Shown here: positions 1 through 64,000 of the stretch, piece after piece
Layout of the letters: each line of letters opens with the position of its first letter
Numbering within the stretch: the first letter of the stretch is position 1
DNA from: Candidatus Magasanikbacteria bacterium CG1_02_32_51
Lineage (GTDB): Bacteria > Patescibacteriota > Patescibacteriia > Magasanikbacterales > UBA922
Assembly (NCBI GenBank): GCA_001871435.1
Contig: MNVC01000019.1
Coordinates: 218-64,217, forward strand
Length of the DNA: 64,000 nt
Direction of reading: 5' to 3'
Notes under the pieces: model-generated
The model's input: the letters and a program-made list of their open reading frames with translations, nothing else
Database searches by the model: none
Told to the model about the DNA's origin: nothing
Position numbers and translations under genes: made by a program

Positions 1-63
1 ATTAATTCTTAACACTGTTGCGTTAGAAGTTGGGGACTACCTTATATATTATTTTTCAATTTT

Positions 64-177
64 AATGAACTACCTCGCAGCATCGTGCCCAAGGCTGATC
101 AGTCCTCTGGCTGAAGCTGACGAGGTATTAAACCTTGTCCGCCTTGCCGTGCACGCCTTGGGCTGTGGGCGGATTAA
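64..177. repeat. GC-rich structured repeat element, copy A (in the + sense upstream of ligT-like gene); 114 bp, inverted relative to copy B at 7580-7693
   Basis: Read directly. gaactacctcgcagcatcgtgcccaaggctgatcagtcctctggctgaagctgacgaggtattaaaccttgtccgccttgccgtgcacgccttgggctgtgggcggattaa is the reverse complement of 7580-7693 with 2-3 mismatches. About 60% GC in a 28% GC background. Internal helices are cctcgcagc/gctgacgagg, gcccaagg/ccttgggc and tccgcc/ggcgga. Confidence 0.85.
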
Positions 178-203
178 ACTTTGTATCTGTGTAATAAACT
201 TTT

Positions 204-767
204 ATGAAACAACGTATATTTATAGCTTTTAGAATAAAAAATGAAGAAATAATAGAAGAATTAAAAGAAATACAAACAAAATTGAAGAATCTAAACAAAA
301 AGGCTCATATCATTTGGACAAAATCAAAAGCTTTTCATATTACTTTGGAATTTTTAGGTGAGATAAATGAAGTACAATTGTCCAAAGTAAAAGAGATTGT
401 CTTGATTATTGCCAACAAATATCATGATTTTAAATTTTGGTTAAATAATTTGAGTGGATTTCCAAGTCAAACTCAGTCCAAAATAATTACCATGCATGTA
501 GAAGGGGAGAAAAGACTGGCTACTTCTCTACAAGAGGATTTAGTATTTGCTCTCAAAGAAAGTGGTTTGATAAAAGAGATCCAGCCATGGATAGCACATA
601 TTACTTTGGGACGAAATAGTGGAGAACACCAAATGCTTGGTTATGATACTATAAGTTTTGAAAAAAAAGTTTTTGAAATTAAAACAATTGAAATTATTAG
701 AAGTGATTCAAAATTTGGTGGGTCTAAGTATAGTATTTTAGAAAGTTATGACTTAAATGGTAAATAA
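204..767 (+). CDS. 2H phosphoesterase family protein (RNA 2',3'-cyclic phosphodiesterase ThpR/LigT-like)
   Basis: Two H-x-T-x motifs (HITLEFLG and HITLGR) at the spacing typical of the 2H/LigT family; 187 aa. Confidence 0.65.
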   Translation: MKQRIFIAFRIKNEEIIEELKEIQTKLKNLNKKAHIIWTKSKAFHITLEFLGEINEVQLSKVKEIVLIIANKYHDFKFWLNNLSGFPSQTQSKIITMHVEGEKRLATSLQEDLVFALKESGLIKEIQPWIAHITLGRNSGEHQMLGYDTISFEKKVFEIKTIEIIRSDSKFGGSKYSILESYDLNGK

Positions 768-1536
768 TTATATGTTTGACAGTGTCAAAATTTTGGGTAT
801 AAAAATAAGTAAACTAAACAAAAAAGAAAGTCTAGAATTGGTGTCTAACTTTTTAGTTTTGCAAGGTCAATATAAAATCTTTACCCCTAATCCAGAAATG
901 TTGGTAGATGCTAGAAAAGATAGTTATTTTCGTAAAGTATTGAACAATTCTGATCTCAATATTTGTGATGGACATGGTATTAAATTTCTTTCCAAAGAAA
1001 AAATTACTGTAATTTCTGGAGTTGATTTTATGCTAGATATTTGTAAAATAGCTGAACAAGAAAAGTATTCAATTTTTTTACTAGGTTCTGGCTCAGATAT
1101 TGTTTTAGAAAAATTACAAAAAAAATTACAAAATAGTTTTCCAAAATTAAAAATTGTTGGTTCTAATCCCGGTTTGAAAATTGATCTAAAATTAGAAGAA
1201 GACAAAGTTTCTTTAGATTTTGATAAGTCCAAAAATGAAGAAATTATAAAAAACATAAATGAGAGTAATGCCAGTATTTTATTTGTAGCTTTTGGACACA
1301 ACAAACAGGAAAAGTGGATTTATGAAAATTTGCAAAATTTACCAAAAGTAAAATTAGCTATGGGTGTTGGTGGTTCATTTGATTTTATTTCTGGTAAAAT
1401 AAAACGTGCTCCCAAATTTTTGCAAAGATTTGGATTAGAATGGTTTTATAGACTTATTATTCAGCCAAAAAGATTTATGAGAATTTTGAAAGCCACAATA
1501 ATTTTTACTTATTTTAAAATAACCAACAATAAATAA
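757..1536 (+). CDS. WecB/TagA/CpsF family glycosyltransferase (N-acetylmannosaminyltransferase-like)
   Basis: KIFTPNPEMLV, CDGHG and a C-terminal FGLEWFYRLIIQPKR motif typical of the WecG/TagA family. It carries an internal insertion of about 40 aa. Confidence 0.7.
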   Translation: MVNNYMFDSVKILGIKISKLNKKESLELVSNFLVLQGQYKIFTPNPEMLVDARKDSYFRKVLNNSDLNICDGHGIKFLSKEKITVISGVDFMLDICKIAEQEKYSIFLLGSGSDIVLEKLQKKLQNSFPKLKIVGSNPGLKIDLKLEEDKVSLDFDKSKNEEIIKNINESNASILFVAFGHNKQEKWIYENLQNLPKVKLAMGVGGSFDFISGKIKRAPKFLQRFGLEWFYRLIIQPKRFMRILKATIIFTYFKITNNK

Positions 1537-1543
1537 TAAAAAT

Positions 1544-2305
1544 ATGCTAGAAAAATCAGTCTTAAAACACTTAACCAAGCTAAAATTAAAAAAAAATCGT
1601 AAAGAAGAATTAGAATTCGTAGTAGAAGGATTAAAAGGAGTAAATGATGCTCTTACATCTGCAATGGAAGTAATACTTGTAGTAATAGACGGCAAACTAC
1701 GTGATGAAAAAGATTTTGTAGATATAATCAAAAAAGCAGAAAATAAAGGTGTTGCTGTTACTTATTGTGGTAGACAAGATATTGATAAAATAAAAGACAC
1801 TGAAACTTTTTCAGGTATTTTGGCTGTAATAGCTCAAAGAAATAGCACTTTAGATAACTTTGATGATGGTCCAATAATTTGCTTGGAGGATATCAATGAC
1901 CCTGGAAACTTGGGAACTATTATTCGTACAGCTGATTGGTTTGGCTTTAAGAATATTTTGTTGTCGTCTGATACAGTGGATGTCTATAATCCCAAAACTG
2001 TTCGTAGTACTATGGGTTCTGTTTTTCATTTAAACTTTTTTAAGACTGCTAATTTGTTTCAAACACTAGAAAAAATAAAAAAAGAGTATGAATACAAATT
2101 GTATGCATTAGATCTAAATGGTGAAGATTATAAGAAAATTAAATCAGAGAATAAGGTTGTTTATATTTTTGGTAGTGAATCACATGGTATTAGTCCAGAT
2201 ATTGAAAAAATTGTGGATAAGAGTTATACTATCCCAGGTCAAGGAAAAGCTGAATCTCTAAATGTAGCTGTTTCGGCGGCTATAATAATGTCACATCTAA
2301 GTTAA
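1544..2305 (+). CDS. TrmH/SpoU family RNA 2'-O-methyltransferase
   Basis: SPOUT C-terminal motifs (IFGSESHGIS and ESLNVAVSAAIIM) plus an N-terminal substrate-binding domain. Confidence 0.75.
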   Translation: MLEKSVLKHLTKLKLKKNRKEELEFVVEGLKGVNDALTSAMEVILVVIDGKLRDEKDFVDIIKKAENKGVAVTYCGRQDIDKIKDTETFSGILAVIAQRNSTLDNFDDGPIICLEDINDPGNLGTIIRTADWFGFKNILLSSDTVDVYNPKTVRSTMGSVFHLNFFKTANLFQTLEKIKKEYEYKLYALDLNGEDYKKIKSENKVVYIFGSESHGISPDIEKIVDKSYTIPGQGKAESLNVAVSAAIIMSHLS

Positions 2306-2309
2306 TTTT

Positions 2310-3767
2310 ATGATTAAATCTCGTTTTGCTCCAAGTCCAACTGGCTATCTTCATATTGGTAGTTTGCGTACAGCTCTTTTTGCTTATCTTTTTGCTAAGA
2401 AAAAAAATGGTCAGTTTTTGCTTCGTATTGAAGATACTGATAGAGAGCGCTTTGTGGAAGGATCTCTAAAAAATATTTTAGATTCTTTTGCTTGGGTAAA
2501 TATTGTTATTGATGAGGGTGTAATTTTAGAAAATGATAATATTATTCAAAAAGGTGAAAATGGACCGTATATTCAATCAGAAAGATTAGATATTTATCAA
2601 AAGTATATTAAAGAATTATTAGAAAAAAATAATGCTTATTATTGTTTTTGCAGTAAAGAAAGATTGGATGAAATGCGGGCTATACAAGAAGCAAATAAAC
2701 ATGCCACAGGTTATGATGGATATTGTCGTAATTTGAGTAAAGACGAAGTAGCACAAAAATTAGCAAAAAATGAAAAATTTGTTATTAGAATGAAAATGCC
2801 AGATAATGGTTTGACTGTGCTGGAAGATATGATAAGAGGAAAAGTTGAGTTTAAAAATGAACTTTTTGATGATCAAGTACTTATCAAGTCTGATGGGTTT
2901 CCAACATATCACTTTGCTGTAGTAGTAGATGATCATTTGATGGGAATTACCCATGTTATTCGAGCAGAGGAGTGGTTACCTAGTACTCCAAAGCATGTAG
3001 TGCTTTATCACATGTTTGGTTGGAAAGTACCTCAATTTGCGCACTTATCTTTGTTGATAAATGAAAAAAAACAAAAATTATCCAAAAGAAATGGTGATGT
3101 TTCTGTAGTTGATTATGTCAAAAAAGGTTATTTGCCAGAAGCTTTTGTAAATTTTATTGCCTTTTTAGGTTGGAATCCAGGAGATGATAGAGAATTTTTT
3201 AGTATGTCTGAACTAGAAAAAGAATTTGATTTTGCCAAAGTTGGTAAGGCTCCGGCAGTATTCAATTTAGAAAAATTAAATTGGTACAACAAACAATACA
3301 TCATGAAAATGTCTGCTGTTGAACTATCAGAAAGATGTAGAAGTTTTTATGCAGAAAAAAATGTTGATATTAAAGACTTTGATTTGACTAGAGTTGTAGC
3401 ATTAGAGCAGGGGAGGGCTAATACACTTTTAGAGATTGTTGAAAATACTAGTTTTATTTTTTCTGAAAATATTTACGAAGCAGATTTGTTGGTTTGGAAA
3501 AAATCAGATAAAATAAAAACCAAAGAAAATTTACAATTAACTTTGAATTTTCTGCAAGATTTTTCAGGTGTTTGGAGCAGGGAAGAGTTGGAAGTAGGTG
3601 TATTGGCTTGGATAAAGGATAAGGGTTTGGGTAATGGTGATGTTTTATGGCCGATGCGGGTTGCTTTGTCTGGTTTGAATAATTCTCCAGGACCTTTAGA
3701 AATTGCTGGTGTGCTTGGTAAAGAAAAAACTTTAGCAAGAATAAAAATAGCTGTAGATAAAATTTAG
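2310..3767 (+). CDS. gltX: glutamyl-tRNA synthetase
   Basis: Class I motifs: PSPTGYLHIGSLRTALF (HIGH region) and KLSKR (KMSKS); 485 aa. Confidence 0.9.
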   Translation: MIKSRFAPSPTGYLHIGSLRTALFAYLFAKKKNGQFLLRIEDTDRERFVEGSLKNILDSFAWVNIVIDEGVILENDNIIQKGENGPYIQSERLDIYQKYIKELLEKNNAYYCFCSKERLDEMRAIQEANKHATGYDGYCRNLSKDEVAQKLAKNEKFVIRMKMPDNGLTVLEDMIRGKVEFKNELFDDQVLIKSDGFPTYHFAVVVDDHLMGITHVIRAEEWLPSTPKHVVLYHMFGWKVPQFAHLSLLINEKKQKLSKRNGDVSVVDYVKKGYLPEAFVNFIAFLGWNPGDDREFFSMSELEKEFDFAKVGKAPAVFNLEKLNWYNKQYIMKMSAVELSERCRSFYAEKNVDIKDFDLTRVVALEQGRANTLLEIVENTSFIFSENIYEADLLVWKKSDKIKTKENLQLTLNFLQDFSGVWSREELEVGVLAWIKDKGLGNGDVLWPMRVALSGLNNSPGPLEIAGVLGKEKTLARIKIAVDKI

Positions 3768-3793
3768 AACTTTTTTGAAAAACATGCTATAAT
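3765..3793 (+). promoter_or_regulatory. extended -10 promoter (TGcTATAAT) only 9 nt before the ATG of the M23 peptidase gene; possible leaderless or near-leaderless mRNA
   Basis: TG at 3785-3786, TATAAT at 3788-3793, ATG at 3803. Confidence 0.35.
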
Positions 3794-3802
3794 AGTTTTA
3801 CT

Positions 3803-5062
3803 ATGAAAAAGCGTGTTTTTTTATTTATTTTCATTTTAATAACGGTTTCTTTGACTAACCCTTTTTTTGTTTTTACAACCACTGATACAGAACTGGCTAG
3901 TAACAAAAATGAAATAGACGATTTGAATAATCAAATAGCCCAAAAGAAAAACAAAATAGCCGAATTGGAAAAAACTATTGCTGATTATAAAGCTAAAATA
4001 GAAACAACTAGATTGGAATCGAAATCTTTATCAAATCAACTTTCTATTTTGGATAACTATATTATACAGGTTGATTTGGATATTCAGGCTACACAAGAAA
4101 AAATAGATGCTACAGGTTTAGAAATTAAAGGATTGGATTTATCTATAGCAGACAAAGAAACTACAATTGCTAAACAACAAAGATTATTATCAGGTCTTAT
4201 CAGGACTATTTATTATGAAAATAATAAAAAATATATTGAGGTAATGGCTGCTTATGCTAATTTTTCTGATTTTTATAATCGTGTTCATTATGTTCAAAGT
4301 TTAGAAGAAAATCTTGGTAAGAGTGCCAAAACTATCAGAATAGCTAAAGAAGAATTACAAACCAAAAAACAACAAAGGGAAGAACAACAGACAAGTTATC
4401 AAAATTTGAAAGTTACACTAGATAATAAGAAAAAAGATTTACAAGAACAAATCAAATTTAAAGAAGATCTTTTGTTACAAACTAAGTCTTCTGAGTCTAA
4501 ATACAATACTTTAGTACAGAATTTAAGAAATCAATATAGTCAAATCGAAAATGAAATTACTAGTTTTGAAAGTCAAGTAAGAAAGAAACTAGAAGAACAG
4601 AACAAAATTACTGAAGGTGGTAATCCACAACAAAATGGTCTCTTACCATTGTCTTGGCCGACTCAAAGTCGTTATATTACTGCTTATTTTCATGATGAAA
4701 ATTATCCATATAGAAATATCTTTGAGCATCCTGCTATTGATATTAGAGCTGCTCATGGAACCGCTATACGAGCTACGGCTTCTGGTTATATTGCTCGTGC
4801 TAGAATTTGTACTACTGCTAGTTGTTATGCTTATGTGATGATTATTCATTCTGATGGATTTTCTACTGTATATGGACATTTGAGTAATATTGTGGTGTCT
4901 GCTGATCAATTTGTAACCCGTGGAGATATAATTGGTTATTCTGGAGCCACACCAGGCACTGTTGGTGCTGGTCCATTTACTACAGGGCCTCATTTGCATT
5001 TTGAAGTTCGTAAAGATGGTATTCCTGTAAATGCATTAAACTATTTAGAAAAAGATTATTAA
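3803..5062 (+). CDS. secreted coiled-coil M23 family metallopeptidase (EnvC/NlpD-like)
   Basis: N-terminal signal/TM, a long coiled-coil region, and a C-terminal M23 domain (HxxxD-like region and HLHFEV). Confidence 0.75.
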   Translation: MKKRVFLFIFILITVSLTNPFFVFTTTDTELASNKNEIDDLNNQIAQKKNKIAELEKTIADYKAKIETTRLESKSLSNQLSILDNYIIQVDLDIQATQEKIDATGLEIKGLDLSIADKETTIAKQQRLLSGLIRTIYYENNKKYIEVMAAYANFSDFYNRVHYVQSLEENLGKSAKTIRIAKEELQTKKQQREEQQTSYQNLKVTLDNKKKDLQEQIKFKEDLLLQTKSSESKYNTLVQNLRNQYSQIENEITSFESQVRKKLEEQNKITEGGNPQQNGLLPLSWPTQSRYITAYFHDENYPYRNIFEHPAIDIRAAHGTAIRATASGYIARARICTTASCYAYVMIIHSDGFSTVYGHLSNIVVSADQFVTRGDIIGYSGATPGTVGAGPFTTGPHLHFEVRKDGIPVNALNYLEKDY

Positions 5063-5065
5063 TCT

Positions 5066-5623
5066 ATGAAATTTGATAAAAATAATTTGTTTTTTAGTGA
5101 TAATATTATTTTTTTTGATACAGAATTTACTAATATTGATAGTGAAATTGGTGAAATAATGTCTATTGGTCTTGTCAAACCAAATGGTGAAGAATTATAT
5201 CTAGAATTAGTTTATGATAATAAAACTGTTCATCCTTGGGTTACAGAAAATGTAATCCCTTTTTTGTTAGGTAACAAAATCAGTAAAGAAAAAGCTATAA
5301 AAAAAATTTGGGATTTCATTGGTAGGGGAGAAGATAAGCCTTTTCTTATGGCTTATGTCAATCAATTTGATAGTATTTATTGGTATAGACTTTTTGCTGA
5401 TCCAAAAGATCATCCAGTATTTTGGATACCAATTGATTTTGCTTCTATTTTGTTTGCTTTTGGTTTCAATCCAGAGATAATGAGGGTAGGGGACTTCTTT
5501 GATTGGTTAGATATAGATTTGCAAAAATATAAAAAACACAATGCTTTGGAAGATGCTAAAATGTTAAAAGAAGTTTATGATAAATTTAAAGAAAAAGTAT
5601 TAGTGTCGCACAATGTAGAGTAG
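5066..5623 (+). CDS. DEDDh-family 3'-5' exonuclease (oligoribonuclease/RNase T-like)
   Basis: Exo I FFDTEFT, Exo II AYVNQFD, Exo III HNALEDAKML (H-x4-D). Confidence 0.6.
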   Translation: MKFDKNNLFFSDNIIFFDTEFTNIDSEIGEIMSIGLVKPNGEELYLELVYDNKTVHPWVTENVIPFLLGNKISKEKAIKKIWDFIGRGEDKPFLMAYVNQFDSIYWYRLFADPKDHPVFWIPIDFASILFAFGFNPEIMRVGDFFDWLDIDLQKYKKHNALEDAKMLKEVYDKFKEKVLVSHNVE

Positions 5624-5643
5624 TATTTTTACCAAATTGAAAA

Positions 5644-5680
5644 AAAGAGTAAATATCTTTTCAATATTTACTCTTTTTAA
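5644..5680 (+). terminator. intrinsic terminator after the exonuclease gene
   Basis: Perfect inverted repeat aagagtaaatat / atatttactctt with an 8-nt loop, followed by a T run. Confidence 0.55.
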
Positions 5681-5693
5681 ATTAACATTTATA

Positions 5694-5770
5694 ATTTAGG
5701 AATTTAGAAATTTTCAATTTTAATTTGTCCGCCTAGGGTGGAAACAATTTTCAATTTAAAAATTTCAAAA
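5694..5770. repeat. degenerate member of the modular repeat family (AT-rich leader ttaggaatttagaaattttcaattttaat plus GC piece gtccgcctagggtggaaac)
   Basis: Shares ttaggaatttagRaatttt with 55483-55505 and ttttcaattttaat with 48-63; gtccgcc also occurs inside the 114-bp element. Confidence 0.5.
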
Positions 5771-6438
5771 TTAATTTAAATTCATAAAAATACTTACCAA
5801 TTGTTGATGTCAAAAGTGGGTATAGAACAAAGTAGGATACTCACTGCGAAAAGTTGTAGAAAAAGTCGATACTCTATACCTTTAGTTTTGAACCCACTTT
5901 TTGTGGTGTCGCAAAATATAGAGAATAGTGGCTAAACCTAGCCAAAAAGTAGGTAAGTGAAGTGGGTGTTACCTAAGCTATAAATAACCATTAAAGCTAG
6001 CTAAGATTATTATAAATAATTAGAACAATTATATATTAATATTTTTTTGAACAATTTATTAGTGGGTATATACTGTATTGTAAAAAGAATAAAGTGATGT
6101 AAATTAGATACTGAAACTAATCTTCATTTTAGTCAGAATAAGCCTTAGTGTCGCATAAGATACATTGTGCGACATTGTATCAAATAAGGTTTTTGATACT
6201 CTTTTCTATTACTCCCCTATTTTTTTCTTTTATTTTTATAAAAAAATAAACATCCAAAAAATGTTTATTTAAAAAAACAATAAATAAAAAAGTAGCAATG
6301 GTGGTTAGACAGAATTTGACGTTTAGGTTTTTTAATCCTGTCTAAACACCTCGGCGTCCCCCCCCTCTTTTGAAGGATCAAACGTACCATTCATTATCTA
6401 TTTAACTACTTTAAAAAGATCATGCCAATTATGTGTGG

Positions 6439-7485
6439 CTATTTCCAATATATTCTATCTGGGTATCTCAAATCTATGTAATTCAAAAAAATATTATTAT
6501 CTATTTTTTCTTTATATAAAGAGTTTAATTTATTTATTTGGGCAGTCACTTCCCTATCAAAACGTGTCTTGATATAAAATCCTTTGTAAGTTTTTATTGT
6601 TAGATCTTGTTTGTTATCTTCAAAGATAAAATATTTTAAAGGAATTTTTTCATTATTATCAAGTTGTTTGAACCAATTTATTAATATAATTACTTCTGCT
6701 TTATCCAAAACATTCTCATTTATATTTACCTCTTGTATATTATTTTTATCATAAATAATGGGATAATTGCCTAAATCTTTTTTTATAGTAGCAATATCTG
6801 GTTCATGCAATTTACCTACTACAATTGTGGTAGTAATACTTTCTCCAGTAATAGTGGTTGTAACTACTTTTTGAGTAATATCTTTCCACTCATAATCACT
6901 TATCTTTCGCATTATTTCTACTATCTTTCCATCTAGATCTACATAGCTATATTCTAAACCATTGTCATAGATAATAGTAGAAATTTTTTCTTGAATAATT
7001 ATAGACAATTTGTTGGGAAAACTTTTTTTGACAATAATTTTTTCAATTGGGTATCTTTCTTTTAAGACGTCTTTTATTTCATTTACATTGGAAAAAACAT
7101 AACTATTTTCTCTTATTAAACCTAATTTTTTATAATTGAGAATACCATTTATTGTTTCCAATAAATCTATTTTTTTTATTCTTTGTAATCCTTCTATTTG
7201 TATATCATTTATATTAAAGAAAGGATGAAAAACAAAGACTGAAAAAATAGTTAGAATGCTTATAATTATAATAAAAAGATTTAAATATATTAGTTTTTTA
7301 CTAGCCTTTTCATGAATAAAAGGGTTCTCTATTTCTCTACCTTGCCAAGCAAAATCGCGTCTAGTTTTTTTGGAGTTAAAAAAATAATTAAAAATTTTTT
7401 TTGTACTTTTTACTTTATTATTGAACTTTCTTTGTAATTTGTGATGGTTTATTATTTTTTTGATTGGCACAGGCTTTTTACACAA
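6439..7485 (-). CDS. ftsQ: cell division protein FtsQ/DivIB-like (POTRA domain); non-ATG (TTG) start as called
   Basis: Basic cytoplasmic N-terminus, a single TM, then a POTRA-like INDIQIEGLQRIKKIDLLETIN segment. There is no Met in the first 100 aa, so an alternative start codon is likely. Confidence 0.5.
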   Translation of the reverse strand: MCKKPVPIKKIINHHKLQRKFNNKVKSTKKIFNYFFNSKKTRRDFAWQGREIENPFIHEKASKKLIYLNLFIIIISILTIFSVFVFHPFFNINDIQIEGLQRIKKIDLLETINGILNYKKLGLIRENSYVFSNVNEIKDVLKERYPIEKIIVKKSFPNKLSIIIQEKISTIIYDNGLEYSYVDLDGKIVEIMRKISDYEWKDITQKVVTTTITGESITTTIVVGKLHEPDIATIKKDLGNYPIIYDKNNIQEVNINENVLDKAEVIILINWFKQLDNNEKIPLKYFIFEDNKQDLTIKTYKGFYIKTRFDREVTAQINKLNSLYKEKIDNNIFLNYIDLRYPDRIYWK

Positions 7486-7494
7486 TCCTGAAGC

Positions 7495-7530
7495 CGGCGA
7501 AGCACGGCGTAGGATCTTTCTTAAAGTATA
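7495..7530 (-). promoter_or_regulatory. start-codon-abutting GC hairpin motif (member 1 of 5), upstream of ftsQ
   Basis: In mRNA sense: gaucc-uacgccgugcuucgccggcuuc-aggau, immediately 5' of the start. Near-identical to 14703-14738. Confidence 0.5.
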
Positions 7531-7579
7531 TTTTTTAGTAAATTTTTGCTATGTTATAAATAATTATTTTGTTTGGCAG

Positions 7580-7693
7580 ATTAATCCGCCCACAGCCCAA
7601 GGCGTGCACGGCAAGGCGGACAAGGTTTAATTCCTCGTCAGCTTCAGCCAGAGGACTGATCAGCCTTGGGCACGATGCTGCTAGGTAGTTCAT
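7580..7693. repeat. GC-rich structured repeat element, copy B (inverted; in the sense orientation of, and upstream of, ftsQ)
   Basis: Reverse complement of 64-177 at about 98% identity. Confidence 0.85.
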
Positions 7694-7786
7694 TTATAAA
7701 TGTTTTTAAGCAGGAAACCTGTCTGCCGACAGGCAAGGATCCCTCATTCAATTTCTTCGTACCTCAGAAATTTCTTTCAGGATAAA

Positions 7787-8812
7787 TTAAAAACCACGTT
7801 TTTTGTTTCTGATAGTTTCAATAACCCAAGTAATCCAATACTTTGGTGAAATTACAAAATCTTGACAAGGTAATAAATTTTTTTGAAAACCACCAAAACC
7901 TTTTTTAAAGTGCGTAATACCTTTGAAAGGATGACTAATAGGAGCATCATTTGGTGCTATTCCCCAAAAATTGTAATACTTCATTCCCCTATTTTTGGCT
8001 TCTTGAATAGCTTTCCATTGTAAGAGATAAGAAGTTGGTATTTTTTTATCTTGATTTAATGAAGCACCATGACGATAAGCTGCAGAATTGCCATAAAAAT
8101 AAACAACTGCTGATGAGTCTAATTTGGGATTATTAGATAAATAAGCCTTTAAAACAGATACTTCGTCATCTTTTTGAAAAGCAACAAATTCTTTTTCAAC
8201 ATAAAAATTGGAAAAACGTGTAAAATTATGTTTCTTGGCTGTATAATCATGCAAAACATTGAATTCTTCCAAAGCTTTTTTATCATTAGAAAAAACAATT
8301 TTTACTTTTTCTCTAAGACATCTATTGATTAGATTACGATGATTTTTGTTCATGTTGACTAATATTTCTTCCTCACTTTTTTCTAGATCCAAAAGCCAAG
8401 TTATCTCAGCCAAAACATGAGTAGGAGATTTTCTAAAACCAATGTTTTTGTAAGTATTTCTAGTTTCTTCTGTATCATCTATAAAAGGAGAAACTCTAAT
8501 AAAATTATAATATTCTTTTTTGGCTTTCTCCTCTAAAAAATTTATAAATAATTTTAAAATGTTTTCATAATCTTTACTAATTACAGGTCCATAAGGCGCA
8601 AAAAGAAAATTACCACGTTTGGCGTGTACACTCAAAATCAAACTGCCAGCAATCAATTTATCAGATTCATATATACCTATGAGCCATTGCTTTTCATTTA
8701 TAGATTCATAAAATTCACCATACTTGTAAGACTGTGTCATAAGCACGAATTTTTGTTGTGAAAGAAATTGTTCCCATTCTTCTTTATTTTGTATTTCTTT
8801 TACTTTGTACAT
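7787..8812 (-). CDS. FemAB family peptidoglycan bridge aminoacyltransferase, paralog 2
   Basis: GNAT-like FemAB architecture; FKKGFGG motif near the C-terminus; 341 aa. Confidence 0.65.
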   Translation of the reverse strand: MYKVKEIQNKEEWEQFLSQQKFVLMTQSYKYGEFYESINEKQWLIGIYESDKLIAGSLILSVHAKRGNFLFAPYGPVISKDYENILKLFINFLEEKAKKEYYNFIRVSPFIDDTEETRNTYKNIGFRKSPTHVLAEITWLLDLEKSEEEILVNMNKNHRNLINRCLREKVKIVFSNDKKALEEFNVLHDYTAKKHNFTRFSNFYVEKEFVAFQKDDEVSVLKAYLSNNPKLDSSAVVYFYGNSAAYRHGASLNQDKKIPTSYLLQWKAIQEAKNRGMKYYNFWGIAPNDAPISHPFKGITHFKKGFGGFQKNLLPCQDFVISPKYWITWVIETIRNKKRGF

Positions 8813-8814
8813 AA

Positions 8815-9807
8815 TTATTCTTTAGTACTGTGACCAACTATGGTCCTTTTTCTTAATTTTTGAATTAGCAAAAATATTTTATATTTGAAAGGATTCAAGA
8901 TTATTTCCAAGGGTTTTGGATAACATTCCAATTTGCCATTAAATCCTGCTTTGAACTTGGCTACACCGTCTAGAGGGTGAGATTTTTTCCAAGAATAATT
9001 ATGATGGGAATTTGTATCATTACTTCCCTTCTCTGCTGGTGGAGCCATACCCCAAAAGTCATAAACTTTACAGTCTAACTTTTTGGCTAATTTTATAATT
9101 TCAAATTGATTTAGATAAGGTCCCATGAGATTACGCTGGCTATTGGAAGATGCTCCAAACAAATAATACATAGTTTCATTGTATTTGAACACAATAGCTG
9201 AAGATAAGACATCATCTTCAAAGTAAGTAGTTAACTGATAAACACTATCTAATTTTAATAATTTTTCTATATAATTTTTATCATGACTTTTGATACTGTT
9301 TCTTTCTGTAGTCATTTCATTCAATTTCCAATATTTATTTATATCTTTTTCAATTTTACAAACAACACCCTTTTTTATGGCTAAGTTTATGTTGTATCTA
9401 GTTTTGGAATGCATCTCAGCCAAAATTTCATCTTCAGTTTTTTTTAGATCCAAAAGCCATGTGCATTCTGGTTGTCTATTTTTTACTTCTTTATACATAA
9501 AATATTTTGGCATTGTATAATTCAATCTTTCTACACGCCAAAATACAAAATTATTTATTTTCAAAAATTTACTTATTTCATCTAATAATTCTTCAGAAAA
9601 AGAAACTCTAGGAATATAAATAAATTTAAACCCTAAAATATTAGAGGTTATTACACCTTGAAATTGATTTTTTACATTATCTTTAGAAATAAATTCATAC
9701 CTTATTAATTTTCTTCCTGTATCTTTCAAAAATTCACCATATTCCCACGATTGCAAAAATTCTTCTTTAGTAGTCCATTCTTCTTTTTTAAAAACTTCTT
9801 TTATCAT
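8815..9807 (-). CDS. FemAB family peptidoglycan bridge aminoacyltransferase, paralog 1
   Basis: KFKAGFNGKL motif; similar length and organisation to the downstream paralog. Confidence 0.6.
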   Translation of the reverse strand: MIKEVFKKEEWTTKEEFLQSWEYGEFLKDTGRKLIRYEFISKDNVKNQFQGVITSNILGFKFIYIPRVSFSEELLDEISKFLKINNFVFWRVERLNYTMPKYFMYKEVKNRQPECTWLLDLKKTEDEILAEMHSKTRYNINLAIKKGVVCKIEKDINKYWKLNEMTTERNSIKSHDKNYIEKLLKLDSVYQLTTYFEDDVLSSAIVFKYNETMYYLFGASSNSQRNLMGPYLNQFEIIKLAKKLDCKVYDFWGMAPPAEKGSNDTNSHHNYSWKKSHPLDGVAKFKAGFNGKLECYPKPLEIILNPFKYKIFLLIQKLRKRTIVGHSTKE

Positions 9808-11039
9808 AAATTAACATTTATTAGTTCTGCTATTTTTTTAGCTTGGTTATAAGTAATATTTTTATTTGTTGGCAAATTTACAGTCAGTTTGGCTAATTTT
9901 TCAGCATTTGGACAACTACCATTTATATAACCTGTTTTTGACATATTTATATCCTTGTCTTTTGGTGCAATTACCGAATCATACCAGTTGCCCAAAATGA
10001 TTTTATGTTTTTTGGCCATTTTTATTAGTTCTTCTGGATTTTCAACTAAAATGGTATAGCGTAAAAAAATGTTGTCATCCGATACTGATGGTTTTTGCAT
10101 TTTATTACTATCCAAAAGTTTATCATAAATATGAGCAATCTCTTGACGGTGTTTATTCATTTCGTCCAATTTGTCGAGTTGGTTCAGCAAAATTTTGGCC
10201 AAAGAGTTGGGATATTTGGCTGGATAAAATTTTAGTTTGACACAAGATTTCTCTTTTTTGTATATTATTTTACTTGTTAAACCTATTTTTTGGGCAATAG
10301 CTAAGAAAATTTTACCAAGTACGATATCATACATCATTTTTCCAATATAAAAAACTGGGAAATTAAACAGATTTTGGAGAGTTGTCCTAATGGTTGATAA
10401 AGCTAATTTTTTGTTTAGCAATAATATTTTTTCAGCCAATTTCTCATTGTTAGTAATCAGTGCCCCACCACGAGAAGAAGAGATTATTTTGTCACTGCCA
10501 AAACTAAACATTCCTATATCTCCAAAAGTACCTGTTAATTTATCATTATATTTTGTTCCCAAAGAATGGGCACAATCTTCTATGACTATCAGATTATTTT
10601 CTTTAGCAATTTGCAGTAATTTGTTCAGATTTGCTGCTTTGCCAAAAGTATGTTGGATAATTAAGATTTTTGATTTTGTTGTGATTTTCTTTTTTAAATC
10701 TTCAACTTCCATATTGAAATTGTCATCCACATCTACATAAATTGGTTTTCCTCCTGCCCAATTTATTGCATTACTGACTACTAGACAAGTATAGGCTTGG
10801 ACTAAGACTTCGTCTTCACTTTTTATACCAACAGCTTCTATAGCTTTTTGCAAAGCAGTACGTCCACTATCAAAAGTAATAACAAATTTTGCATTAAAAT
10901 AATTTTGTAACCAGCTTTCTACTTCTAGAATATTTTTACCTTTTCGCAAATAAGGCCACTTCCAAGGTAAAAATAAAAAAGATAAGGAAGTCAAGGCATC
11001 TTTTTTATAAATATTAGGATGAAAACCAGTAAAAATCAT
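9804..11039 (-). CDS. DegT/DnrJ/EryC1/StrS family PLP-dependent aminotransferase
   Basis: FSFGSDKIISSSRGGAL matches the family's lysine-containing FSFHxxK motif. Confidence 0.7.
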   Translation of the reverse strand: MIFTGFHPNIYKKDALTSLSFLFLPWKWPYLRKGKNILEVESWLQNYFNAKFVITFDSGRTALQKAIEAVGIKSEDEVLVQAYTCLVVSNAINWAGGKPIYVDVDDNFNMEVEDLKKKITTKSKILIIQHTFGKAANLNKLLQIAKENNLIVIEDCAHSLGTKYNDKLTGTFGDIGMFSFGSDKIISSSRGGALITNNEKLAEKILLLNKKLALSTIRTTLQNLFNFPVFYIGKMMYDIVLGKIFLAIAQKIGLTSKIIYKKEKSCVKLKFYPAKYPNSLAKILLNQLDKLDEMNKHRQEIAHIYDKLLDSNKMQKPSVSDDNIFLRYTILVENPEELIKMAKKHKIILGNWYDSVIAPKDKDINMSKTGYINGSCPNAEKLAKLTVNLPTNKNITYNQAKKIAELINVNL

Positions 11040-11042
11040 AAA

Positions 11043-12635
11043 TTATTTTTTTAATTCGTATCTTATTATTTCTGGTATTCTATTTTCCAATAATATAACC
11101 GATTTTGTTTTTTTGTGTTCTTTTAGATAAGTTAACAATTCCAAACTATTTGTTTTGATCATTACTTTTGTCTGATATTTAGTACCTGCACCCTTTTTCA
11201 AAGGTTCTACAAAATCTGGGGTTATAATCACTAATTCATCAGCCATAAAGGCAATCTCTCCACCAATTTGTTCGTGAATTTCATTACTAAGTTCTCCAAG
11301 TTCAATAATTCCTCTAGTTATTACAATTTTTTGATATTCATGTGAATAATTAGCCAACATATTTATAGCAACTCTAAATCCATCAGGGTTAGAATTATAA
11401 GTATCGTCTATTATGATAGACTTACCATAATTATAGATTTGTAAAGCATGCTTTGGATTTTCTACTTTTTTGACAGCTTCTCTTATTTCTTCTAAAGAGA
11501 ATCCTAAATAATTAGCTACCAAAAGAGACGGCGCTAGATTCAAAATATTGTATTCACCAAAAAGTTTTGTTTGCAATTCTATATGAATTTCTTCACCGTT
11601 TAAATTTTTTTTGAATTTAAATAAAATACCTTCTTTATTACTTTCTATGCCTTCAATTAAACAAGTTGGATTGAATTCTTCTTCAAAACCAAAAGTCATA
11701 GTTTTAGCTTTTATTTCATTCAGGAATTCTCGACAATATTTATTATCAGAATTAGTTATAGCTAGACCATTTTTTGGTAAGTATTTTAATAATTCATATT
11801 TGGCTTTTTGGATATTTTCTATTGAACCAAAGAGACTCAAATGTTGTGGACTAATTGCTGTTAGAATACCTATTTTAGGATTTACAATATTACAATGTTC
11901 AAGTAAATCTCCCACTCTATAAGCTCCCATTTCTACCACAAAAAAATCAATATCTTTGAAATTAGTTTGTAAAATAAATTTACTAATACCAAAATCAGTA
12001 TTAACATTTTTTGGAGTTTTGACAACTTTAAATTTGTAAGAGAGCAAATCTGTTAGTATTTCTTTGGTGCTAGTCTTACCATAACTCCCTGTTATGCCGA
12101 TAACAGTTAAATTTATGTATTTAGCTAATTTTTTCTTTGCTAATTTAGCAGTATAATTTTTTATAAATTGTGTAATAACATTGAAAAAATTGATTATAAT
12201 AGTAATTAAAATAAATCTTAAGAAACTAAAAACAACTACAGTCCTAGGATCTTGAGTTTTTAAGAAAAAAATAGATTCTACAAAAATTACTACAAATAAA
12301 ATTAAAATAATTTTTAAGCTAAAGACGGGTCTTTTGATTGGTTTTTTCAAAATAATTTTCAGAATTAAGTAAACAAAATCCAATATAAAAATTAATAAAA
12401 TTACCCATTTTAATACTGCTAATTTTTGATCCCAAAAAAAGATTACCAAAATAAGAGGTATTTTGTATAAAAAATCATAACGAAAGAGTATTCTCTTTCC
12501 TTCTGTGGTATGTAACAAATCTAGAAATCTATCCCAACGGTATTCCTTGAGTTGCCAAAAATAAGCAAATTGAAGATATTCATTGCTCATACTAACAAAC
12601 CAGAAGAAAACTATTGCAAAGTCTATAATTTGCAT
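11043..12635 (-). CDS. murF: UDP-MurNAc-tripeptide D-Ala-D-Ala ligase MurF with an N-terminal polytopic membrane extension of about 170 aa
   Basis: GITGSYGKTSTKE P-loop and the MurF signature IIDDTYNSNPDGF (DDSYNANP). The first 170 aa or so are hydrophobic TM helices, which is unusual for MurF. Confidence 0.7.
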   Translation of the reverse strand: MQIIDFAIVFFWFVSMSNEYLQFAYFWQLKEYRWDRFLDLLHTTEGKRILFRYDFLYKIPLILVIFFWDQKLAVLKWVILLIFILDFVYLILKIILKKPIKRPVFSLKIILILFVVIFVESIFFLKTQDPRTVVVFSFLRFILITIIINFFNVITQFIKNYTAKLAKKKLAKYINLTVIGITGSYGKTSTKEILTDLLSYKFKVVKTPKNVNTDFGISKFILQTNFKDIDFFVVEMGAYRVGDLLEHCNIVNPKIGILTAISPQHLSLFGSIENIQKAKYELLKYLPKNGLAITNSDNKYCREFLNEIKAKTMTFGFEEEFNPTCLIEGIESNKEGILFKFKKNLNGEEIHIELQTKLFGEYNILNLAPSLLVANYLGFSLEEIREAVKKVENPKHALQIYNYGKSIIIDDTYNSNPDGFRVAINMLANYSHEYQKIVITRGIIELGELSNEIHEQIGGEIAFMADELVIITPDFVEPLKKGAGTKYQTKVMIKTNSLELLTYLKEHKKTKSVILLENRIPEIIRYELKK

Positions 12636-12646
12636 ATTAAATAAAT

Positions 12647-13399
12647 TTATTTTTTAGAAAAAGAAATTATTAAATTTATCAATTCTTGTTTTTTCCAAAG
12701 GTACAGACCATGTGTACCTCCTTTTATTATTTCCAATTTTGCTCCAACAATATTTTTGGTTATTTTTTCACCATCTTTTATAGATACGTAGTCATCTTTG
12801 TCTCCCCAAACCACCAAAGTTGGGATTTTTATTTTTGGTAAAAATTCACTTACATCTTGCTTGGTAATTTTTAGAAAAATATCCTTCTTAATGCCTGTAG
12901 CTCTATTGTAGTCACCTGTCCCAGCTAACTTATAAATAACTTTACGCATAAAGTCTGCCAACTTGTCTAATACTGGTAAACTAAATACTATTTTACCACT
13001 TTTGGCAATGAATTTGAAGATTTTGTTTTTCAAACTCTCTGGTCGACGATACACAGCAGCTCCACTCAAAATAAGTTTGTCTACTATATTTTGATTATGA
13101 CCTAGTAAATAAGTAGCAATTTGACCACCAAAGCTATGTCCGAGTAAAATAGTTTGTTGATTAAATTTTTTCAAAGCAATTAGTCTATTAGTTACAAACT
13201 GTGAGTACTCCTCCACACCCCAGATTGAGCTAGGACAAGGCTCTTTGCCAAAACAAGGTAATTCTATTACTTCTACTTCAAAATCGTTTAGAGCTAAGGA
13301 AACAAAATCAGACCAAGTTTCTTTTGAGCCACTCCAACCGGGAATGATAATTAGTTTTGTTTTTTGAGGAGTTATCTCCATAATTTTGAAATTTTTCAA
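12647..13399 (-). CDS. alpha/beta hydrolase fold protein
   Basis: GHSFGG nucleophile elbow; 250 aa. Confidence 0.55.
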   Translation of the reverse strand: MKNFKIMEITPQKTKLIIIPGWSGSKETWSDFVSLALNDFEVEVIELPCFGKEPCPSSIWGVEEYSQFVTNRLIALKKFNQQTILLGHSFGGQIATYLLGHNQNIVDKLILSGAAVYRRPESLKNKIFKFIAKSGKIVFSLPVLDKLADFMRKVIYKLAGTGDYNRATGIKKDIFLKITKQDVSEFLPKIKIPTLVVWGDKDDYVSIKDGEKITKNIVGAKLEIIKGGTHGLYLWKKQELINLIISFSKK

Positions 13400-13425
13400 T
13401 ATATTACTTAATCTGTCTATTCTGC

Positions 13426-14691
13426 TTACTTTGCTTTACTAATAAATTCCTTGCCTACAAACTTCTGTAAAACTTTTGGAATTTTGATACTGCCATCAGC
13501 TTGTTGATTATTTTCTATTATGGCAATCGGGAAACGACTAAGCACTACAGCCGTGCCATTTAGGGTATGCACAAATTCGTTTTTACCTTCATCATTTCTA
13601 TATTTGATATTTAGTCTTCTTGCTTGATAGTCTGTACAATTACTGGTACTCGTAATCTCACCATAACCACCTTTAGCTTTAGCTTCAGCTTTCATAGTCA
13701 TCCAAGCTTCTAAGTCGTATTTACGAAAAGCTGGACCACCTAATTCCCCTGTTGGAGTATCAATTACGCGATAAGGAATTTCTAGGCCGTCACAAATTTC
13801 TTTTTCAATACTTAATAATTCTTGATGTAATTTTTCACTGTCTTCTGGTTTACAAAAAATAAACATTTCTAATTTGGTAAATTGATGAACACGATAAAGA
13901 CCTTTACTAGTGCGACCATAGGCCCCAGCTTCAGTACGGAAACAATGTGACATTGCTGTATATTTCTTTGGTCCATTATTCAAATCCAAAATTTCATCAG
14001 CATGAAACCCTAGCATAGTAATTTCAGCAGTCCCAACAAGACTCAAATCTTCATCAGCAAGATTATAAACTTGTTTTTCTGTCCCACGAGGATTGAAGCC
14101 AGCTCCAAGCAAGATTTCATGTTTAGCAAGATCAGGAGTTTCAATAAGATTATAACCATGTTTTTCCAAAATCTCCATACCATAATTTAGTAAGGCTTGA
14201 TTTAATTTTACCATATCATTTTTGACAAAATAAAATTTACTTCCAGAAACTTTGGCTCCACGTTCAAAGTCTACCAAATCAAGGTTTATCATCAATTCTT
14301 CATGATCTTTGGCTTCAAAATCAAAATTTGGGATAGCTCCCCTTTCTTCAATCACAACAAAATCATCTTCACCACCAATAGGACTTTTTTTGTGAGTCAT
14401 ATTTGGTACCTGAAGCATTAAGTTTAAATAACTTTCTTCAATAGTTTTCAATTCTTCTTCTAGAAATTTTATTTTCTCTCCCACTTCACGCATTTGTTTG
14501 ATTTCATCTTCACTTGGTTTACCTTTGGAGCTACTATTTCTTTTGGAACGGAGTTCTTCTGTTTCTTGCATTTTCTCTCTTTTTTGTTTATCAAAATCAA
14601 GTAGCTTATCAATATCTACTTTTACTTTTCTATTTTGACAGTTTTTTTTGACTAATTCGCTATTGTCGCGAATAAATTTTATGTCTAGCAT
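13426..14691 (-). CDS. serS: seryl-tRNA synthetase
   Basis: N-terminal coiled-coil arm and class II motif 2 (FRTEAGAYGRTSKGLYRVHQF). Confidence 0.9.
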   Translation of the reverse strand: MLDIKFIRDNSELVKKNCQNRKVKVDIDKLLDFDKQKREKMQETEELRSKRNSSSKGKPSEDEIKQMREVGEKIKFLEEELKTIEESYLNLMLQVPNMTHKKSPIGGEDDFVVIEERGAIPNFDFEAKDHEELMINLDLVDFERGAKVSGSKFYFVKNDMVKLNQALLNYGMEILEKHGYNLIETPDLAKHEILLGAGFNPRGTEKQVYNLADEDLSLVGTAEITMLGFHADEILDLNNGPKKYTAMSHCFRTEAGAYGRTSKGLYRVHQFTKLEMFIFCKPEDSEKLHQELLSIEKEICDGLEIPYRVIDTPTGELGGPAFRKYDLEAWMTMKAEAKAKGGYGEITSTSNCTDYQARRLNIKYRNDEGKNEFVHTLNGTAVVLSRFPIAIIENNQQADGSIKIPKVLQKFVGKEFISKAK

Positions 14692-14702
14692 ATAGGTTTT
14701 AT

Positions 14703-14738
14703 CATCCTGAGCCGGCGAAGCACGGCGTAGGATCTTTC
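14703..14738 (-). promoter_or_regulatory. start-codon-abutting GC hairpin motif (member 2), upstream of serS
   Basis: In mRNA sense: gauccu-acgccgugcuucgccggcuc-aggaug, 12 nt before the ATG. The 10-mer tcatcctgag recurs inverted at 14846-14855, overlapping the stop codon of the next gene. Confidence 0.5.
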
Positions 14739-14846
14739 TTAAATATATAAATGTTTTTAATTAATAAATCTGGAATTGATTCTAAAAAATGTTTTTGAAT
14801 AAATAAAAGTAATCAGGGTCTACAGATCCTTCATCGTATTCTCGAC

Positions 14847-15926
14847 TCAGGATGACATTTCATTGATAACTTCTCTTATTTCTGGTAATAAATTTATTAA
14901 AAATTCTTTGTTTTTTTCTATAAAATCATAATTTGTAAGATCATCCAAATTAACAAATTTAGTTTCCATTACCTCTGTATCATTTATTTCACCTACACTT
15001 TCTATATATTTACAAACAAAAGGTATAAGATAAACTTGATAGTTAAAATTTTTACCAGTACTCGCCACTACCTGTATTTCGTTTAGTTGTTTTATAATTT
15101 CTACTTTACAAGCTGTTTCTTCTAGAATTTCACGTTTTACATTTTCTTCTAATTTTTCACCATATTCCATACTGCCACCTGGCAATTCCCATTTACCATG
15201 AAATCTAGGATTATGAGGATCATTGCGTTTGGAGATAAGCATCTTACCTTCTTTGATAATTATTCCTACTGGTACGACAATATGTTTGTTAGAAAAATGG
15301 TCAGCCAAAAAATATTTTATTTTATTTAGAGCTATACCTCTGTGAGAAGTTGCATTTTTTTCTACAGTAGTTAATTCAGAATAAGTTTTATTCAAATCTG
15401 GTAAATAAAATATTGGATCATAACCAAAACCATTAGCGATCCTTTCTTCTTTTAAAACTTTTCCTTTTCTTTCTCCATAAGCTAAAAACAGTTCTTCTTT
15501 ATCTGGATTGTACAAAGCTGATACAGCTTTGAAACTGGCAGTTAATTTTTCTTCAGGAATGTCTTTTACTTTTTCTAGCAAAACTTTTCTTCTGTCTTCG
15601 GCATCTTTACCAATACGAGCACTAATCACTCCAGGCCAACCATCAAGAGTATCAACAAAAATCCCTCCGTCGTCTGCCAGAGACATTAGACCTGTTTTGT
15701 CAGCATAATATTTGGCTTTTAGAATGGCATTACCTTCAATAGTTTTTTCACTTTCTTCTGGTTCTTCTGGAATATTTTTCAAATCTTTTAGAGACAAAAA
15801 ATCAAAATTCAAATCATGTAAAAATTTTTTTATTTCTGTAAATTTTCCTTCATTGGTAGTAGCAATTAGAATTTGCCTTTTTTCTTCTAACATAATGGAA
15901 TTTATATATTTGGCGTAGTTTGACAA
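14847..15926 (-). CDS. fusion of non-canonical purine NTP pyrophosphatase (Ham1/RdgB) and a NUDIX hydrolase
   Basis: N-terminal ILIATTNEGKFTEIKKF and a Ham1-like body. The C-terminus carries a Nudix box (GKWELPGGSMEYGEKLEENVKREILEETA). Confidence 0.7.
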   Translation of the reverse strand: MSNYAKYINSIMLEEKRQILIATTNEGKFTEIKKFLHDLNFDFLSLKDLKNIPEEPEESEKTIEGNAILKAKYYADKTGLMSLADDGGIFVDTLDGWPGVISARIGKDAEDRRKVLLEKVKDIPEEKLTASFKAVSALYNPDKEELFLAYGERKGKVLKEERIANGFGYDPIFYLPDLNKTYSELTTVEKNATSHRGIALNKIKYFLADHFSNKHIVVPVGIIIKEGKMLISKRNDPHNPRFHGKWELPGGSMEYGEKLEENVKREILEETACKVEIIKQLNEIQVVASTGKNFNYQVYLIPFVCKYIESVGEINDTEVMETKFVNLDDLTNYDFIEKNKEFLINLLPEIREVINEMSS

Positions 15927-15960
15927 ATTTCGCTTCTCTCAATTTGTCATTCCTTATATT

Positions 15961-16380
15961 TTATAACATTTTACTTAATTTTTTTCTTATATTTCCAGAC
16001 TTGTATTGTTCTGGTTTGTAAGATTTGAGTCGAATAACTTTTGTAGTCAACTTAAATTCTTTAATTTTATTTTCTAATTTATCAATAAAATGTTGCTGAT
16101 CATAACCAAGAGCTATTATATCTGGTTTTTCTATTTTAATAACTTTATAATAATTTATTTTGTTACCAAAAATAGCTTTATCAATTAATTTCAAATTTTG
16201 TAAAAATTCTAATCTATTTTTTTCATTATGAATTAATTTTTTTTTCTTTATACTTTCAGATGTTTTATCACGTGCTACTACTACCACTAAATAGTTACCT
16301 AATTTTTTAGCTTGTCTAAAAAGATTTATATGTCCAAGATGGACAATATCAAAAGTTCCAAAAATCATTATCTTCTTCAT
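15961..16380 (-). CDS. cytidylyltransferase-like nucleotidyltransferase (TagD/RibL-like HIGH family)
   Basis: MIFGTFDIVHLGHINLF HxGH motif; 139 aa; overall similarity to glycerol-3-P cytidylyltransferase / FAD synthase RibL. Confidence 0.55.
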   Translation of the reverse strand: MKKIMIFGTFDIVHLGHINLFRQAKKLGNYLVVVVARDKTSESIKKKKLIHNEKNRLEFLQNLKLIDKAIFGNKINYYKVIKIEKPDIIALGYDQQHFIDKLENKIKEFKLTTKVIRLKSYKPEQYKSGNIRKKLSKML

Positions 16381-16394
16381 ACTTCATGCAAAAT

Positions 16395-17900
16395 TTATTT
16401 TTTCTTTTCTTTCTTATTTTTTATCTCTTCCACAACCAAAGGTTTCATCAATGGAAAAGCTGTCACTTCACGTAAAGTATGTGAACCTGTAATCAAAGCT
16501 ACAAATCTGTCTATGCCAATACCTGTACCAGTTGCTGGGGGCATACCATACTCCAAAGCCTCAACAAAATCCCAATCATTGGCCATAGCTTCATCATCAC
16601 CGCTTGCTTTGTTCTTGGTTTGATCTTCAAATCTTTTTATTTGGTCAAGAGGATCATTTAATTCAGTATAAGAATTACTCAATTCAAAGCCATTGACAAT
16701 AAGTTGAAACATTTCGGTATAGCGGGGGTCAACTGATTTTTTGGCTAAAGGTTTTAGTTCAATTGGATAATTTAAGACAAAAGTTGGCTGAATAATTTTT
16801 GGACGAGCTGATTGTTTATATAAATTGTCTAATAATTTTCCTCTCTCAGTTAAATTTTCATGGTCATAACTTTTTTCCTTCATAATCATTTTTAACTCTT
16901 CAATATCTGTATATTTGTTAATATCTATACCTGAGTATTTTAATACCGCTTCATGAAAAGTTATTCTAGGATATGGAGTTTCAAAATTTATTTTTTGTCC
17001 ATCAATTTCTACTTCTAATTTACCAATGGATTTTTCAATCACAAAAGGAATCATTTTTTCATGAAGTTTCATATTATCTTCGTAATCTGCAAAAGCCCAA
17101 TAGTATTCAAGCATCGTAAATTCTGGATTATGTTGATGATCAACACCTTCATTTCTAAAAGCCCTACCAATTTCAAATGTTTTTTCAAAACCTCCAACCA
17201 ATAATCTTTTTTGCCATAATTCACCAATGCAAATACGCAAATGTACGTCCAAATCATAAGCGTTTAAATGTGTATCAAAAGTCTTGGCCATTGCTCCAGA
17301 AGCAATAGTTTCTAAAACTGGAGTTTCTACTTCAATAAAATTTTCTGATTGTAAAAATTCACGAAGATAACGCAAAATTTTTCCTCTAACAATAATTTTT
17401 TCTTTTTCTTCTGGATTAACCAAAAAATCAAGATATCTTTTACGATAACGCATTTCTTCATCATTCAAACCATGAAATTTGTCAGGTAAAGGTAAAAGTG
17501 CTTTTGATAATATTGTCCATTTACTTACTAAAATAGAAGGTTCGCCTTTATGAGTAATAAATTTTTTACCTTCTATTTCTATGATATCCCCAGAATCTAT
17601 TTTTTTGATAAAAAGTTTATAATTTTCAATTCCTAAATCATCTTGTTTGAAAGCAATCTGCATACGTCCAGATTCATCTTGCAAATGACAAAATGTTAGT
17701 TTACCCATTTCACGTTTGGTCATAATGCGTCCAGCAACGCTAAGAAAAGTTTCTACTTCAGAATCTAAAGCTTGTTTAATAGTTTGTTTACGATTATTTT
17801 TTGCTGGAAAAGGATCAATTTCTATTTCCTCTAGTTCTTTCAATTTTTTGAGACGAATTTTGCGTTCGTCATTGATATTAAATTCAGTAGTTTGAAACAT
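16395..17900 (-). CDS. lysS: lysyl-tRNA synthetase (class II)
   Basis: N-terminal OB anticodon-binding domain; class II motifs including FRNEG and GxGIDR. Confidence 0.9.
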   Translation of the reverse strand: MFQTTEFNINDERKIRLKKLKELEEIEIDPFPAKNNRKQTIKQALDSEVETFLSVAGRIMTKREMGKLTFCHLQDESGRMQIAFKQDDLGIENYKLFIKKIDSGDIIEIEGKKFITHKGEPSILVSKWTILSKALLPLPDKFHGLNDEEMRYRKRYLDFLVNPEEKEKIIVRGKILRYLREFLQSENFIEVETPVLETIASGAMAKTFDTHLNAYDLDVHLRICIGELWQKRLLVGGFEKTFEIGRAFRNEGVDHQHNPEFTMLEYYWAFADYEDNMKLHEKMIPFVIEKSIGKLEVEIDGQKINFETPYPRITFHEAVLKYSGIDINKYTDIEELKMIMKEKSYDHENLTERGKLLDNLYKQSARPKIIQPTFVLNYPIELKPLAKKSVDPRYTEMFQLIVNGFELSNSYTELNDPLDQIKRFEDQTKNKASGDDEAMANDWDFVEALEYGMPPATGTGIGIDRFVALITGSHTLREVTAFPLMKPLVVEEIKNKKEKKK

Positions 17901-17963
17901 AGCGTTTTTACTTAAAAAGTTGCTAAATTATTGTTTAATTGTAACAGATTGTTGTTAAAATTA

Positions 17964-17988
17964 CAAATACTCCTAGAAAAGGAGTATT
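17964..17988. terminator. perfect 10-bp-stem hairpin between greA and lysS (aaatactcct-agaa-aggagtattt)
   Basis: Palindrome read directly; the flanking U/A tracts are weak. Confidence 0.35.
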
Positions 17989-18054
17989 TATGCTTAAATT
18001 AGCTTTTTTAAAATAAAATATCTTATTACTTTATAAACTTTTAACTTTTTTTAT

Positions 18055-18516
18055 CTATTTAATATCAATTATCTTATAAATCTGTATTCCTGCTGGCAAA
18101 GTAGCCTGTACTTCGTCATTTTTATTTCTACCCAAAAATGCTGAACCAAGTGGTGATTCATTAGAAATTTTTCCAGACAAAGGATCTGCCTCTTGTGCTC
18201 CAACAATAGTGTATTCTTTTTCTTTTCCATTTACTTTTACTTTGACAGTAGAGCCAATTTGGACTTTGTTACCTTTTTCTTCAGAAATAATTTCGGCATT
18301 ATTTATTAGATTATCAAGTTCTAATACTCTACTTTTGGTCCAAGACATTTCATCGCGAGCAGCATGATATTCTGCATTTTCTGACAAATCACCCATTTGT
18401 TTGGCTTCATCAATTCTTTTGGCGATTGCTATTATTTTTATTTCTTTTAATTCCTTCAATTCTTGTTTTAGAGTATTTAACTTTGATTGACTCATATATT
18501 GGATATCATCTGTCAT
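18055..18516 (-). CDS. greA: transcription elongation factor GreA
   Basis: N-terminal coiled coil and C-terminal FKBP-like domain (SNESPLGSAFLGRNKNDEV). Confidence 0.85.
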   Translation of the reverse strand: MTDDIQYMSQSKLNTLKQELKELKEIKIIAIAKRIDEAKQMGDLSENAEYHAARDEMSWTKSRVLELDNLINNAEIISEEKGNKVQIGSTVKVKVNGKEKEYTIVGAQEADPLSGKISNESPLGSAFLGRNKNDEVQATLPAGIQIYKIIDIK

Positions 18517-18549
18517 ATATTTTTATTTTTAATGATTAAAACTTTAGTG

Positions 18550-18576
18550 AAAAAAATAGAACCGCAATATGCGGAT
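18550..18576 (-). terminator. intrinsic terminator downstream of mrdA (ccgcauauugcgg followed by a U7 run in minus sense)
   Basis: Hairpin 18563-18575 followed on the minus strand by the A7 (U7) run at 18551-18557. Confidence 0.5.
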
Positions 18577-18644
18577 TTAGGTATTTATATAGTATAACAG
18601 TTTTTGTTTTAAGGTCAAGTTTTAGTCTAAAAAAATTCAAAGAA

Positions 18645-20681
18645 TTATTTTTTGTATAATGCCCACCAACGATAAAAGGCATCAGCTATTGGTTCAGCAT
18701 TTATTCCGCCTTCTCCGCCTTCTTCTATTAAAATTGTTACTACAATCTCAGGATTTTCAAAAGGAGCAAAAGAAGTAAACCAAGCATGAGTATCTTTTGT
18801 TTTACTCCATTGTGCTGTACCTGTTTTACCAGCTGATGTAAAAGGTAGTGTAGATAATCTATGACAAGAACCATAAGATACACAATCCTTCATACCAAGA
18901 CGAACAGTATTTATGTTTGCTGGATCAATAAAATTTTGATTCAACACTTCAGATTTTATGTCTGTAACTCTCCCAGTTTCTAAATTAACAATTTGCTTTA
19001 ATGTATGTGGTACATACAATGTTCCACCATTGGCAATAGTGGCTGTCATAGATGCAATTTGTAAAGGCGTTGTCAAAAAATCACCTTGGCCAATAGAATA
19101 GTTATATGTATCCCCAATATACCAAGGTTCTTTTTTGACGCGTTGCTTCCATTGTGGTGTTGGTAAAAAGCCACTTGATTCAGCTGGCAAATCAATACCT
19201 AACATTTTACCAAAGCCAAAATATTTTAGATATTCATTTATTTTATCAACTCCCAAACCAACAAAATTTCCATAGCCACCACCAATATAATAGTAAAAAG
19301 TATTTACAGACAAAGCTAAAGATTTTTGTACATTAGTCATACCATGTCCACCAACTTGCCAATCAGGAAAAAACCACTCTGCAACTCGCAATCCACCAGT
19401 ACTCAAAAAACTAGTGTTAGGATTGATTATTTTTTCTTGTAAAGCAGCTAAAGCCATAACAGGTTTTATAACTGAACCTGATGGAAAATTACCACTAATA
19501 GCTCTATTGAATAAAGGTTCGTCTGAATCATTTAAATATTTGTTATAATTATCTTTAGTTATTCCACCAGAAAAATCATTATTATCAAATCCAGGATAGC
19601 TAACTAAAGCCAAAATTTCGCCACTGCGTGGATCTAAAACTATAGCAGAAGCTCGATCTTTATTTATTTCTTGTAATTTTTGATTAACTAATTCTTCTAA
19701 TTTATTTTGTATATTTGCATCTATTGTCAAAATTAAATTGGATCCAGCAATAGGTTCCTTTTCTGCTAAGTTTTGTTGTTCTTTACCTTGAGCATTTACT
19801 TCTATTTTTTTCTCTCCATAGGTACCACGCAAATAAATTTCATAATTTTTTTCTATTCCAGTTTTCCCAATAGAATCTGAAGGAAAATATCCTTTTTTAT
19901 AATAAGTATCCAATTCTTGAGGTGACAATTTTCCTACATAACCTAAAATATGTGATAAACTATTATTGATATATTTTTGATTATCTTCAGGGTGTAAAAA
20001 ATCAGCGTTGTTAGAGGTATCATTAGTGCTAGTAGTATTTATACCTTTTTCTGTAGGATCTAAAATATACAATCTTTTACTACCAAGCTGAATACTAATA
20101 CCTGGCAAATCTGTATTAGCTATTTGTGTTTTTAAAGCTGATTCATAAGGAATATCTTCAGTAATAATAATTGAATCTTGTTGATAATCTTTATATTTTT
20201 CTATTATATCACTTATTTCTTTTTTATCTTGATCAGTAATACTTATCAATTTTTCTATAATTTTATTCAAATCTTCTTGATTTTTTGGTAAATTTTTTGG
20301 AATTACAGACAAAGAAAAATTTGGTACATTTTGAGTAAGTTGGACATTGTTTCTATCAAAGATAAAACCTCTTTCAGATGGTACTGGAATAATTTTTTGT
20401 CTATTATTCTCGGCTCGTACACGATAATTATCTCCTAATAAAATTTGTAAAAAAAATCCTCTTCCTAAAATAATAGAAAAACAAAAAACTACAAAAAGCA
20501 AAAATAAAAAAGTCTTTTTACTACCAGAAAAACTTGATCCCAAATAAGAACTGCCTGAATTATTGACTTCATTTTCAGAATTTTTTTCAGTAAATAAATT
20601 ATCTTCTGTCCAAGACAATTTGTATTTACCCTTTAGATTAATTTTTTGTTTTGGATTTATAAGATATGGATCAATTTCCAT
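18645..20681 (-). CDS. mrdA: penicillin-binding protein 2 (transpeptidase)
   Basis: SxxK (SVIKP) and KTGTA motifs; N-terminal TM; placed after mreBCD. Confidence 0.85.
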   Translation of the reverse strand: MEIDPYLINPKQKINLKGKYKLSWTEDNLFTEKNSENEVNNSGSSYLGSSFSGSKKTFLFLLFVVFCFSIILGRGFFLQILLGDNYRVRAENNRQKIIPVPSERGFIFDRNNVQLTQNVPNFSLSVIPKNLPKNQEDLNKIIEKLISITDQDKKEISDIIEKYKDYQQDSIIITEDIPYESALKTQIANTDLPGISIQLGSKRLYILDPTEKGINTTSTNDTSNNADFLHPEDNQKYINNSLSHILGYVGKLSPQELDTYYKKGYFPSDSIGKTGIEKNYEIYLRGTYGEKKIEVNAQGKEQQNLAEKEPIAGSNLILTIDANIQNKLEELVNQKLQEINKDRASAIVLDPRSGEILALVSYPGFDNNDFSGGITKDNYNKYLNDSDEPLFNRAISGNFPSGSVIKPVMALAALQEKIINPNTSFLSTGGLRVAEWFFPDWQVGGHGMTNVQKSLALSVNTFYYYIGGGYGNFVGLGVDKINEYLKYFGFGKMLGIDLPAESSGFLPTPQWKQRVKKEPWYIGDTYNYSIGQGDFLTTPLQIASMTATIANGGTLYVPHTLKQIVNLETGRVTDIKSEVLNQNFIDPANINTVRLGMKDCVSYGSCHRLSTLPFTSAGKTGTAQWSKTKDTHAWFTSFAPFENPEIVVTILIEEGGEGGINAEPIADAFYRWWALYKK

Positions 20682-20685
20682 ATTA

Positions 20686-21189
20686 TTATTTTAATATTTT
20701 AAACTTTGTAAAAAATTTATTTAATAAAAAATATAATAAAAAGGCCGTAATAGTAGTAAATAATAATTCCCAACCAAAATAAAAAAGAAAAGTTAATTTT
20801 ATTTTTGTGCCATTAAAAACTATAAAAAAAATATAAAAAATTCTAAAAAAAATAACTTCCAATGCTACCATAGTTGCCAAAGCCCAGACAGACTTATTGG
20901 TAAAGAATTCATAATATAACCAATATACCAATAAAAAACTAATTGTTAAAGAAAAAATAAAAATACCAAAATATAATTCACTATATAAATCCATTAAAAC
21001 ACCAAAAAGAAAAGCACCCCAGACAATATTCCCTGAACCATAAAGACCTAACAGTATAATCAAAAATATGATAACCAAATTTATATTTTCAAAAGGATAT
21101 GGCAATAAAAAAGAAGAATAAAGACTTAATATAAAAATAAAAATTATTAAGAAAAAATAAAAGATTATTCGTAAAATAGATTTTAACAT
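20686..21189 (-). CDS. mreD: rod shape-determining protein MreD (polytopic membrane protein)
   Basis: 167 aa, all TM helices, positioned between mreC and mrdA. Confidence 0.5.
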   Translation of the reverse strand: MLKSILRIIFYFFLIIFIFILSLYSSFLLPYPFENINLVIIFLIILLGLYGSGNIVWGAFLFGVLMDLYSELYFGIFIFSLTISFLLVYWLYYEFFTNKSVWALATMVALEVIFFRIFYIFFIVFNGTKIKLTFLFYFGWELLFTTITAFLLYFLLNKFFTKFKILK

Positions 21190-21221
21190 AGCAAAAATAA
21201 AAAATTATCAACTAACTTATT

Positions 21222-22013
21222 TTATTTTTTGTGAACAATTATTGACACCAAGTTTATATAGCTAAGATCAGCAGTTGGAGTAATTACTGCTTGTTGAAAG
21301 GGTTCATTGGGTTTTTTGTCTACAACTTCTATATTTCCAATTACTAGTCCACGAGGTATAGTATCAGAAAGGCCAGATGAAATTATAATATCTCCGGGAG
21401 TAATTACTTCATTTTGGGGAATATAATTCATACGAACTCCCAAGCCATAACCTCCTTCTACTAAGCCAATACTCCTTTCTCTATTCATAATAGTGGCACC
21501 GATAGCGCTATTATTATCATTAATAAGTCTTACCACTGACCTATTATCTTCTACTTTGATTATTTTACCTATCAAAATACCATTATTAACTACAACAGGA
21601 TCTCCTTCTTGTATTCCATCTTTATTACCTTTGTCAATCATAATGGTAGTTGCTAAAGGATTAACTGTTCTACTTAGAACTACTGCACCAACATGTTCAA
21701 AATTATTTTGAACAAAAAAGTTTAATTGTTTTTTTAATTCTAAATTTTCTTCTGTCAAAATTTGTACATTTATTTCACTTAATTGATTTTTTTCTTTTAT
21801 TTGTTCCAAAGTATTTATATCATCAGTTGTCAATGGTTGTTCTGTTTTTTTAAAATATAATTTTATTTTATTAATTGGTTTCAAACTCCAATCTACTATA
21901 AAGATAAGTGGTTTTTCAACAAAATCTAGCCAATGAAAATAATTAAATCCAACCACAAAAATAATCACAAAAAAAATAGTAAAAAATGTAGCTGTTTTAC
22001 TTTTGGTAACCAT
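21222..22013 (-). CDS. mreC: rod shape-determining protein MreC
   Basis: N-terminal TM and coiled coil, with C-terminal beta domains (GLVIG, GDIIISSG). Confidence 0.75.
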   Translation of the reverse strand: MVTKSKTATFFTIFFVIIFVVGFNYFHWLDFVEKPLIFIVDWSLKPINKIKLYFKKTEQPLTTDDINTLEQIKEKNQLSEINVQILTEENLELKKQLNFFVQNNFEHVGAVVLSRTVNPLATTIMIDKGNKDGIQEGDPVVVNNGILIGKIIKVEDNRSVVRLINDNNSAIGATIMNRERSIGLVEGGYGLGVRMNYIPQNEVITPGDIIISSGLSDTIPRGLVIGNIEVVDKKPNEPFQQAVITPTADLSYINLVSIIVHKK

Positions 22014-22023
22014 AAATCAAAAA

Positions 22024-23070
22024 TTATCTTTTTTGTTTAGCAGAAGGTAAAGCAATACTTCTTAGAAGTTCTTCTTCTTCCAACAAAATACCAGCACCAC
22101 GGACGGTAGTGGTAAGTGGATCATCAGCAATTCTAACAGAAATTTCTGTAGCTTGAGAAATTATTTTATCAATTCCACGCAACAATGAACCACCACCAAC
22201 CAACAATAATCCTCTTTCATGAATATCAGAAATTAGTTCTGGTGGAGTAGTTTCTAAGGTCATTTTAATATGGTCAACTATAGTTTTTACACTTCTAGCC
22301 AAAGCTTCGCGTATTTGTTCATCATTTATCAAAATTTCTTTTGGCAGTCCTGTCATAACATCTCTTCCTTTCATATGAAATTCTATTACTTCTGTACTAG
22401 GTAAAGCTGAACCTACTTTCAATTTTATTTGTTCAGCATGACTTTCACCGACCAACAAATTAAAAACTTCTCTAGCATATTGAATAATATTTCTATTCAT
22501 TTCGTCACCAGCTATCTGGGTAGATTTCCAAGTAACTACGCCACTTAAGGACAAAACAGCTATTTCAGTACTACCAGCACCAATATCCACTACCATATTG
22601 CCTACAGCCTCTTGAATAGGCATACGAGCACCAATAGCAGCTGCCATAGGTCCTTGAACAATAATAACTTCTTTTGCACCAGCTGACATAGTAGCATCCT
22701 CTACGGCCTTTATTTCTACTTCTGTCACATCCAATGGAACAATAATAACCACCCGGGGACGATTAGAAATAGAAAAACCATCTTTTTGAACTTTATCAAT
22801 AAAATATTTAAGCATTTTCTCTGTAACTTCGTAATCAGAAATCACCCCAGCTGTCAGAGGTTTGGTTACTTGGATATGAGCTGGAGTTTTACCAAGCATT
22901 TGTTTAGCTTCTTGCCCTACAGCCAAAATTTGTTCTGTTTTAGTGTTGATAGCTACCACTGATGGTTCATCTATCACAATACCTTTTTCAGGAGTATAAA
23001 CTAAAGTATTAGCTGTTCCCAAATCAATAGCAACATCTTTACCAATTTTTCGAAAAAAATTTTTAAACAT
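22024..23070 (-). CDS. mreB: rod shape-determining protein MreB
   Basis: Actin-fold motifs DLGTANTLVY and VDIGAGSTEIAV. Confidence 0.9.
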   Translation of the reverse strand: MFKNFFRKIGKDVAIDLGTANTLVYTPEKGIVIDEPSVVAINTKTEQILAVGQEAKQMLGKTPAHIQVTKPLTAGVISDYEVTEKMLKYFIDKVQKDGFSISNRPRVVIIVPLDVTEVEIKAVEDATMSAGAKEVIIVQGPMAAAIGARMPIQEAVGNMVVDIGAGSTEIAVLSLSGVVTWKSTQIAGDEMNRNIIQYAREVFNLLVGESHAEQIKLKVGSALPSTEVIEFHMKGRDVMTGLPKEILINDEQIREALARSVKTIVDHIKMTLETTPPELISDIHERGLLLVGGGSLLRGIDKIISQATEISVRIADDPLTTTVRGAGILLEEEELLRSIALPSAKQKR

Positions 23071-23177
23071 ATTTTCATTAAAACACTAGAACATAAAAAC
23101 TTTAAAACAATTTTGAACAAAATATCAAATTATTATCTCAACGTATCTCTTTATCTTCATTTATTAAGTATTTTTTA

Positions 23178-24413
23178 CTATTTTAACAATTCATCAATTG
23201 AGATAATTTTTGCTTCAGATTCTGTACGTTTTTTTATTTCCACACTTTCATTTGCTAAAGTCTTTGGACTTATAATGTAACGAGTAGGCATACCAATTAA
23301 ATCACTATCAGCAAATTTTTCACCAGGTCTGACGCCAATTCTATCATCGTACAAAACTTCTTTACCTTGTAATTTCAATCTTTCATAGAGATTATCAACT
23401 TTTTTGATATCAGCTTCATCAGTACAAAGAGAAACAAGATGAATTTGAAAAGGAGAAATACTTTCTGGCCAAATTATACCTTTGTCATCAGCAAGAGCTT
23501 CTACCACAGTACCTATCAAACGACTAAGACCTATCCCATAGCAACCCATCAAAATAGTATGTTTTTGACCTTTTTCATCTGTGAAAGAAAGATCAAAAGG
23601 TTCTGAATACTTTGTTTTTAAATCAAAAATATTACCAACTTCAATAGAATGACTTTCAATTAATTTTTCTTTTTTAAGACCTAAACTCTCTAATACTTCG
23701 TCATTAAAAACTTCTTTGTTGATTGCAATATTTTTTTCTTTGTCAATATAAATTGTATCTTCGCCAGCTGGTGTAACAGTTTGAAATTCATGTGAGTATT
23801 TTGAAAAAGTTCCACCAGAAGCAAAAGTCATGTAAGTCATATCACCAATACCAACTCTTTGAAAAATACTTTTATAAACATCTTTCATTTTTTCATAAAA
23901 ATTTTCAAAATCCTTTTGTGATGTGTGAAATGAATACATATCTTTCATAATAAATTCCCTTCCTCGCAAAATACCAGATTTGGCACGGAGTTCCATTCTA
24001 AATTTATTTTGAATTTGATAGACAGCTACTGGAAAATCTTTGTAAGAAGAAGCATAATTTCTCAAAATAGGTACAACTATTTCTTCGTGAGTTGGACCAA
24101 GTGCAACTTCTCTTTTGGATGAGTCACTAACTTTGTACAAATCGTCCATTGAATTCCATCTGCCAGTTTTTTCCCAATTTTCTTTTGGTTGAAATGAAGA
24201 CATTAAAATTTCTTGACCACCAACATTATCCATTTCTTTCCTAATTATATTTTCAACTTTTTTTAAAACACGCAAACCCAAAGGCAAATAACTATAAACA
24301 CCCGCCATCTCTTTATTTATAAAGCCTGCCCGAATAAGTAATTTGGCATTTTTGGAGACTTCGTCAGCAGGAGCTTCTTTTTTTGTTTTAGTAAATAATT
24401 GTGATTGACGCAT
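23178..24413 (-). CDS. proS: prolyl-tRNA synthetase, short form without the INS editing domain
   Basis: N-terminal QLFTKTKKEAPADEVSKNAKLLIRAGFI is the typical bacterial ProS start. At 411 aa it is too short to include the insertion domain. Confidence 0.75.
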   Translation of the reverse strand: MRQSQLFTKTKKEAPADEVSKNAKLLIRAGFINKEMAGVYSYLPLGLRVLKKVENIIRKEMDNVGGQEILMSSFQPKENWEKTGRWNSMDDLYKVSDSSKREVALGPTHEEIVVPILRNYASSYKDFPVAVYQIQNKFRMELRAKSGILRGREFIMKDMYSFHTSQKDFENFYEKMKDVYKSIFQRVGIGDMTYMTFASGGTFSKYSHEFQTVTPAGEDTIYIDKEKNIAINKEVFNDEVLESLGLKKEKLIESHSIEVGNIFDLKTKYSEPFDLSFTDEKGQKHTILMGCYGIGLSRLIGTVVEALADDKGIIWPESISPFQIHLVSLCTDEADIKKVDNLYERLKLQGKEVLYDDRIGVRPGEKFADSDLIGMPTRYIISPKTLANESVEIKKRTESEAKIISIDELLK

Positions 24414-24424
24414 ATATTTATATT

Positions 24425-24446
24425 GAGCGAAGCGAAATATCTTTCC
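24425..24446 (-). promoter_or_regulatory. start-codon-abutting GC hairpin motif (member 3), upstream of proS
   Basis: In mRNA sense: ggaaagauauuucgcuucgcucaauau, 12 nt before the ATG. Confidence 0.45.
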
Positions 24447-24597
24447 TATTGATTACATTATCAATGTTTCAAACTCGCTTCTATTAAATAATAATTTAAA
24501 TTAATTTCTAGCTACTAACAATATTGTGTGAGTTAATATTTTTTAAAGAATTTTATCTTAAGAAAGATTCCTCACTGTACTTCGTCGGTTCAGAATA

Positions 24598-24984
24598 TTA
24601 TGTCGACTTATATTTAACAGATATATTGAAGGAAACAATAAGAACAAAAATAATAAGTAACAAACTAGCAGTTATCACATTTAGATAATTTTGACCTTGC
24701 AAAAATAAAGCTAAAATTATAAATAATGACAAAAACATTGATTGTCGAAAACTTACTTCTACATAACGAAACATGGGCAAATTCTTGTCCCCAAATAATT
24801 TGTAAAAAAAGAAGAACATAATAGATAGTGTGCCCATAACAGATAAAAATAGACTTCCATAAAAAAAGGCAAAACCTGAAATAGGAGTTGCAAAAGGATC
24901 AACATTGCTAATCACAAAAAACCACGATAACCAACAAAGTATTGTGGCAAAGAACATTGTAGCGATATATTGACGAAGATTCAT
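24598..24984 (-). CDS. small membrane protein (hypothetical)
   Basis: 128 aa with three predicted TM helices. Confidence 0.35.
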   Translation of the reverse strand: MNLRQYIATMFFATILCWLSWFFVISNVDPFATPISGFAFFYGSLFLSVMGTLSIMFFFFYKLFGDKNLPMFRYVEVSFRQSMFLSLFIILALFLQGQNYLNVITASLLLIIFVLIVSFNISVKYKST

Positions 24985-25080
24985 AAAAATAGGTCTATAT
25001 AAGCATAAACACAGCTTTTGAAAGCTATGTTTATTCTACACTATTTTAGAAGCATTGGCAAGCTATTTTTTTTGGCTAAA

Positions 25081-25380
25081 TTACACCAAATATCTAATCC
25101 TATCTACTTCATTTCTACCTAATTTTTTGTTTAATTTTTCAACAATTTGTGTTTGATTTAGTCTAATCTCCTGAGCCATAGCTGAACTAGCACAACTAAT
25201 AGTCAAAGTACGATTTTTGATAAAAAGTGGGTTGACATTCAAAGCAAGTTCTTCACCAAACATATTTGACAAGACAACTTTGGCTTCTTCAACTACTTGA
25301 GAATCCTCCAATTGTTTTTTGAGTGGTCCACTTTGAATGAACTTATTACTTAGTGTGTCTCCAAGGGAGGAAAAGGACAT
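25081..25380 (-). CDS. DUF721/DciA-like small protein (possible replicative helicase-loader-related)
   Basis: About 100 aa; pattern A-x-P-x(n)-TLTISCASSAMAQEI...VEKLNKKLG...RIRY resembles DUF721 family members. Confidence 0.35.
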   Translation of the reverse strand: MSFSSLGDTLSNKFIQSGPLKKQLEDSQVVEEAKVVLSNMFGEELALNVNPLFIKNRTLTISCASSAMAQEIRLNQTQIVEKLNKKLGRNEVDRIRYLV

Positions 25381-25521
25381 AATTTCTTGATATAAAATAA
25401 ATGAAGATAAAGAGATACAATAGAGCTAAACATAAAAAACCAAATCTCTATTTATCTCAATCTTATTTCTTTTTCTTTATCTTACCACGTTTGCATTTAA
25501 ATTCAAAATAATCTTAAAAAA

Positions 25522-26040
25522 TCAAACAACGTAAACATAGACACCATCACCTTGTTTGTGTATTGGCCAATCCCCTAGTTTGAAAGCATTAGAAACTATT
25601 AAACTACCTGGTTTCATTTCTTTTTTTATTTTTTTGGCTAATTTGTTCATTCTGTGGGGAATAAAGTACATTGTCAAAATATCTATATCTTTCAAATCAT
25701 AATCCCAAAAATTAGCATTAATTATTTTAGCATTTTTTAATTTATTTTTCTTTATTAGTATCTTGCTCCAAAGACAGAGAAGTGGATTTATTTCTATACC
25801 AATAGTCTGAAAACCTTGACGAGCAAGACTCAAGACTATTCTACCATCACCAGAACCAAGTTCTAATACTGTACTTGTTTTTGGTTTGTCTATCATACTC
25901 AACATTTTAATAATTTGTTTTTTAGTTGTGGGTACAAAAGGGGCAGCACTAATTGTAGCAAATGCCATGTATAACAAAAAAAATAATAAAATTAGCAAAA
26001 TTACCAACCAAAAAATTAAAATAAAAATTTTTATAATCAT
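25522..26040 (-). CDS. membrane-anchored class I SAM-dependent methyltransferase
   Basis: N-terminal TM followed by motif I VLELGSGDGRIV. Confidence 0.55.
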   Translation of the reverse strand: MIIKIFILIFWLVILLILLFFLLYMAFATISAAPFVPTTKKQIIKMLSMIDKPKTSTVLELGSGDGRIVLSLARQGFQTIGIEINPLLCLWSKILIKKNKLKNAKIINANFWDYDLKDIDILTMYFIPHRMNKLAKKIKKEMKPGSLIVSNAFKLGDWPIHKQGDGVYVYVV

Positions 26041-28988
26041 AATTGTCTAAATTCACAAATTTCTTTAAAATCACAATACTGACAAATGTGTTTATTTGGA
26101 GTAGCTTTAAAATCTCCTTTTTGAATATGCTCCATTGCGTCAAAAAGTTTTGCTTCCAATTTTTCTTTATCTTTGTCAGTGCCCACAAAAGACATCAATT
26201 TATTTTCGTTTAAGTAAAAGAAAGTAAGTTTCTCAATTTTTCCCAGATTTTGATATTGAGGTAGAGTCTCCACAGCAATTTGATAAATAAGTAATTGTTG
26301 TTTGTCGTCAATTGTTAATTTATCTTTTGGTTGACCAGTCTTATAATCAATAATTTCCAATTTGTTATCTTTCATTTGATCAATTCTATCTATTCTACCT
26401 TTAACAAAGTACTCACCTATTTTAATTTTAAATCCTCCTTCAAGAGAAACTGGAATTGTCCAATTGTCTTTTTGCGATTTGTAAAATTCTTTTAGTAGTT
26501 CTTCACCTTTGGCAAAATATTCTTCTCTCTGATTTTTATTTCTATACCAATCTCCTATCCATTTAGTTTTATAAAGTGCAAGTAATTCTTCTTGACTTGG
26601 TACTTTTATTTTATCATCTTTTTTCTTTTCAACAGTTTTAGTTTCAAAAAGAGAAATTTGTGTGGCACTATTTAAGTCTTGAACTTTTTCGTAAAAAGCC
26701 TGTAAAGTTCCATGGATAGTATTTCCAAAACTAAAATGTGGGCTACCTTTACTAGGTAAATTCAAAACATAAGCCAGTTTATATTGATAAGGACATTTTT
26801 GATAAGTACTAATACGAGAATAAGAAAATACTTTTGGTGGAATATATTCTATTTCTTCTGAATTTAGATCTACTTGAATATTTAGTTTTCTTATTTCTTG
26901 CATCAAGGTTTGTTCTTTTTCTCCCAGACTTTTTTCTTTATTATCAAAATTAAGTTCAGCTAAAAAGCGACTAATTTTTTTGGCTCTAGTACCTCCGTAG
27001 CTATTGGCACTAGTAAGGAATAATCTCTGTTTAGCACGAGTGACAGCAACATAAAAAAGGCGACGTTCCTCTTGATAATGTAAGTCATTGCTTTCCAAAA
27101 ATTTTTCTCTTATTAGTTCATCTGGTAGTGGTATTCCTTCACTTTTTCTTCTGGTTGGAAATCTTTCTTCTACCATATTTACTATAAAAACATTTTTATA
27201 TTCCAAACCTTTTGACCCATGAACAGTAATAATATTGACAGAATCTGGTGTATCTTTGATTTGATTTATTTTACCACCATCTCCAGATTCAATAATAAAT
27301 TCATAATTTTCAACAAACCCAGCTACATGAGATCCTGGGACATTTTCTTCGTAAGTTCTTATTAAATCAAAAAATTGTTTCAAGTGATAAATTTGTCTAA
27401 TAACATTTTTATTTCCCTTATTTTCTTCAGTAGTAAGATAGGATAAGTAACCAATACTTTCCATAAATTGATAAAGTATAGTTGTTGGTTTTTCAAATTT
27501 ACTTTGTTTTATTCCTTCATGACAAGCACTTAATAATTTATCAGCAACAATAACAGCTTTATCAGACAAAAAAAACTCACGAGATCTTTTGAGTATTTCG
27601 TAATAAGGTGTACTTTTTCTCTTGGCAGTACTTGTCACTTTTTGTAAATCATTTTGGCTAAATTCTAAAAATGGCATTTTGAGTAAACGAAAAAAAGCTT
27701 TGTCATCATAAATGTCTGTCAGAAGTGTGAGAAAATTGAAAGAATCAATCACAATGTCTTGACGATAGAGCCCTGCCGAAGCCAAATATTCAAAAGGAAT
27801 GCCAAAACTTTCCAAGGCATTACTAAATGGTTCAACATGTGAATTTGCTCTAACCAAAATTGCAAAATCATTCCAATTACAATCTTTGTCAATCTCTTTT
27901 ATTTCCACAATTTTATTTATTACTCCGACTACTTCTTCATCAATAGTTTCATAGTGCAAATGATCTATTTCAGCATGTAAATCTTTTAGATTACTTTTTA
28001 ATCTTTTACTAATCTTTATTTTTTCTTCCAAGCGATGGGGATTATTGTTTTTAATAGATTTGTAAGCTAAATCTAATATTTCTTGTCCTGAGCGGTAGTT
28101 GTCTGTAAGTACAATATTTTTGGCTTCTGGATAATCTGTTTTGAAATTCATGATAATAGCAACATTAGAACCACGAAAAGAATAAATAGCTTGGTCATCA
28201 TCCCCTACTACAGTCAGTTTATTTTCTTGCCCAGCCAATAATTTTATTAGCTGATATTGTGCCCAGTTTACATCTTGAAATTCATCAACCATAATATAAT
28301 GAAATCTTTTTTGTAATTTTTTGAGGATATTTGGTCGATCTTGCAAAAGTTTCACGGCATAAAAAATAATATCACCAAAGTCTAAGGCTTCATTATCTAA
28401 CAATAGTTTTTGATATTTGTGATAAGCATCAGCAAGCTCTATCAGTCTATTTTTTTCTTGTCTTTCAGCATCGTCTTTGTCTAGTATTAAGCCTTCAACA
28501 TAATCTAAATAATTTTGTGGAGTAATAAGTTCATCTTTGGCTTTGGAAAAATGCGTGAGTAACTCATGAATATAACGATTGGGACTACCCATTGGTCGAT
28601 AATAATCAAAAGCAAATTCATAAATATGTTCACGCAAAAGTAACCAAGCATCAGTCTCAGTGAGAAGACGAAAATTAGTAGGCAGACCAATCTCTAGTCC
28701 ATATTCTTCCAACACTTTTTGACAAAAGCTATGAAAAGTAGAAATTTGCATCTCAGTATAAGGTGTTTCTATAAGACTATCCACTCTGTCTTGCATTTCT
28801 TCAGCAGCTTTGTCGGTAAATGTCAGTGCCAAGATTTCTTCTGGCAAGGCTAATTTTTTTTCTACAATATAAGCAATTTTCTCAGTAATCACAGTCGTCT
28901 TACCAGTTCCTGCTCCAGCAATAATCAACAAATTACCATCATTATATTCAACAGCTTCTTTTTGGATTTTGTTCAATTGTTTTGACAT
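26037..28988 (-). CDS. UvrD/PcrA-like superfamily 1 helicase fused to a C-terminal PD-(D/E)xK nuclease with a Cys cluster (AddA/AddB- or Cas4-like)
   Basis: Walker A IIAGAGTGKTTV and helicase motifs in the N-terminal 650 aa. The C-terminus has RIDRIDQ...EIIDYKTG (PD-(D/E)xK) and a CxxC...CQYCDFKEIC cysteine cluster. Confidence 0.75.
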   Translation of the reverse strand: MSKQLNKIQKEAVEYNDGNLLIIAGAGTGKTTVITEKIAYIVEKKLALPEEILALTFTDKAAEEMQDRVDSLIETPYTEMQISTFHSFCQKVLEEYGLEIGLPTNFRLLTETDAWLLLREHIYEFAFDYYRPMGSPNRYIHELLTHFSKAKDELITPQNYLDYVEGLILDKDDAERQEKNRLIELADAYHKYQKLLLDNEALDFGDIIFYAVKLLQDRPNILKKLQKRFHYIMVDEFQDVNWAQYQLIKLLAGQENKLTVVGDDDQAIYSFRGSNVAIIMNFKTDYPEAKNIVLTDNYRSGQEILDLAYKSIKNNNPHRLEEKIKISKRLKSNLKDLHAEIDHLHYETIDEEVVGVINKIVEIKEIDKDCNWNDFAILVRANSHVEPFSNALESFGIPFEYLASAGLYRQDIVIDSFNFLTLLTDIYDDKAFFRLLKMPFLEFSQNDLQKVTSTAKRKSTPYYEILKRSREFFLSDKAVIVADKLLSACHEGIKQSKFEKPTTILYQFMESIGYLSYLTTEENKGNKNVIRQIYHLKQFFDLIRTYEENVPGSHVAGFVENYEFIIESGDGGKINQIKDTPDSVNIITVHGSKGLEYKNVFIVNMVEERFPTRRKSEGIPLPDELIREKFLESNDLHYQEERRLFYVAVTRAKQRLFLTSANSYGGTRAKKISRFLAELNFDNKEKSLGEKEQTLMQEIRKLNIQVDLNSEEIEYIPPKVFSYSRISTYQKCPYQYKLAYVLNLPSKGSPHFSFGNTIHGTLQAFYEKVQDLNSATQISLFETKTVEKKKDDKIKVPSQEELLALYKTKWIGDWYRNKNQREEYFAKGEELLKEFYKSQKDNWTIPVSLEGGFKIKIGEYFVKGRIDRIDQMKDNKLEIIDYKTGQPKDKLTIDDKQQLLIYQIAVETLPQYQNLGKIEKLTFFYLNENKLMSFVGTDKDKEKLEAKLFDAMEHIQKGDFKATPNKHICQYCDFKEICEFRQL

Positions 28989-29095
28989 AGATTTATTTAA
29001 TCTTTAAAAGATATTACTATCTTACTACATAATTACATAAAAAACAAAATCTCCCTAAATAAGAGAGATTTGTTCAGTATTCAATAAATAAAATG

Positions 29096-30844
29096 TCAAA
29101 CCATAAATCCACCAACTTGGATATTCCACAAATTACTATAAACTCCTTTTTTATTTTTTAATAGTTCTCTGTGTTTGCCTTGTTCAATAATTCTACCACT
29201 ATTTATTACTAAGATTCTATCTGAATGCATAATAGTAGAAAGTCTATGGGCAATGATAATTACAGTTTTACCTTTCATTAGATTTTCCAAAGCTTCCTTT
29301 ATCAATTTTTCTGATCTTGAATCAAGACTAGAAGTTGCTTCATCTAATATAAGAATTGAAGAATTCTTGAGTATTGCCCTAGCAATTGCAACTCTTTGTC
29401 TTTCACCACCAGAAAGCTTAATTCCTCTTTCACCAACAAAAGTTTCATAACCTTCTGGAGCATCAATTATAAAATCATGAGCATTGGCCAATTTGGCTGC
29501 TTCCACAACTTCTACATCTGTTGCGTCCGGTTTGGCATAGCGAATATTTTCCATAATACTTCTGTGAAAAAGAATTGGATCTTGTGGTACAAGACTAATA
29601 TTATCCCAGAGACTTTCTTGAGTTATTTTAGCAATATTTTGTCCATCAACCAAAATTTTACCACCAGAGACGTCATGCTGACGTAATAATAATTTTATAA
29701 TTGTTGACTTCCCTGCTCCTGAAGGTCCTACCAAAGCTATCTTTTCATTTGGTTTTATAGCCAAATTCATTTTGTTGACTACTTCTCTAGTTTTGTTGTA
29801 AGCAAAACTAACATTAATAAATTCTATTTTACCTTGAGTTACTTGTAATTTTTTAGCATTTTTTACATCTTTTATTTCAAAAGGGGTGTCAAAAATTTCG
29901 GTCATTTCTTCAGCATCAGCCAGTGATTCATAAAAATCACGAATAATACGACCAAAACTCCAAAGTTTTTGAATAATCATTATTAAGTAAGATTGAATAA
30001 GAATAAAATCTCCAATAGTCAATTGACCCTGTGACCAAAGTTTTACAGTATAAAGCATAATAACCAGCTCTAAAATTACCATCAAAAACCACTGAAAACT
30101 TTCAAAAACAGAGCCCAAATTCCAAGAAAATTTTCTCATCTTGGTAAGTTCTTCTGTCTTGTTAGCAAAACCAATACATTCTCTATTATAACCAACCAAT
30201 AGCTTTACATTTGCGTTGTTGGTTACAGAATCTGCCAAAAAAGCTGTTGTTTCTGAATCAAGTTGACTTCTTTTATAATCATATTTCAATTTGTATCTAC
30301 TAAAAATATAATTGGAAATCATAAAGAAAAATACCCAAACAAAAACTATAATTGCTAAAAACTTGTTTCGAAAAGCAAGAACAACACAAATTAGAGTAAT
30401 ATTCAAAATGATTGGTATAAAATCCCAGACTATTCTATCAGAAATTCTATCAAAAGCTTGATAAAATCTATTTACTTTTTTGACAAGAGAGCCAACAAAA
30501 TTATTGTTGAAAAAAGAAAATGAATGTTTTTGTAAATTTACAAAACAAGTATTAGCCAAATCTCTCAACATATTGGCTGAAAATCGTATATAAACAAATT
30601 GCATGATACGTATAAAAAACCAATGCACCAGATTGATTCCTAAAATGATAAATAAAGTAGTGTATAGTATTTCTACTGCAGGATTGGTAGTAATCAAATC
30701 AAAAAACTTTTTATACCAGTAAGGCGCAATTACTGCAAAAATGTCTCCTATCAAAAGAGACACAAACACAACAATAAGACTCCATTTATACTTTATGGCG
30801 TGTTTTAGAAAAATTTTCAAAGTTAATTTTGTGTTGTACTTCAT
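29096..30844 (-). CDS. ABC exporter, fused transmembrane and ATPase domains (MsbA-like)
   Basis: Six N-terminal TM helices; Walker A GPSGAGKST; signature LSGGERQRVAIARA; Walker B ILILDEATS. Confidence 0.85.
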   Translation of the reverse strand: MKYNTKLTLKIFLKHAIKYKWSLIVVFVSLLIGDIFAVIAPYWYKKFFDLITTNPAVEILYTTLFIILGINLVHWFFIRIMQFVYIRFSANMLRDLANTCFVNLQKHSFSFFNNNFVGSLVKKVNRFYQAFDRISDRIVWDFIPIILNITLICVVLAFRNKFLAIIVFVWVFFFMISNYIFSRYKLKYDYKRSQLDSETTAFLADSVTNNANVKLLVGYNRECIGFANKTEELTKMRKFSWNLGSVFESFQWFLMVILELVIMLYTVKLWSQGQLTIGDFILIQSYLIMIIQKLWSFGRIIRDFYESLADAEEMTEIFDTPFEIKDVKNAKKLQVTQGKIEFINVSFAYNKTREVVNKMNLAIKPNEKIALVGPSGAGKSTIIKLLLRQHDVSGGKILVDGQNIAKITQESLWDNISLVPQDPILFHRSIMENIRYAKPDATDVEVVEAAKLANAHDFIIDAPEGYETFVGERGIKLSGGERQRVAIARAILKNSSILILDEATSSLDSRSEKLIKEALENLMKGKTVIIIAHRLSTIMHSDRILVINSGRIIEQGKHRELLKNKKGVYSNLWNIQVGGFMV

Positions 30845-31169
30845 AGTATAAATTATGTTGATTTGAACCTATCTTGTAAGCAAAATACCCGCCTTATTGA
30901 CGGGACACTATACAATATAAGACGTAAAATTAGCCAAAATGTTACAGTAGAGTCTTATTTAACTATTTTTTAGGATAAAAAATATGATAAAATTGTCTAA
31001 TTTTTCAAACATAATATCTCTTTGTCATCACCTAAATATTCTATTTAGAAATATAAGATAAAAACAAAAATAATCTCAAACAAAATTTTTATTGAAAAAA
31101 TAAAAACTTTGGTTGAGTGGGAAGGCATTTTCTCCTTTGTAAATGCTTATTCCCAACCCCCCTTGTTGT

Positions 31170-31571
31170 TCAGTTCTTAGACACAGGCTTGTACGAGGAG
31201 TGATGATGGACGATTTTCCACTCATCCTCAGCCATTCTCTTGGCAAGGAAAGTGAAGCGAGCTTCTACAACCAGTTGTCCATCGTGGGTGGAAAAATCGT
31301 AGAACCCAGCGAGGAGAACAATCTCTTCACCAAACTCCTGAACGACCAATTCTCTAATAATTCCTCGCGGACTACTAGGCATGAAGTCCTCCTGGAAGTA
31401 CTCCAAGGCACCACTCACACCCCTCTTGAGATCACCCGACATAGTTGGTAGAAAAGTGGCATCATCCGCGTACAACGCGGCGATGACATTTGGTTCATCA
31501 CTATGTAAGGCCTCAAGCCATTTATCTAGGTACTTGTGCATTTTGCCACCTTTCTCAGAAGTAAATACCAA
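31170..31571 (-). CDS. NTF2-like/SnoaL-like small protein (DUF4440 or SgcJ/EcaC-type) on a GC-rich foreign-looking cassette
   Basis: 133 aa; about 50% GC coding sequence against a 28% GC genome; fold assigned from its pattern of hydrophobic and acidic residues. Confidence 0.5.
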   Translation of the reverse strand: MVFTSEKGGKMHKYLDKWLEALHSDEPNVIAALYADDATFLPTMSGDLKRGVSGALEYFQEDFMPSSPRGIIRELVVQEFGEEIVLLAGFYDFSTHDGQLVVEARFTFLAKRMAEDEWKIVHHHSSYKPVSKN

Positions 31572-31604
31572 GGATGGATTCCTTGAAAATTTCTGAGCAT
31601 GCGC

Positions 31605-31636
31605 ATTAGAATAATACTATAGCAATCCACTGTCAA
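31605..31636 (-). promoter_or_regulatory. near-consensus sigma70-type promoter (TTGACA-N17-TATTCT / N14-TATTAT) carried on the GC-rich cassette
   Basis: Minus-sense ttgacagtggattgctatagtattattct, about 35 nt upstream of the cassette gene's ATG. Confidence 0.4.
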
Positions 31637-31760
31637 CCACCAAACCCTTGACAAAGTAAAATTTAATGTTCTATTTTAAATTCATCTAGTACTAATGATG
31701 AAGTGTAATAAAAAACACTAATTTTTAAAAAATAGTGTTTTATATATAAACAATTTGAAT

Positions 31761-33329
31761 TTATAAATCATTTCCAGTATATGACAAATTAAAACTTTTA
31801 TTAATCAAAGGAAAATCAGGCACCACATTATGAACCCCTGCATGTCCAAGTAAAGACCAATTTATAAAGGAAGGATCACGTGGTGCGACTCTCTCAATAA
31901 TACCATCAGCATCTGTAGTAACAAAATAAAGTATCTCTCCACGCCAACCCTCGACTACACTTATAGCAACAGCATTTTTTTTGAACGGAGAAATATTTTT
32001 TGCACAAATAAGTCCATCGGGTAATATTTTTAGAGCGTCTTTAATAATTTTTATTGATGCATAGACTTCTTTGATGCGAACATAAAATCTAGCATATGCA
32101 TCCCCACTTTGTTCGATTGCAATTTTATCAAGTTCCAATTCATCATAAGCCGCATAAGGGAAATCAACTCGCGCGTCATCAGTGATACCAACTGCTTTTG
32201 CGACAATCCCTGTTGCACTATGTTCTATGATAGTCTCTAGTGACAATTCACCAGTACCTTTGAGACGATTTAGGAGTGATGAACTATTTTCAGCAATATG
32301 AATAATTTCATTAAAATCTTTTAGTATAGAAGTAAGCTCTTCGGATAATTTTTCCTTTTCTCTATTTTCTATGTCCTTGGAGATTCCACCACAAACATTG
32401 ATTCCACGCAAGAACCTGTTTCCTGTCAACCGCTCATTGATTTGCATAATCATTTCTCGTAACCGTGCGCTGTGTGCACCACCAAAATTAAATCCAGTAT
32501 CAAGCATCATGGCACCAATGTCGCCAAAATGATTGGCTAATCGTTCAAGTTCCGCATATATAACACGCAAATAAGTAGCTCGTTTCGGTGGTATGGTGTC
32601 TGATAGTTGTTCTAGAGCCTGACAAAATGCCAATGAATGACTAAATGAACTGTCTCCAGAGATTTTTTCAGAAAGACGGATTTTTTCATTAAGTGCCAAA
32701 GTTTCAAATAATTTTTCACTGCCTTTATGGGTAAATCCAAGACGAGATTCAAGTAAAACTATTTCTTCACCCGCAACGCTAAATCGAAAATGACCAGGTT
32801 CAATAATGCCGGCATGGATTGGACCAACTGGAATTTCATATATTCCTTCACCATCAACTTTTTGAAATTGATATGTTCCGCTTGCTTCTTGTGGTCTGTT
32901 ATTCCAATCAAAATCCTTTCGGAGTGGATAAATATCTGTTGGCCAATTCTCATGAAGAATAATCCCTCGTGAATCCTGATGACCAACTGGATCTAGTCCA
33001 AAAAATGTTTTGATTTTTCTTTCATAATTCCAGGCATTATGAATAAGAGGCGAAAGTGATGGAAATTGTTCAGTATTTTTTAATTCAATAAATGGGATAA
33101 TAAATCCATGTTCGTGAGGTATCCCAAAGACATACCAGATCTTAAAACATCCATTTTCTTTTCTCTCATCAGTTGCCGTAATGAATTTAAGTTGAAGATT
33201 TTTATTATTTCGTAAGTCAGAAGCGAATGCAAGTATATTGGAAACAGAAACTTCAAAAATAACAACATTTTCATAAATAGTTAATTTTTCCTTTCCAGAA
33301 AAATATTGTTTTATTTTTTCTATGTTCAT
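31761..33329 (-). CDS. fused NuoC-NuoD-like / group 4 [NiFe]-hydrogenase large-subunit homolog lacking all Ni-Fe-ligating cysteines
   Basis: PVGPIHAGIIEPGHFRF and LGFTHKGSEKLFE match large-subunit motifs. The N-terminal L1 position reads KISGDSSFSHSLAF (canonical RxCGxCxxxH) and the C-terminal reads RDPSFINWS (canonical DPCxxCxxH). Confidence 0.7.
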   Translation of the reverse strand: MNIEKIKQYFSGKEKLTIYENVVIFEVSVSNILAFASDLRNNKNLQLKFITATDERKENGCFKIWYVFGIPHEHGFIIPFIELKNTEQFPSLSPLIHNAWNYERKIKTFFGLDPVGHQDSRGIILHENWPTDIYPLRKDFDWNNRPQEASGTYQFQKVDGEGIYEIPVGPIHAGIIEPGHFRFSVAGEEIVLLESRLGFTHKGSEKLFETLALNEKIRLSEKISGDSSFSHSLAFCQALEQLSDTIPPKRATYLRVIYAELERLANHFGDIGAMMLDTGFNFGGAHSARLREMIMQINERLTGNRFLRGINVCGGISKDIENREKEKLSEELTSILKDFNEIIHIAENSSSLLNRLKGTGELSLETIIEHSATGIVAKAVGITDDARVDFPYAAYDELELDKIAIEQSGDAYARFYVRIKEVYASIKIIKDALKILPDGLICAKNISPFKKNAVAISVVEGWRGEILYFVTTDADGIIERVAPRDPSFINWSLLGHAGVHNVVPDFPLINKSFNLSYTGNDL

Positions 33330-33330
33330 A

Positions 33331-34776
33331 TTACTTATAGTATAAAGTGGCGTTATGGATTAATACCTGCAAAAATGGTGGCTGATAAAAACTCAAAACT
33401 AACACCAGAATAAGAAGTATTAGAGGAGGAAGAATGAGCCAAATACTTTCTTTTTCTTGTTTCATTTCAGACGGTTTTTCTCCAAAAACCATAGCAGAAG
33501 CGTGTTTAAAAAATCCAATAAAAACAATAGCAGTAAGCAAAATTGCCGTAATGCCAATGACTGGATGTGTAGTAATTCCGGCAGAAAAAGTAAACAATTT
33601 AGTAAGAAATATCCCAAAAGGCGGTGCGCCGGTAATAGCAAAAAATCCAATCAAAAATAATATACTGGTTATTGGTAATGCCTTGAGTGCACCTTTGACA
33701 TTAGCAATTTTTGCTGAATGATATTTGAGTAAAAAATTTCCTGACAAGAAAAAGAGAGCAGATTTAGTTAAAGAATGATAAATAGTATGAAGGATAGCTG
33801 CCATGACACCTAGCCCGCCAAACCCAAATCCAAGCGCAATAATTCCCATGTTTTCAATACTTGAATAGGCAAGCAAACGCTTGTAACTTTTTTGACTAAG
33901 AATAATGAGAGCGGAGATTAGAATTGAAAATGTACCAAAAACAATAAGCAAAGTCTGAGAAAAAGATTGACCAATCACAGAGTCAGTAATAATTTTAAAT
34001 TTTAAGACAATAACAAGTGCGACATTAAGTAATACTCCAGACAAAAGTGCGCTGATTGGTGCTGGGGCTTTGCTATGGGCATCAGGTAACCAGGTATGCA
34101 TCGGAGCAAGTCCAACTTTCGTTCCATAACCAATCAACACAAAAACAAAAGCTATTTTGGCAAGTAAGGGATCCATATGAATGGCATTTGTGGTGAGCAT
34201 ATGCCAACTAATAAACCCATTTCCAAGTGAGGGATCAATAGAAGTAAAATACAAAAGTGTACCAAAAAATCCCAACAGTAAACCGATAGAATTGATAATC
34301 AAGTATTTCCAAGCTGCCTCCATGGCTGAAGATTTGTTATAAAAACTAATAAGAAAAGCAGTGGAAAGTGTGGTTGCTTCAATAGCAATCCATGCAAAAA
34401 TTGGACTACTTGATGAAATAGCTAGAAACATTGCCCCTAAGAACAGATTAAGTAAAGTAAAATACTGTTTGACGCGGGTAAATCCGATAATATTATTAGC
34501 GGTTTCTTTTCTCAAATAAGGAATGGAATAAGCGACTGTGGCAAACCCGACACAGGAAATAATCAGCATCAATAAAGCACCAAGTGCATCAACGGAAAAA
34601 AATGCAAATGGAGAATAGTCTCCCGAGAGAGCAACCTTGAAAGCAACCACAAATGACTCTATAAGTGCAACTGCTGAGGCACTAATTGAAACACATTCAA
34701 CAGTAATACGATGTTTTGCTAGAATTGCGATCAAAGATGCGATCACTAATGATGAAATGATAATAATAAATTCCAT
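33331..34776 (-). CDS. NuoM/NuoN/MrpD-like proton-pumping antiporter subunit
   Basis: About 14 TM helices in a complex I antiporter-like pattern. Confidence 0.65.
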   Translation of the reverse strand: MEFIIIISSLVIASLIAILAKHRITVECVSISASAVALIESFVVAFKVALSGDYSPFAFFSVDALGALLMLIISCVGFATVAYSIPYLRKETANNIIGFTRVKQYFTLLNLFLGAMFLAISSSSPIFAWIAIEATTLSTAFLISFYNKSSAMEAAWKYLIINSIGLLLGFFGTLLYFTSIDPSLGNGFISWHMLTTNAIHMDPLLAKIAFVFVLIGYGTKVGLAPMHTWLPDAHSKAPAPISALLSGVLLNVALVIVLKFKIITDSVIGQSFSQTLLIVFGTFSILISALIILSQKSYKRLLAYSSIENMGIIALGFGFGGLGVMAAILHTIYHSLTKSALFFLSGNFLLKYHSAKIANVKGALKALPITSILFLIGFFAITGAPPFGIFLTKLFTFSAGITTHPVIGITAILLTAIVFIGFFKHASAMVFGEKPSEMKQEKESIWLILPPLILLILVLVLSFYQPPFLQVLIHNATLYYK

Positions 34777-34780
34777 AGTA

Positions 34781-35428
34781 TTAGTCTTTTAAATGTTTCA
34801 TGGTGCTGGTATCAAGCGATCCAAAATGTCGATAAATCATGGAAATAAAGACAGTAGAAATCACCAACCAAATAAAAATATCAAATATAATGCCAAATTG
34901 AAGCATAGGTGATTGTTCGAGGCCGGCAAAAATTGCAAAGGCAACGATACTATTTTCTAGAGAAAGAATTCCAACAGCTTGTGAAAGAGCGTCTTTACGG
35001 TTGATGACCAAGAAAAGAGAAATAAAAATTGCTGAAAGCGCAAGTGATAATAAGGCTTGATGAGCCGGAATAATATTCGTGAGAGATAAGAATTTTTGAG
35101 AGTGCGCAATGGCGGTAAATCCAGCAAGAACGATGAGTGTGAGTGGCAAATTCAAATAAGTACTTACTGAAAATGTTAATTTATGTTTTTGAATCAACCT
35201 GAAAAAAAATACTGACGCCAAAATAACTTTGATAACCAGTGTCACTAAAACTACAAAAAGAAGAAAAAAGCTATTTGTTTCTAAAAAAGAAGTAAACAAT
35301 ATCAATGTGATAATCAAAGATTGAATACTATACGCAATAACAGCTCCAAAATTTTTCTTTGCGAGATGCAAATAAAAAATAGATAAAAATAATATCCCAA
35401 GTAGAAACTGTAAGAAAAATATGTTCAT
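34781..35428 (-). CDS. HyfE-like small membrane subunit (NuoK-like repeats)
   Basis: 215 aa, multi-TM; GILSLENSIVAFAIFAGLE resembles NuoK/HyfE. Confidence 0.4.
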   Translation of the reverse strand: MNIFFLQFLLGILFLSIFYLHLAKKNFGAVIAYSIQSLIITLILFTSFLETNSFFLLFVVLVTLVIKVILASVFFFRLIQKHKLTFSVSTYLNLPLTLIVLAGFTAIAHSQKFLSLTNIIPAHQALLSLALSAIFISLFLVINRKDALSQAVGILSLENSIVAFAIFAGLEQSPMLQFGIIFDIFIWLVISTVFISMIYRHFGSLDTSTMKHLKD

Positions 35429-36390
35429 AGTATTTGCATTTGAATAAGACCGATTGCTAGTGCGCTCAAAATAAGAGAAGTAATTAATAAGTCAGGCAAT
35501 CTAAAAAATCTAAACTTGGCCATAGTAGATTCAATAATTCCGACTATAGCGCACAAAATAAATATTTTTATAAGAAGAATAATAATACCTATAACAATCG
35601 CTTGTGTATCAACACTATGGGCGATACCATAAGGGAAAAACAAATTTGCTCCTAAGGCTGCAAAAATAAAAAATTTATTGGCCGCCGCCCATTCCATTAA
35701 CGCCAATCTTTTACCTGAATATTCCAAAATCATCGCTTCATGAATCATAGTTAATTCTAAATGAGTCGCTGGATTATCAAAAGGGAATCTTCCTGTTTCA
35801 GCAAGTAACACAATAAAAAATCCAATAAAGGCTAATATCGTAGACAAAAAGAATTGAGTACTTAGTAACATTCCAGCGTTTGAAATTACAAAAAGATTAG
35901 TGGTGCCAATACTGAGCGCAGTCGTAAAAAGAGCTAGAATAAGACCTCCTTCAGCCAGCGCTGAAATAGTCATTTCTCGACTAGAGCCAAATCCACCAAA
36001 CGCGCTTCCTGTGTCCATGCCCGCAAGTGCTAGAAAAAATGTACCCAATGCAAGCGTATAGACAACGACTAAGAGATCACCAGTTAGTGTATTTTTTAAA
36101 AAAGAAGCAAAAAGTGGAATACTTGCTCCAATAACAATAGTGGTAGCAAAAATAATAAATGGCGCAAAACGAAAGACCCATGACGCGTCAGTACTTATTA
36201 CTTCATCTTTATGCAAAAGTTTCCATATGTCTTTGTATGGTTGAAAAATACTTGCTCCAACACGATTTTGAAGTTTCGCTTTTATTTTTTTTATGATGCC
36301 CATACACAATGGCGATAGTGCTGGCACACAGATGAGTTGTAATATCCAAATAAAAATCATCATATAGTTATTACGATAAAAATAGAGCAA
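35425..36390 (-). CDS. NuoH/HycD-like membrane subunit
   Basis: KAKLQNRVGASIFQPYKDIWKLLHKDE matches the NuoH N-terminal signature. Confidence 0.7.
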   Translation of the reverse strand: MLYFYRNNYMMIFIWILQLICVPALSPLCMGIIKKIKAKLQNRVGASIFQPYKDIWKLLHKDEVISTDASWVFRFAPFIIFATTIVIGASIPLFASFLKNTLTGDLLVVVYTLALGTFFLALAGMDTGSAFGGFGSSREMTISALAEGGLILALFTTALSIGTTNLFVISNAGMLLSTQFFLSTILAFIGFFIVLLAETGRFPFDNPATHLELTMIHEAMILEYSGKRLALMEWAAANKFFIFAALGANLFFPYGIAHSVDTQAIVIGIIILLIKIFILCAIVGIIESTMAKFRFFRLPDLLITSLILSALAIGLIQMQIL

Positions 36391-38416
36391 TTGCTACCGC
36401 GATTAAGATATAGAAAACATACATATTGATACTCCCACTTTGGATCGCTTTGGCACGCACTGATAGTGTGGTAATAAATTTATTGAGTGGTAGATAAAAA
36501 TATAATCGATAAATATCTCGTGTACGCAGTGTCACAGTTCTAGATTTTGGAAAATATCTTATTTTGGAATCACGATATTCAATTTCATTTTGAATACTTG
36601 GCCGAAGGATACCCGCAAAAATAAGAATAATTGAACGAGCAAACCCAGTAGCAGTAATTTCCATACGCGGTGTAAGATTAGTGCCACAGTCCCATGTCGC
36701 ACCGATTTTAGTTTTTTGATTTCTATTGATAACAAATTTGACGAGTAGTACGACAATGAACAGTGCAAGAATAAGGAAAACAATCAGTGCTAGAGCAGAG
36801 ACCGATCCAAAATTATTTGGTGCAATAAAATTAATTTTGGAAGATAAAATAGGTGGCAATGAAATATTGCGAAATACAGTGAGATGGGTACCAATATTTA
36901 TAAATAAAGATCCTAAATATCCTGAAAATATACCAAACAAAAGACAGCATAATGCTAGAGCTCCCATTCCTATAAGTTGTGAAAGTGAGGATTCTTTTGC
37001 ATGAGCTACTTCTGTGCTTCTTGGACGAGCCAAAAATGTCGCACCAAAAGCTTTTACAAAACAAGCTAAAGCAAGTCCACCCGTTATGGCCAGAGCGCCG
37101 GTTGCTAATACAAAAGTAGATTTTACAAGTATATTGACAGATGTCATTCCTTGTAAAAGTGTTTGAAAAGTCAACCACTCACTAAAAAAACCATTGAATG
37201 GTGGCAAGGCTGATATTGCCATAGAACCAACAAGAAAAAAGAATGCTGTTTGAGGCATATATTTAATCAATCCACCATATGCTTCCATGTTGCGTGTATG
37301 TGTTTGGTTGATAACTGATCCGGCACTCAAAAACAACAAGGACTTAAAGGTTGCATGATTGAGGGTGTGAAAAAGAGCAGCCCCAAGACCAAAAAGCGCA
37401 AGTAGTGTGTTACCAAGTGATATAAAAACAAGTGCACTACCAAACCCCAATAAAATAATTCCGATATTTTCAATACTATGATAGGCCAAAAGTTTTTTTA
37501 TATCGTGTTCAGTAAGCGCGTAGAGAACTCCAAGTAAAGCTGATAATGAACCAATAATCAGAATAGTAATTCCCCACCATAAAGGGATTGGTTGGAGTAT
37601 ATCCAAAAAAAGTCTAATCATCATATAAATTCCAGTTTTTATCATTACTCCAGACATAAGCGCTGAGACATGCGAAGGAGCTGCTGGATGAGCTACTGGA
37701 AGCCAAATATGAAATGGAATAATACCAGCTTTAGTTCCAAATCCAATAAGGGCTAAGATAAAGATAGTATTTTTGATAAATACAGGAATAGCAACGGCTT
37801 GGGCTTGGATTGATTCAAAATCAAAAGAGTTTGTAAATTTATACATGAGCAAAAATGCTAAGATTATAAAGGCGGTACCCACATGTGTCATAACGAGGTA
37901 GAGAAATCCTGCCTTGGTATTATTCACATCATTATGATCATACACAACGAGAAAATATGATGCGATAGACATTATTTCCCATGCAATCAAAAAGAAAAGT
38001 CCGTTTGAAGCTGTTACTACCATGAGCATACCTATGATGAATAAATGATAAAAAAATCCAAGTGCACTAATGCTATATTTTTTATAATAATGTTTGATAT
38101 ATCCAATTCCGTATAATGAACAAAAAAGAGTAATAAGAGAAATCACAAAAATAAAAAAGGCAGACAGCTGATCAATATGGAACGAAAAAGAAAGAAGCGG
38201 AAAAACTGATGAATAAGCCACAAAAGATAAATTACCAGTAAAAAAAGCACTTATCGAAAAAAATATTCCCCACAAAGAACCGATGATTGCAAAGAAACTC
38301 TGCCATCCATTTGCCAATTCGTCTTTTTTTCTAAAAAACAAAGATCCAATTGCTCCCAAAGAATACAGCAAAAGTAATAAAAAAAATCCTGACTCAGTTG
38401 TTAAAAGGTTTACCAT
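36371..38416 (-). CDS. NuoL/HyfB-like antiporter subunit (long)
   Basis: 681 aa with about 16-18 TM helices; MrpA/NuoL-type. Confidence 0.65.
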   Translation of the reverse strand: MVNLLTTESGFFLLLLLYSLGAIGSLFFRKKDELANGWQSFFAIIGSLWGIFFSISAFFTGNLSFVAYSSVFPLLSFSFHIDQLSAFFIFVISLITLFCSLYGIGYIKHYYKKYSISALGFFYHLFIIGMLMVVTASNGLFFLIAWEIMSIASYFLVVYDHNDVNNTKAGFLYLVMTHVGTAFIILAFLLMYKFTNSFDFESIQAQAVAIPVFIKNTIFILALIGFGTKAGIIPFHIWLPVAHPAAPSHVSALMSGVMIKTGIYMMIRLFLDILQPIPLWWGITILIIGSLSALLGVLYALTEHDIKKLLAYHSIENIGIILLGFGSALVFISLGNTLLALFGLGAALFHTLNHATFKSLLFLSAGSVINQTHTRNMEAYGGLIKYMPQTAFFFLVGSMAISALPPFNGFFSEWLTFQTLLQGMTSVNILVKSTFVLATGALAITGGLALACFVKAFGATFLARPRSTEVAHAKESSLSQLIGMGALALCCLLFGIFSGYLGSLFINIGTHLTVFRNISLPPILSSKINFIAPNNFGSVSALALIVFLILALFIVVLLVKFVINRNQKTKIGATWDCGTNLTPRMEITATGFARSIILIFAGILRPSIQNEIEYRDSKIRYFPKSRTVTLRTRDIYRLYFYLPLNKFITTLSVRAKAIQSGSINMYVFYILIAVAIALFLS

Positions 38417-38417
38417 A

Positions 38418-38960
38418 TTATTTTAATTTTGTTTGTTTGCTATCCACCGTCTCAAGAATATTAAGAAGACCATAGAGAATCATTTTTGGTGATGGTGGAT
38501 CTCCAGGGATGCAATAGTTCACGGGCACTACAGTCTCAACTCCATCTAATACTGCATATGAACCCTTATATATACCACCATTTATTGCATCATCACCGAC
38601 TGCGACGACAATTTTTGGATCAGGTGTTGCCTCATAGGCACTTTGTACAGCTTTCGCCATATTTCGTGTCATTGGTCCAGTTATCAAAAGCATATCAGCA
38701 TGTCTTGGTGAGGCAACAAAATGAATACCAAAACGTTCAATATCATAAAAACTATTGGACAATGCAACCATTTCTTGTTCGCACGCGTTATCAGATCCAG
38801 CATCAATCTGTCTAATAGCTAAAGATCCTTTAAATAACTTCTTTACTTTATCTTGTATTTTTTCACCAATTTCAATAAAATCCATTGATATAAAATCCTT
38901 TTTAGATAAGGAAATTACATTATTGGGTGTTTTAAATATTTTTAAAAAAAATTTAAACAT
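38418..38960 (-). CDS. NuoB/HycG-like small-subunit homolog retaining at most 2 of the 4 [4Fe-4S]-ligating cysteines
   Basis: ASPRHADMLLITGPMT is the NuoB signature. Canonical CCxxE reads NACEQE, GxCxxxGG reads GDDAINGG (no Cys), and CPP reads CIPGDPP. Confidence 0.7.
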   Translation of the reverse strand: MFKFFLKIFKTPNNVISLSKKDFISMDFIEIGEKIQDKVKKLFKGSLAIRQIDAGSDNACEQEMVALSNSFYDIERFGIHFVASPRHADMLLITGPMTRNMAKAVQSAYEATPDPKIVVAVGDDAINGGIYKGSYAVLDGVETVVPVNYCIPGDPPSPKMILYGLLNILETVDSKQTKLK

Positions 38961-39161
38961 ATAAATAAATTTATCTTTTTAATTCCGGTAAAACTAGAGA
39001 ATAATAAACCATGTCTTTTTATAAAAAATTAACTTATTTAAAGATATTTAAATTATATAATATGACATATTTTCTCACTAAACTCAATAAATGTCAATAT
39101 TAAGATATACATGCTAAAAACCTATTATTATAATCAAAAAAAATAGTTTTTATATTTATAT

Positions 39162-39584
39162 TTATTTTAATTTTCTGTATTTGTTACCAACTCTTATTCT
39201 ATTCATCTCTTTATCAATAAGAGCTTGAAGTCTAGCAAAGTCAACATCTTCACCAGCCTTAGCTTTGATCATTTCCTCTTCAGCTCTCTTGCGAGCTTCC
39301 TGTGCACGTTCAACATCAATAGTGTCAGCTCTTTCTACTTTATCAGCCAAGACAACTATTTTATTTTCATCTTGTATTTCCAAGAATCCACCCGCTACAG
39401 CATAAGGATGTTCACCATCTTTATCAATAATTTTCAATTCTCCAACAGCCAAAACAGAAACCATAGGGATATGACTGGGTAATACTGTAATCTCTCCGCT
39501 AGTTGTTGGAATACTAACTTGGTATATTTCATTTTCATATACCAATCTTTCTGGAGTAACTATTTTGAAATTGATCATAATCAA
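39162..39584 (-). CDS. atpC: F1 ATP synthase epsilon subunit
   Basis: Beta-sandwich N-terminus (KIVTPERLVYE...VSIPTTSGEITVLPSHIP) plus a helical C-terminus; position after atpD. Confidence 0.8.
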   Translation of the reverse strand: MIMINFKIVTPERLVYENEIYQVSIPTTSGEITVLPSHIPMVSVLAVGELKIIDKDGEHPYAVAGGFLEIQDENKIVVLADKVERADTIDVERAQEARKRAEEEMIKAKAGEDVDFARLQALIDKEMNRIRVGNKYRKLK

Positions 39585-39598
39585 AACTTAGGATACTT

Positions 39599-41026
<1,428 letters not shown>

Positions 41027-41056
41027 TTAAGTTTATTTATTAATTTAGATAATAAA

Positions 41057-42022
41057 TTAACCCAAAGTTGCAGCTCCACCAGCAATTTCAGCAATTTCTT
41101 GGGTAATACCTGCTTGTCTAGTTTTATTATAAGTAAGATTTAATTCTTTTATCATATCACTAGCTGAATCCCCGGCATTTTTCATAGCCATCATACGAGC
41201 ACTATGTTCACTAGCTGAACTTTCCAAAAGTGATTGATAAATTTGCATTTCAACTAATCTTGGTAAAATTGTTTTCAATACTTCTTTTTTACTTGGTTCA
41301 AATAGATATTCACTTATTTTTTCTTGTGGTTCCTTACTCAAAGTTCTATTAAGCAAATTTTCATTTTTACCAAGGCCACTAATTGTCTTCTCCAAGTCAA
41401 ATTCAGAAATTGGTAATACTTGTCTTATTTTAGCTTCTTGAGAAACTACTGAACGATAATCTGTATAAGCCACTACGACTTTATCATATTTTTTTGTTTT
41501 GTAATCTTCTATTACTATTTGAGTAGCTACCAAGACATCTTCTAATTGAGGTTTATCAGAAATACTATTGAAAGAAGCAATTAAATTATAACCATTCTTT
41601 TTACAAAAATCTGCACCTTTACGACCAATACCAATCACATCGATTTCTACATGTTCACTTGGTTGAGTATGTTTGTTATGAGCACGTTGAAAACTAATAT
41701 TTCTAGGATTTTTTAATTGGATTGCAGTTTTTTTGATAATATTAGAGTTAAAACTTCCGCACAAACCACGATTGGAAGTAATAAGAATTACCAACATTCT
41801 TTTTACTTGTCTTATTTCCAGCAAAGGTATTCCTTCTTTTTCAGTTTTTGATAAATTTATGAGCAAATCCCAAGCAATAGTAGCATAAATTCTAGTATCC
41901 AAAGCAGCTGAAACTGCTTTACGCATTTTTGCAGCTGAAACCATTTCCATAGCCTTGGTTATTTTTTTGGTGTTGGAAACTGATTTTATTCTAGTTTTGA
42001 TTACTTTTCCAGAAACTGCCAT
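41057..42022 (-). CDS. atpG: F1 ATP synthase gamma subunit
   Basis: Conserved N- and C-terminal helices (MAVSGKVIKTRIKSV...AGGAATLG); operon position. Confidence 0.85.
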   Translation of the reverse strand: MAVSGKVIKTRIKSVSNTKKITKAMEMVSAAKMRKAVSAALDTRIYATIAWDLLINLSKTEKEGIPLLEIRQVKRMLVILITSNRGLCGSFNSNIIKKTAIQLKNPRNISFQRAHNKHTQPSEHVEIDVIGIGRKGADFCKKNGYNLIASFNSISDKPQLEDVLVATQIVIEDYKTKKYDKVVVAYTDYRSVVSQEAKIRQVLPISEFDLEKTISGLGKNENLLNRTLSKEPQEKISEYLFEPSKKEVLKTILPRLVEMQIYQSLLESSASEHSARMMAMKNAGDSASDMIKELNLTYNKTRQAGITQEIAEIAGGAATLG

Positions 42023-42054
42023 AATATTATTTTACAAAAAAGTTAAATTAGTAT

Positions 42055-42132
42055 GGATACGAAATACGAAAGGTACAAAATTACGAAAGTATTCCGCAAT
42101 TCGTATGTTCGTAAATTTCGTATTTCGTATCC
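42055..42132. repeat. nested palindromic array of a 7-mer (atacgaa / ttcgtat) in the atpA-atpG spacer
   Basis: ggatacgaaatacgaaa ... tttcgtatttcgtatcc form a perfect 17-bp inverted repeat, with inner ttacgaa / ttcgtat copies. Confidence 0.6.
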
Positions 42133-42142
42133 CTTGTATCAT

Positions 42143-43636
42143 TTATTTTATTTTAACAAAATCCTCACAAGCTTCTTTCAAATCTGCAATAATATTATCA
42201 TCCCACTCCCCTTTTCTAATTTTTCCTAACAATGATTGTCTACTAACTTTTACAAAATCCAAAAACTTTTTTTCCATTTCAGTCATATCTACAATAGCAA
42301 CATCATCAAAATAGCCATTGTCTACAGCAAAGATAGCAACTACTTGATCTTCTATTTCCATTGGACTATATTGTGGTTGTTTCATAAGTTCTACTACACG
42401 AGCACCTCTATCCAATTGTTTTTTTGTTTCTACATCAAGATCACTGGCAAATTGAGCAAAAGCTTCAAGTTCACGATATTGTGCCAAAGCCAACTTGATT
42501 TTTCCAGAAACTTTTTTCATTGGTTTGGTTTGAGCTGCCCCACCAACACGAGAGACTGAAATACCAATATTTAAAGCTGGGCGAATACCTTTGTAAAACA
42601 AATCAGTCTCTAGGAAAATTTGACCATCAGTAATTGAAATTACATTGGTAGGAATATAAGCAGTTACATCCCCTGCTTGTGTTTCAATAATAGGCAAAGC
42701 AGTGATAGATCCACCACCGTGTTCTTTGTTAAGATTACAAGCACGTTCCAAAAGACGGGAGTGAAGATAAAAAACATCTCCAGGATAAGCTTCACGACCT
42801 GGTGGACGTCTAAGAAGAAGTGAAATTTCACGATAAGCCCAAGCTTGTTTAGTAAGATCATCATAGACAATAAGTACATCTTGACCTTTGTCAGCAAAAT
42901 ATTCAGCCATAGATACTCCAGCATAAGGAGCAATAAAAGACATAGCAGCAGGATCAGAAGCGCCAGCCACTATGATGGTAGTATATTCCATAGCCCCATT
43001 TTCTTCCAACTTTGCTACAAGACGAGCTACTTTTGATTCTTTTTGTCCAATAGCAACGTAGATACATTTCATGTTTTTGCCTTTTTGATTGATAATAGCA
43101 TCAATAGCAATTGCAGTTTTACCAGTTTGACGATCACCAATAATAAGTTCACGTTGTCCACGACCAATTGGAATCATGGCATCAATAGCTTTGATACCAG
43201 TTTGGACTGGCTCAGACACCGGTTGACGACTCATCACGCCAGGAGCAACTTTTTCTACAGGATAAAAATCTTTGGTATTCACTTCACCTTTGCCATCAAT
43301 AGGCTGACCTAAAGCATTTAATACTCTACCTATTACTTGTTCACCTACTGGTACTGACAAAATTCTTCCTGTTCTTTTTACAGTGTCACCCTCTTTTATT
43401 TTTTCATAATCACCCAAAATCATAACACCTACAGTTTCTTCTTCCAAATTCAAAGCTACACCCATAATACCACCTGGAAATTCCAGCATTTCTTGAGATT
43501 GACACTTAGTCAAACCATTTATGCGTGCAATACCATCCCCTACTTCAATAACATTACCAACTTCTTCTACTTCCACAGTTTTTTGAAAAGCAGAAATATG
43601 TTTCTTTAGTTCTTCGATTACTTGATTTGTAGACAT
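42143..43636 (-). CDS. atpA: F1 ATP synthase alpha subunit
   Basis: [10 protein letters not shown]-loop; 497 aa. Confidence 0.95.
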
Positions 43637-43649
43637 ATATTTTTCGATA

Positions 43650-43680
43650 ATCTTGAGCGGAGTGAAAGATCTGTAGACCC
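43650..43680 (-). promoter_or_regulatory. start-codon-abutting GC hairpin motif (member 4), upstream of atpA
   Basis: In mRNA sense: gggucuacagaucuuucacuccgcucaagau, 13 nt before the ATG. gggtctacagatc also occurs at 14816-14829 and, as a variant, at the window end. Confidence 0.45.
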
Positions 43681-43751
43681 TTCGAACGCTTCTTTTTATT
43701 TAAATGTTTTAATTTATTTAATAAATAGAAATAATACATTATTAACTCCAT

Positions 43752-44138
43752 TTATGTAGTTAAACTTTTCTTCAAATTAATCAACTGCATTCTCACACTT
43801 GCATCCAAAATTCTATCTTCCAATTTGACTCTTACCCCACCAATCAGACTTTCATCTATTTTTTCCACAGCTTCAACTTGCTTGGCAAAAGATTCTTTTA
43901 TTTTTTCTACAATATCTTTGTCAAGTTTTCTAGCGGATGTAATTTCTATTTCAATTATTCCTTGTTTTTTCTTAGCAATTTTTTCAAATTCTACAATAAT
44001 ATTGTTACCTTGTTTTAATCTTCTATTTTTTGATAAAAATTTTACAAAAGCCTCTAGTGTTGTATCAAGATCTTTTTCAACCAAACCAATCGTCAATTCA
44101 TATAAGGCTTCTGCAAATTGTCTATTAGAAATTTTCAT
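43752..44138 (-). CDS. atpH: F1 ATP synthase delta (OSCP) subunit, short form
   Basis: 128 aa; its position between atpF and atpA, plus helical N-terminal domain (AEALYELTIG). Confidence 0.55.
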   Translation of the reverse strand: MKISNRQFAEALYELTIGLVEKDLDTTLEAFVKFLSKNRRLKQGNNIIVEFEKIAKKKQGIIEIEITSARKLDKDIVEKIKESFAKQVEAVEKIDESLIGGVRVKLEDRILDASVRMQLINLKKSLTT

Positions 44139-44148
44139 ATATTTATGT

Positions 44149-44177
44149 CATCCCGAGAGAAGCGAGGGATCTTTCCC
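44149..44177 (-). promoter_or_regulatory. start-codon-abutting GC hairpin motif (member 5), upstream of atpH
   Basis: In mRNA sense: gggaaagaucccucgcuucucucgggaugac, 10 nt before the ATG. Confidence 0.45.
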
Positions 44178-44234
44178 AGCAATGTCTCAGTCTAAATAAT
44201 TAAACTTTCAATTGATTCTAAAAGTCGTTTAAAA

Positions 44235-44783
44235 TTATTTCTTTAACTCTTTCAGACTATCTTCTATTATTTTTTTATCAATTTTGCCATCCATTTTTTC
44301 ATTTAAGATTTTTTCTAACACAGAAACAATAAGAGTAGCTGATTCTTGTCTAATTTCTTCCATCATTTGTACTTTTTCTGTCTGAATACTTTTTTTGGCT
44401 TGAGTTACAATAGCCTCTACATCAGTTTTGGCTTTATTTTTCATATCTTCACCAAGTTGTTTACCTTCACTATGAGCTTTTTCAATGACTTTATTAGCTT
44501 CACCTTTGGCTTCTTTCAATTTGTCTTGATATTCTTTTTCACCCAAAGCAAGATTTGTTTCAATTTCTTTGGCATTATCTATACTTTCATCAATCATTTT
44601 TTTACGTTCTTCCAATTTCTTGGTCAATGGTTTCAAAATCAAAAACCAAAGAATAATAGCCACAATTATAAAATTGACAAGTTGAAATACAAACAATTGA
44701 GTATTAAGACCCAAAGATGCTGGCAAACTTTCTTCGTTAATAATAGCTTGATTTTGAGTATTTAGTACATTTATTTCAGCCAT
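44235..44783 (-). CDS. atpF: Fo ATP synthase subunit b
   Basis: Single N-terminal TM followed by a long charged helix (EERKKMIDESIDNAKE...). Confidence 0.7.
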   Translation of the reverse strand: MAEINVLNTQNQAIINEESLPASLGLNTQLFVFQLVNFIIVAIILWFLILKPLTKKLEERKKMIDESIDNAKEIETNLALGEKEYQDKLKEAKGEANKVIEKAHSEGKQLGEDMKNKAKTDVEAIVTQAKKSIQTEKVQMMEEIRQESATLIVSVLEKILNEKMDGKIDKKIIEDSLKELKK

Positions 44784-44856
44784 ATTTTATTTTAATATTT
44801 TTTAAAAAATAAACTTCTAAAACCAAACCTGCTAAACAGATTTGGTAAATAGCAAT

Positions 44857-45108
<252 letters not shown>

Positions 45109-45225
45109 CTATTTTGACGACTGGAGTTGATTTTTTAAGTCGTAAAGTAAGCATCTTTTAATTATTAAGTGATCTTTCGATCTTTTGAACTTCAAATTAT
45201 TGAAATCCATCAAGATTAAAACATC

Positions 45226-46023
45226 TTAATTTTGATGACTCTCTTCCTCACCATGTGGTACAGAGGTAGCTACAGTCAAATATACTAAAGTAAGCATAGA
45301 AAATACTGCTGCTTGTATTACACCAACCAGTAATTCCAACAACATAAATGGCGCAGGAACAATAGCAACTACTAGAGCAGAAATCACTGAAATCAAAACT
45401 TCACCAGCAAAAATATTACCAAAAAGACGAAGAGAAAGTGAAATAACTTTGGCAATTTCAGAAATTATTTCTAATAAACCAACACCAAATTCAATAATGG
45501 CTGTGAGTACGGCCATTGGACCTTTTTTGAAACTTTTGAAAACATTTTTGATTTGAACAAATTTTCCTAAATGGGTAAATATACCAATAGTAGCAAAAGC
45601 ATAAAGATGAGAGCCAATTACTGATATAAGAGCCATAACCAAAGTAAGATTGAGATCAGTGTTGGCAGGACGAAGTAACATATTTTCGCCAATATGAATG
45701 CTTCCAGTACCTGGCAAAAGACCCAACCAATTTGATAACAAAATAAAAAAGAAAATAGCACCAACAATAGGCAAAAATCTAATAGTCTTTTTATGATCTC
45801 CAGTAACTTGATCAAAATATCCCAAAATCAATTCCAAAAAAAATTCACAAGCATTTTGTAATTTTCCTGGTTTCAATTTTACACTTCTTTTTATAGAGAT
45901 TCCCAAAATCAAAAAAATAATAATAGCAATCCACACATTTATTACAGTATTTGTAACAGCAAGATTACCAATGTGAAATATTGTCTCTGGGGCAAGTGTA
46001 GGAATGTGAATTTCTCCGGACAT
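45226..46023 (-). CDS. atpB: Fo ATP synthase subunit a
   Basis: Five or six TM helices; C-terminal LSLRLFGNIFAGE contains the conserved Arg. Confidence 0.8.
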   Translation of the reverse strand: MSGEIHIPTLAPETIFHIGNLAVTNTVINVWIAIIIFLILGISIKRSVKLKPGKLQNACEFFLELILGYFDQVTGDHKKTIRFLPIVGAIFFFILLSNWLGLLPGTGSIHIGENMLLRPANTDLNLTLVMALISVIGSHLYAFATIGIFTHLGKFVQIKNVFKSFKKGPMAVLTAIIEFGVGLLEIISEIAKVISLSLRLFGNIFAGEVLISVISALVVAIVPAPFMLLELLVGVIQAAVFSMLTLVYLTVATSVPHGEEESHQN

Positions 46024-46103
46024 AAAGATTATTTGTTTTGAAAATTCTTTGTAATTTTTTGTATTATTTTTCCAAAACGAGCCAACTGTCTAAGGACTAC
46101 AGA

Positions 46104-46436
46104 CTACTTTTTTTCTCTGTTGTCTGTTGACTGTTGTCTGTCGTCAAGTTTTTTATACTCTTCTCCAAATTGTTTTGCTTTTTTGTAAATCATCTTACCA
46201 GACAAAAGAGTTGCCAAGAAAAAAGCTGAAATCGTAAACCAAGGAGCATAACCATATTTATCTTCAAGCCACTGACCAATTAACACAAATACTACAATTG
46301 GTACAGCAATTATTGCCCCAAAGTCACCAATGATTCTCAATCCTAACATGATATATTGTCTATCTTTAGGATCCTCTGGTAAAAGTGACATAAAGTTATA
46401 AAGAATAATAGTTTGAAAAACGGTGCTATTATACAA
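46104..46436 (-). CDS. AtpZ/AtpI-like small membrane protein (ATP synthase gene 1)
   Basis: 110 aa with two TM helices, at the head of the atp operon. Confidence 0.4.
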   Translation of the reverse strand: MYNSTVFQTIILYNFMSLLPEDPKDRQYIMLGLRIIGDFGAIIAVPIVVFVLIGQWLEDKYGYAPWFTISAFFLATLLSGKMIYKKAKQFGEEYKKLDDRQQSTDNREKK

Positions 46437-46639
46437 GTTTTTCCTTATTTAGTCAATTATCCAACAAAATTTCTGTGTATAATAATGTATAAACAAAATA
46501 CACCAAAAATTAACACGCGAAAAGTTTATCATAAGTAAACCCTCTGTCAATCATAGTACTCTTGACAAACGGTTTAATGTCTGATGAAAAAATACCTTTA
46601 TAGTGTACAATTTTAGGATATTTGGCTAAGTAAACAGTA

Positions 46640-46700
46640 AATAGTAATTAGTAAAAAGATTTCAATAACAAGTTCTATTTACTATTGTCTATTTACTAAT
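46640..46700. promoter_or_regulatory. 13-bp inverted repeat (agtaattagtaaa / tttactaattact) upstream of the atp operon; candidate operator
   Basis: Read directly in the 260-bp region 5' of atpZ (minus sense). Confidence 0.3.
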
Positions 46701-47548
46701 TACTTCACTTTAATCTTATCAAAAAGTCTCAAACTATTTCCCCAGGCTAGTTTTTGTGTTTCTGTGATTGATATTTTTTTGATATTAGCAATTTTATCTA
46801 TCACTTCCTCTACCATCCAGGGTTCACACCTCTTACCACGATATTTTTGTGGTGCTAAATAAGGGGCGTCAGTTTCAACCAAAAATCTATCCAGTGGAAC
46901 CTTACTAACAACTTCCCAAAGATCTTCTTGAATTTTTGGTTCAGTTTTCTTGATTGGAAAAGTAATAATACCAGTAAAACCAAGATTAAGCCCAAATTCT
47001 AAATATTTACTAGCAGAAGACCAGTCACCACTAAAACAATGTACAACACCTCTAATTGGCTTTGATAGAGTCTCTAATACTTCTATAAGCTCTTTATGAG
47101 CATTACGCACATGAATTACCAATGGTAAATTGTATTTTTGAGCAAAATTATACTGTGCCAAAAATACTTTTTTTTGTTTTGATAAAATTTCTTCTACAGC
47201 TCTATCTTTTGGTATATGGAACAAATCCATACCACATTCCCCCACGGCGATTACTCTATTAGATTTTGCTAACTCAGCAAAGTATTCTTCATCAAAATTT
47301 TCTTCACGAGAGACAAATGATGACTCTTCTTCATCTACATGAGTTGGAAATAGATGTATTGGGTGAATACCAATGGATGCAAAAACATTATCATGACTTT
47401 CGGCCAATTCAACTGCCTTTTTACTTGTATCTTTTTGGGTACCTATAGCGTGTAGAAAGATATTCTTTTTCTTACAAAGTTTTAAAACTTTCGCACGCTC
47501 TTCATCAAAACCTTTGAATTGTATATGGCAATGGGAATCTAAAATCAT
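46700..47548 (-). CDS. tatD: TatD family metal-dependent hydrolase/DNase
   Basis: ILDSHCHIQF, GECGMD and VVHCFSG motifs. Confidence 0.8.
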   Translation of the reverse strand: MILDSHCHIQFKGFDEERAKVLKLCKKKNIFLHAIGTQKDTSKKAVELAESHDNVFASIGIHPIHLFPTHVDEEESSFVSREENFDEEYFAELAKSNRVIAVGECGMDLFHIPKDRAVEEILSKQKKVFLAQYNFAQKYNLPLVIHVRNAHKELIEVLETLSKPIRGVVHCFSGDWSSASKYLEFGLNLGFTGIITFPIKKTEPKIQEDLWEVVSKVPLDRFLVETDAPYLAPQKYRGKRCEPWMVEEVIDKIANIKKISITETQKLAWGNSLRLFDKIKVK

Positions 47549-47551
47549 ATT

Positions 47552-48088
47552 TTATTTGATTACATTTTCTACATAATCTACTGTGGAATGCAAAAGTTGT
47601 AAAGCTTGAGGCAAAAGAGGTAAAAAAATAGAAGCAATACTACTCAAGATTGGAGCTAATGTTGAATGTGCCAAACCCGTCATTACTTTTTCAGAAAGTG
47701 GAATTCTCTCCACAAAATAAACAAAAAGGCCAACACTCAAGATTCCTTCTATTAGACCAAATCCTAAACCAAACAGATGATTGAAAGTTTTTACAAAAGG
47801 AATAATAGATACTATCTTAAAAATTTTATCAACAAACCAAAATAAAACACCAATAGCACTAGTAATGATAAAAAAGGCTATTATAAACATTAAAACTTTA
47901 CTTGTATTGGCATGCCAACCAGTAAAAGATGAAAGCCAATTTGCCAAATCCTGATAATATCTACCAGCAAGATAAACACCCAAAAAAGTACCAACAAGAG
48001 AACCAAAGGCTCTAACAAATCCAGTCCAAAAACCATAAATGCCAAAACCACCAATAATTATAAGTAAAATAATGTCAGTAATATGCAT
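47552..48088 (-). CDS. cvpA: CvpA family membrane protein
   Basis: Four TM helices and an N-terminal DIILLIIIGGFGIYGFWTGF typical of CvpA. Confidence 0.55.
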   Translation of the reverse strand: MHITDIILLIIIGGFGIYGFWTGFVRAFGSLVGTFLGVYLAGRYYQDLANWLSSFTGWHANTSKVLMFIIAFFIITSAIGVLFWFVDKIFKIVSIIPFVKTFNHLFGLGFGLIEGILSVGLFVYFVERIPLSEKVMTGLAHSTLAPILSSIASIFLPLLPQALQLLHSTVDYVENVIK

Positions 48089-48142
48089 ACAAAAGCAATA
48101 ATATAATAATTATATTTTACTATAAAAATAGTAAAAAGTAAA

Positions 48143-48336
48143 CAAAAAAAGCCCCTATGGGGCAATTATATTGAAGATGTGAGTGGACAGGCACGATCTT
48201 CAAAAAAATTACTCAACGTGGAAAGCCTATAAGGAGGTAACGGCACATCGCGTCAAGGTGTCTTCGAGAAGCCTCAGATCCAAGTTTTCCACACACACAT
48301 GGATACTGAGTTTTTCGCACCTGCCACACTCACAAA
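48143..48336 (-). ncRNA. candidate rod-like sRNA (6S-like) with its own promoter and intrinsic terminator
   Basis: The minus-strand transcript starts near gugagugUGGCAGG (48333) and closes with CCUGUCCAcucac. Internal helices UGGAAAA/UUUCCA and GAAAAACUCA/UGAGuaaUUUUUU give a long irregular hairpin, ending in gccccauaggggc plus a U8 run (48143-48163). TTGACA at 48363-48368 in minus sense. GC enriched. The only overlapping ORF (48183-48437, +) looks spurious. Confidence 0.35.
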
Positions 48337-48433
48337 TAGAGTATTGCACTTTTTCAAGCCTTTGTCAAGTATCTAAACAAATAAAATTACCCTTAGTTAA
48401 GGCAATTTTATTTATTAATTTAAAAAAAATATC

Positions 48434-49963
48434 CTAAATAATATGTTTTTCCAACCTTACAAACAATATTTCAGCTTTTTTGATTTCATTTCCTTCTTTT
48501 AACAACCCCCAATTCTTTTTTTCTGCCAAATTATTTTCTATTTCCAAATTTAATTGAGCCAATATTTTCTTTGCTGTTTCTGGAATTATAGGTACAAGAG
48601 ATAGAGCCAAATGTCTAAGACCTTCCACAAGTTGATAAAGTAAAACAGAAATATTTTCACCAGTCTTTACTTTTGCCCAAGGTTTTTCTTCTGAAATTTT
48701 TACATCAATTTTTGAAACCAAAGAATTGATATTTTTTATTACTTCTTCAAAATCAAATTTTGCAAAGGCAATATCATAATCAACCCAAAACTTTGCTGTT
48801 TCAAAAATATCTTCAGCAACTTTTGGAATTTTATTTTCATTATATTTTTCTATCATGGTTAGTATTCTGGAAGTCAAATTACCAATACCATTTACCAAAT
48901 GGGCAGTATAAAAATCTTCAAAACGAGAGATACTAAAATCTCCATCTTTAGTAGACGAGACAGCCCCAAGTAGATAGTAACGTACAGCATCAGTACCATA
49001 CTTCTCCACTACATCTTTTGGATCTACCACATTACCAATTGATTTACTCATTTTTTCACCCTCAACAGTAAGATAACCATGAATAAATTCTAGAGTTGGC
49101 AGACTTAATCCAGCTGAAATTAACATTGCTGGCCAATATAACACATGAAATTTACCAATACCCTTACCAATTACATGCACAACTTCCCTGTCTTTTTGAT
49201 CTTTTTGCTCCCAATATTTACTAAACAAACTTTCGTCAGCACTACCGAAATTAAGACCTGTAATATAATTTGACAAAGCATCTACCCAAACATACATAAT
49301 CTGATTTTCATCACCTGGAACTTTTACACCCCAATTATGTGCACGCTCTGCACTACGAGAAATACTGAAATCTTCTAATCCCCTATCAATGAAAGCTAAC
49401 CATTCGTTCTTACGAAATTCTGGAGTAATTTTTATAATATTCTTTTCTACCAATTCTTTCAATTTTTCTTGATAGTTGGAAAGTTTGAAAAACCAATTTT
49501 CCTCTTCCACTATTTCTGGTTCAGTTTTGTGTTCTGAGCACTTACCATTTTCTAGCTCATCTTCCTTGTAAAAAGCTTCACAACCAACACAATAAAGACC
49601 TTTATATTTTTTCTTTTCCAAATCTTCTGCCTTAAAATTTGTCCATAATTTTTGAGCACCAATGAAATGTCTCTTTTCTGTGGTACGAATGAAATCATCA
49701 AAGGAAATATTCAAAATATCTTTAAAATCATAAAAAGTTTTGTAGTATTCATCTACAAATTGTTGTACATTTTGACCAAGTTTTTCTGCGGCCTGAACAT
49801 TTTTCAAAGAATTTTCATCAGTCCCCGTCAGAAAAAAAACATCTTTTCCAAGCAACCTCTGATAACGTGCCATCGCATCGGTTTGGACATATTCCAAGGC
49901 ATGACCAACATGTGGTTTACCATTAACATAAGGAATAGCTGTTGAAATGTAATATTTATTCAT
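48434..49963 (-). CDS. metG: methionyl-tRNA synthetase, short form without the C-terminal EMAPII-like domain
   Basis: ISTAIPYVNGKPHVGHALE (HIGH region) and KMSKS (EGEKMSKSIGN); zinc knuckle CVGCEAFY...CSEHK. Confidence 0.9.
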   Translation of the reverse strand: MNKYYISTAIPYVNGKPHVGHALEYVQTDAMARYQRLLGKDVFFLTGTDENSLKNVQAAEKLGQNVQQFVDEYYKTFYDFKDILNISFDDFIRTTEKRHFIGAQKLWTNFKAEDLEKKKYKGLYCVGCEAFYKEDELENGKCSEHKTEPEIVEEENWFFKLSNYQEKLKELVEKNIIKITPEFRKNEWLAFIDRGLEDFSISRSAERAHNWGVKVPGDENQIMYVWVDALSNYITGLNFGSADESLFSKYWEQKDQKDREVVHVIGKGIGKFHVLYWPAMLISAGLSLPTLEFIHGYLTVEGEKMSKSIGNVVDPKDVVEKYGTDAVRYYLLGAVSSTKDGDFSISRFEDFYTAHLVNGIGNLTSRILTMIEKYNENKIPKVAEDIFETAKFWVDYDIAFAKFDFEEVIKNINSLVSKIDVKISEEKPWAKVKTGENISVLLYQLVEGLRHLALSLVPIIPETAKKILAQLNLEIENNLAEKKNWGLLKEGNEIKKAEILFVRLEKHII

Positions 49964-49981
49964 AATATTTAATTAAATGCT

Positions 49982-50659
49982 TTATTTACTAATAACAATC
50001 ACAAATTCTCCTTTATCTTTGACCTGCATATCACCGAGTCCGCCGACAGTTCCGCGATAAATAGTTTCAAATTTTTTGGTAAGTTCACGACATAGACAAA
50101 TTTTGGTTTCAGGATTCAAAAACTCTTGCATACTAATAATAGCTTTAAGAATTCTATGATTTGACTCATAAAAGGCTGTAGTATATTCTAAATCTTTCAA
50201 ATTACTAAAAAAAGCTTGACGGCCCTTTTTTTGGGGAGGAAAGCCAAGAAAAACAAACTTATCAGTAGGAAACCCAGAAATTGAAAGGGCTGTAACCACA
50301 GCACTGACGCCAGGAATTGGTACAACACTTATTTGTTCATTACTACTCAAAATTTCAAATATCAACCTATTTCCTGGATCAGAGATTCCTGGAGTACCAG
50401 CATCAGAAACAAGAGCTAAATTTTTTCCTTCTTCCAATAATTTTTTAATTTCCAAAACTTTTTTATCATCACTATGCTGATGATAACTAATTGTTTTAGT
50501 TTCAATAGAATAGTGATTGAGAAGTTTCTGAGTTACTCTAGTATCCTCACATAACACAAAATCAACACTTTTCAAAGTTTCTAAAGCGCGAAAAGTAAAA
50601 TCACCCAAATTCCCAATAGGTGTAGCTACAATATATAATTTTCCAAAATTATCATTCAT
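49982..50659 (-). CDS. rsmI: 16S rRNA (cytidine1402-2'-O)-methyltransferase RsmI
   Basis: LYIVATPIGNLGDFTFRALETLKSVDFVLCEDTR N-terminus of the tetrapyrrole-methylase fold. Confidence 0.8.
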   Translation of the reverse strand: MNDNFGKLYIVATPIGNLGDFTFRALETLKSVDFVLCEDTRVTQKLLNHYSIETKTISYHQHSDDKKVLEIKKLLEEGKNLALVSDAGTPGISDPGNRLIFEILSSNEQISVVPIPGVSAVVTALSISGFPTDKFVFLGFPPQKKGRQAFFSNLKDLEYTTAFYESNHRILKAIISMQEFLNPETKICLCRELTKKFETIYRGTVGGLGDMQVKDKGEFVIVISK

Positions 50660-50786
50660 AAACTTACAAATAGTGGCTTTATTATAACAAAAAGGGCTAA
50701 AAAAGCAACAATCACAAAAAATAGAAGATTTTTTCTGTTTTTTATGATATAATTTAAAAACTTAAACAAGACTAACTATTTTCTTT

Positions 50787-52193
50787 ATGAAAAATACTTT
50801 AACTTATTTAGCTATAATTGTACTACTTCTACCACAAGTTTCTTTAGCTACAAGTTTCAACCCAAACAATATTATTAATGATGAGATTTTACAAAACAAA
50901 GATGCTATGGATCTTTTTGATATACAAGCTTTTTTGCAAGAAAAGAATAGTTCCTTGGCAAATTTTGTGACAGAATTTCAAGATGGGACAAATAGAAAAG
51001 CCTCTTACATAATATACAACTCAGCCCAACAATATAATATAAATCCAAAATATTTATTAGTTAAACTACAAAAAGAACAAAGTCTAGTTACAGAAACAAA
51101 TCCTAGTCAAAAACAGTTAGATTGGGCAACAGGCTTTGGTGTTTGCGATGCCTGTAGCAAAGATGACTTAGACATACAAGATTACAAAGGTTTTAACAAC
51201 CAAGTAGAAAGTGCCGCAGCAGTAATGAGAAGCTACTACAACAAAGTAAACACCCAAACTTGGATAAAAAAAGCAGGCCAAACTTACAATATAGATGGTG
51301 AAAATATAACACCAATGAACAATGCCACCGCCTTTTTATATACTTACACCCCACATTTACATGGCAATGAAAATTTTTGGACTATCTGGCAAGCTTGGTT
51401 TGTACAAAGTTACCCGGATGGCACCTTAGCAAAAACTAAAGATGATGCAACTATTTATTTGATCCAAGATGGTAAAAAAAGAAAAATTTCTAATATGACT
51501 TCTTTAATTACCCGCTTTAATCCTAAATTAATCATAACAATTCCTCAAACAGAAATTAATAAATTAGAATATGGTAATGAAATAAAATTACCAAATTATG
51601 CTATTGTAAAAGATGGTTTAGATTATTATTTATTAGATAATGAATACAAAAGAAAATTTACTAATTATGATGTAGTAAAACAAATTGGTTATAACCCAGA
51701 TGAAATTATTGACGTAACTAATTCTGATTTATCAGATTACACATTGGGAAAACCAATTACTCTAGAAGAAAAAAATATCACAGGTAGAGTGGTTAAATTA
51801 AAAACAGGAGATAGTCTATACTATATAAAAGGAAATACTTACTCCCCTATTCTAGACGAAAATACTGCCAAAATAAACTTTCCAAATCTAAAAATTGAAG
51901 ATGTAGAGGCAAATGAATTCTCTAATTTAACTAGTATAGACCCAATCATACCAAAAGATGGACATTTGATTGGTATACAAGGTAATCCAAATATTTATGT
52001 TATGGAAAATGGCAAAAAAAGACATATCATAGATGAAAAAACTTTTGATACTTATGGTTACAACTGGAGTAATATAGTCTGGATAGACTTCTTTGCTGGA
52101 TTAATAATTCCTAATGGAGAACCCTTGTATTTAATAGAACAAATTGATAATTTAGATACAGTTACTACCACAAGTAGCACAACAAATCTATAA
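50787..52193 (+). CDS. secreted hypothetical protein (signal peptide; possible cell-wall-associated)
   Basis: N-terminal signal peptide; no confident domain match. YNINPKYLLVKLQKEQSL weakly resembles lytic-transglycosylase-like segments. Confidence 0.35.
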   Translation: MKNTLTYLAIIVLLLPQVSLATSFNPNNIINDEILQNKDAMDLFDIQAFLQEKNSSLANFVTEFQDGTNRKASYIIYNSAQQYNINPKYLLVKLQKEQSLVTETNPSQKQLDWATGFGVCDACSKDDLDIQDYKGFNNQVESAAAVMRSYYNKVNTQTWIKKAGQTYNIDGENITPMNNATAFLYTYTPHLHGNENFWTIWQAWFVQSYPDGTLAKTKDDATIYLIQDGKKRKISNMTSLITRFNPKLIITIPQTEINKLEYGNEIKLPNYAIVKDGLDYYLLDNEYKRKFTNYDVVKQIGYNPDEIIDVTNSDLSDYTLGKPITLEEKNITGRVVKLKTGDSLYYIKGNTYSPILDENTAKINFPNLKIEDVEANEFSNLTSIDPIIPKDGHLIGIQGNPNIYVMENGKKRHIIDEKTFDTYGYNWSNIVWIDFFAGLIIPNGEPLYLIEQIDNLDTVTTTSSTTNL

Positions 52194-52202
52194 TTTAATT
52201 AT

Positions 52203-52994
52203 ATGCCAGTAGTATTTGCAACCATTACACCACATCCACCAATTTTAATAGAAGGCATTGGTAAAGGTAAAAAAAGTATTATCAATAAAACAGTAAATTC
52301 ACTTATTAAAATTGAAGAAGATTTATATATTAGTAAACCTGATGTTATTGTGGTGATTTCTCCACATAGTGATATTTTTGATAATGTTTTTTCTGTCAAT
52401 TTATGCGAAAATTTTGTTTCTAATTATGAAAAATTTGGAGATTTTTCTACTCAAAATTCCTGGACAGGAGAAATCATCTTGCCCTATATCCTAAAAGAAA
52501 AAGCTTATGAAAGAAATATACCAGTTCAACTTTTGACTGAACACAAATTAGATCATGGTACTTCAATACCTTTGGTGACCCTTGCCTCACATTTACAAAA
52601 TATAAAAATCTTACCAATTGGCAATGCCAACTTAGAGCCAAAATCACAATTGGAATTTGGACAATTATTATATGACATTTTTTCTAATTCTGAAAAACGT
52701 ATAGCCATAGTGGCTTCGGCTGATTTATCTCATTCTCTTAATAACAACTCACCAGCTGGCTTTCATAAAGCTGGCCAAGAATTTGATGAAAAAATAATAG
52801 AATTATTAGAAGCACACAATACTGTTGGTATTACCCAAATAGATAGTAAAATTATAAAAGATTCCAACCAATGTGGTTATAATTCTATATTAATTTTACT
52901 TGGCTGTCTCAAAAATATAAATTATACTTTCAAAAATTTATCCTATGAAACTGTGTTAGGCGTTGGTTACCTAACTGGTGAATTTATATTTTGA
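52203..52994 (+). CDS. class III extradiol dioxygenase subunit B-like / Memo-like protein (LigB/DODA superfamily)
   Basis: ITPHPPIL, VISPHSD and ASADLSHSL motifs match metal-binding regions of the superfamily. Confidence 0.45.
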   Translation: MPVVFATITPHPPILIEGIGKGKKSIINKTVNSLIKIEEDLYISKPDVIVVISPHSDIFDNVFSVNLCENFVSNYEKFGDFSTQNSWTGEIILPYILKEKAYERNIPVQLLTEHKLDHGTSIPLVTLASHLQNIKILPIGNANLEPKSQLEFGQLLYDIFSNSEKRIAIVASADLSHSLNNNSPAGFHKAGQEFDEKIIELLEAHNTVGITQIDSKIIKDSNQCGYNSILILLGCLKNINYTFKNLSYETVLGVGYLTGEFIF

Positions 52995-54879
52995 TGTGAT
53001 TTTAAAAATAATACCTCTTACTAGACTACCTAGAGCTTTTTCTACTTTTGATTATCAAATAAACGAAGAATTGAAAACTTCAGTAGAAATTGGTCAATTG
53101 GTAAAAATTTCTTTCCGCAATAAAGAAATCTTTGGGGTTATTTTTGATATTGAAAAAAATTCAGAAAATGAAAAACTAAAATGTCTTATAGAAATAGTAA
53201 ATGAAATACCAATACTAAACAAAAAACAATTACATCTTTATATACAGCTAGCTGAAATATATTTAGTCTCTCCTTCAACTTTTTTGAAGATGGCTTTGTG
53301 CCCTTTACAAAAAAGAAAATTAAAAAAAATGATATTAAAAAAAGAAAAACCAAATATCAAAAAAGAAAAACCAAACCAAGAATACTATCTTTATAATTCA
53401 GAACACGAGCATAAAAAATTATACAAAAATCTAAAAAAAACAACTTTAATTATTGTACCAGAAATCTGGAAAATAGAAGAAATAAAAAAATATTTACCAC
53501 AAAAATTACAAACAAAAGTTGTCACTTGGTATGCCGAATTGAGTAATAAAGAAAAATTTGAAAATTGGTTACAAATAAAAAAAGAAGAAGAAACTATTGT
53601 TATAGGCACTAGAAATGCTCTTTTTTTACCCTTCAACAATTTGGACAAAGTGATTATAGATTATGAACATGATGAAAATCTAAAAAGCTGGGACAGTAGC
53701 CCAAAATTTCAAAGCAAAGATATTGCAAAATTTTTACAAAAATTATATTCTTGTGATTTAATATTTAGTAGTTTTTCTCCTAGTTTTGAAAAATATTATG
53801 AGATAAGTAAGGGAACAATTAAAATAAATAAAAAAATGACAAAAGACAGATTGCTTTTTAAAAGAAAAAAAATAAATGAAAAAAACTTACCAATTATTAT
53901 AAATTTCACAAATAAAGATTTTTTTAAAAACAAAAATATCTTTTCTTTAGAATTAGAAGATAAGATAAAAAACTCAAAAGAAGATGTTTTTATATACCTA
54001 AATAGAAAAGGTTATGCTACTAGTGTTACTTGTATGAATTGCAACTTTGTAGAGTCTGACCCCCTTACAGGGTTGCCATTAATTTACAAAAAAGAACAAA
54101 ACATACTCTATTCACCTTATAACAATTTTATCAAACCATTATCTGCTACTTGTCCAAAATGCAATAGTGAATTAACTAAAATGTATGGCTATGGTACAGA
54201 GTTGGTAGAATCTGAACTTAAAAAATTACTAAATACAAACACTAATCACAATATTATTAACATTGACAAAAATACTGACTTATCAAAGTTTTCTGAAGAT
54301 AAACAAAATATTATAATTGGAACAATCGCCGCTTTCAAATCTATAAATTGGATGAAAACTGAACTTATTGTTTTCTTAGATATAGACCGACAACTAGCTA
54401 TACCAGAATATTTATCAACAGAAAACATTTGGCACAACATACAAGAAGTAGAATATTATAGAAGAACAGATAGTAAATTCTATATTCAATCCAACAAAGC
54501 TGAACATACTATTTTCAAATCTCTAGGTGAAAAAGATAGGATATATAGGACAGACCTGAACAATAGACAGAAACTTGGTTTATTTCCTTACAAATATATA
54601 GTAAAATACTACTATGGTGGTGACAACGAAGGACAAAGCAAATTCCAAATAGAACAGACTATCAAGAATCTAAATTTAGCATTGACAAAAATCTCAAATA
54701 ATGTTACTATTCTTGGTCCTTATGAGATGCAACCAAAATATTTTAGAAGAAAATATTGGTACAGTTTTGCCATTAAAATTGCTGAAAAAAATCCCTTTCT
54801 AGTTATAAGACAAATAAATCAATTTATACCAGGTAACCATAAAATAGATCCTAACCCAATTAGTTTGCTTTCACCTTAA
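52978..54879 (+). CDS. priA: PriA (primosomal protein N') homolog with degenerate helicase ATPase motifs (Walker A absent; DEEH reads DYEH)
   Basis: N-terminal 3'-binding domain IPLTRLPRAFSTFDY (E. coli PLPRTFDY); LIIVPEIWKIEE; TIVIGTRNALFLPFNNLDKVIIDYEHDENLKSW (E. coli [32 protein letters not shown]); zinc-binding CMNCN...CPKCN. The position where GSGKT is expected reads YNSEHEHKK. Followed by def and fmt, as in the conserved priA-def-fmt order. Confidence 0.6.
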   Translation: MNLYFDVILKIIPLTRLPRAFSTFDYQINEELKTSVEIGQLVKISFRNKEIFGVIFDIEKNSENEKLKCLIEIVNEIPILNKKQLHLYIQLAEIYLVSPSTFLKMALCPLQKRKLKKMILKKEKPNIKKEKPNQEYYLYNSEHEHKKLYKNLKKTTLIIVPEIWKIEEIKKYLPQKLQTKVVTWYAELSNKEKFENWLQIKKEEETIVIGTRNALFLPFNNLDKVIIDYEHDENLKSWDSSPKFQSKDIAKFLQKLYSCDLIFSSFSPSFEKYYEISKGTIKINKKMTKDRLLFKRKKINEKNLPIIINFTNKDFFKNKNIFSLELEDKIKNSKEDVFIYLNRKGYATSVTCMNCNFVESDPLTGLPLIYKKEQNILYSPYNNFIKPLSATCPKCNSELTKMYGYGTELVESELKKLLNTNTNHNIINIDKNTDLSKFSEDKQNIIIGTIAAFKSINWMKTELIVFLDIDRQLAIPEYLSTENIWHNIQEVEYYRRTDSKFYIQSNKAEHTIFKSLGEKDRIYRTDLNNRQKLGLFPYKYIVKYYYGGDNEGQSKFQIEQTIKNLNLALTKISNNVTILGPYEMQPKYFRRKYWYSFAIKIAEKNPFLVIRQINQFIPGNHKIDPNPISLLSP

Positions 54880-54985
54880 AATAAAATAACAAAAAAAACG
54901 GGATGACAAAATGAGCGAAGGCGAATTTTGTTACTACGTTGTAACAAATTTCACTTCGTTCAATTTGTCAATCCAAAATAATAAT

Positions 54986-55483
54986 ATGTTAGAAGTAATA
55001 ACAATTCCCAATGAAAATCTAAGAAAAAAATCTATAGAAGTAGACCTTAATTTTGTTCGCTCTAGTGAAGCCCAAAAACTTTTTGATGATATGATAATTA
55101 CCATGTACAAAGATGATGGTATAGGTTTGGCTGCTCCTCAAGTTAGCAAAAATATTCGTGTTTGTATTATTGGTAAAGAAGCACTAAAACAAGATAAATA
55201 TAATACTTTGGACAATAACCAAGATTTGGTTTTGATAAATCCAAACTGGCAAAAAATAAATAAAAAAACTTATACAGATTTGGAAGGTTGTCTGTCAGTA
55301 CCAAAAACTTATGGAAAAGTAAAACGCTACAGACAAATAAATGTAGAAGCTTTGAACAGAAACGGCGAAAAAATAAAATTTGAAGCCAACAATTTTTTTG
55401 CTCGAGTTATTCAACATGAAGTTGATCATCTTGATGGAATTTTATTTATTGACAAAGCGACGGGGGTCTATGAAATTGAATAA
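54986..55483 (+). CDS. def: peptide deformylase
   Basis: GIGLAAPQV, EGCLS and QHEVDHLDG motifs. Start placed at the internal Met (MLEVITIPN); the longer ORF from 54911 is probably a 5' over-extension. Confidence 0.85.
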   Translation: MLEVITIPNENLRKKSIEVDLNFVRSSEAQKLFDDMIITMYKDDGIGLAAPQVSKNIRVCIIGKEALKQDKYNTLDNNQDLVLINPNWQKINKKTYTDLEGCLSVPKTYGKVKRYRQINVEALNRNGEKIKFEANNFFARVIQHEVDHLDGILFIDKATGVYEIE

Positions 55484-55566
55484 AAAATTAGGAATTTAGG
55501 AATTTTAAAAAGCTATCTTTAAATACTTTAAAAATGAACTACCTCGCAGCAAGCTGACGAGGTATC
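55483..55566. repeat. AT-rich leader repeat plus the 30-nt mini version of the 114-bp element (gaactacctcgcagca|agctgacgaggtat) in the def-fmt spacer
   Basis: ttaggaatttaggaatttt matches 5694-5712. The mini element equals positions 1-16 plus about 48-63 of the 114-bp element, forming the hairpin uaccucg/cgaggua. Confidence 0.7.
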
Positions 55567-55718
55567 CAGCGGAAGATATTTATTATATTGAGAAACTCAA
55601 CGTTTCTCAAACTCTTCCTTATATGGAAACCTCGAGGCAAGCCTCTAGGAATACAATGATTAAATCATTCAAAAATTGTTTTAAAATTCCTAAATTTAAA
55701 ATTCAAAATTATATATCT

Positions 55719-56639
55719 ATGCAGAAAACAAAAATTATCTTCTTCGGTACTCACCAATTCGCAACTAAAATATTATCTGGACTAATAGACAGTCCTCTTT
55801 TTGAAATAAAAAAAGTCATTACCCAACCAGACAAACCAGTTGGGCGTAAACAAATTTTACAAAAATCTCCAGTCAAACTTCTAGCTGAAGAAAATAATTT
55901 AGAAATAGATCAACCAGATAGTTTAAAAAACTATGAACTATTGGCTAATGGCTCTGAACTATTCATCGTTGCCCAATATGGACTTCTCATTCCAGAAAAT
56001 ATCTTGAATATTCCCAAATTTGGCACAATAAACGTTCACACTTCTCTACTACCAAAATATCGAGGTGCTTCGCCAATACAATCAGCTATCTTAAATGGTG
56101 ACACAAAAACAGGAATAACTATTATGCTCATGGACAAAGGCATGGATTCTGGACCAATTTTAAGCCAAAAAGAAATAGATATTGAAAATGCTGAGACTTA
56201 CTTAGAACTTGACGCTAGAATGGCAAATATTAGCTCACAGCTACTGCTCAGTACCATACCAAAATATTTAGATAAAACAATTGTTCCCCAAAATCAAGAT
56301 GAGACACAGGTAACTCTTTGCAAAAAACTTAGTCGTGATGATGGTAAGATAGACTGGAAAAATTCATCCAAACAAATCTATAATCAATATCGAGCTTTCA
56401 CACCTTGGCCAGGTGTTTGGACAATGTGGAATGATAAAAGAATAAAATTACTAAAAATAAAAATAAGTGAAGAAAAACTAGCAACAGGGCTAGTCCAAAT
56501 AGAACAAGACAAGATTTATGTGGGAACAAATGATTTTGCACTTGAAATAACTAAACTTCAAATTGAAGGAAAACCAGTTATAGAAAGTAAGGTATTTTTG
56601 AATGGTTACAAAAATATAGACAAAGTAAAATTATTATAA
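55719..56639 (+). CDS. fmt: methionyl-tRNA formyltransferase
   Basis: KIIFFGTHQFA and the HTSLLPKYRGASPIQ formyltransferase core. Start placed at the internal Met (MQKTKIIFFGT); the ORF from 55623 is likely a 5' over-extension. Confidence 0.85.
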   Translation: MQKTKIIFFGTHQFATKILSGLIDSPLFEIKKVITQPDKPVGRKQILQKSPVKLLAEENNLEIDQPDSLKNYELLANGSELFIVAQYGLLIPENILNIPKFGTINVHTSLLPKYRGASPIQSAILNGDTKTGITIMLMDKGMDSGPILSQKEIDIENAETYLELDARMANISSQLLLSTIPKYLDKTIVPQNQDETQVTLCKKLSRDDGKIDWKNSSKQIYNQYRAFTPWPGVWTMWNDKRIKLLKIKISEEKLATGLVQIEQDKIYVGTNDFALEITKLQIEGKPVIESKVFLNGYKNIDKVKLL

Positions 56640-56651
56640 ATTTACAATTTT

Positions 56652-58145
56652 ATGTTAAATTTAAAACTTAATAAAGAAGCTATTTTTATAAACTGGCAGT
56701 CTATTTTTCTTTTAGGTACTTTTATAATTTTGAGAGTACTTTCTTTTTTTATTAGGACTAACGACATACTTCAAACTACAATAATTTTTTCTTTGTTTAT
56801 AACCATGGGGGTATTCTTTTTCAAAAATCCGACCTATGCCTTTATGTTATTACTCACAGAATTATTTCTTGGTGGCTCCGGAAACTTATTTAGCTTTTTT
56901 GGGTTATCCATTAGAACAACACTAATTTTAGTTTTCATGTTTTTATGGATATGCTACGCTCTTTATCATAAAAATTTACGCTTATTATACATTCCACACA
57001 AATTTTTTTATGTTTTACCACTCATAATGATACTAACGTTTTTTTCTTTTACAAATGCTTTATTACACCAACACAATTTTGCAGATATCATAAAAGATCT
57101 TATACCTTATACTTATTTTATACTTTTTTTACCAGCCTACCATCTATTTAATAAACAAAAACTTCAGGAATATTTCATACGTCTTATTGGAGTCTATGTT
57201 ATAGGCTCTGCACTTTTTTCTCTTTTTACCTTTGTTTTGTTTGTATCTAGGATATCATTAATTCAAGGTGCTTATTACAAATGGTATCGAGATATTGTTA
57301 ATGGAAAAATCACTTTTATAACAGATTTTTTTTATAGAATTGTTACACCAGAACACTTACTCATACCATTGATAATGATCATCATTGTAGCTTTACTAAT
57401 GCGCCAAGAAAAACACAATCACTGGTGGCGTTTGATGTTTGTTTTGTTAGCCATTACTCTTATACTAAATTTTTCTCGTGCTTACTTTTTGGGTTTTTTT
57501 GTGGGCATGGCATTTCTTATATACAAACATAACATAAAAAAATGGCTTTTTGTTTCTATTTGGTCAATAGCGATTTTGAGTATTACTTTTACAAGTATTA
57601 ATTTTATAGCTAGTCAAGGTCGTAGTTTTGGCTTAGAAATTGCTGGAGTGCGTATTGGTAGTCTTATCAAACCAATGTCTGAAACAAGTAGCTATACTAG
57701 AACAATGTTACTAGAGCCAATTTTCAAACAAATAAAAGAAGCTCCTCTACTTGGGCATGGTATAGGAAGTTCTATCACATACTACAATTCTCTAAGTCAT
57801 GATTATACAACAACCACTCAGTACGATTGGGGATATTTTGAAATGTTAGCTGAACTAGGTGTTATTGGGACGTTAGTTTATTTATTCATCATTGCAATTC
57901 TCATCATTGAAATTATCAAAAAAATACGTCTTGTAAATAACTATCATGATATATATGTAGGACTTTTAGGCTCAATTATTGCTCTACTAGTAATTAACAT
58001 AACTACCCCTGTTCTTTTTCATGTAATCGGCATCTTATTTATCACTTTAGTAATGACTTTTATGGCACAACCTTTGACTACTTTTGATAATATAGTTTTA
58101 ACTCTATATAAAATTTTTAACAAAATGAAAAAAACTATTACTTAG
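56652..58145 (+). CDS. O-antigen ligase (Wzy_C)-like polytopic membrane protein
   Basis: About 12 TM helices and a central LNFSRAYFLGFFVG motif. Confidence 0.45.
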   Translation: MLNLKLNKEAIFINWQSIFLLGTFIILRVLSFFIRTNDILQTTIIFSLFITMGVFFFKNPTYAFMLLLTELFLGGSGNLFSFFGLSIRTTLILVFMFLWICYALYHKNLRLLYIPHKFFYVLPLIMILTFFSFTNALLHQHNFADIIKDLIPYTYFILFLPAYHLFNKQKLQEYFIRLIGVYVIGSALFSLFTFVLFVSRISLIQGAYYKWYRDIVNGKITFITDFFYRIVTPEHLLIPLIMIIIVALLMRQEKHNHWWRLMFVLLAITLILNFSRAYFLGFFVGMAFLIYKHNIKKWLFVSIWSIAILSITFTSINFIASQGRSFGLEIAGVRIGSLIKPMSETSSYTRTMLLEPIFKQIKEAPLLGHGIGSSITYYNSLSHDYTTTTQYDWGYFEMLAELGVIGTLVYLFIIAILIIEIIKKIRLVNNYHDIYVGLLGSIIALLVINITTPVLFHVIGILFITLVMTFMAQPLTTFDNIVLTLYKIFNKMKKTIT

Positions 58146-58167
58146 CTAGAATTAAAAAAGAAGCAAC

Positions 58168-58884
58168 CTATGCTTCTTTTTTTAAATTATGTTTCTCTGT
58201 AATTATTTCTTTAGCTTTTTTATACTTCCCCACCTTTCCTTTCCACCATGGCAGATAACTCCATGGTTTTTTGTAAGCAAATTTTGGTAACCAATCGCTT
58301 ATTCCCCCATTAGAAATAATAGTAAACAAACATTCATCCAACCAATAACCTTTTTTACCCTGTTCAACCATTGTCAACCACAAATCCCAATCTTGAAAAC
58401 GTTTCAACTTTTCATCAAACATAGGGAAATCTTTTTTTCTAATTAAAGAGCTAGTATGAATAAAATTATTTTTCTGTAATTGAATCGGTGAAAATTCTTG
58501 AGCCAACATTTTTTTCTTTCCCAAATTGAAACTACTATAAACAAAACAAACGTCTTTTTGACTTTCCAAAATTTCTGACATTTTGGTCAACATATTTTTG
58601 TCAGCTTCAATATCAGCATCCCAAAATATCACATATTCACCTTTTGATTCTGTAAAACCTCTATTGCGAGCAGCCGGAGCACCTTTATTTTCTTCTCTAT
58701 ACCATCTTATTTTAGGATTATTGAAAATTGAAAATTGAAAATTGAAAATTGGTGGCGTACTACCATCATCAACTACAATAATTTCTGTATTTTCATAATT
58801 TTGTTTGGTAGCTGACAAAAGAGACTTCTCAAAAATCTCGGCACGATTATAAACTGGTATGATTATACTAATAAGTTTATTCAT
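58168..58884 (-). CDS. family 2 glycosyltransferase containing an in-frame heptanucleotide tandem repeat
   Basis: IIIPVYNRAEIFE...VDDGSTP (GT-A DxD region) and WDADIE. (attgaaa)x4.6 at 58720-58751 encodes IFNFQFSIFN. Confidence 0.75.
   Translation of the reverse strand: MNKLISIIIPVYNRAEIFEKSLLSATKQNYENTEIIVVDDGSTPPIFNFQFSIFNNPKIRWYREENKGAPAARNRGFTESKGEYVIFWDADIEADKNMLTKMSEILESQKDVCFVYSSFNLGKKKMLAQEFSPIQLQKNNFIHTSSLIRKKDFPMFDEKLKRFQDWDLWLTMVEQGKKGYWLDECLFTIISNGGISDWLPKFAYKKPWSYLPWWKGKVGKYKKAKEIITEKHNLKKEA
58720..58751. repeat. perfect 7-bp tandem repeat (attgaaa)x4 plus a partial copy inside the GT2 coding sequence; candidate slipped-strand phase-variation tract
   Basis: Read directly. The unit length is not a multiple of 3, so one-unit changes shift the frame. 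Confidence 0.8.
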
Positions 58885-58897
58885 AACTTTACAAACC

Positions 58898-60268
58898 TTA
58901 TGAACTTTTAACTTTCAAACTGTCCCTGACAATTTGTCTATCATCCCAAAAAATCATTTTTCCTCCAGTTATACACATAGCTTGTTCACTTCCCTTTCCT
59001 GTTAGCAAAATCAAATCCCCTACTTTGGCTATTTCTACAGCTTTACCAATAGCTTCTTTTCTATCTAATATTTCAAACAAATTTTCATTCAATTTTTTAC
59101 CAGCCTTTTGAGCAAATTCAGAAACTTCTTTGATAATAGACAATGGATTTTCATCATAAGGATCTTCGTCAGTTACAATGAAAATATCAGCCTTTTGGGC
59201 AATCATCTCTCCTATTACTTTACGACGAGATTTATCACGGCCACCACCAGTAGAACCACAGACATGAATTATTCTTCCTGTTGGTTTTAACAAATCAACA
59301 ACTTTGTATAATTTAGTAAGAGCCACTGGTTCAAAGGCATAATCAACTATTACATCAAAGCCTTTGCCTTTTGCTTCTAAAATAAATTCATTTCTTCCTG
59401 GAACATTTTTGAAAACACTAACAGTTTTTTCAATTACTTCCCAGAAAATATTTAATTCACGAGCTACTGTAATAGCACCAACAATATTATAAATATTATG
59501 TTCACCATACATTGGTGCCATAAATTTGTGATTTTCAATTTCAAAATGTAATCCATCTTTATCCACTCGAACATCACTAAACAAAAATTTGTCTGTTATA
59601 TTTTCTAAATAATCTTTTTCTTGTTTACTACCAAACACTATTTTTTTTGCAAAATTGAATTGCAAAAATTCTGGAGAATATTGGCTATTACAATTGACGA
59701 TTGCTGTTTTTCCAGCGAAGACTGGTTCGCCTAGGACGGAGTTCATTGATAATTTATTACCTAACTTTTTAACACTACACTCGGAAACGTATTCAAAAAT
59801 ATCCAATTTAGCTTTTTTATAATTTTCGAAACTACCGTGAGATTCAATATGCTCAGGATACAAATTAGTCAAAACTATCATATCATAATTGATGAAGCTA
59901 TGACGGTACTGTAAACGACCCTCAGAAGTAGTCTCAACAATTGCTACATCACATTTCTTATCTACCATTTCACGTAAATATTTTTGAATTTGCATACGAC
60001 CAAGCATGGTCATCTTCTGATCATTTAATTTTTCTTCTCCTGCAACATAAAAATCAATAGTGGATAATGAACCTACACGCAAACCAGCACTTTCCAAAAG
60101 CTGTCTCAACAGATATACAGTTGTAGATTTTCCACTAGTACCAGTAATTCCAATAACCAATAATTCTTGGGAAGGATTCTTGTATACAAAGGCTCCAAAC
60201 CAAGCAAAAAATAAATGTCTAAGATTTAAAAACTTTTTTGGAAATATTTTTTTTATTATTTTTTTCAT
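58898..60268 (-). CDS. Mur ligase family protein, MurE-like
   Basis: IGITGTSGKSTTV P-loop and VIVDYAFEP (DYAHTP-like); the C-terminal TDEDPYDENP sits where MurE has DNPR. N-terminal hydrophobic segment. Confidence 0.6.
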   Translation of the reverse strand: MKKIIKKIFPKKFLNLRHLFFAWFGAFVYKNPSQELLVIGITGTSGKSTTVYLLRQLLESAGLRVGSLSTIDFYVAGEEKLNDQKMTMLGRMQIQKYLREMVDKKCDVAIVETTSEGRLQYRHSFINYDMIVLTNLYPEHIESHGSFENYKKAKLDIFEYVSECSVKKLGNKLSMNSVLGEPVFAGKTAIVNCNSQYSPEFLQFNFAKKIVFGSKQEKDYLENITDKFLFSDVRVDKDGLHFEIENHKFMAPMYGEHNIYNIVGAITVARELNIFWEVIEKTVSVFKNVPGRNEFILEAKGKGFDVIVDYAFEPVALTKLYKVVDLLKPTGRIIHVCGSTGGGRDKSRRKVIGEMIAQKADIFIVTDEDPYDENPLSIIKEVSEFAQKAGKKLNENLFEILDRKEAIGKAVEIAKVGDLILLTGKGSEQAMCITGGKMIFWDDRQIVRDSLKVKSS

Positions 60269-60320
60269 ACTATCTCTCTATCAACAAAAAACTGTTTTAT
60301 TTATCTTAATACACAGTTTT

Positions 60321-60348
60321 TTGATATTAATAAAAAACGTGATACAAT
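60321..60348 (+). promoter_or_regulatory. sigma70-like promoter TTGATA-N16-TACAAT driving the GC-rich ncRNA candidate
   Basis: ttgata at 60321-60326 and tacaat at 60343-60348. Confidence 0.45.
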
Positions 60349-60349
60349 A

Positions 60350-60585
60350 GATGTGCTGGAGTAGTTCTGGAGGGGTTCTACAATCTTCAACCAGTCTGTT
60401 GGAGGCCGGTACAAAGTGCAGAGATATATGCGACTTGCCTGTTATTCCTAACTGACAAAGGAGGTGGAGGGCAAGTTTGGCTCCCAGTTAATGACGCTTA
60501 TCTACGTCGGAGCCGGATAGGTCAAAGTTTGGGAAGACTTAGACCTTGATGTCATATTCTCTGCACTCTTCTTCCCACCATTTTA
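60350..60585 (+). ncRNA. candidate structured ncRNA of about 230 nt, class undetermined
   Basis: About 48% GC island in a 325-bp ORF-free gap. Long-range helix gugcagaga (60413-60421) / ucucugcac (60559-60567). ggaggccgg and ggagccggauagg motifs. The 3' end reads cccacca. Confidence 0.3.
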
Positions 60586-60592
60586 TTTGAAA

Positions 60593-61171
60593 TTATTTAG
60601 ACTCATTCAAACTAAGTTCATAAACTACTTTTTCAATCTTTTGAGCAGCCATTTTGGCTTGATCAAACTTGTTACGCAAATAACTGGTGAGATTAAATTC
60701 TATAAGTTCTCCTGTGATTTCTTGTGCCATGTTAGTACATTGTTTTACTTTTTTCATATCTTTCTGCGTAGCTGACTTGATAGCATAACGATACAATTCT
60801 CCAGGTACATCACAAAGTCCACCAATATAGCTACGTTCTGGAATTGTTATATCTGCAATTTTTCCTATTTTTCCAGTAGTCAAAAATTGATAAAACAAAT
60901 TAGCTTCAACATACTCTTCAAGACCAGCTTTGAAAGAACCTTCTTCTTCAACTTCTCTATATTTATAATATTTCTTCAAAAGATTTTCCAATAATTTTTT
61001 ACTATTAAGCAATTTCTCTTCAGCTTCCTTCATATTGTCCCTGTGCATGGCAAAAATAGCCCTTTTGGCATTGTACAAGGCGTCATCTGATGATTTTATT
61101 ACTTCTCTTCTTACCTCAGCATACTGAAGCAAATTTTTTTTTATACTATTCAAATATTTTTTGTCCATCAT
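60593..61171 (-). CDS. translin-family-like protein (hypothetical)
   Basis: All-helical 192 aa; YIGGLCDVPGELYRYAI resembles the translin GEL-containing signature. Confidence 0.35.
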   Translation of the reverse strand: MMDKKYLNSIKKNLLQYAEVRREVIKSSDDALYNAKRAIFAMHRDNMKEAEEKLLNSKKLLENLLKKYYKYREVEEEGSFKAGLEEYVEANLFYQFLTTGKIGKIADITIPERSYIGGLCDVPGELYRYAIKSATQKDMKKVKQCTNMAQEITGELIEFNLTSYLRNKFDQAKMAAQKIEKVVYELSLNESK

Positions 61172-61362
61172 AATTTCTAATTAAAATAAGTTAAATTAGC
61201 CTGAATAAATAATAATGGATAAATCTAAATTAAAGACTATTATTCACTAAGACATTATGTTATAATATCCCCGTAATATTTTCCGAGAAAAGTCACAGAA
61301 TAAGTCTTGACTTTTTTACTAAGGTATTATATCATATAAAACGTAATTTTCAACCTAAACAT

Positions 61363-61426
61363 GGTCCGGTAGCTCAAACAGGTAGATCCGTCGGCTGACG
61401 GACTATTAAGCTAAATGGTCGTTTGT
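61363..61426 (+). pseudogene. degenerate partial duplicate of the downstream tRNA-Lys, with an inserted GC tetraloop hairpin and no T-arm
   Basis: ggtccggtagctca and ttaagctaa.tggtcg are shared with the tRNA. The intervening stretch carries the hairpin ccgtc-ggct-gacgg. No GTTCGAA box. Confidence 0.4.
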
Positions 61427-61448
61427 AAAAAAATAAAATTAAAAACAT

Positions 61449-61521
61449 GGTCCGGTAGCTCAGCTGGTAGAGCAGTAGCCTTTTAAGCTAACGGTCGTGG
61501 GTTCGAACCCCACCCGGATCA
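61449..61521 (+). tRNA. tRNA-Lys (anticodon UUU)
   Basis: Folded by hand: acceptor GGUCCGG/CCGGAUC, D-arm GCUC-AGCUGGUA-GAGC, anticodon loop CUUUUAA, T-arm GUGGG-UUCGAAC-CCCAC, discriminator A. CCA is not encoded. Confidence 0.8.
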
Positions 61522-61645
61522 CAAAAAGAAACGTCCTTTAAAAAAGGATGTTTTATTTTGATAATTATTTACAATAACAACAGTTTGTCTTAATTTAGCT
61601 ATTTTGATATAATTAGATAGTCAAAAGTCCTTAAAGACAAAAAAT

Positions 61646-62275
61646 ATGATTGATATCAAAAAAGGTATTTATAAACACTACAAAGGCAAAGAATACAAGG
61701 TTTTGGGAATTGCCAAACTTGAAGAGACACTAGAAGATCTAGTACTTTATAAACCTTTGTATGAACAAAGTTTGTGTGATTATTGGGTTAGACCAATTAC
61801 CAATTTTTTGGAAGAAGTAGAAATAGATGGTAAAAAAATACCTAGATTTGAATTTGTTTCTGAAAAAATAGAAAGACCAAAAGTAGGTGTTGGCGTAATC
61901 ATAATAAAAGACGGAAAAGTTTTGCTTGGAAAAAGAATAGGTGCACATGGAGAAAATACATTTGCTTTTCCAGGTGGACATTTGGAATTTAATGAAAGCT
62001 GGGAAGATTGCGCCAAAAGAGAAACAACAGAAGAGGCTGGTATTGAAATTAATAACATAAGATTTTTTACAACAACAAATGATATTTTTGAAAAAGAAAA
62101 TAAACACTACAATACTATTTTTGTTTTAGCTGACTATATCTCTGGAAAACCTGAAGTAAAAGAACCTCACAAATGTCTTGGCTGGGATTGGTACAATTGG
62201 GACAATTTACCAACACCACTTTTCAAAACAATTGAAAATTTATTAAAAACAGGACTCAATCCTTTAAAAAAATAA
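61646..62275 (+). CDS. DUF1653-NUDIX hydrolase fusion protein
   Basis: N-terminal GIYKHYKGKEYKVLG...YWVRP (DUF1653-like). C-terminal Nudix box GGHLEFNESWEDCAKRETTEEAGI. Confidence 0.6.
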   Translation: MIDIKKGIYKHYKGKEYKVLGIAKLEETLEDLVLYKPLYEQSLCDYWVRPITNFLEEVEIDGKKIPRFEFVSEKIERPKVGVGVIIIKDGKVLLGKRIGAHGENTFAFPGGHLEFNESWEDCAKRETTEEAGIEINNIRFFTTTNDIFEKENKHYNTIFVLADYISGKPEVKEPHKCLGWDWYNWDNLPTPLFKTIENLLKTGLNPLKK

Positions 62276-62363
62276 AACAATTCAAAAATAAAAAAAACGG
62301 CTTCTCAGAAACCGTTTTTATTTTCAACTTAATCTGCTTATTCTGCTTACTTTGCTTAATCTG

Positions 62364-63155
62364 CTAGTTAAGATATTGTTGAATCATTTGTTCTACTTGA
62401 GCAAAAGGATATGCACCGTTGATAGCAGTCTTTTCACCATTTGGCCCAATCAAGACTGAATAAGGAGTGCCTTGTCCACCAGCAGCTTGACCATCTGCTT
62501 CGTCAGCTTGAATTTTTGAAGCAAAATCTTTGTTATTAAAACAAGTATTGAATTTAGTTAAATTTAGACCTACTTGCGTAGCAAATTTTGGTAACAAGGT
62601 TAAATCAAGACTATTGTTAGAATTGGTTGTCTTATAAAGTAAATCTGTATATTCCCAAAATTTACCTTGAGCACCAGCACATTCAAGAGCATTGGCTTCA
62701 GTACGGGCTTGACTATGTAAACCATCAAGAGGCATATTACGATATATCCAACGAACATTATCGCTATATTTTTCTATAACTTGCAACATTGTTTCATGAA
62801 ATCTTTTACAGAAAGGACATTCAGGATCAGAAAATTCTATAATAGTGATTTTTGCATCCTTATTTCCTCTAATATGATCAGTCTTTGTATCAACTGCTTT
62901 GACATTAATATTAGTTGGAGCACCATTATTAACATCAACCTTATTATTGTCATCAGTATTATTGGCAACAACAGTATTATCTTTGTTACCATTATTAGAC
63001 AAAGATCCTATATTTCCGCCTTTCAAAAAAAGACCCAATAAAATAAAAAATCCTATTGTACAAAGAAGCATAACACCACCAACCAAACCAAATAAAAAGG
63101 TTTGTTGCGGATTCATTACTTCAAAAATACTTTTTTGTGTTTTTTGTTCTTCCAT
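62364..63155 (-). CDS. membrane-anchored DsbA-like thiol:disulfide oxidoreductase
   Basis: N-terminal TM; thioredoxin-fold CPFC active site (FSDPECPFCKRF). Confidence 0.7.
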   Translation of the reverse strand: MEEQKTQKSIFEVMNPQQTFLFGLVGGVMLLCTIGFFILLGLFLKGGNIGSLSNNGNKDNTVVANNTDDNNKVDVNNGAPTNINVKAVDTKTDHIRGNKDAKITIIEFSDPECPFCKRFHETMLQVIEKYSDNVRWIYRNMPLDGLHSQARTEANALECAGAQGKFWEYTDLLYKTTNSNNSLDLTLLPKFATQVGLNLTKFNTCFNNKDFASKIQADEADGQAAGGQGTPYSVLIGPNGEKTAINGAYPFAQVEQMIQQYLN

Positions 63156-63326
63156 ATTTTGTTATAAGTTAAATAATAAATAAAATATAATTTTAAACTT
63201 TACTTAGTATAGCATACCACAAATAAATATACAACTGTGGAAACAATATTATTTTTACATGTTGACTAGAAGAAAATAATATAGTACCATAAAAGTATTA
63301 ATTTAGTAATAATAACTTGTCAACAT

Positions 63327-63911
63327 ATGGAAGAAATAACTTATCGTCCAAATCTGATTGGACAAACTGTACCTGACATGGAACTGGAAGCCTATAGCAA
63401 CAATGACATTGTCAAAATTAACCCAAGTAAAATGGGTGGAAAATGGTCTGTACTATTCTTTTATCCAGCTGATTTCACTTTTGTCTGTCCAACAGAGCTA
63501 GAAGACATGGCTGAAAATTATGAAACATTTAAATCTCTCAATACTGAAGTTTTGAGTATTAGTACTGACACTGTTTTTGTTCACAAAGCCTGGCATGATC
63601 ATTCTGAAGCTATCAAAAAAGTAAACTACCCGATGCTAGCCGATCCTACGACCAAATTATCCAAACTTCTTGGCGTTTACTTAGCAGAAGAAGGCCTTGA
63701 TTTACGTGCTACTTTTATTGTTGATCCAAAAGGTGTAATAAAATCTTATGAAATCAATGACAATAGTATTGGTAGAAACTCTGAAGAACTAATCAGAAAA
63801 CTACAAGCAGCCCAATTCGTAGCCGAGCATGGTGATAAGGTTTGTCCAGCAAAGTGGAAACCAGGAGCAGATACTTTGACACCAGGACTTGATTTAGTTG
63901 GAAAGATTTAA
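63327..63911 (+). CDS. ahpC: 2-Cys peroxiredoxin (AhpC/Prx1 type)
   Basis: FTFVCPTEL peroxidatic Cys motif and C-terminal resolving Cys (VCPAKWKPG). Confidence 0.9.
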   Translation: MEEITYRPNLIGQTVPDMELEAYSNNDIVKINPSKMGGKWSVLFFYPADFTFVCPTELEDMAENYETFKSLNTEVLSISTDTVFVHKAWHDHSEAIKKVNYPMLADPTTKLSKLLGVYLAEEGLDLRATFIVDPKGVIKSYEINDNSIGRNSEELIRKLQAAQFVAEHGDKVCPAKWKPGADTLTPGLDLVGKI

Positions 63912-63929
63912 AAAGACTAACCTATTGTT

Positions 63930-64000
63930 CTCCCCATATTAGGGGGAGTTAGAGGGGGTCCATCTTTGAGTAAAACGTTTTATTTTACTACAGACCCCTC
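63930..64000 (+). terminator. hairpin ctcccc-(g)atatta-ggggag after ahpC, then a second GC helix gagggggtc...gacccctc (a short-repeat family member)
   Basis: Inverted repeats read directly. The U-tract is weak, so terminator function is uncertain. ctacagaccc resembles the gggtctacagatc motif at 14816 and 43667. Confidence 0.35.

Follow-up and report, generated by a model that had tools for sequence, protein, structure and literature searches.

We show here that the most GC-rich 550-bp segment of a 64,000-nt stretch of contig MNVC01000019.1 (the window), from a Candidatus Magasanikbacteria (CPR) genome, lies within a complete minus-strand transcription unit whose protein is best assigned to the iota-carbonic-anhydrase (iota-CA) family, and that five independent assemblies of related lineages have homologous GC-rich units in the same slot. 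Taken as a whole, the data are best explained by an old, syntenic iota-CA-type unit that allele exchange or selection keeps GC-rich, a reading that we hold to be probable, with some reserve. Despite the habit of inferring recent transfer from a sharp island of GC content and codon usage, the island described here is old, syntenic, and equipped with a native-type promoter, and provides a counter-example. With it, CPR/Patescibacteria also gain a putative iota-class carbonic anhydrase; a full-text literature search retrieved no paper connecting this enzyme class with these bacteria.

Composition and anatomy of the unit

The segment from 31110 to 31660 has a GC content of 45.4%, compared to 30.8% for the whole window, and ranks first among all 550-bp intervals (mean, 0.307; standard deviation, 0.037; runner-up, 0.405). 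Its core (31160-31520) reaches about 47-57% GC, and the flanks have 16-24%. A preliminary description of this DNA had reported an abrupt switch from about 28% to about 50% GC for 550 bp; the jump is real, but the mean is 45% and only the core attains about 50%. The compositional and codon-usage tests proposed there revealed a strong deviation and bore out the GC-rich, atypical codons: the coding sequence (31170..31541) has 47.8% GC and a GC3 of 0.52, compared to 0.20 +/- 0.03 (maximum, 0.29) in 51 native genes, its CAI-like score is 0.40 versus 0.71 +/- 0.05 for native genes (z about -6; -6.2), and trinucleotide composition gave z = 4.4. Expression-linked codon bias was ruled out as the cause of the high GC3, with atpE and other atp genes showing ordinary usage; the elevation of both G3 and C3 in the cassette gene likewise argues against it. 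Other GC islands in the Magasanikbacteria genome resemble structured RNAs.

Positions 31075-31676 of the minus strand constitute a monocistronic unit with promoter, structured leader, ribosome binding site, 123-aa ORF, 3' hairpin, and probable terminator:

31668..31676, minus strand: upstream motif AAATAGAAC, just beyond the GC-rich part, conserved 5' of the promoter
31647..31653, minus strand: half-site TGTCAAG, forming an inverted repeat with the -35 region (TGTCAA-N12-TTGACA)
31608..31636, minus strand: sigma-70-type promoter from a consensus scan, with -35 TTGACA (31636-31631), 17-nt spacer, and -10 TATTCT (31613-31608)
31554..31597, minus strand: 5' UTR hairpin CTCAGAA...TTCTGAG in the 62-nt leader (RNAfold)
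31546..31552, minus strand: Shine-Dalgarno sequence AAGGTGG, 4 nt 5' of the ATG (sequence inspection)
31170..31541, minus strand: coding sequence AUJ23_01840, 123 aa, ATG at 31541, TGA at 31172-31170; NTF2-fold protein of the iota-CA type
31118..31162, minus strand: G-run and 3' hairpin 1, conserved and folded, with apical sequence ACAAAGGAG at 31140-31132
31075..31117, minus strand: hairpin 2 (inverted repeat I3; RNAfold), AT-rich with T-runs, conserved in lineages L108, L083, and L081; probable transcription terminator

In composition and completeness, the unit agrees with the initial picture of a self-contained, foreign-looking cassette with its own promoter, and the near-perfect sigma70 promoter TTGACA-N17-TATTCT was confirmed at 31636-31608. 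The promoter hexamers and their spacing recur in the related lineages L078, L083 (twice), and L108. Alignments place AAATAGAAC 5' of the promoter in the window, in L078, and in both L083 copies; L081 has TAGAAC at this place. The half-site TGTCAAG, kept in all NTF2 promoters as well as in the promoter of the window's atp operon, may be an operator or a UP-like element. The leader folds with -17.8 kcal/mol (z = -2.6, RNAfold), and a leader hairpin of differing sequence is present in relatives, too.

The unit had been described as encoding a single NTF2-like/SnoaL-like protein of 133 aa on the minus strand. Strand and fold stood, but the protein has 123 aa, starting, as publicly annotated, at the ATG at 31541 behind AAGGTGG; an upstream in-frame TTG, which would add 10 residues, sits within the leader hairpin and is not used. 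An antisense ORF of 102 aa, suspected from the outset to be a GC artefact, was ruled out as a real gene when codons were permuted in four lineages (p = 0.04 in the window, 0.26-0.45 in the relatives). It has no family match and is a by-product of composition.

Downstream of the coding sequence, 3' hairpin 1 folds with -15.7 kcal/mol (z = -2.8). The pattern of this 3' element occurs solely beside NTF2 genes (6 of 111 sources), and the hairpin exists in four distinct sequences, with stems out of register between lineages. One possibility is that the need for a stable transcript or DNA structure keeps the unit GC-rich, the protein being secondary. Coding sequences of all four lineages fold more stably than dinucleotide shuffles (z = -2.4 to -4.8, with native gene segments at about -1.2); conservation of the 3' hairpin element, a leader hairpin in each lineage, and the likeness of the genome's other GC islands to structured RNAs point in the same direction. 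However, antisense strands score similar z values, no Rfam match was obtained even at E <= 1, and the coding sequences are too diverged for covariation. Moreover, the catalytic residues are conserved at the protein level, which shows translation of the ORF and selection on it. We regard a structural cause of the GC-richness as quite improbable. A structured-RNA gene in place of the protein was ruled out, considering the strong protein homology and the lack of an Rfam match in 31075-31680 at gathering thresholds or at E <= 1.

The extended architecture TGTCAAG-N10-14-TTGACAG has two matches in the window versus 0 expected. Both are of the form TGTCAAG-N12-TTGACAG, one being the cassette promoter and the other located upstream of the genes for ATP synthase:

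46544..46567, minus strand: second copy of the cassette promoter architecture, TGTCAAGAGTACTATGATTGACAG, 5' of an atpI-like ORF and the ATP-synthase operon, outside the cassette

Thus, this promoter type is native, and the earlier statement that native genes here lack promoters of its kind was wrong. With this common promoter architecture, the cassette and the ATP-synthase operon may be subject to the same regulation. A homolog right after atpC in L002 was considered as a further link to ATP synthase; because this lineage is only distantly related (AtpD, 78%; AtpC, 43%), it is a weak hint at most.

Protein family, fold, and catalytic positions

The ORF matches the Pfam families CaMKII_AD (PF08332; 1.2e-11, residues 12-129), SnoaL_3, and DUF4440 and marginally passes the NCBIfam model SgcJ/EcaC (TIGR02246; 34.2 bits versus a cutoff of 33.95). 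Its sole sequence match in the PDB is 3H51 (6e-15), treated as the Xanthomonas enzyme XcaCA (PMC8425729). A family profile matched 3H51 at 2e-41 and the iota-CA structures 7C5X/7C5Y at 2e-16, versus about 1e-4 for other NTF2 classes (ketosteroid isomerases and CaMKII hubs). The AF2 model (pLDDT 90.9) is an alpha+beta cone, and its best Foldseek match is again 3H51 (TM 0.87; rmsd, 1.6-1.8 A).

Iota-CAs are defined by a CaMKII-AD/SgcJ-EcaC domain, a (H)HHSS motif, and T106/Y124/H197/S199; in AspCA, T106, Y124, and S199 are catalytic, and H197 acts as proton shuttle (PMC8425729). The window protein carries the C-terminal motif H112-H113-H114-S115-S116 (codons at 31208-31194), and its equivalents of the catalytic positions, T33, Y48, H114, and S116, align with LPT, NYF, and HHSS of 3H51. 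T33 and Y48 were mapped to T106 and Y124 of AspCA through the alignment to 3H51 and a figure legend (PMC8425729), not by superposition on 7C5V. T33 (in FLPT), Y48 (in EYF), H113-H114, and S115-S116 are invariant in 27/27 members, including the fast-evolving alleles of the slot, and in a 40-member alignment H113 and S115 never vary, with H114 and S116 close to invariant. On these grounds, the protein is best assigned to the iota-CA (SgcJ/EcaC, CaMKII-AD-like) family with an NTF2 fold, and it would catalyze the reversible hydration of CO2 to bicarbonate and a proton.

Like the SgcJ/EcaC-type bacterial iota-CAs, such as XcaCA and Burkholderia territorii BteCA-iota, the window protein has a single CaMKII-AD/NTF2-like domain, the C-terminal HHHSS, and the Thr of LPT and the Tyr of EYF. 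It differs from them in sharing only 31-32% identity, in its length of 123 aa, which is short for the family, and in being the product, with putative activity, of a fast-diverging CPR gene of aberrant composition. Bacterial iota-CAs usually possess an N-terminal pre-sequence of at least 19 residues, a typical but not strictly defining feature (PMC8425729). In the window protein, neither a pre-sequence nor a signal peptide was detected, the domain's first helix following after 7 residues of the ORF, and it is thus predicted to be cytoplasmic; the L083 allele has a hydrophobic N terminus. Domain family and HHSS are also shared with the metal-free iota-CAs (COG4337; Anabaena AspCA, 7C5V; Bigelowiella BnaCA, 7C5X/7C5Y) and diatom LCIP63. 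The family profile matches each 7C5X repeat, and the top database matches of the window protein are likewise tandem-repeat proteins resembling algal iota-CAs. However, the metal-free enzymes carry an insertion missing from SgcJ/EcaC-type members (PMC8425729), and the algal ones are multidomain and organelle-targeted, with only the C-terminal half aligning significantly.

Since members of the NTF2 superfamily serve very different functions (PMC8425729), a role other than that of a carbonic anhydrase has to be considered, such as SgcJ-like tailoring, ketosteroid-isomerase-like activity, ligand binding, immunity, or hub-like scaffolding. Foldseek also matched ketosteroid isomerases, AtzH, SgcJ, and CaMKII hubs (E about 1e-7), the rapid allele-like divergence of the gene recalls immunity and antigen loci, and the missing signal peptide sets the protein apart from typical bacterial iota-CAs. 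We nevertheless doubt such a role, because the profile matches to 3H51 and 7C5X are 25-35 orders of magnitude above those to other NTF2 classes, the HHHSS motif and the Thr/Tyr/His/Ser set persist unchanged down to the most diverged alleles, and searches with PADLOC, PHROGs, and the Pfam immunity families were all negative. A CaMKII hub proper was rejected, considering that the 123-aa protein stands alone and that the family profile scores no better than 2e-4 to 7e-4 against hubs. A defence, anti-defence, or phage origin was rejected as well: no allele had a PADLOC or PHROGs match, and viral contigs offer only relatives of 28-32% identity with host-like GC. The single match of the 3' pattern there, in L116, is a chance occurrence within a coding sequence.

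Synteny, divergence, and origin

In assemblies of relatives from JGI, ENA, and Logan samples, homologous GC-rich units were found in the same slot, with a Nuo/Mrp-like module upstream of them and ABC/AddA downstream. In L108/L109/L110, NuoCD and AddA flank the homolog P0029, which shares 48% identity and has a GC3 of 0.46 versus 0.17-0.21 for its neighbours; in L078, L083, and L081, GC-rich homologs lie between a permease and ABC, that of L081 being a decayed, truncated copy. GC3 is intermediate in all carrier lineages (0.42-0.62), which share promoter architecture and/or the 3' element, the latter in three lineages. Next to ABC, L077 and L080 have other genes. The preliminary description had proposed to look for absence of the cassette from sister genomes; it is absent only from L032/L079, the closest sister by AddA. 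The window is collinear with L032 over >20 kb. The homologs at the same genomic spot indicate an old resident rather than a recent import.

An assembly chimera, in which a fragment of a GC-richer organism was misjoined into the contig, had been named as a possible refutation of the cassette and would account for the composition jump alone. Collinear native sequence on both sides, the native-type promoter within the unit, and recurrence at the same position in independent JGI, ENA, and Logan assemblies exclude it in practice, leaving a chimera a negligible probability.

The interpretation originally given to the island was a recent horizontal acquisition, i.e., transfer of a foreign cassette with a foreign promoter from a GC-richer donor. 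Its sharp composition edges, atypical codons, and single cargo gene are those of a classical islet of recent transfer, and the lack of the gene in the closest sister and of any near homolog also fits. A database search that was meant to reveal function and donor settled the family but yielded no donor, the closest homolog anywhere being only 48-51% identical. Unlike a classical islet, however, the unit occupies the same locus in diverged relatives (L108-110, L078, L083, and L081), with common promoter architecture and 3' element; its promoter type is also found at the native atp operon; and it is unameliorated, although synonymous divergence of the carrier lineages from the window is saturated or near-saturated. 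Between the window and L108, the 3' UTR is 80% identical, compared to 58% for the coding sequence, which, given saturated synonymous sites, implies long co-residence. As initially noted, integrase and flanking direct repeats are missing: the neighbours (AddA, ABC, and Nuo-like) contain no integrase or transposase domain, the sole tRNA is 30 kb off, and repeats occur only at chance level. The preliminary description had also held that a gene widespread in relatives with similar GC would speak against recent acquisition; this is essentially what we found, and a recent transfer is very improbable.

A 12-nt direct repeat (31035-31046 / 31665-31676) was treated as a chance pair because one copy is the conserved AAATAGAAC motif and the other lacks conservation among relatives. 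An integron-like cassette was rejected considering the wrongly ordered GTTRRRY/RYYYAAC-like hairpin ends, the unit's own promoter, and the lack of an integrase nearby.

Relatives differ far more in the coding part of the cassette than in the flanks or in the cassette's UTRs. For the window versus L108, dN is 0.43 for the cassette gene versus 0.16 for AddA and 0.28 for NuoCD, and identity at four-fold sites is 0.17 (n = 23) versus 0.53 for AddA. In the sister trio, dS of the gene ranges from 1.07 to >2.8 and dN from 0.39 to 0.72, compared to 0.42-0.96 and 0.02-0.13, respectively, for the flanks; for L078-L083, dS is >2.8 versus 0.42 for adjacent genes. The gene's dN/dS is 0.25-0.37. This poses an evolutionary puzzle, since a persistently GC-rich coding sequence outpaces its conserved promoter, 3' hairpin, and neighbours in divergence.

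A single ancient acquisition of very GC-rich DNA, followed by vertical inheritance, neutral amelioration, and relaxed, fast protein evolution, would require neither exchange nor selection on composition. Intermediate GC3 in all lineages, the truncated L081 copy, and loss of the gene in two lineages are consistent with it. In addition, AddA is incompletely saturated at four-fold sites (0.53 versus 0.38 expected at saturation), which leaves room for incomplete neutral amelioration and makes an ancestral GC3 of about 0.8 arithmetically possible. However, the ordinary hosts of the family have a GC3 of only 0.41-0.51, so that a donor with 0.8 is an ad hoc assumption. The excess of dS over that of adjacent genes in L078-L083 and the four-fold identity below that of AddA also speak against this explanation, and the kept catalytic residues and dN/dS argue against simple decay. 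We consider it unlikely.

For the old syntenic unit that we favor, the native-type promoter would drive expression of the 123-aa cytoplasmic iota-CA-family protein, with the conserved 3' hairpin and terminator following. The unit would have been acquired, or would have been an old resident gene, before the carrier lineages split; an ancient foreign origin is possible. Later, recombination in the conserved flanks may have swapped alleles, or the distinct composition of the coding region may have been kept by selection. No donor for an allele exchange was identified, each allele being practically alone of its kind among 5.8 billion proteins. In a neighbour-joining tree, the slot alleles formed no clade (0/100 bootstraps; window plus L108, only 42%), and the tree thus gives no support to a single origin. 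By analogy, conserved flanks and UTRs around a diverged coding sequence, atypical composition, and presence/absence polymorphism are reminiscent of hypervariable allelic loci, such as surface-antigen or immunity cassettes recombining through their flanks. Unlike in these, the cargo of the cassette is putatively an enzyme of the housekeeping type whose catalytic residues do not vary.

Possible physiological setting

Functional coupling to the Nuo-like module was considered and rejected: at none of about 70 other Nuo-module loci does the gene lie within 10 kb, and the adjacency is thus clade-specific synteny only. It is tempting to speculate, at long odds, that an AT-rich CPR clade actively keeps a GC-rich, diversifying iota-CA cassette, by selection on composition or RNA structure or by allele exchange, under the regulator of its ATP synthase and possibly with a Nuo/Mrp-like, energy-coupled system for CO2/bicarbonate or pH homeostasis. 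The logic of such a system would resemble that of DabAB or cyanobacterial NDH-1/CupA. If this were true, selection, and not recent transfer, would lie behind the lasting compositional foreignness.

The CG prefix in the name of the metagenome-assembled genome is that used for Crystal Geyser genomes. Crystal Geyser is a CO2-driven aquifer system (PMC6792436). The tie between the cassette and CO2 is suggestive at most; in such an aquifer, the handling of CO2/bicarbonate would plausibly matter to an organism with minimal metabolism.

GC-rich unit and its elements

The segment 31110-31660 has the highest GC content of all 550-bp windows (45.4% versus 30.8% for the whole window; mean 0.307, sd 0.037; runner-up 0.405), confirming the compositional break noted in the preliminary description. 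Its figure of about 50% GC applies to the core (47-57%, with flanks of 16-24%) but not to the segment mean. The deviation resides in synonymous positions: GC3 of the NTF2-like CDS is 0.52, compared to 0.200 +/- 0.033 (maximum 0.287) in 51 native genes, G3 and C3 are each raised to about 2.5 times that in native genes, and a CAI-like index falls to 0.40 versus 0.71 +/- 0.05 (z = -6.2). Expression-linked codon bias was ruled out as the cause of the high GC3, since the highly expressed atp genes show ordinary usage. The unit comprises the following elements.

31676-31668, minus strand: conserved AAATAGAAC motif
31653-31647, minus strand: TGTCAAG half-site
31636-31608, minus strand: promoter, with -35 TTGACA (31636-31631), 17-nt spacer and -10 TATTCT (31613-31608)
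31597-31554, minus strand: leader hairpin
31552-31546, minus strand: Shine-Dalgarno sequence AAGGTGG
31541-31170, minus strand: CDS, from ATG (31541) to TGA (31170)
31162-31118, minus strand: G-run and hairpin 1, with apical ACAAAGGAG
31117-31075, minus strand: AT-rich hairpin 2/terminator

The mechanically called 133-aa ORF begins at a TTG within the leader; the true product has 123 aa and exactly matches AUJ23_01840, a hypothetical protein from Candidatus Magasanikbacteria bacterium CG1_02_32_51 (CPR). The antisense ORF is a composition artefact, as had been suspected. No Rfam family matched the GC-rich segment even at E <= 1, and no tRNA was found around it, nor, in line with the earlier reading, any integrase-like neighbor or credible flanking repeat. 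Phage involvement found no support.

The promoter, previously considered unlike those of native genes, is rare but native, because the ATP-synthase operon of the window is preceded by the same architecture (46567-46544). The window has these two matches (0 expected), and its intergenic regions contain no other perfect TTGACA/16-18/TAnnnT site on the coding strand. The promoter block TTGTCwAG-N11-12-TTGACAr-N17-TAnnnT is common to the window and the related loci L078, L083 (two tandem copies), and L108. Stable hairpins fold 3' of the stop codon in every lineage, and the 3'-element pattern was found beside these genes only (window and 5 of 110 loci). The window and L108 share 80% identity in the 3' element, 58% in the CDS, and 38% at CDS third positions. 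The CDS itself folds more stably than shuffled sequence in four lineages (z of -2.4 to -4.8), an effect present on both strands.

In the window, the Shine-Dalgarno-like 3'-hairpin loop AAGGAG, itself conserved, precedes an ATG that starts a hydrophobic ORF of 27 codons (31057-31137, minus strand; MPSHSTKVFIFSIKILFEIIFVFILYF). Since L108 and L083 lack this ATG, the ORF probably arose by chance. A terminator-like GC hairpin (30888-30904, minus strand; CCCGTCAATAAGGCGGG, then Ts), located about 45 nt ahead of the start codon of the ABC exporter, might act as an attenuator or leader element; farther upstream, a block (around ACTGTAACATTTTGG...TTTTACG) is conserved with the sister MAG L032.

An iota-carbonic-anhydrase-type product

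The product matches Pfam CaMKII_AD (1.2e-11), SnoaL_3, and DUF4440, and, barely over cutoff, NCBIfam SgcJ/EcaC (TIGR02246). The original NTF2-like call was correct, and the protein can be assigned more precisely to the iota-carbonic-anhydrase type, with its activity inferred. Iota-class carbonic anhydrases are CaMKII-AD/NTF2-like domains, single and annotated as SgcJ/EcaC in bacteria and tandem in algae, with an (H)HHSS motif at the C-terminus and the catalytic residues T106/Y124/S199 along with H197 as hallmarks (PMC8425729). The sole PDB sequence match is 3H51, taken as a Xanthomonas iota-CA enzyme (PMC8425729), which is also the best match of the AlphaFold model (pLDDT 90.9; TM 0.87). A 27-member profile matched 3H51 at 2e-41 and Bigelowiella iota-CA 7C5X/7C5Y at 2e-16, but ketosteroid isomerases and true CaMKII hubs merely at about 1e-4. 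T33, Y48, H113-H114, and S115-S116 are invariant in this alignment; in a second one of 40 members, T33, Y48, H113, and S115 are invariant and H114 and S116 nearly so. An exhaustive search returned 1144 relatives, with tandem-repeat proteins at the top. Most bacterial iota-CAs carry a signal peptide, whereas the window protein does not.

The CG prefix in the MAG name marks genomes from Crystal Geyser. Crystal Geyser is a CO2-driven geyser and aquifer system in which CPR bacteria are abundant (PMC6792436). A carbonic anhydrase would be a plausible asset there, although this is only suggestive.

Conservation and divergence in the slot

Depending on the lineage, the gene lies downstream of NuoCD or a permease and upstream of the ABC exporter or AddA, a syntenic position referred to here as the slot. 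Over more than 20 kb, the window is collinear with L032 (AddA 89.5% identical in amino acids). NuoCD and ABC are separated there by genes for a CBS protein and a CitMHS permease, both of native GC, and the slot contains no NTF2 gene. In the suggested check for absence from sister genomes, L032 lacks the cassette, but L078, L081, L083, and L108-L110 do not. Scanning metagenomes with the ABC exporter as anchor recovered L078, L081, and L083, each with a 45-55% GC island between permease and ABC carrying an NTF2-like ORF that ends in HHSS; the L081 copy is truncated. P0029, among the closest relatives of the window protein (48% identical), comes from L108/L109/L110, where its gene sits immediately between NuoCD and AddA and the surrounding DNA is otherwise syntenic; its GC3 is 0.46 versus 0.17-0.21 in adjoining genes. 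A GC-rich homolog hence fills the slot in four or more additional lineages, represented by independent assemblies from JGI, ENA, and Logan, and the gene is missing from two. Elsewhere, there are CPR family members with host-typical composition (P0185, GC3 0.26; P0005, GC3 0.24). The unit is old and clade-conserved, so that the recent import first proposed, with a foreign promoter, is not supported; a foreign origin in the distant past is possible.

The alleles are highly diverged. Comparison of the window with L108 shows saturation at synonymous sites (pS 0.60-0.74) and a dN of 0.43 for the NTF2-like gene, 0.16 for AddA, and 0.28 for NuoCD. Among L078/L081/L083, flanks show dS of 0.42-0.96 and dN of 0.02-0.13, compared to dS of 1.07 to >2.8, dN of 0.39-0.72, and dN/dS of 0.25-0.37 for the NTF2 ORF. 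About 150 outside family members are nearer to the window allele than the L078 and L083 alleles are. A poorly resolved neighbor-joining tree never groups the slot alleles as a clade, and each of them is essentially a singleton among 5.8 billion proteins. A mosaic structure of the region is apparent, for instance in the L078-L081 pair (dS 0.08 for CBS versus 0.91 for ABC).

Persistent GC-richness, with divergence far above that of the unit's own regulatory elements and neighbors, poses a moderately interesting puzzle. Exchange of alleles via recombination in the conserved flanks could keep the CDS GC-rich and extra-diverged; alternatively, selection on composition or RNA structure could do so. 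Gradual, neutral amelioration starting from a very GC-rich ancestor is less likely but conceivable, as the AddA four-fold sites are short of full saturation.

In L083, a terminator hairpin, a promoter, and a long structured leader are duplicated in tandem (4615-5030 and 5028-5790; 198/222 nt identical). The first duplicate drives a GC-rich segment that may encode a 42-aa membrane peptide (ATG near 4850), and the second drives the NTF2/iota-CA allele, the N-terminus of which is hydrophobic there. A conserved acidic, Cys-rich peptide of 43-44 aa (...CCGGCNC(C/G)V) is encoded just upstream of AddA in L032 (15506-15637) and L108 (7496-7630). The window, with only 107 bp between ABC and AddA, lacks this peptide.

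Neighboring modules and other islands

Functional coupling with the adjacent Nuo/Mrp-like module is unsupported outside this clade. This hydrogenase-like module (31761-38960) shares 68% nucleotide identity with the sister genome (NuoCD about 61% in amino acids) and is far more diverged than its flanks (atp genes 87%, AddA 82%; comparison with L032 and L003); the best NuoCD match (76%) comes from a MAG labelled Saccharibacteria. Together, this suggests exchange of the module among CPR lineages. In the window clade, the atp operon is followed by the Nuo-like module and the NTF2-like gene, the operon and the gene sharing one promoter type. In L002 (5489-6480), a distant CPR-like contig, the P0005 homolog (38% identical, native GC, GC3 0.24) directly follows atpC, which may reflect an old ATP-synthase link or coincidence.

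Within the window, trinucleotide composition is most aberrant at 20651-21200 (z = 4.9). An ORF for a 167-aa MreD-like membrane protein (weak Pfam match) coincides with this segment, so hydrophobic amino-acid bias is the probable cause. Two GC-rich (0.46-0.49) intergenic islands without a convincing ORF, 60321-60600 and 7471-7800, have fold z of -2.8 to -3.9 on both strands and no Rfam or ARAGORN match; they are probably unrecognized CPR ncRNA genes. A further GC-rich intergenic island (48150-48400, minus strand; fold z = -5.6) has a TTGACA promoter with a 19-nt spacer and TACTCT. It would yield an RNA of about 200 nt with ends paired in a long closing stem, after which comes a GCCCCATAGGGGC+T terminator. 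This RNA has no Rfam match and could represent a diverged 6S-like RNA or a structured RNA of another kind.

Follow-up and report, generated by a model that had tools for sequence, protein, structure and literature searches.

A CPR-type Ehr gene cluster predicted to be cofactor-free beside the F1Fo ATP synthase operon of a Candidatus Magasanikbacteria bacterium

Six genes related to those of complex I and group 4 [NiFe] hydrogenases directly follow the ATP synthase operon in the DNA analysed here (the whole stretch of 64,000 nt, called the window), and a preliminary description had read them as a redox-dead module. This raises the question of what such a complex could do if it cannot carry electrons. 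In the ORF map of the window the six ORFs are co-directional on the minus strand at 31761-38960, abut or overlap each other, and run in the order ehrS, ehrA, ehrB, ehrC, ehrD, ehrL (named after the Ehr family, to which we assign them below). Pfam and NCBIfam models identify the products as NuoB-like, HyfB, NuoH/HyfC, HyfE, HyfF and fused NuoC-NuoD, in agreement with the NuoB/NuoL/NuoH/HyfE/NuoM-N/NuoC-NuoD types given in the preliminary description. The module had been placed 200 bp past atpC on the same strand, and the measured gap is 201 bp. The features are listed in minus-strand order:

39162..46436, minus strand: F1Fo ATP synthase operon (ORF map), atpI-like to atpC below
46104-46436, minus strand: atpI-like (PF09527)
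45226-46023, minus strand: atpB
44857-45090, minus strand: atpE
44235-44783, minus strand: atpF
43752-44138, minus strand: atpH
42143-43636, minus strand: atpA
41057-42022, minus strand: atpG
39599-40975, minus strand: atpD
39162-39584, minus strand: atpC
38961..39161, minus strand: AT-rich 201-bp spacer, atpC to ehrS (sequence inspection)
38418..38960, minus strand: ehrS, 180 aa, NuoB/HycG-like small subunit (PF01058, E=4e-25)
36371..38416, minus strand: ehrA, 681 aa, HyfB/HycC/NuoL-like antiporter-like subunit (NCBIfam HyfB, 671.5 bits)
35425..36390, minus strand: ehrB, 321 aa, HyfC/HycD/NuoH-like junction subunit, TTG start (PF00146, E=6e-46)
34781..35428, minus strand: ehrC, 215 aa, HyfE-like small membrane subunit (NCBIfam hydrogenase-4 membrane subunit, E=2e-11)
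33331..34776, minus strand: ehrD, 481 aa, HyfF/MbhH/NuoN-like antiporter-like subunit (NCBIfam HyfF, E=2e-130)
31761..33329, minus strand: ehrL, 522 aa, fused NuoC-NuoD / HycE-like large subunit (PF00329 and PF00346)

EhrA exceeds the NCBIfam cut-off for HyfB (667 bits), while both EhrC matches, including the weak NuoK likeness of its C-terminal half (Pfam Oxidored_q2, E=2e-4), lie under the model cut-offs. The closest solved structures are HycE, HycG, HycC and HycD of E. coli FHL, matched by EhrL (7z0s_E, 2e-68), EhrS (7z0s_G, 6e-30), EhrA (7z0s_C, 2e-83) and EhrB (7z0s_D, 1e-38), respectively; EhrS also matches MbhJ (6cfw_J, 7e-30) and EhrD matches MbhH (6cfw_H, 1.5e-40). The spacer carries a promoter-like TTGACA-17-GAAAAT on the minus strand (39097-39069), and no terminator-like hairpin was found on its minus strand.

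The fused large subunit contains both backbone motifs previously reported for it, GPIHAGIIEPGHFRF and LGFTHKGSEKLFE. When EhrL was aligned with HycE and MbhL, the canonical NiFe Cys residues were absent: KISGDSSFSH stands opposite HycE RVCGICGFAH and MbhL RMCGICSFSH, with both N-terminal Cys replaced by Ser, and FNLSYTG (residues 513-519) is the counterpart of HycE LDPCYSC, with Cys replaced by Ser and Gly. The total loss of NiFe ligands claimed earlier thus stands for all four Cys, but the C-terminal motif is NLSYTG and not RDPSFINWS; the latter, once taken for the DPCxxC counterpart, aligns to HycE RAATYANW and Nqo4 RAPSFVNL and was rejected. EhrL (KISGDSSFSH, NLSYTGNDL) has neither the L1 (RxCGxCxxxH) nor the L2 (DPCxxCxxH/R) Cys of group 4 [NiFe] hydrogenases, and its two motifs are nearly invariant among relatives (E[KR]ISGDSSFSHS and KSFNLSY[ST]GNDL). 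True hydrogenase loci (L056-L070, L072, L073) read R[IV]CGIC and DPCxxC in the matching columns; in the same set L074 covers the C-terminal motif only and L071 is NuoD-type with neither motif. The positions of the complex-I quinone ligands in Nqo4, which we take to be Tyr87 and His38, are not Tyr/His in EhrL: in the Nqo4 alignment G225 lies opposite Tyr87, and the loop at His38 has a hydrogenase-type sequence (IIEPGH). NuoD models score EhrL far under their NCBIfam cut-offs (208 vs 360).

The small subunit EhrS has neither a ferredoxin domain nor the cluster ligands. At the four canonical [4Fe-4S] N2/proximal Cys positions it carries D57, C60, D124 and D154, and so lacks the four Cys of group 4 [NiFe] hydrogenase small subunits; HycG, MbhJ and the hydrogenase loci L056-L073 show CxxC, GxC and PGCPP at the aligned positions (L062 and L072 are without coverage at PGCPP). 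The preliminary description had counted two of the four Cys as kept, one of them in a retained CIPGDPP. Since the canonical Cys sits in PGCPP, which here became PGDPP with Asp154, only C60 (one of four) remains and the loss is more complete than claimed. Cys150 of CIPGDPP was rejected as a ligand, as it is non-canonical and varies in relatives (C/K/R/Q/G/S/A/H/N/E/Y), and C60 is itself C/A/V/I/E across the family. In a representative survey of the clade the four positions hold D/S/N/E/T, C/A/V/E/I, D/G/E/A and D/N/S, with Asp at 57, 124 and 154 being a feature of the window's subclade.

No ORF with a CxxCxxCxxxC motif was found anywhere in the 64-kb window or inside the clusters of the clade's 49 genome-derived loci, the scan being confined to these and the remaining 80 loci of the clade being metagenomic. 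All hydrogenase loci L056-L074 carry such an ORF; the window cluster lacks this HycF/HyfH/NuoI-type gene. Pfam scans of the larger window ORFs (most of those of at least 90 aa) returned only housekeeping families. Both results bear out the earlier statement that the window has no 2x[4Fe-4S] NuoI/HycF-type gene. Nor is the cluster a complex I (Nuo), as the N2 ligands are down to C60 and the quinone ligands, NuoI, NuoA and NuoJ are absent. The term redox-dead is even better founded than the preliminary description stated, for a module without NiFe ligands, N2 ligands, a NuoI/HycF gene or domain, or Tyr/His at the Nqo4 quinone-ligand positions. With neither a NiFe site nor a [4Fe-4S] cluster in its NuoB-like subunit, and with the NuoI-type ferredoxin domain lost as well, the six-subunit complex is predicted to be incapable of electron transfer.

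The name Ehr stands for energy-converting (or Ech) hydrogenase-related and reportedly goes back to Geobacter EhrABCDLS (Coppi, 2005), and the family is said to have been treated by Marreiros in 2013 as well; the six subunit types of these Ehr, and of the CPR subclade, are the same as in the window cluster. Ehr has been defined as a group-4-hydrogenase-like cluster whose large subunit lacks NiFe-binding motifs (PMC6349859; PMC10284858). The window cluster has such a large subunit together with the set HyfB, NuoH/HyfC, HyfE, HyfF, NuoC-NuoD fusion and NuoB-like protein, which matches the composition of Margulisbacteria Ehr (PMC6349859, Suppl. Note 4). Jaffe et al. (2020; PMC7304191) reported that CPR Ehr form a monophyletic clade lacking the NiFe Cys, a report of which the preliminary description was unaware, so that NiFe loss in CPR Ehr is already known. 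EhrL of the window belongs to such a CPR-dominated large-subunit clade and lacks the NiFe Cys. By its sequence the cluster is a CPR/Patescibacteria-type Ehr, which has six subunits and descends from group-4 [NiFe] hydrogenases.

In a neighbor-joining tree (without support values) the window falls in a monophyletic FeS-less clade in which some non-CPR labels are nested (Syntrophus, Negativicutes, Fibrobacteria, Ignavibacteria). The gene order S-A-B-C-D-L is found in 129 of 129 related loci (L001-L048 and L055 from genomes, 80 from metagenomes), with six intact ORFs throughout except for genes cut by contig ends. Wherever the gene is present in the 49 genome-derived loci, EhrL shows SGDSS.../NLSY[ST]G and EhrS has at most one Cys at the four cluster positions. 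The best 120 homologues are 65-92% identical, most source-named ones coming from Patescibacteria lineages, and identity is 50-92% over many CPR classes. The sister Ehr loci L049-L054 share the EhrL motifs (SGDSSFSH and NLSYSGNDL) with the window clade, but they keep the N2 Cys where covered (SCNGCE, GACxCSGG and PGCPP; L053 reads GTCAISGG and L052 is not covered at PGCPP) and a ferredoxin domain fused to EhrS, and the window clade is without both. The second cluster of L027 is also an FeS-containing Ehr with a ferredoxin-like domain or motif on EhrS; all these loci have the order A-B-C-D-L-S, whereas the window clade puts ehrS first. A ferredoxin domain on EhrS is known from Margulisbacteria (PMC6349859, Suppl. 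Note 4), and Ehr of Firmicutes, archaea and Margulisbacteria have been described with a NuoB-NuoI fusion or an FeS-bearing small subunit. The FeS-bearing EhrS, missing from the window cluster, thus marks an Ehr subtype and not the whole family. We found no report of the additional loss of the N2 cluster and NuoI domain, kept by other Ehr, that this clade has undergone.

The membrane arm consists of two antiporter-like subunits, the NuoH-like subunit and the HyfE subunit, and its channel residues were placed by alignment onto HycC, MbhH and HycD. EhrA E147, K229, K260, H350, H354, K358 and E413 each show a conservation of 95% or more across the clade. Conserved residues are also found in EhrD (E133, K220, H227, H330, K338), EhrC (K67, E158) and EhrB (E139, E147, E198, D205, E212, E218, E223, E287, R294), and EhrB D62, E63 and D68 are clade-specific acidic residues at the junction. 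The Lys position of MbhH TM8 is Asn in the window EhrD. Columns that are at least 95% identical make up 18-30% of five of the six subunits and 10% of EhrC. With 30% in EhrS, 30% in EhrB and 28% in EhrL, the "dead" arm is not decaying, and EhrS and EhrL rank among the most conserved of the six. A complete complex-I-like membrane arm is kept under strong purifying selection, with an equally conserved peripheral-arm/NuoH junction. Because the Lys/Glu/His channel residues are conserved, ion translocation is a plausible activity, as the preliminary description had suggested.

The association with ATP synthase, first noted in the window, also holds up in comparative genomics: BLAST searches with the window's atp genes recovered atp genes adjoining ehr in relatives, and these are the commonest ehr neighbour (21 of 72 informative loci after dereplication; ~11 of 51 among loci with at least 3 kb upstream). 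Adjacency is seen in ~20-30% of informative loci, and ~70-80% of related loci lie elsewhere. The two gene sets are arranged in four ways: atp followed by ehr; ehr within atp (L031, separated by 5 and 24 nt; L034 on partial evidence); ehr followed by atp (L048, 81 nt apart); and ehr and atp convergent (L026 and L110). In L031 the ehr set lies between atpG and atpD in a single tight operon, atpBEFHAG-ehrSABCDL-atpDC, and the atpC-to-ehrS gap is 50 nt or less in L028, L032, L092, L095, L111, L114 and L139. The literature searched makes no mention of atp linkage of Ehr, and we found no report of atp genes as the commonest neighbour or of these four arrangements, the L031 operon included. The c-subunit of the window reads ...GIGLLVAKA...FAEAIAIY without the Gln / Glu-Ser-Thr Na+ signature, which we take to be that of the I. 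tartaricus motif, and by that comparison F1Fo is probably of the H+ type. In the subclade L039-L046 the gene immediately 5' of ehr encodes a Na+/H+ exchanger (PF00999).

Subunit identity, ligand loss, conservation and synteny with atp are observed above; transport of ions, its direction, the ions moved and a functional tie to F1Fo are what we infer. We tentatively propose, with the chance of being right put somewhat short of even, that the complex is a redox-independent secondary ion translocator, H+/cation antiporter-like, working with F1Fo. It would work much as Mrp or deactive complex I do, partnered with an H+-type F1Fo ATPase in a cell without a respiratory chain. A proton gradient from ATP hydrolysis could then serve Na+/K+ and pH homeostasis, or the device could run in the opposite direction, and the cofactor-less peripheral arm may act as a conformational or gating element.

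Known systems offer partial parallels. E. coli hydrogenase-4/FHL-2 (HyfABCDEFGHI) and FHL-1 (HycBCDEFG; 7z0s) give the top sequence matches for every window subunit, but the window lacks their NiFe ligands, proximal cluster, HyfA/HyfH/HycB/HycF ferredoxins, HyfD and formate dehydrogenase partner. Mbx/MBS of Pyrococcus (6u8y), among the structure matches of EhrL, EhrS, EhrD and EhrB, is likewise a group-4 hydrogenase derivative that lost NiFe and kept the membrane arm; it differs in having a Mrp-type Na+ module. MBS retains FeS clusters and reduces polysulfide. The Mrp Na+/H+ antiporter (7qru) is redox-independent and, like Ehr, combines NuoL/M/N-like subunits with a NuoK-like one (EhrA matches MrpA, 4e-42). 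However, Mrp has no NuoB/C/D/H homologues, and Ehr has neither MrpB/E/F/G nor the MrpA C-terminal domain. Instead of MrpA and MrpD with MrpB, C, E, F and G, the cluster has two PF00361 subunits and a weakly NuoK/MrpC-like EhrC half; MrpB/E/F/G-specific Pfam/NCBIfam models gave zero matches in the six subunits, and the scanned window ORFs were housekeeping only. The comparison suggests that Ehr may work like Mrp, not that it belongs to it. Deactive mitochondrial complex I is a Na+/H+ antiporter (Roberts and Hirst, 2012; PMC3464577), with an ion-transfer domain that is active while uncoupled from redox chemistry, as proposed here for Ehr, but there a redox enzyme enters this state reversibly, whereas the disconnection in Ehr is permanent and genetic.

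Several points count against the translocator. Homologues of MrpB/E/F/G or MbhA-G, through which Na+ is proposed to pass in Mrp and MBH, are missing; a plain antiporter has no obvious need of a highly conserved NuoB/C/D-like arm; the TM8 Lys is Asn in the window EhrD; most related loci lie away from atp; and the type also occurs in the non-CPR bacteria named above, which have respiratory or redox metabolism. The promoter-like site in the 201-bp spacer of the window is a further point against it.

Alternatively, the complex could regulate, gate or scaffold F1Fo as its partner, forming a controlled proton path or a physical supercomplex with it instead of being an independent antiporter; the return of H+ or the H+/ATP economy might be tuned in this way. 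We consider this unlikely but worth keeping in view: the L031 operon, the short atpC-ehrS gaps and the junction subunits as the most conserved parts argue for it, although the majority of loci are not atp-linked, two antiporter-like subunits with complete Lys/Glu/His chains point to active translocation and not to scaffolding, and we know of no precedent for a partner of this kind. Complex-I-type proton channels are coupled to non-redox CO2 hydration in DabAB and in CupA on NDH-1MS. NDH-1MS has been discussed as a complex-I-type channel tied to non-redox chemistry (PMC6981117). By analogy, and only by analogy given that the window cluster has no carbonic-anhydrase-like subunit, Ehr might be a primary pump or gradient-driven enzyme whose remodelled former NiFe/N2 pocket binds a ligand or carries out non-redox chemistry. 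The near invariance of SGDSSFSH and NLSYSGNDL in FeS-less and FeS-containing Ehr at ~40% overall identity, the conserved EhrL D226, H231, Y517 and D521, and the clade-specific acids of EhrB and of EhrS in the window's subclade would fit. This reading is nevertheless improbable, as Ser/Gly are typical isosteric fillers for Cys, no catalytic or metal site is recognisable, the EhrS replacements vary within the clade, and the neighbours include no conserved accessory enzyme gene.

That the complex is still a redox enzyme, with an unusual cluster held by Asp or other ligands or with a docked electron-input protein (hydrogenase, formate dehydrogenase, ferredoxin), is very improbable, even though Asp ligates FeS clusters in some proteins. 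At most one Cys is left and it is unconserved, the replacement residues are variable, the quinone-ligand positions of EhrL are not Tyr/His, the NuoI domain is absent from the 49 genome-derived loci scanned, no redox neighbour recurs in the 129 loci, and the scanned window ORFs are housekeeping genes. These outweigh the Hdr-like FeS genes 3' of the L007 cluster, judged by motif count and sequence look only, and the proposal of formate dehydrogenase as a partner of other Ehr (PMC6349859; PMC7894505). The loss of every cofactor ligand might suggest a functionless, decaying relic of a hydrogenase operon, but conservation effectively refutes this and leaves it hardly any probability: ORFs are intact and order is fixed in 129 loci, identity is high across many CPR classes, and conservation of the "dead" subunits is near the top of the six, with only EhrC below the range of the other five.

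Beyond the ion translocator that we prefer, a bolder and doubtful idea is that, in bacteria lacking electron transport chains, CPR-type Ehr is a fully cofactor-free machine that obligately works with F1Fo and may even bind it, the conserved redox-dead arm having become a driver or gate operated by cations or ligands. If true, Ehr and F1Fo would make up a minimal unit of energy conversion, "ATP <-> H+ <-> cation", and the clade would be a natural experiment in which complex-I-type long-range ion translocation runs without redox chemistry.

The six genes ehrS, ehrA, ehrB, ehrC, ehrD and ehrL overlap or abut one another and begin 201 bp 3' of atpC; their identities were assigned as listed here.

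Genes of the ehr cluster (identities from Pfam and NCBIfam)
38960-38418, minus strand: ehrS, NuoB-like, 180 aa
38416-36371, minus strand: ehrA, HyfB, 681 aa
36390-35425, minus strand: ehrB, NuoH/HyfC, 321 aa
35428-34781, minus strand: ehrC, HyfE, 215 aa
34776-33331, minus strand: ehrD, HyfF, 481 aa
33329-31761, minus strand: ehrL, NuoC-NuoD fusion, 522 aa

The ORFs and model matches bear out the six homologs that the preliminary description had recognized downstream of atpC, EhrA scoring 671.5 bits with the NCBIfam HyfB model (cut-off 667). The closest solved relatives of the products are E. coli HycG, HycC, HycD and HycE (formate hydrogenlyase) and the Pyrococcus MBH. We are highly confident that the cluster is a CPR-type energy-converting hydrogenase-related complex (Ehr), a name that reportedly goes back to Coppi (2005) and Marreiros et al. 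(2013). The function of Ehr is still unknown (PMC6349859, PMC10284858, PMC7894505). CPR large subunits have been placed in their own monophyletic Ehr subclade without NiFe cysteines, for which an interaction with H2 is likely impossible (Jaffe et al., 2020; PMC7304191), and the entity is thus already known. The term "ATP synthase" is absent from the main text of that paper, its passages on Ehr do not mention the small subunit or FeS loss, and other full-text literature searches gave no report of small-subunit/FeS loss or atp linkage. The fully cofactor-less character and the integration with atp operons appear to be new.

The window has a G+C content of ~30%. Outside the ehr cluster it encodes housekeeping functions, among them tRNA synthetases, Mur ligases, MreBCD, a PBP and the full F1Fo operon with an AtpI-like gene at its head; Rfam and tRNA scans gave no relevant match. 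At just 128 aa, the ORF at the atp delta-subunit position (43752-44138, minus strand) is small for a bacterial delta/OSCP subunit. We also observed a protein of the Translin family (60593-61171, minus strand; PF01997, E=3e-21), which is chiefly eukaryotic and archaeal, and two ORFs without a Pfam match, one of 468 aa (50787-52193, plus strand) upstream of a LigB/Memo-like gene (52203-52994) and one of 185 aa (5066-5623, plus strand). An identical EhrL protein is found on contig DCOZ01000047.1 (GCA_002322575.1); among labelled relatives, a Magasanikbacteria MAG (locus L030) comes closest, with an atpD identity of 96%.

When EhrL was aligned with hydrogenase large subunits, KISGDSSFSH was the partner of HycE RVCGICGFAH and MbhL RMCGICSFSH, which means that both N-terminal NiFe cysteines are now Ser. 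The C-terminal DPCxxCxxH had been equated in the preliminary description with RDPSFINWS, wrongly: this stretch aligns to HycE RAATYANW and complex I Nqo4 RAPSFVNL and is general to the superfamily, and the true counterpart is the terminal FNLSYTG, aligned to HycE LDPCYSC, with Cys changed to Ser and Gly. All four NiFe ligands are gone from EhrL, as had been claimed. In EhrS, AGSDNACE is the counterpart of HycG CGGCNGCE and MbhJ SCNGCD, GDDAINGG that of GACGNSGG, and PGDPP that of PGCPP. Only one of the four cluster ligands, C60, is kept, not two as first described; the "CIPG" Cys counted then is non-canonical. The original observation was essentially right, and its two residue-level errors understate the loss. 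In our own alignment reading, the position of Nqo4 Tyr87, which we take to be a quinone ligand, corresponds to EhrL G225, and the loop of Nqo4 His38, presumably another such ligand, is of the hydrogenase type in EhrL.

Scanning a genome collection with EhrL as query yielded 74 loci, to which a search of metagenomes with EhrS added 80; 129 loci group with the window (49-81% identity), all with the gene order S-A-B-C-D-L only, as far as the contigs extend. The 49 genome-derived loci (L001-L048, L055) have the EhrL motifs E[KR]ISGDSSFSHS and C-terminal KSFNLSY[ST]GNDL and the EhrS motifs DAGS[D/S/N/T]NA[C/A/V/I/E]E, VGD[D/G]A and PG[D/N]PP, and a CxxCxxCxxxC ORF inside the cluster was found in none of the 49. 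A sister group at 40-45% identity (L049-L054; Acidimicrobiia, Acidobacteriota, Clostridia, Methanomassiliicoccales) has the same EhrL motifs as the window's clade, retains the EhrS cysteines at all positions covered by the alignment as well as a ferredoxin-like domain fused to EhrS, and, unlike the window's clade, has the small-subunit gene in last place. This arrangement agrees with the "NuoB-NuoI fusion" Ehr of Margulisbacteria and Firmicutes (PMC6349859, Suppl. Note 4). The true group-4 hydrogenase loci (L056-L074), except for the NuoD-type L071, contain R[IV]CGIC and DPCxxC where covered, and a 2x[4Fe-4S] ORF, separate or fused, is present in each of the true hydrogenase loci. The FeS-less clade is monophyletic and adjoins the FeS-containing Ehr in an NJ tree without support values, a placement that makes the loss of the N2 cluster and NuoI a derived second step.

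EhrS was also searched over 1.84 billion representatives, and the best 150 (50%-identity representatives) were surveyed: ~95 have all four cysteines, whereas in ~20 three or more are missing and the residues in their place are polar or acidic and vary. The cluster loss in EhrS is therefore real, with no fixed "Asp site" in place of the cluster. A metal site formed by a conserved "Asp triad" where N2 had been seemed convincing in the window's subclade (DAGSDNAC, GDDAI, PGDPP); it was rejected because the best 150 vary (SEGD, NEGD, DAAD, DVES, TCGN, others), and no defined metal site is claimed. In EhrS of L039 and L042-L046 the four cluster positions read S/N-E-G-D, a variant. In L027 (4368-19341, plus strand) and L016 (53-15706, plus strand), from MAGs labelled Negativicutes and Fibrobacteria, the FeS-less Ehr lies beside a second, more distant Ehr cluster, which in L027 has 32-42% identity and an EhrS with a fused 2x[4Fe-4S] domain; the pairing points to an origin by duplication or to a shared role.

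No ferredoxin or electron-input gene was found in the window, confirming the absence noted earlier, and no redox partner recurs in the 129 loci; Hdr-like genes (L007) and FeS ORFs (L006, L008, L015) were rejected as electron input, being lineage-specific neighbours only. With its ligand sites and carrier domain lost, the predicted complex cannot pass electrons. Lineage-specific neighbours in L039-L046 are a Na+/H+ exchanger and a DedA protein; in L039 and L042-L046 (labelled Moranbacteria or "Bdellovibrionales") the ~700-aa exchanger (PF00999) and DedA/VTT lie directly 5' of ehrS on the same strand (~1000-4200, plus strand). A 69-aa XRE-type HTH protein (PF01381), directly 5' of ehrS in 13 loci (L083, L085, L088, L090, L096-L104; e.g. 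L101:9775-9993), may be a dedicated Ehr regulator. The window's closest relatives (L030, L078, L081, L082, L093) have a CBS-domain protein and a CitMHS/ArsB-type permease 3' of ehrL (e.g. L078:13824-15596), where the window has instead a SnoaL/DUF4440-like gene (31170-31571, minus strand) and an ABC exporter.

All-against-all clustering of flanking ORFs in the 129 loci showed that the most recurrent neighbours by far are atp genes, found in the flank of 21 of 72 informative loci (dereplicated) and upstream in ~11 of the ~51 loci for which 3 kb or more of upstream sequence is available; chance adjacency is expected at a few percent in a ~1-Mb genome by our own rough estimate. Four arrangements were observed. 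In the first, atpBEFHAGDC is followed by ehr (window, L012, L028, L030, L032, L036, L055, L078, L080-L082, L093, L111, L114), with an atpC-ehrS gap of at most 50 nt in several loci. In the second, ehr lies between atpG and atpD: L031 of a Patescibacteria lineage (14-13380, plus strand) reads atpBEFHAG-ehrSABCDL-atpDC, with 5 and 24 nt separating ehr from its atp neighbours, a single 13.4-kb operon holding the whole ehrSABCDL. In L034, atpD directly follows ehrL. In the third, ehr precedes atpBEFHA by 81 nt (L048), and in the fourth ehr and atp are convergent (L026, L110). The atp-linked loci are dispersed over the NJ tree. No terminator-like hairpin was found in the window's 201-bp spacer, which contains a promoter-like site. 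A Na+-type c-ring was considered as a hint to the Ehr ion; the c-subunits of the window and L048 are without the Gln / Glu-Ser-Thr Na+ signature and were therefore taken as H+ type, giving no direct clue.

Columns at least 95% identical within the clade make up 30% of EhrS and of EhrB, 28% of EhrL, 19% of EhrD, 18% of EhrA and 10% of EhrC. Residues of the canonical ion path are conserved, namely E147 (TM5), K229 (TM7), K260 (TM8), H350, H354, K358 (TM11) and E413 (TM12) in EhrA, E133, K220, H330 and K338 in EhrD (where the MbhH TM8 Lys is Asn in the window), the full acidic set of the E-channel and loop in EhrB, and E158 in EhrC. In L033, L035 and L149 an additional HyfF-like (ehrD) copy right after ehrL is a third antiporter-like subunit. 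That the cluster is a relic is scarcely credible, since conservation within the clade is strong and the NuoH-like junction and the cofactor-less arm are the most constrained parts.

Because the channels and the junction are under strong selection, we infer that Ehr still moves ions. In the best-supported model, proposed tentatively, Ehr is a redox-independent H+/cation translocator that resembles Mrp or deactive complex I (PMC3464577) and would have H+-F1Fo as its partner in an organism that lacks a respiratory chain. The interpretation offered in the preliminary description stands in part: the complex is redox-dead by its missing ligands and carrier domain, and atp is a recurrent neighbour, with ion translocation presumed. 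Alternatively, the complex might be a gate or scaffold associated with F1Fo, which we regard as unlikely; non-redox chemistry at the remodelled pocket, as a pump or a gradient-driven enzyme, is less likely again, and with the cofactor ligands replaced as described a cryptic redox enzyme seems very improbable.

In current public annotation the homologues are named "NADH-quinone oxidoreductase subunit" (e.g. subunit C) or "Ni,Fe-hydrogenase III" (large subunit). Either name misleads as to function, as the activities implied would be impossible for these sequences. CPR/Patescibacteria lack a respiratory chain, although an F1Fo ATPase is retained by many of them. For the question of how they energise their membranes, a widely conserved cofactor-less complex-I-like module next to or within atp operons offers a concrete candidate for the ATPase's missing partner, and it could serve ion homeostasis or gradient interconversion. 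As a natural complex-I-like system with membrane arm and junction intact and no electrons, Ehr would offer a clean test system and could reveal the share of the NuoB/D/H junction in ion translocation, separate from redox chemistry.

Follow-up and report, generated by a model that had tools for sequence, protein, structure and literature searches.

A small RNA gene in the metG-cvpA gap of a Candidatus Magasanikbacteria bacterium, with a predicted three-way-junction fold and a C-rich loop

The 6S RNA is a rod in which a closing stem and an apical stem flank a largely unpaired, two-sided central bubble, and the 3' half of this bubble carries a "-10-like" recognition element (PMC8876501). A second described system, the RsaE/RoxS RNA, uses C-rich motifs to pair with G-rich sites in its targets (PMC6158497). 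Searching the literature for 6S RNA in the Candidate Phyla Radiation or Patescibacteria, we found nothing relevant. A preliminary description of one locus from this radiation had nevertheless proposed a 6S-like rod, with its own promoter and terminator, in the intergenic gap between metG and cvpA. We followed up that proposal by analyzing the fold, the transcription signals and the relatives of the element.

The DNA analyzed, referred to here as the window, is a stretch of 64,000 nucleotides from a Candidatus Magasanikbacteria (Patescibacteria) organism with a tiny genome. It is AT rich, with a GC content of 31%. Its CvpA is identical to an NCBI entry named Candidatus Magasanikbacteria, and the nearest MetG loci all come from Magasanikbacteria assemblies. 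The genes at the locus lie on the minus strand in the order rsmI-like methylase, metG, gap, cvpA, tatD, and atp operon. The gap between the metG stop and the cvpA start spans 345 bp, larger than the 290 bp first given. It was correctly described as enriched in GC: it contains an island that reaches 44 to 47% in 100-nt windows.

The minus strand of the gap carries a TTGACA box 17 nt upstream of an AATACT hexamer, as had been pointed out. We found that the -10 box is also preceded by a TG, and that TTGACA-17-TGcAATACT is the best promoter-like match within 1.5 kb, with agreement at 10 of 12 positions. Transcription is predicted from the sequence to start at about 48337-48333, and the closing stem of the element begins roughly 7 nt after the -10 box. 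At the other end, the intrinsic terminator GCCCCAUAGGGGC is present as reported, followed by a tract of seven U residues rather than eight. Reading through the sequence of the RNA, we found no anti-terminator (GGGGC) complementary to the terminator arms, and the terminator was not paired with the body of the RNA in the predicted fold.

The flanking DNA holds further transcription signals. A hairpin, AAAAUUGCCUUAACUAAGGGUAAUUUU, sits just past the metG stop, between metG and the small RNA promoter, and is followed by a U-rich run; Rfam gave only chance-level miRNA-like matches at this hairpin. On the downstream side, the tatagtaaaat block that precedes cvpA is also found in L002, a related locus that has no small RNA at this site. 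With the metG hairpin upstream and a promoter-like block of cvpA's own downstream, the element is framed as a separate transcription unit. It has the generic marks of a stand-alone small RNA, namely a promoter, an intrinsic terminator, a structure conserved on one strand, and no conserved open reading frame (ORF). We conclude that it is a separate non-coding small RNA gene of about 185 to 190 nt that occupies about 48335 to 48144 on the minus strand, with transcription predicted. The positions of its features are given in Table 1.

Table 1. Features of the small RNA gene and its flanks, in window coordinates
Feature	Position	Strand	Basis or remark
metG	49963-48434	-	stop at 48434
Putative metG terminator, hairpin AAAAUUGCCUUAACUAAGGGUAAUUUU then U-rich run	48383..48409	-	read from sequence
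-35 box TTGACA	48363..48368	-	common to all 10 related elements, as is the 17-nt spacer
Extended -10 box TGcAATACT (AATACT 48345-48340)	48340..48348	-	AATACT lies 17 nt after TTGACA
P1 5' strand (UGUGAGUG-U-GGCAGGUGCGA), one bulged U	48315..48334	-	MFE and centroid agree; compensatory changes versus L187, L001B and L005
J1/2, A-rich junction	48311..48314	-	GAAAAAC conserved in the window element, L187 and L001B
P2 hairpin (CUCAG-UAUCCA ... UGGAU-CUGAG)	48273..48310	-	fold
P3, long irregular hairpin	48198..48271	-	fold
P3 apical loop CCUCCU within UUACCUCCUUAUA, pyrimidine-only, anti-Shine-Dalgarno-like	48232..48237	-	unpaired probability >0.8
P1 3' strand (UCGUGCCUGUC-CACUCACA)	48178..48196	-	fold and comparison of P1 across lineages
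Alternative hairpin UGAAGAU (48202-48196) / AUCUUCA (48178-48172)	48172..48202	-	p = 0.004 versus shuffled flanks
Intrinsic terminator GCCCCAUAGGGGC (48163-48151) + U7	48144..48163	-	14 nt past P1
Promoter-like site for cvpA, TTTACT-17-TAAAAT	48114..48142	-	downstream of the small RNA terminator
cvpA	48088-47552	-	start at 48088

The minus-strand RNA folded with a minimum free energy (MFE) of -70.3 kcal/mol, against -47 kcal/mol for dinucleotide shuffles (z = -5.6 to -6.3), and none of 200 shuffles folded as well. The plus strand was weaker (-55.8 kcal/mol; z = -3.7). The presence of G-U pairs fixes the strand of the structure, which is thus a structure of RNA and not of DNA. The predicted fold is a Y-shaped three-way junction, made up of a closing stem (P1), a hairpin (P2), and a long third arm (P3). 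In P1, the 5' segment GUGAGUGUGGCAGG pairs with the 3' segment CCUGUCCACUCAC, which lies about 120 nt downstream, over 19 bp with one bulged U. The pairing of the transcript ends that had been proposed is thus borne out. The pairings suggested for the interior (GAAAAACUCA with UGAGuaaUUUUUU, and UGGAAAA with UUUCCA) can be drawn from the sequence; imposed on the fold, however, this rod reached only -56.1 kcal/mol, 14 kcal/mol worse than the favored three-way junction.

We then compared the element with known families. At the Rfam 15 gathering score, no family matched the window element or any of 10 related loci, and a search at E<=10 with the window element and four short loci carrying relatives returned no 6S family (RF00013, 6S-Flavo, and related models) and no other relevant one. 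All full-size members fold as three-way junctions. A two-sided central bubble was absent from every member: the largest two-sided internal loop was 4x4 nt (8x5 in the paralogue L001A), and the 3' side of the junction measured 0 to 3 nt. With no Rfam match, no central bubble, and an energetically worse rod, neither membership in the 6S family nor the 6S-like rod of the preliminary description is supported. SRP RNA, RNase P RNA, and tmRNA, which that description had listed for checking alongside 6S, were rejected for lack of an Rfam match; ARAGORN found no tmRNA gene in the window.

To place the element among its relatives, we searched genome and metagenome collections with MetG and CvpA as anchors and assembled 193 loci. 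Ten related elements were found, all between metG and cvpA in close Magasanikbacteria relatives; this small sample amounts to about nine distinct sequences from about seven genomes, with about 10 kb examined per genome. An element occupied the site only where MetG identity was at least 76% and CvpA identity at least 80%. It was absent from the metG-cvpA site in L002 (87% MetG identity), in L179, and in each of the more distant Magasanikbacteria in the sample. Its absence at the site in so close a relative as L002 indicates that the element is dispensable or has moved. Every one of the 10 relatives had a TTGAC[AT]-17-TAnnnT promoter, a closing stem 3 to 10 nt past the -10 box, and a terminator of its own. 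The independent gene with its own promoter and terminator, as first described for the window, is therefore a layout shared by all of them. Fold z-scores for the 11 elements ranged from -3.6 to -11.1. The distance from the element to the cvpA start was 55 to 70 nt, even in L001, where two extra ORFs lie between metG and the element.

The elements fall into three subtypes. The window element groups with L187 and L001B in a window type, L003b, L004, L171, and L165 form a sister type, and L005 and L088 make up a shorter type; there are further copies in L001 (a tandem extra, L001A) and L003 (a short one, L003a). The core sequence of P1 is kept across subtypes and the interior is hypervariable. The stems and flanks of L005 and L088, for example, are identical, and their interiors are very different. 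When we searched 80 MetG-anchored loci with the window element by nhmmer, only one weak match was returned, L001B. From 99 sources, a covariance model of the sister subtype, R1, recovered the four sequences it was trained on and no others; run unfiltered on the other subtypes, it picked up a generic long stem and nothing else, at no more than 11 bits. Since the subtypes are mutually unalignable by both methods, their orthology rests on position and architecture. The last of the searches made with CvpA and MetG homologues and their contigs yielded nothing further.

The two ORFs that separate metG from the small RNAs in L001 (6524-7105), the closest relative with tandem copies, encode hydrophobic products of 88 and 105 amino acids and are also present in L163 (1297-1877). 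They had no Pfam match, and the window has no counterpart of them. Near metG in other Patescibacteria we noted two unrelated end-paired RNAs (L031 9526-9647 and L070 3778-3894), each with a closing stem of 14 to 21 bp, a structured interior, an intrinsic terminator, and no Rfam match. Small RNAs with paired ends may be widespread in the radiation.

Covariation, which the preliminary description had named as a check on the structure, was found both in the sister subtype and in P1. The sister-subtype consensus is a three-way junction of 55 pairs with 96.7% of cells paired. Twenty-three of the 55 pairs were changed on both sides, and none of 500 shuffles did as well; in a control in which partners were slid by 1 to 3 columns, at most four double-change pairs were seen. 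In the window subtype, P1 kept 17 to 19 of its 19 to 20 pairs over the four lineages compared and showed compensatory pair types in eight columns; its register was set by hand because MAFFT shifted it at the bulge. MAFFT and RNAalifold applied to the three window-type sequences misaligned P2 and gave a poor consensus. L187 and L001B do have a hairpin at the position of P2, with sequences that cannot be aligned to that of the window. The inner stem of P3 (CUUGACG/CGUUGAG) and its UUUCC internal loop are common to the window element, L187, and L001B.

The tip of P3 is the sole internal segment that is reliably exposed. At nt 94 to 106, its loop was unpaired with a probability above 0.8 in six elements from five lineages, reading CCUCCU in the window, CCUCCUU in L003b, L004, and L171, CCCCCU in L187, and CUCCC in L165. 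Equivalents of this C-rich loop were thus present in 5 of the 10 related elements; L001B, L005, and L088 lacked it.

A second feature surrounds the 3' strand of P1. In the window, L001A, and L005, the 6 to 10 nt just before this strand are complementary to those just after it. A hairpin formed by these segments would enclose the P1 3' strand within its loop, and it is mutually exclusive with P1. The L001A counterpart, ACUUGUGUGU/ACACUCAAGU, differs in sequence from that of the window (p<0.002), and L005 has UUGAGCU/AGCUCAA (p = 0.034). The alternative hairpin was not significant in L001B and was absent from the sister (L004) subtype.

An exposed CCUCCU raises the matter of Shine-Dalgarno sequences. 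In the 25 nt before the start codon, none of 51 window genes (ORFs of at least 150 amino acids) had a GGAG or GAGG, and the upstream sequence was A/T rich only. Judged from these sequences, the organism appears not to use Shine-Dalgarno-led initiation. A duplex scan of the 64-kb window gave no convincing partner for the loop near a start codon. With no apparent Shine-Dalgarno use and no target in 64 kb, the loop would be aimed at rare G-rich sites elsewhere, or would mimic the 16S rRNA tail for a different partner. On the plus strand of the window, CCTCCT occurs six times and AGGAGG four times.

Our preferred reading is that the element belongs to a previously uncatalogued, fast-evolving, clade-restricted small RNA family that most likely acts in trans through its C-rich loop. 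We infer the mechanism tentatively and put the probability of this reading as a whole at about 0.4. The paired ends and compact junction would form a nuclease-resistant scaffold, and the exposed C-rich loop would be the working part, pairing in trans with rare G-rich (AAGGAGG-like) target sites in the manner of Firmicute small RNAs such as RsaE/RoxS. Through the alternative 3' hairpin, P1 might be able to open into a second state.

Three other places in the window drew our attention. Between genes for a Translin-family protein and a Mur ligase, a GC-rich stretch of about 250 nt (60330-60585, minus strand) has a multi-branched predicted fold closed by GUGCAGAGA.../...UCUCUGCAC (z = -3.4) and no Rfam match. 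Part of the CCACCUCCUUUG that it carries falls in an internal loop of this fold, and the stretch may encode another structured RNA, so far unannotated, with an anti-Shine-Dalgarno-like motif; the presence of CCACCUCCUUUG would fit a small class of RNAs that mimic the 16S tail. Within a 917-nt gap (30845-31760) lies an ORF of about 125 amino acids (~31170-31545, minus strand), with a GC content of up to 55% and preceded by AAAGGTGG. This ORF has the look of a gene acquired horizontally from a foreign source, and it is among the few with a Shine-Dalgarno-like sequence. Finally, two near-identical GC-rich (~60%) elements of about 115 nt, with two mismatches in their aligned core, lie at 64-177 (plus strand) and 7575-7690 (minus strand). 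The first lies shortly upstream of a same-strand gene for a LigT-like phosphoesterase (204-767), and the second stands in the same relation to the gene of an FtsQ/POTRA protein (6439-7485). The pair had no Rfam match; it could represent a repeat, or else a leader or small RNA common to both places.

The first alternative to trans-acting base pairing is that the RNA binds a protein or serves as a decoy. Either the P1 core (GUGGACGGACA / UGUCCGUCCAC, bulged) or the ACCUCCUU loop, as a copy of the 3' tail of 16S rRNA, would then titrate a protein or RNA that recognizes the anti-Shine-Dalgarno tail. The contrast between a P1 core conserved across subtypes, and identical in L005 and L088, and a hypervariable interior is consistent with such a role, as are the rarity of ACCUCCUU in the window and the apparent lack of Shine-Dalgarno use. 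We nevertheless regard it as doubtful: no candidate partner was found, several members lack the loop motif, and the likeness to the 16S tail spans 8 nt, with the host 16S rRNA lying outside the window. A more specific version, which seems to us improbable, would make the ACCUCCUU loop a mimic of the anti-Shine-Dalgarno tail, in a bacterium that has abandoned Shine-Dalgarno-led initiation, that captures either rare AAGGAGG-bearing RNAs (foreign, phage, or from a few special genes) or a factor that recognizes the 16S tail, with P1 opening and the alternative 3' hairpin forming a two-state switch.

Although membership in the 6S family is not supported, the element might still be a functional analogue of one. 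Bound to RNA polymerase holoenzyme, the RNA would offer its P1 5' strand and A-rich junction as the template for a short product RNA, and UGAAGAU/AUCUUCA would trap the displaced P1 3' strand, releasing the polymerase. Its size, strong promoter and terminator of its own, and long closing stem agree with this, and the GAAAAAC junction beside the P1 5' strand is conserved throughout the window type. In three lineages, the non-random alternative hairpin that encloses the P1 3' strand also recalls the product-RNA-induced refolding of 6S RNAs (PMC8876501). The sister subtype has no such hairpin, however, and P2 and P3 are stable GC-rich helices, with covariation support from that subtype. The energies of the two folds, the lack of a two-sided bubble, and the Rfam searches of all members, at the thresholds tried, speak against it as well. 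So does its patchy, clade-restricted presence at this site, judged from about 10 kb per genome, with tandem divergent copies, which is unlike that of a housekeeping 6S RNA. We think this analogy quite unlikely to hold.

We judged about equally unlikely a cis-acting leader of cvpA, whether riboswitch- or attenuator-like or a strong promoter-terminator unit that tunes read-through into the gene. The element always lies directly upstream of cvpA at a nearly fixed distance, L001 included, and compact three-way junctions are a common architecture of aptamers, which this one would fit. Its terminator, however, is a strong hairpin that stands by itself, and the RNA offers it no alternative partner. 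Since nothing competes for pairing with the terminator arms and a promoter-like site serves cvpA separately, we rejected a riboswitch or attenuator. The promoter-like block of cvpA lies past the terminator, in L002 too; tandem copies each have a promoter; the interior varies greatly between close relatives, unlike a ligand pocket; and in distant relatives cvpA directly follows metG with no leader at all.

Less probable still is a selfish or relic DNA element, either a miniature transposable element of palindromic form or a retron-like msr/msd unit in which the a1/a2 repeats would make up the closing stem. The long terminal inverted repeat, the GC-rich insert in an AT-rich genome, the patchy presence, and the tandem copies would suit one. 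Retron non-coding RNAs are laid out as a closing stem, a short hairpin, and a long hairpin, which P1, P2, and P3 resemble. A transposable element was rejected on copy number: the window holds a single copy, and a descriptor scan of about 1.3 Mb of related loci found the class solely at this locus. A retron was rejected because no reverse transcriptase gene adjoins the element in the window or in the related loci. No transposase or integrase lies nearby either, and the neighbors are housekeeping genes (rsmI, metG, cvpA, tatD, and atp). The promoter and terminator are perfectly placed in every copy, and the G-U pairs point to a strand-specific RNA structure.

A gene for a small protein can be dismissed. 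The only ORF in the gap, of 84 amino acids (48183-48437, plus strand), was rightly described as lacking support and has no Pfam match. An ORF of 91 amino acids lies on the equivalent strand in L187, and the two share no significant similarity (best segment, 11 amino acids; E = 0.03). Among the relatives, neither reading frame nor ORF length is conserved, and indels do not come in multiples of three, the core being 115 nt in L005 and 106 nt in L088. Chance alone is expected to produce long open frames where a GC-rich island interrupts an AT-rich genome.

The absence of Rfam matches and of relevant literature on 6S RNA in these bacteria suggests that the non-coding RNAs of these ultra-small, host-dependent organisms are little charted. 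A well-defined small RNA gene offers an entry point into the post-transcriptional regulation of Patescibacteria, and this one has clear boundaries, a Y fold supported by covariation, and an exposed anti-Shine-Dalgarno-like loop in an organism without apparent Shine-Dalgarno use. It also illustrates fast turnover, with three unalignable subtypes, tandem copies, and losses at one locus among organisms whose MetG proteins are 76 to 88% identical. The narrow distribution sets a bound on its value.

Set beside described systems, the small RNA shows partial likenesses to several. Like a retron msr/msd, it has terminal inverted repeats that pair, followed by a short and then a long hairpin; unlike one, it has a terminator directly after the stem and no reverse transcriptase or effector within several kilobases of any locus. 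With the three-way-junction riboswitches (such as the purine and TPP classes) it shares a P1-closed junction, a position upstream of a gene, and a terminator that follows. It differs from them in that its junction and interior are not conserved in sequence, it has no anti-terminator and no Rfam match, and the downstream gene has its own promoter.

The likeness to 6S RNA (SsrS; RF00013) lies in a length of about 190 nt, a sigma-70-type promoter of its own, an intrinsic terminator, ends joined in a long irregular closing stem, a structure better conserved than the sequence, and a possible alternative hairpin when the closing stem opens. The window RNA departs from 6S RNA in having no covariance-model match and no two-sided bubble, in forming a three-way junction rather than a rod, and in its narrow, patchy distribution with tandem divergent copies. 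RsaE/RoxS and the other staphylococcal Rsa RNAs bear no sequence or Rfam similarity to it and carry two to four motifs where it has one; its ends are locked in a 19-bp stem, and in a host that shows no Shine-Dalgarno sequences the classic targets are missing. It shares with them a pyrimidine-only C-rich motif in a hairpin loop and a stand-alone gene with a terminator, and, like the Firmicute Rsa RNAs, it belongs to a host without an obvious Hfq-type hub.

Follow-up and report, generated by a model that had tools for sequence, protein, structure and literature searches.

A perfect heptanucleotide array lies within a GT2 glycosyltransferase gene of the 64-kb window (the whole stretch of DNA analysed here), from the CPR genome of a tiny groundwater bacterium, and the explanation that we consider reasonably likely is that it belongs to the known class of heptanucleotide SSRs, was made and homogenised by slippage, and is held in frame at a fixed length by selection within a permissive loop. 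The tract is probably a latent frameshift site and not a switch. It looks like one of the many short, fixed-length 7-base repeats of this lineage, which sit in tolerant loops, including those of housekeeping and essential genes. The gene and its array are as follows.

58168-58884, minus strand: GT2 / GT-A fold glycosyltransferase of 238 aa, identified by Pfam, an AlphaFold (AF2) model and Foldseek.

58720-58751, minus strand: perfect heptanucleotide array, (ATTGAAA)x4 + ATTG on the plus strand and C(AATTTTC)x4 AAT in the sense direction, covering codons 45-55 and encoding (P)IFNFQFSIFN.

The four attgaaa units and the final attg, read directly from the sequence, follow one another without interruption, and TRF reports them with period 7, 4.6 copies, 100% matches and a score of 64, the top perfect array among the 91 rows returned for the window. 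A perfect 7-bp repeat of four units and a partial fifth, as given in a preliminary description of this DNA, is thus confirmed. A direct scan of the 64 kb for perfect tandem repeats of three or more copies, with units of 6 nt or longer, returned this one alone. Its 25 consecutive lag-7 matches were equalled in none of 200 dinucleotide-preserving shuffles (maximum 15, mean 10.8), and the repeat is longer than composition predicts, a property common to contingency loci and to the heptanucleotide class. The array occupies nucleotides 134-165 of the gene, at 19% of the ORF length, and the peptide IFNFQFSIFN forms residues 46-55, after the DDGS motif (aa 39-42) and before GAPAARN (aa 68-74). The codon map and the match to PF00535 therefore bear out the earlier placement of this peptide in a minus-strand GT2 ORF.

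The frame consequences of unit changes were simulated. Changes of -2, -1, +1 and +2 units left ORFs that stop after 50, 56, 57 and 63 aa, respectively, and changes of -3 and +3 units left the ORF open, at 231 and 245 aa, in agreement with the earlier calculation that one unit truncates the enzyme and three restore the frame. A non-triplet unit within an ORF thus makes expression depend on unit number through the reading frame, as in contingency loci. None of the three sense frames of the unit AATTTTC contains a stop, and stops close every frame of its complement.

The product of the gene matches PF00535 with E = 5e-27 and 95.3 bits, above the curated cutoff of 23.3, and carries the motifs DDGS, GAPAARN, DAD (aa 89-91) and RFQDWDLW (aa 162-169). 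The AF2 model, built from 28 orthologs, has a pLDDT of 88.7 and a GT-A fold, and Foldseek aligns it with the GT-A enzymes 6p61, 2z86, 9omk and 1qg8 (E = 1e-14 to 1e-15). The profile score, the fold, and the DDGS-type and DxD motifs together place the protein among GT2 / GT-A enzymes. Among solved structures, the nearest are about 20% identical and belong to generic GT-A enzymes (among them 6p61, K4CP 2z86, WrtF, SpsA and TarP), and the named equivalogs searched in NCBIfam (TuaG, EpsD, EpsE, WcaA and others) all scored far below their cutoffs. The protein sequence matches P0001 of Candidatus Magasanikbacteria bacterium CG_4_10_14_0_8_um_filter, a MAG of the CPR/Patescibacteria, at 100% identity. 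Relatives are encoded in at least 569 GTDB species loci, making this a conserved core gene. The GT2 gene closes a string of translin, Mur ligase and GT2 genes, and its immediate neighbours are the following.

58898-60268, minus strand: MurE-subfamily Mur ligase, directly upstream of the GT2 gene in the same orientation and without the N-terminal domain.

56652-58145, plus strand: Wzy_C (O-antigen ligase/polymerase family) membrane protein, PF04932 at 1e-12, convergent with the GT2 gene.

The Mur ligase clears the TIGR01085 murE subfamily cutoff (290 vs 257 bits), and both neighbours are those named in the preliminary description, an O-antigen-ligase-like membrane protein and a MurE-like ligase. 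Among 80 species-representative loci, a Wzy_C gene lies within 2.5 kb of the GT2 gene in 47 and fmt in 42, and in some relatives the GT2 gene is placed after a Wzx-type flippase and a GT4 enzyme. Given these neighbours, a role of the GT2 protein in an envelope glycan pathway is a reasonable prediction. At the gathering threshold, Rfam returned one tRNA only in the whole window, and a promoter/terminator scan around the GT2 gene yielded nothing informative.

The array falls in a segment of the enzyme that varies strongly among orthologs.

58711-58764, minus strand: hypervariable connector (aa 41-58) joining strand beta2 (aa 33-40) to beta3 (aa 59-64), mostly coil in the model.

Strand beta2 ends with ..IIVVDDGS just before this connector, and the AF2 model, confident overall, is of moderate confidence in the connector coil. 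The distance from DDGS to GAP ranges from 18 to 67 aa in orthologs, and distant orthologs carry a canonical helix-type sequence, TDNTAEVLEKYKDRIKII, at this position. Because the segment is modelled as coil and its length is hypervariable, the connector is, as far as model and alignment indicate, a permissive segment in which the canonical helix appears to be lost and almost any sequence tolerated. Such permissiveness would account for an array being kept there in frame and at a fixed length.

Orthologs at 50-76% protein identity have peptides resembling translated 7-nt repeats at the tract site, and their DNA agrees. The units found there are AATTTTC in the window and in the loci L035 and L086, AAATTTC in L088, AAATTCA in L033, alternating AATTTTA/AATTTTC in L024, GAATTAA in L017, AGATTGA in L026, degenerate GGAATGT in L006 and L007, and the 8-mer CCACCTAA in L015; the closest lineage has a degenerate 9-mer and a different peptide. 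Within this range of identity, at least eight species (the window, L086, L087, L088, L094, L035, L033 and L024) share four units plus a partial one in a 75-nt loop. The differences between orthologous arrays cluster by unit phase (permutation p <= 0.003). As they share their phase in every unit, the units have changed in concert and not by independent point substitutions from a common ancestor, which means that the site has both gained and lost units. Translation of the AATTTTC-type array follows a different phase in each of the window, L035 and L094, and what the species share is therefore the DNA array and not the peptide register. In L087, the peptide IFNFQFEIFN is kept on a degenerate repeat, two of the three changed codons being synonymous TTC>TTT replacements. 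Orthologs with the same protein segment on DNA free of the repeat had been named in the preliminary description as evidence against a switch, and L087 goes part of the way, its repeat being degenerate but not absent.

Heptamer arrays are also found elsewhere in the lineage. Among perfect repeats with a run of at least 12 in the 80 species loci (425 kb), period 7 was found 19 times, period 8 three times and period 12 once, and periods 4-6 and 9-11 were absent. When mismatches were allowed, a lag scan of the same loci found 15 arrays at lag 7 and three at lag 8, and lags 2-6 and 9-13 were empty. With TRF (at least three copies and 85% matches), 22 of the 30 arrays had period 7, with 4, 2 and 1 at periods 8, 9 and 6, and codon-block shuffles gave almost none. 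Period 7 is thus over-represented relative to other long units, as in the known heptanucleotide class, in a sample of 512 kb around one neighbourhood; this census holds about 15 independent sites centred on a single gene neighbourhood and does not represent whole genomes. The arrays are about four times denser outside long ORFs than inside (18.8 vs 4.4 per 100 kb), on small numbers (6 non-CDS and 21 CDS arrays). The coding arrays of period 7 span 26-42 nt and are all in frame, and the non-coding arrays are no longer than the coding ones, at 3.1-4.4 units. Since arrays free of any frame are equally short, their shortness belongs to the class and is not an effect of the reading frame. The idea that about 4.6 copies are forced by the frame (1.x + 3 units) was ruled out on the same grounds.

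Several of these arrays come back at particular protein loops, those of housekeeping genes included. In fmt, at aa ~69-80 between EQPxSLK and VAQYG, nine of the 42 loci have arrays, no two of them built from the same unit; the best lag of this segment is 7 in 12 of the 23 measurable loci, and the segment is 14 aa long in 16. Further array sites lie at aa ~251-263 and at the 5' end of fmt. A second GT2 loop, at aa ~118, carries arrays in L024, L035, L041 and L096-98. An apparent 3-unit difference between L035 and L096 at that site was not upheld, the net difference being six codons. In the essential ligA (NAD-dependent DNA ligase), the linker before the BRCT domain holds a perfect (GAAAGTC)x5.6 array that is identical in three strains differing by a nearby SNP, and a related species has a degenerate (GAAAGTA)-type array at that site. 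The window itself contains four more candidates of this kind.

55929-55961, plus strand: decayed heptanucleotide array in fmt, AACTATG AACTATT GGCTAAT GGCTCTG AACTA, encoding NYELLANGSEL; clear 7-nt arrays occupy this site in nine other species.

55683-55710, plus strand: degenerate heptamer array, AAAATTC x3.9 at 76%, a short distance before fmt, which starts at 55719; an array occupies the corresponding position in L080.

46116-46141, minus strand: heptamer array, sense CAACAGA x3.7 at 89%, in the C-terminal tail (..RQQSTDNR..) of a 110-aa membrane-protein ORF adjoining the ATP synthase genes.

46629-46655, no strand assigned: non-coding heptamer array found by TRF, AGTAAAT x3.9 at 85%.

The units follow no consensus across sites or genomes (AATTTTC, GAAAGTC, AGATACA, TATCCAA, CTCCTTA, CAACAGA and others). 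We rejected a common motif of any kind (AATT core, binding site, mobile oligo-element), since GAAAGTC, AGATACA, CTCCTTA and CAACAGA do not contain it. Because equivalent arrays occur in fmt and ligA, the mere presence of a 7-nt array does not mark a gene of this lineage as a contingency locus.

From these patterns we infer that slippage generates and homogenises the arrays and that selection fixes their length. Replication slippage, whose preference for 7-nt units in prokaryotes is known, would yield arrays of about 3.5-5.5 units and occasionally homogenise them. Those in non-coding DNA would be free to persist, and those in genes would survive only where the unit is stop-free in the three sense frames, the total length keeps the frame and the segment is structurally permissive. 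Purifying selection would then keep the GT2 array at four units plus a partial one within its 75-nt loop; the effective rate of length change would be low, and the array would not be maintained as an on/off switch. If the gain and loss of units at the GT2 site came one unit at a time, out-of-frame states would be traversed, which counts against this reading. A further observation on that side is that the GT2 array is perfect, whereas neutral decay would degrade arrays.

We searched for alleles of other lengths in several ways. The exact GT2 protein is encoded on five contigs from independent assemblies, which show 4-6 SNPs relative to the window over 3-6 kb (~99.9% identical) and carry the same 32-nt tract. 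The comparison of tract length in related genomes that the preliminary description had proposed therefore returned one length in five assemblies, and the pattern of four units plus a partial one is kept down to 50% identity. Most strain contigs were found by exact protein identity and are biased toward the same tract. Look-ups through the neighbouring Mur ligase and Wzy_C proteins are free of this bias and found the same allele wherever the tract was covered, adding few independent contigs. The contigs are consensus sequences, in which a minority of cells with another length would be invisible. A flank pattern allowing 10-40 nt between the flanks retrieved from JGI metagenomes the known contig only, with the same tract. 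None of 15 predicted variant products (6 + 9, from -3 to +3 units and including restart ORFs) was present among 15 billion proteins; 13 of these are out-of-frame products, and the in-frame products of -3 and +3 units were likewise absent. The 90% clusters of P0001, P0003, P0004, P0014 and P0016 each consist of a single sequence and thus contain no in-frame length variants.

Out-of-frame alleles were sought as split-frame matches in the 80 species-representative loci, with none found, and a homology search with the 183 aa that follow the tract retrieved no fragment of an out-of-frame allele from this or close species. Three candidates were rejected, P0132 as an intact gene with a mis-called start (L104), and P0121 and P0129 as genes cut by contig ends. 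In two relatives, the GT2 proteins are unchanged over 24 contigs (P0003) and 10 contigs (P0024), with no out-of-frame allele. Among these consensus assemblies, variation in tract length between strains, which is expected of a contingency locus, was not seen, and neither was an ON/OFF allele pair, every allele found in the 80 loci and the product look-ups being ON. The independent Logan contig L101 breaks off within the tract, at 58747. In a de Bruijn simulation with k=31, which we take to be the setting used to build Logan contigs, contigs stop at 58749 where alleles of five or more units coexist and at 58744 with a 3-unit allele, and do not break if the 4-unit allele is pure; none of these outcomes equals 58747.

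These results bear on the proposal of the preliminary description that the tract is a candidate switch for phase-variable surface glycosylation. In such a contingency locus, slipped-strand mispairing would toggle the GT2 gene between ON (4 units) and OFF (3 or 5 units), which would be useful against phages or for host attachment. The mechanical premise held, in that a one-unit change truncates the enzyme, but the functional claim failed the comparison of related genomes, where one length and no OFF alleles were found in the assemblies, and we judge such a switch unlikely, although a slow one may operate. Speaking for it are a perfect non-triplet SSR early in the ORF with both alternative frames stopping at once, the standing of glycosyltransferases as a classic target class of phase variation (PMC11868660), and the terminal position of the gene in its string, which would allow it to be switched off without polar effect. 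Slippage has evidently acted at the loop, as non-triplet arrays of 7 nt (8 nt in L015) recur there with units changed in concert, and the end of L101 inside the tract could reflect length heterogeneity, but the simulation does not reproduce its end point. Against these points, SSR indel variability climbs steeply with length, and the tract has 4.6 units only, compared with 11-63 strain-variable copies in H. influenzae hmw, the phase-variable heptanucleotide tract that has been studied best (PMC12721329). The few copies, the lack of length variants and out-of-frame alleles in the searches above, and a copy number conserved over deep divergence all point away from a switch. It is further disfavoured by the conserved core status of the gene and by the indistinguishable arrays of ligA and fmt, two genes whose OFF state would be lethal or costly and for which selection to switch off is implausible.

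Two other explanations place the constraint in what the array encodes or binds. If the aromatic alternating peptide IFNFQFSIFN mattered in itself, for example for sheet packing or for contact with a membrane or partner, the repeat would be a by-product of a periodic peptide and extreme AT codon bias. Close relatives do keep similar peptides (ISNFQFSIFK, IFNFQFEIFN) at equal loop length, and the synonymous changes in L087 break the DNA repeat and spare the peptide. Yet unrelated peptides arise from other 7-nt units at the same place (ELRIKNYELR, RLKIEDLRFKIE, IQNSKFKIS, NVERGMRNV), the closest lineage has a different peptide on its 9-nt repeat, and the register is not shared among the three reading phases. 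Moreover, a 21-nt period suffices for a 7-aa periodic peptide, so that a 7-nt period is not needed, and the segment is coil at moderate model confidence. We therefore hold selection on the peptide to be quite improbable. Still less probable, to the point of being very unlikely, is a functional DNA or RNA element in which phased heptamers are bound by a protein (for example of the cold-shock-type OB-fold, one heptamer per domain) or modulate transcription or translation locally. Array position and length are conserved in several genes, CspB reportedly binds direct repeats of heptamers, and regulation has been suggested as a role of other heptamer repeats (PMC4679880). However, the units differ between sites and genomes, the arrays lie inside ORFs at protein loops and not at regulatory positions, and the single Rfam match of the window is a tRNA.

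A more active version of the process can be imagined, in which Magasanikbacteria-type CPR bacteria maintain heptamer arrays at orthologous core-gene loops (GT2, fmt and ligA), with units replaced in concert and position and length kept. We regard it as improbable. If true, it would imply either that the arrays themselves have a function or that they are homogenised with their length preserved, through misaligned gene conversion or through coupled double slippage, and arrays in dispensable genes such as GT2 could double as slow contingency switches, the first to be described in the candidate phyla radiation.

The favoured reading, that of a slippage-made SSR held in frame by selection, can be set beside several known systems. 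Phase-variable glycosyltransferase genes driven by SSRs include lic2A and lgtC of Haemophilus with tetranucleotides, and the lgt genes of Neisseria and the LOS/capsule genes of Campylobacter with homopolymers. The GT2 gene resembles these in having a non-triplet repeat in the 5' part of the ORF, where a one-unit change truncates the product. Their tracts, however, are hypermutable in length and variable between strains, with ON and OFF states both found, whereas the GT2 tract of 4.6 units is invariant in assemblies and always ON. The ATCTTTC tract of H. influenzae hmw1/hmw2 is also a heptamer and, like AATTTTC, is rich in pyrimidines and in T on the sense strand, but the hmw tract, of 11-63 copies, lies in the 5'-UTR, grades expression and not frame, and needs an RNA hairpin and RNase III (PMC12721329).

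Slippage-derived low-complexity loop insertions are similar to the GT2 array in that tandem duplication gives a tolerated loop or linker peptide whose length is hypervariable among orthologs. Their units are normally multiples of three, in contrast to the GT2 array, whose unit of 7 nt (in a few cases 8 nt) gives a peptide that repeats every 7 residues and a frame that each single-unit step breaks.

The closest likeness is to the heptamer SSRs of prokaryotes. As relayed in PMC4679880 and PMC4692102, Mrazek, Guo and Shah (2007) found heptanucleotides to be the commonest of all long-unit SSRs in prokaryotes, perhaps as the footprint of a polymerase that interacts with about 7 nt, and non-triplet units to be unusual in coding regions. 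In Xanthomonas and Nostoc, four units are preferred (PMC4692102). The arrays described here share with these repeats (cyanobacterial; GGGAATC in Xanthomonas/Nostoc; TAACTGA in Beggiatoaceae) a 7-nt unit, the dominance of period 7, about four units as the commonest length, a higher density in non-coding DNA and the lack of an established function. They differ in several respects. The known repeats mostly have one genome-wide unit, are mainly intergenic and are often G-rich and G-quadruplex capable, whereas here the unit is locus-specific and AT-rich, many arrays lie in frame at orthologous loops of conserved genes, and the copy number is kept between species.

A literature search found no paper tying CPR/Patescibacteria to phase variation or heptamer repeats. 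Annotators routinely flag glycosyltransferase genes with a non-triplet SSR as phase-variable, and this case shows that in some lineages such tracts belong to the background and occur in essential genes too; phasome predictions based on repeats in CPR genomes therefore need strain- or read-level support. For repeat biology, the orthologous loci provide a natural series in which one array is found at the same codon in many species, with a conserved copy number and units changed in concert, in AT-rich sequence incapable of forming G-quadruplexes. This series bears on the reasons for the prokaryotic preference for 7-nt units and about four copies, and on how non-triplet arrays turn over inside genes that are intolerant of frameshifts.

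Besides the perfect heptamer tract in the GT2 glycosyltransferase gene, degenerate arrays with a period of 7 nt are found elsewhere in the window, both within and between genes:
42089-42130, array lying between the genes for the two large ATP synthase subunits
46116-46141, array that codes for the C-terminal tail in a membrane-protein ORF of 110 aa
46629-46655, intergenic array
55683-55710, array directly upstream of the fmt start
In two related species, an in-frame heptanucleotide array is also present in the gene for NAD-dependent DNA ligase (L096-L098:6968-7006 and L094:7281-7322), where it encodes a linker of 13-14 residues preceding the BRCT domain (KVESRKSKVESRN in L096-L098 and KVESIKYKVESRKFEN in L094). 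The array of L096-L098 is a perfect repeat and is the same in 3/3 strains. In the species represented by L026 (2615-2848), the GT2 loop, the connector between beta2 and beta3, reaches 67 residues. After the heptamer array comes a near-perfect direct duplication of ~33 nt (containing SVSACGLRRTSSVSACWLRRT), which is GC-rich and has hairpin potential. This duplication resembles a small element that has inserted in frame.

The def-fmt intergenic region carries a 125-bp segment (window 55534-55658) that is present in the window strain, L001 and L100, and is absent from strain L002. The segment has a higher GC content than its flanking DNA and folds into several hairpins, with a minimum free energy of -39.9 kcal/mol vs -22.2 ± 3.2 kcal/mol for shuffled sequences (z = -5.5). 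No match to the segment was found in Rfam. On either side of it lie 25-nt inverted arms (55486-55510 and 55679-55703), which in turn are made up of short arrays with 8-nt and 7-nt units. The 125-bp segment is possibly a small element, either mobile or structured.

An independent contig, L101 (Logan SRR1534154_52581), corresponds to window 55632-58747, starting within this polymorphic segment and ending within the heptamer tract, four full units in. In a k=31 graph simulation of simple allele mixtures, none of the mixtures gave this end point.

Upstream of the GT2 gene, the window contains the following genes:
58898-60268, minus strand, MurE-subfamily ligase, whose alignment to the TIGR01085 profile starts near profile position 74
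60593-61171, minus strand, translin-family protein (PF01997, 2.7e-21)
Given the start of its alignment, the MurE-subfamily ligase is missing the usual N-terminal domain. The translin-family gene lies upstream of both the Mur ligase and the GT2 gene; among the 80 related loci, 11 have such a gene no more than 2.5 kb from GT2.

Many GTDB records with this Magasanikbacteria-type gene neighbourhood (L010-L012, L014, L016 and many others) bear the title 'uncultured Gammaproteobacteria bacterium'; the record titles appear to be systematically mislabelled. The JGI gene call for the short GT2 homolog P0132 (L104:2360-3049) begins at an internal GTG; upstream of this called start, the full GT2 ORF (beginning MLPLISVIIPVYN) is intact on the contig and overlaps the end of the MFS gene call ahead of GT2.
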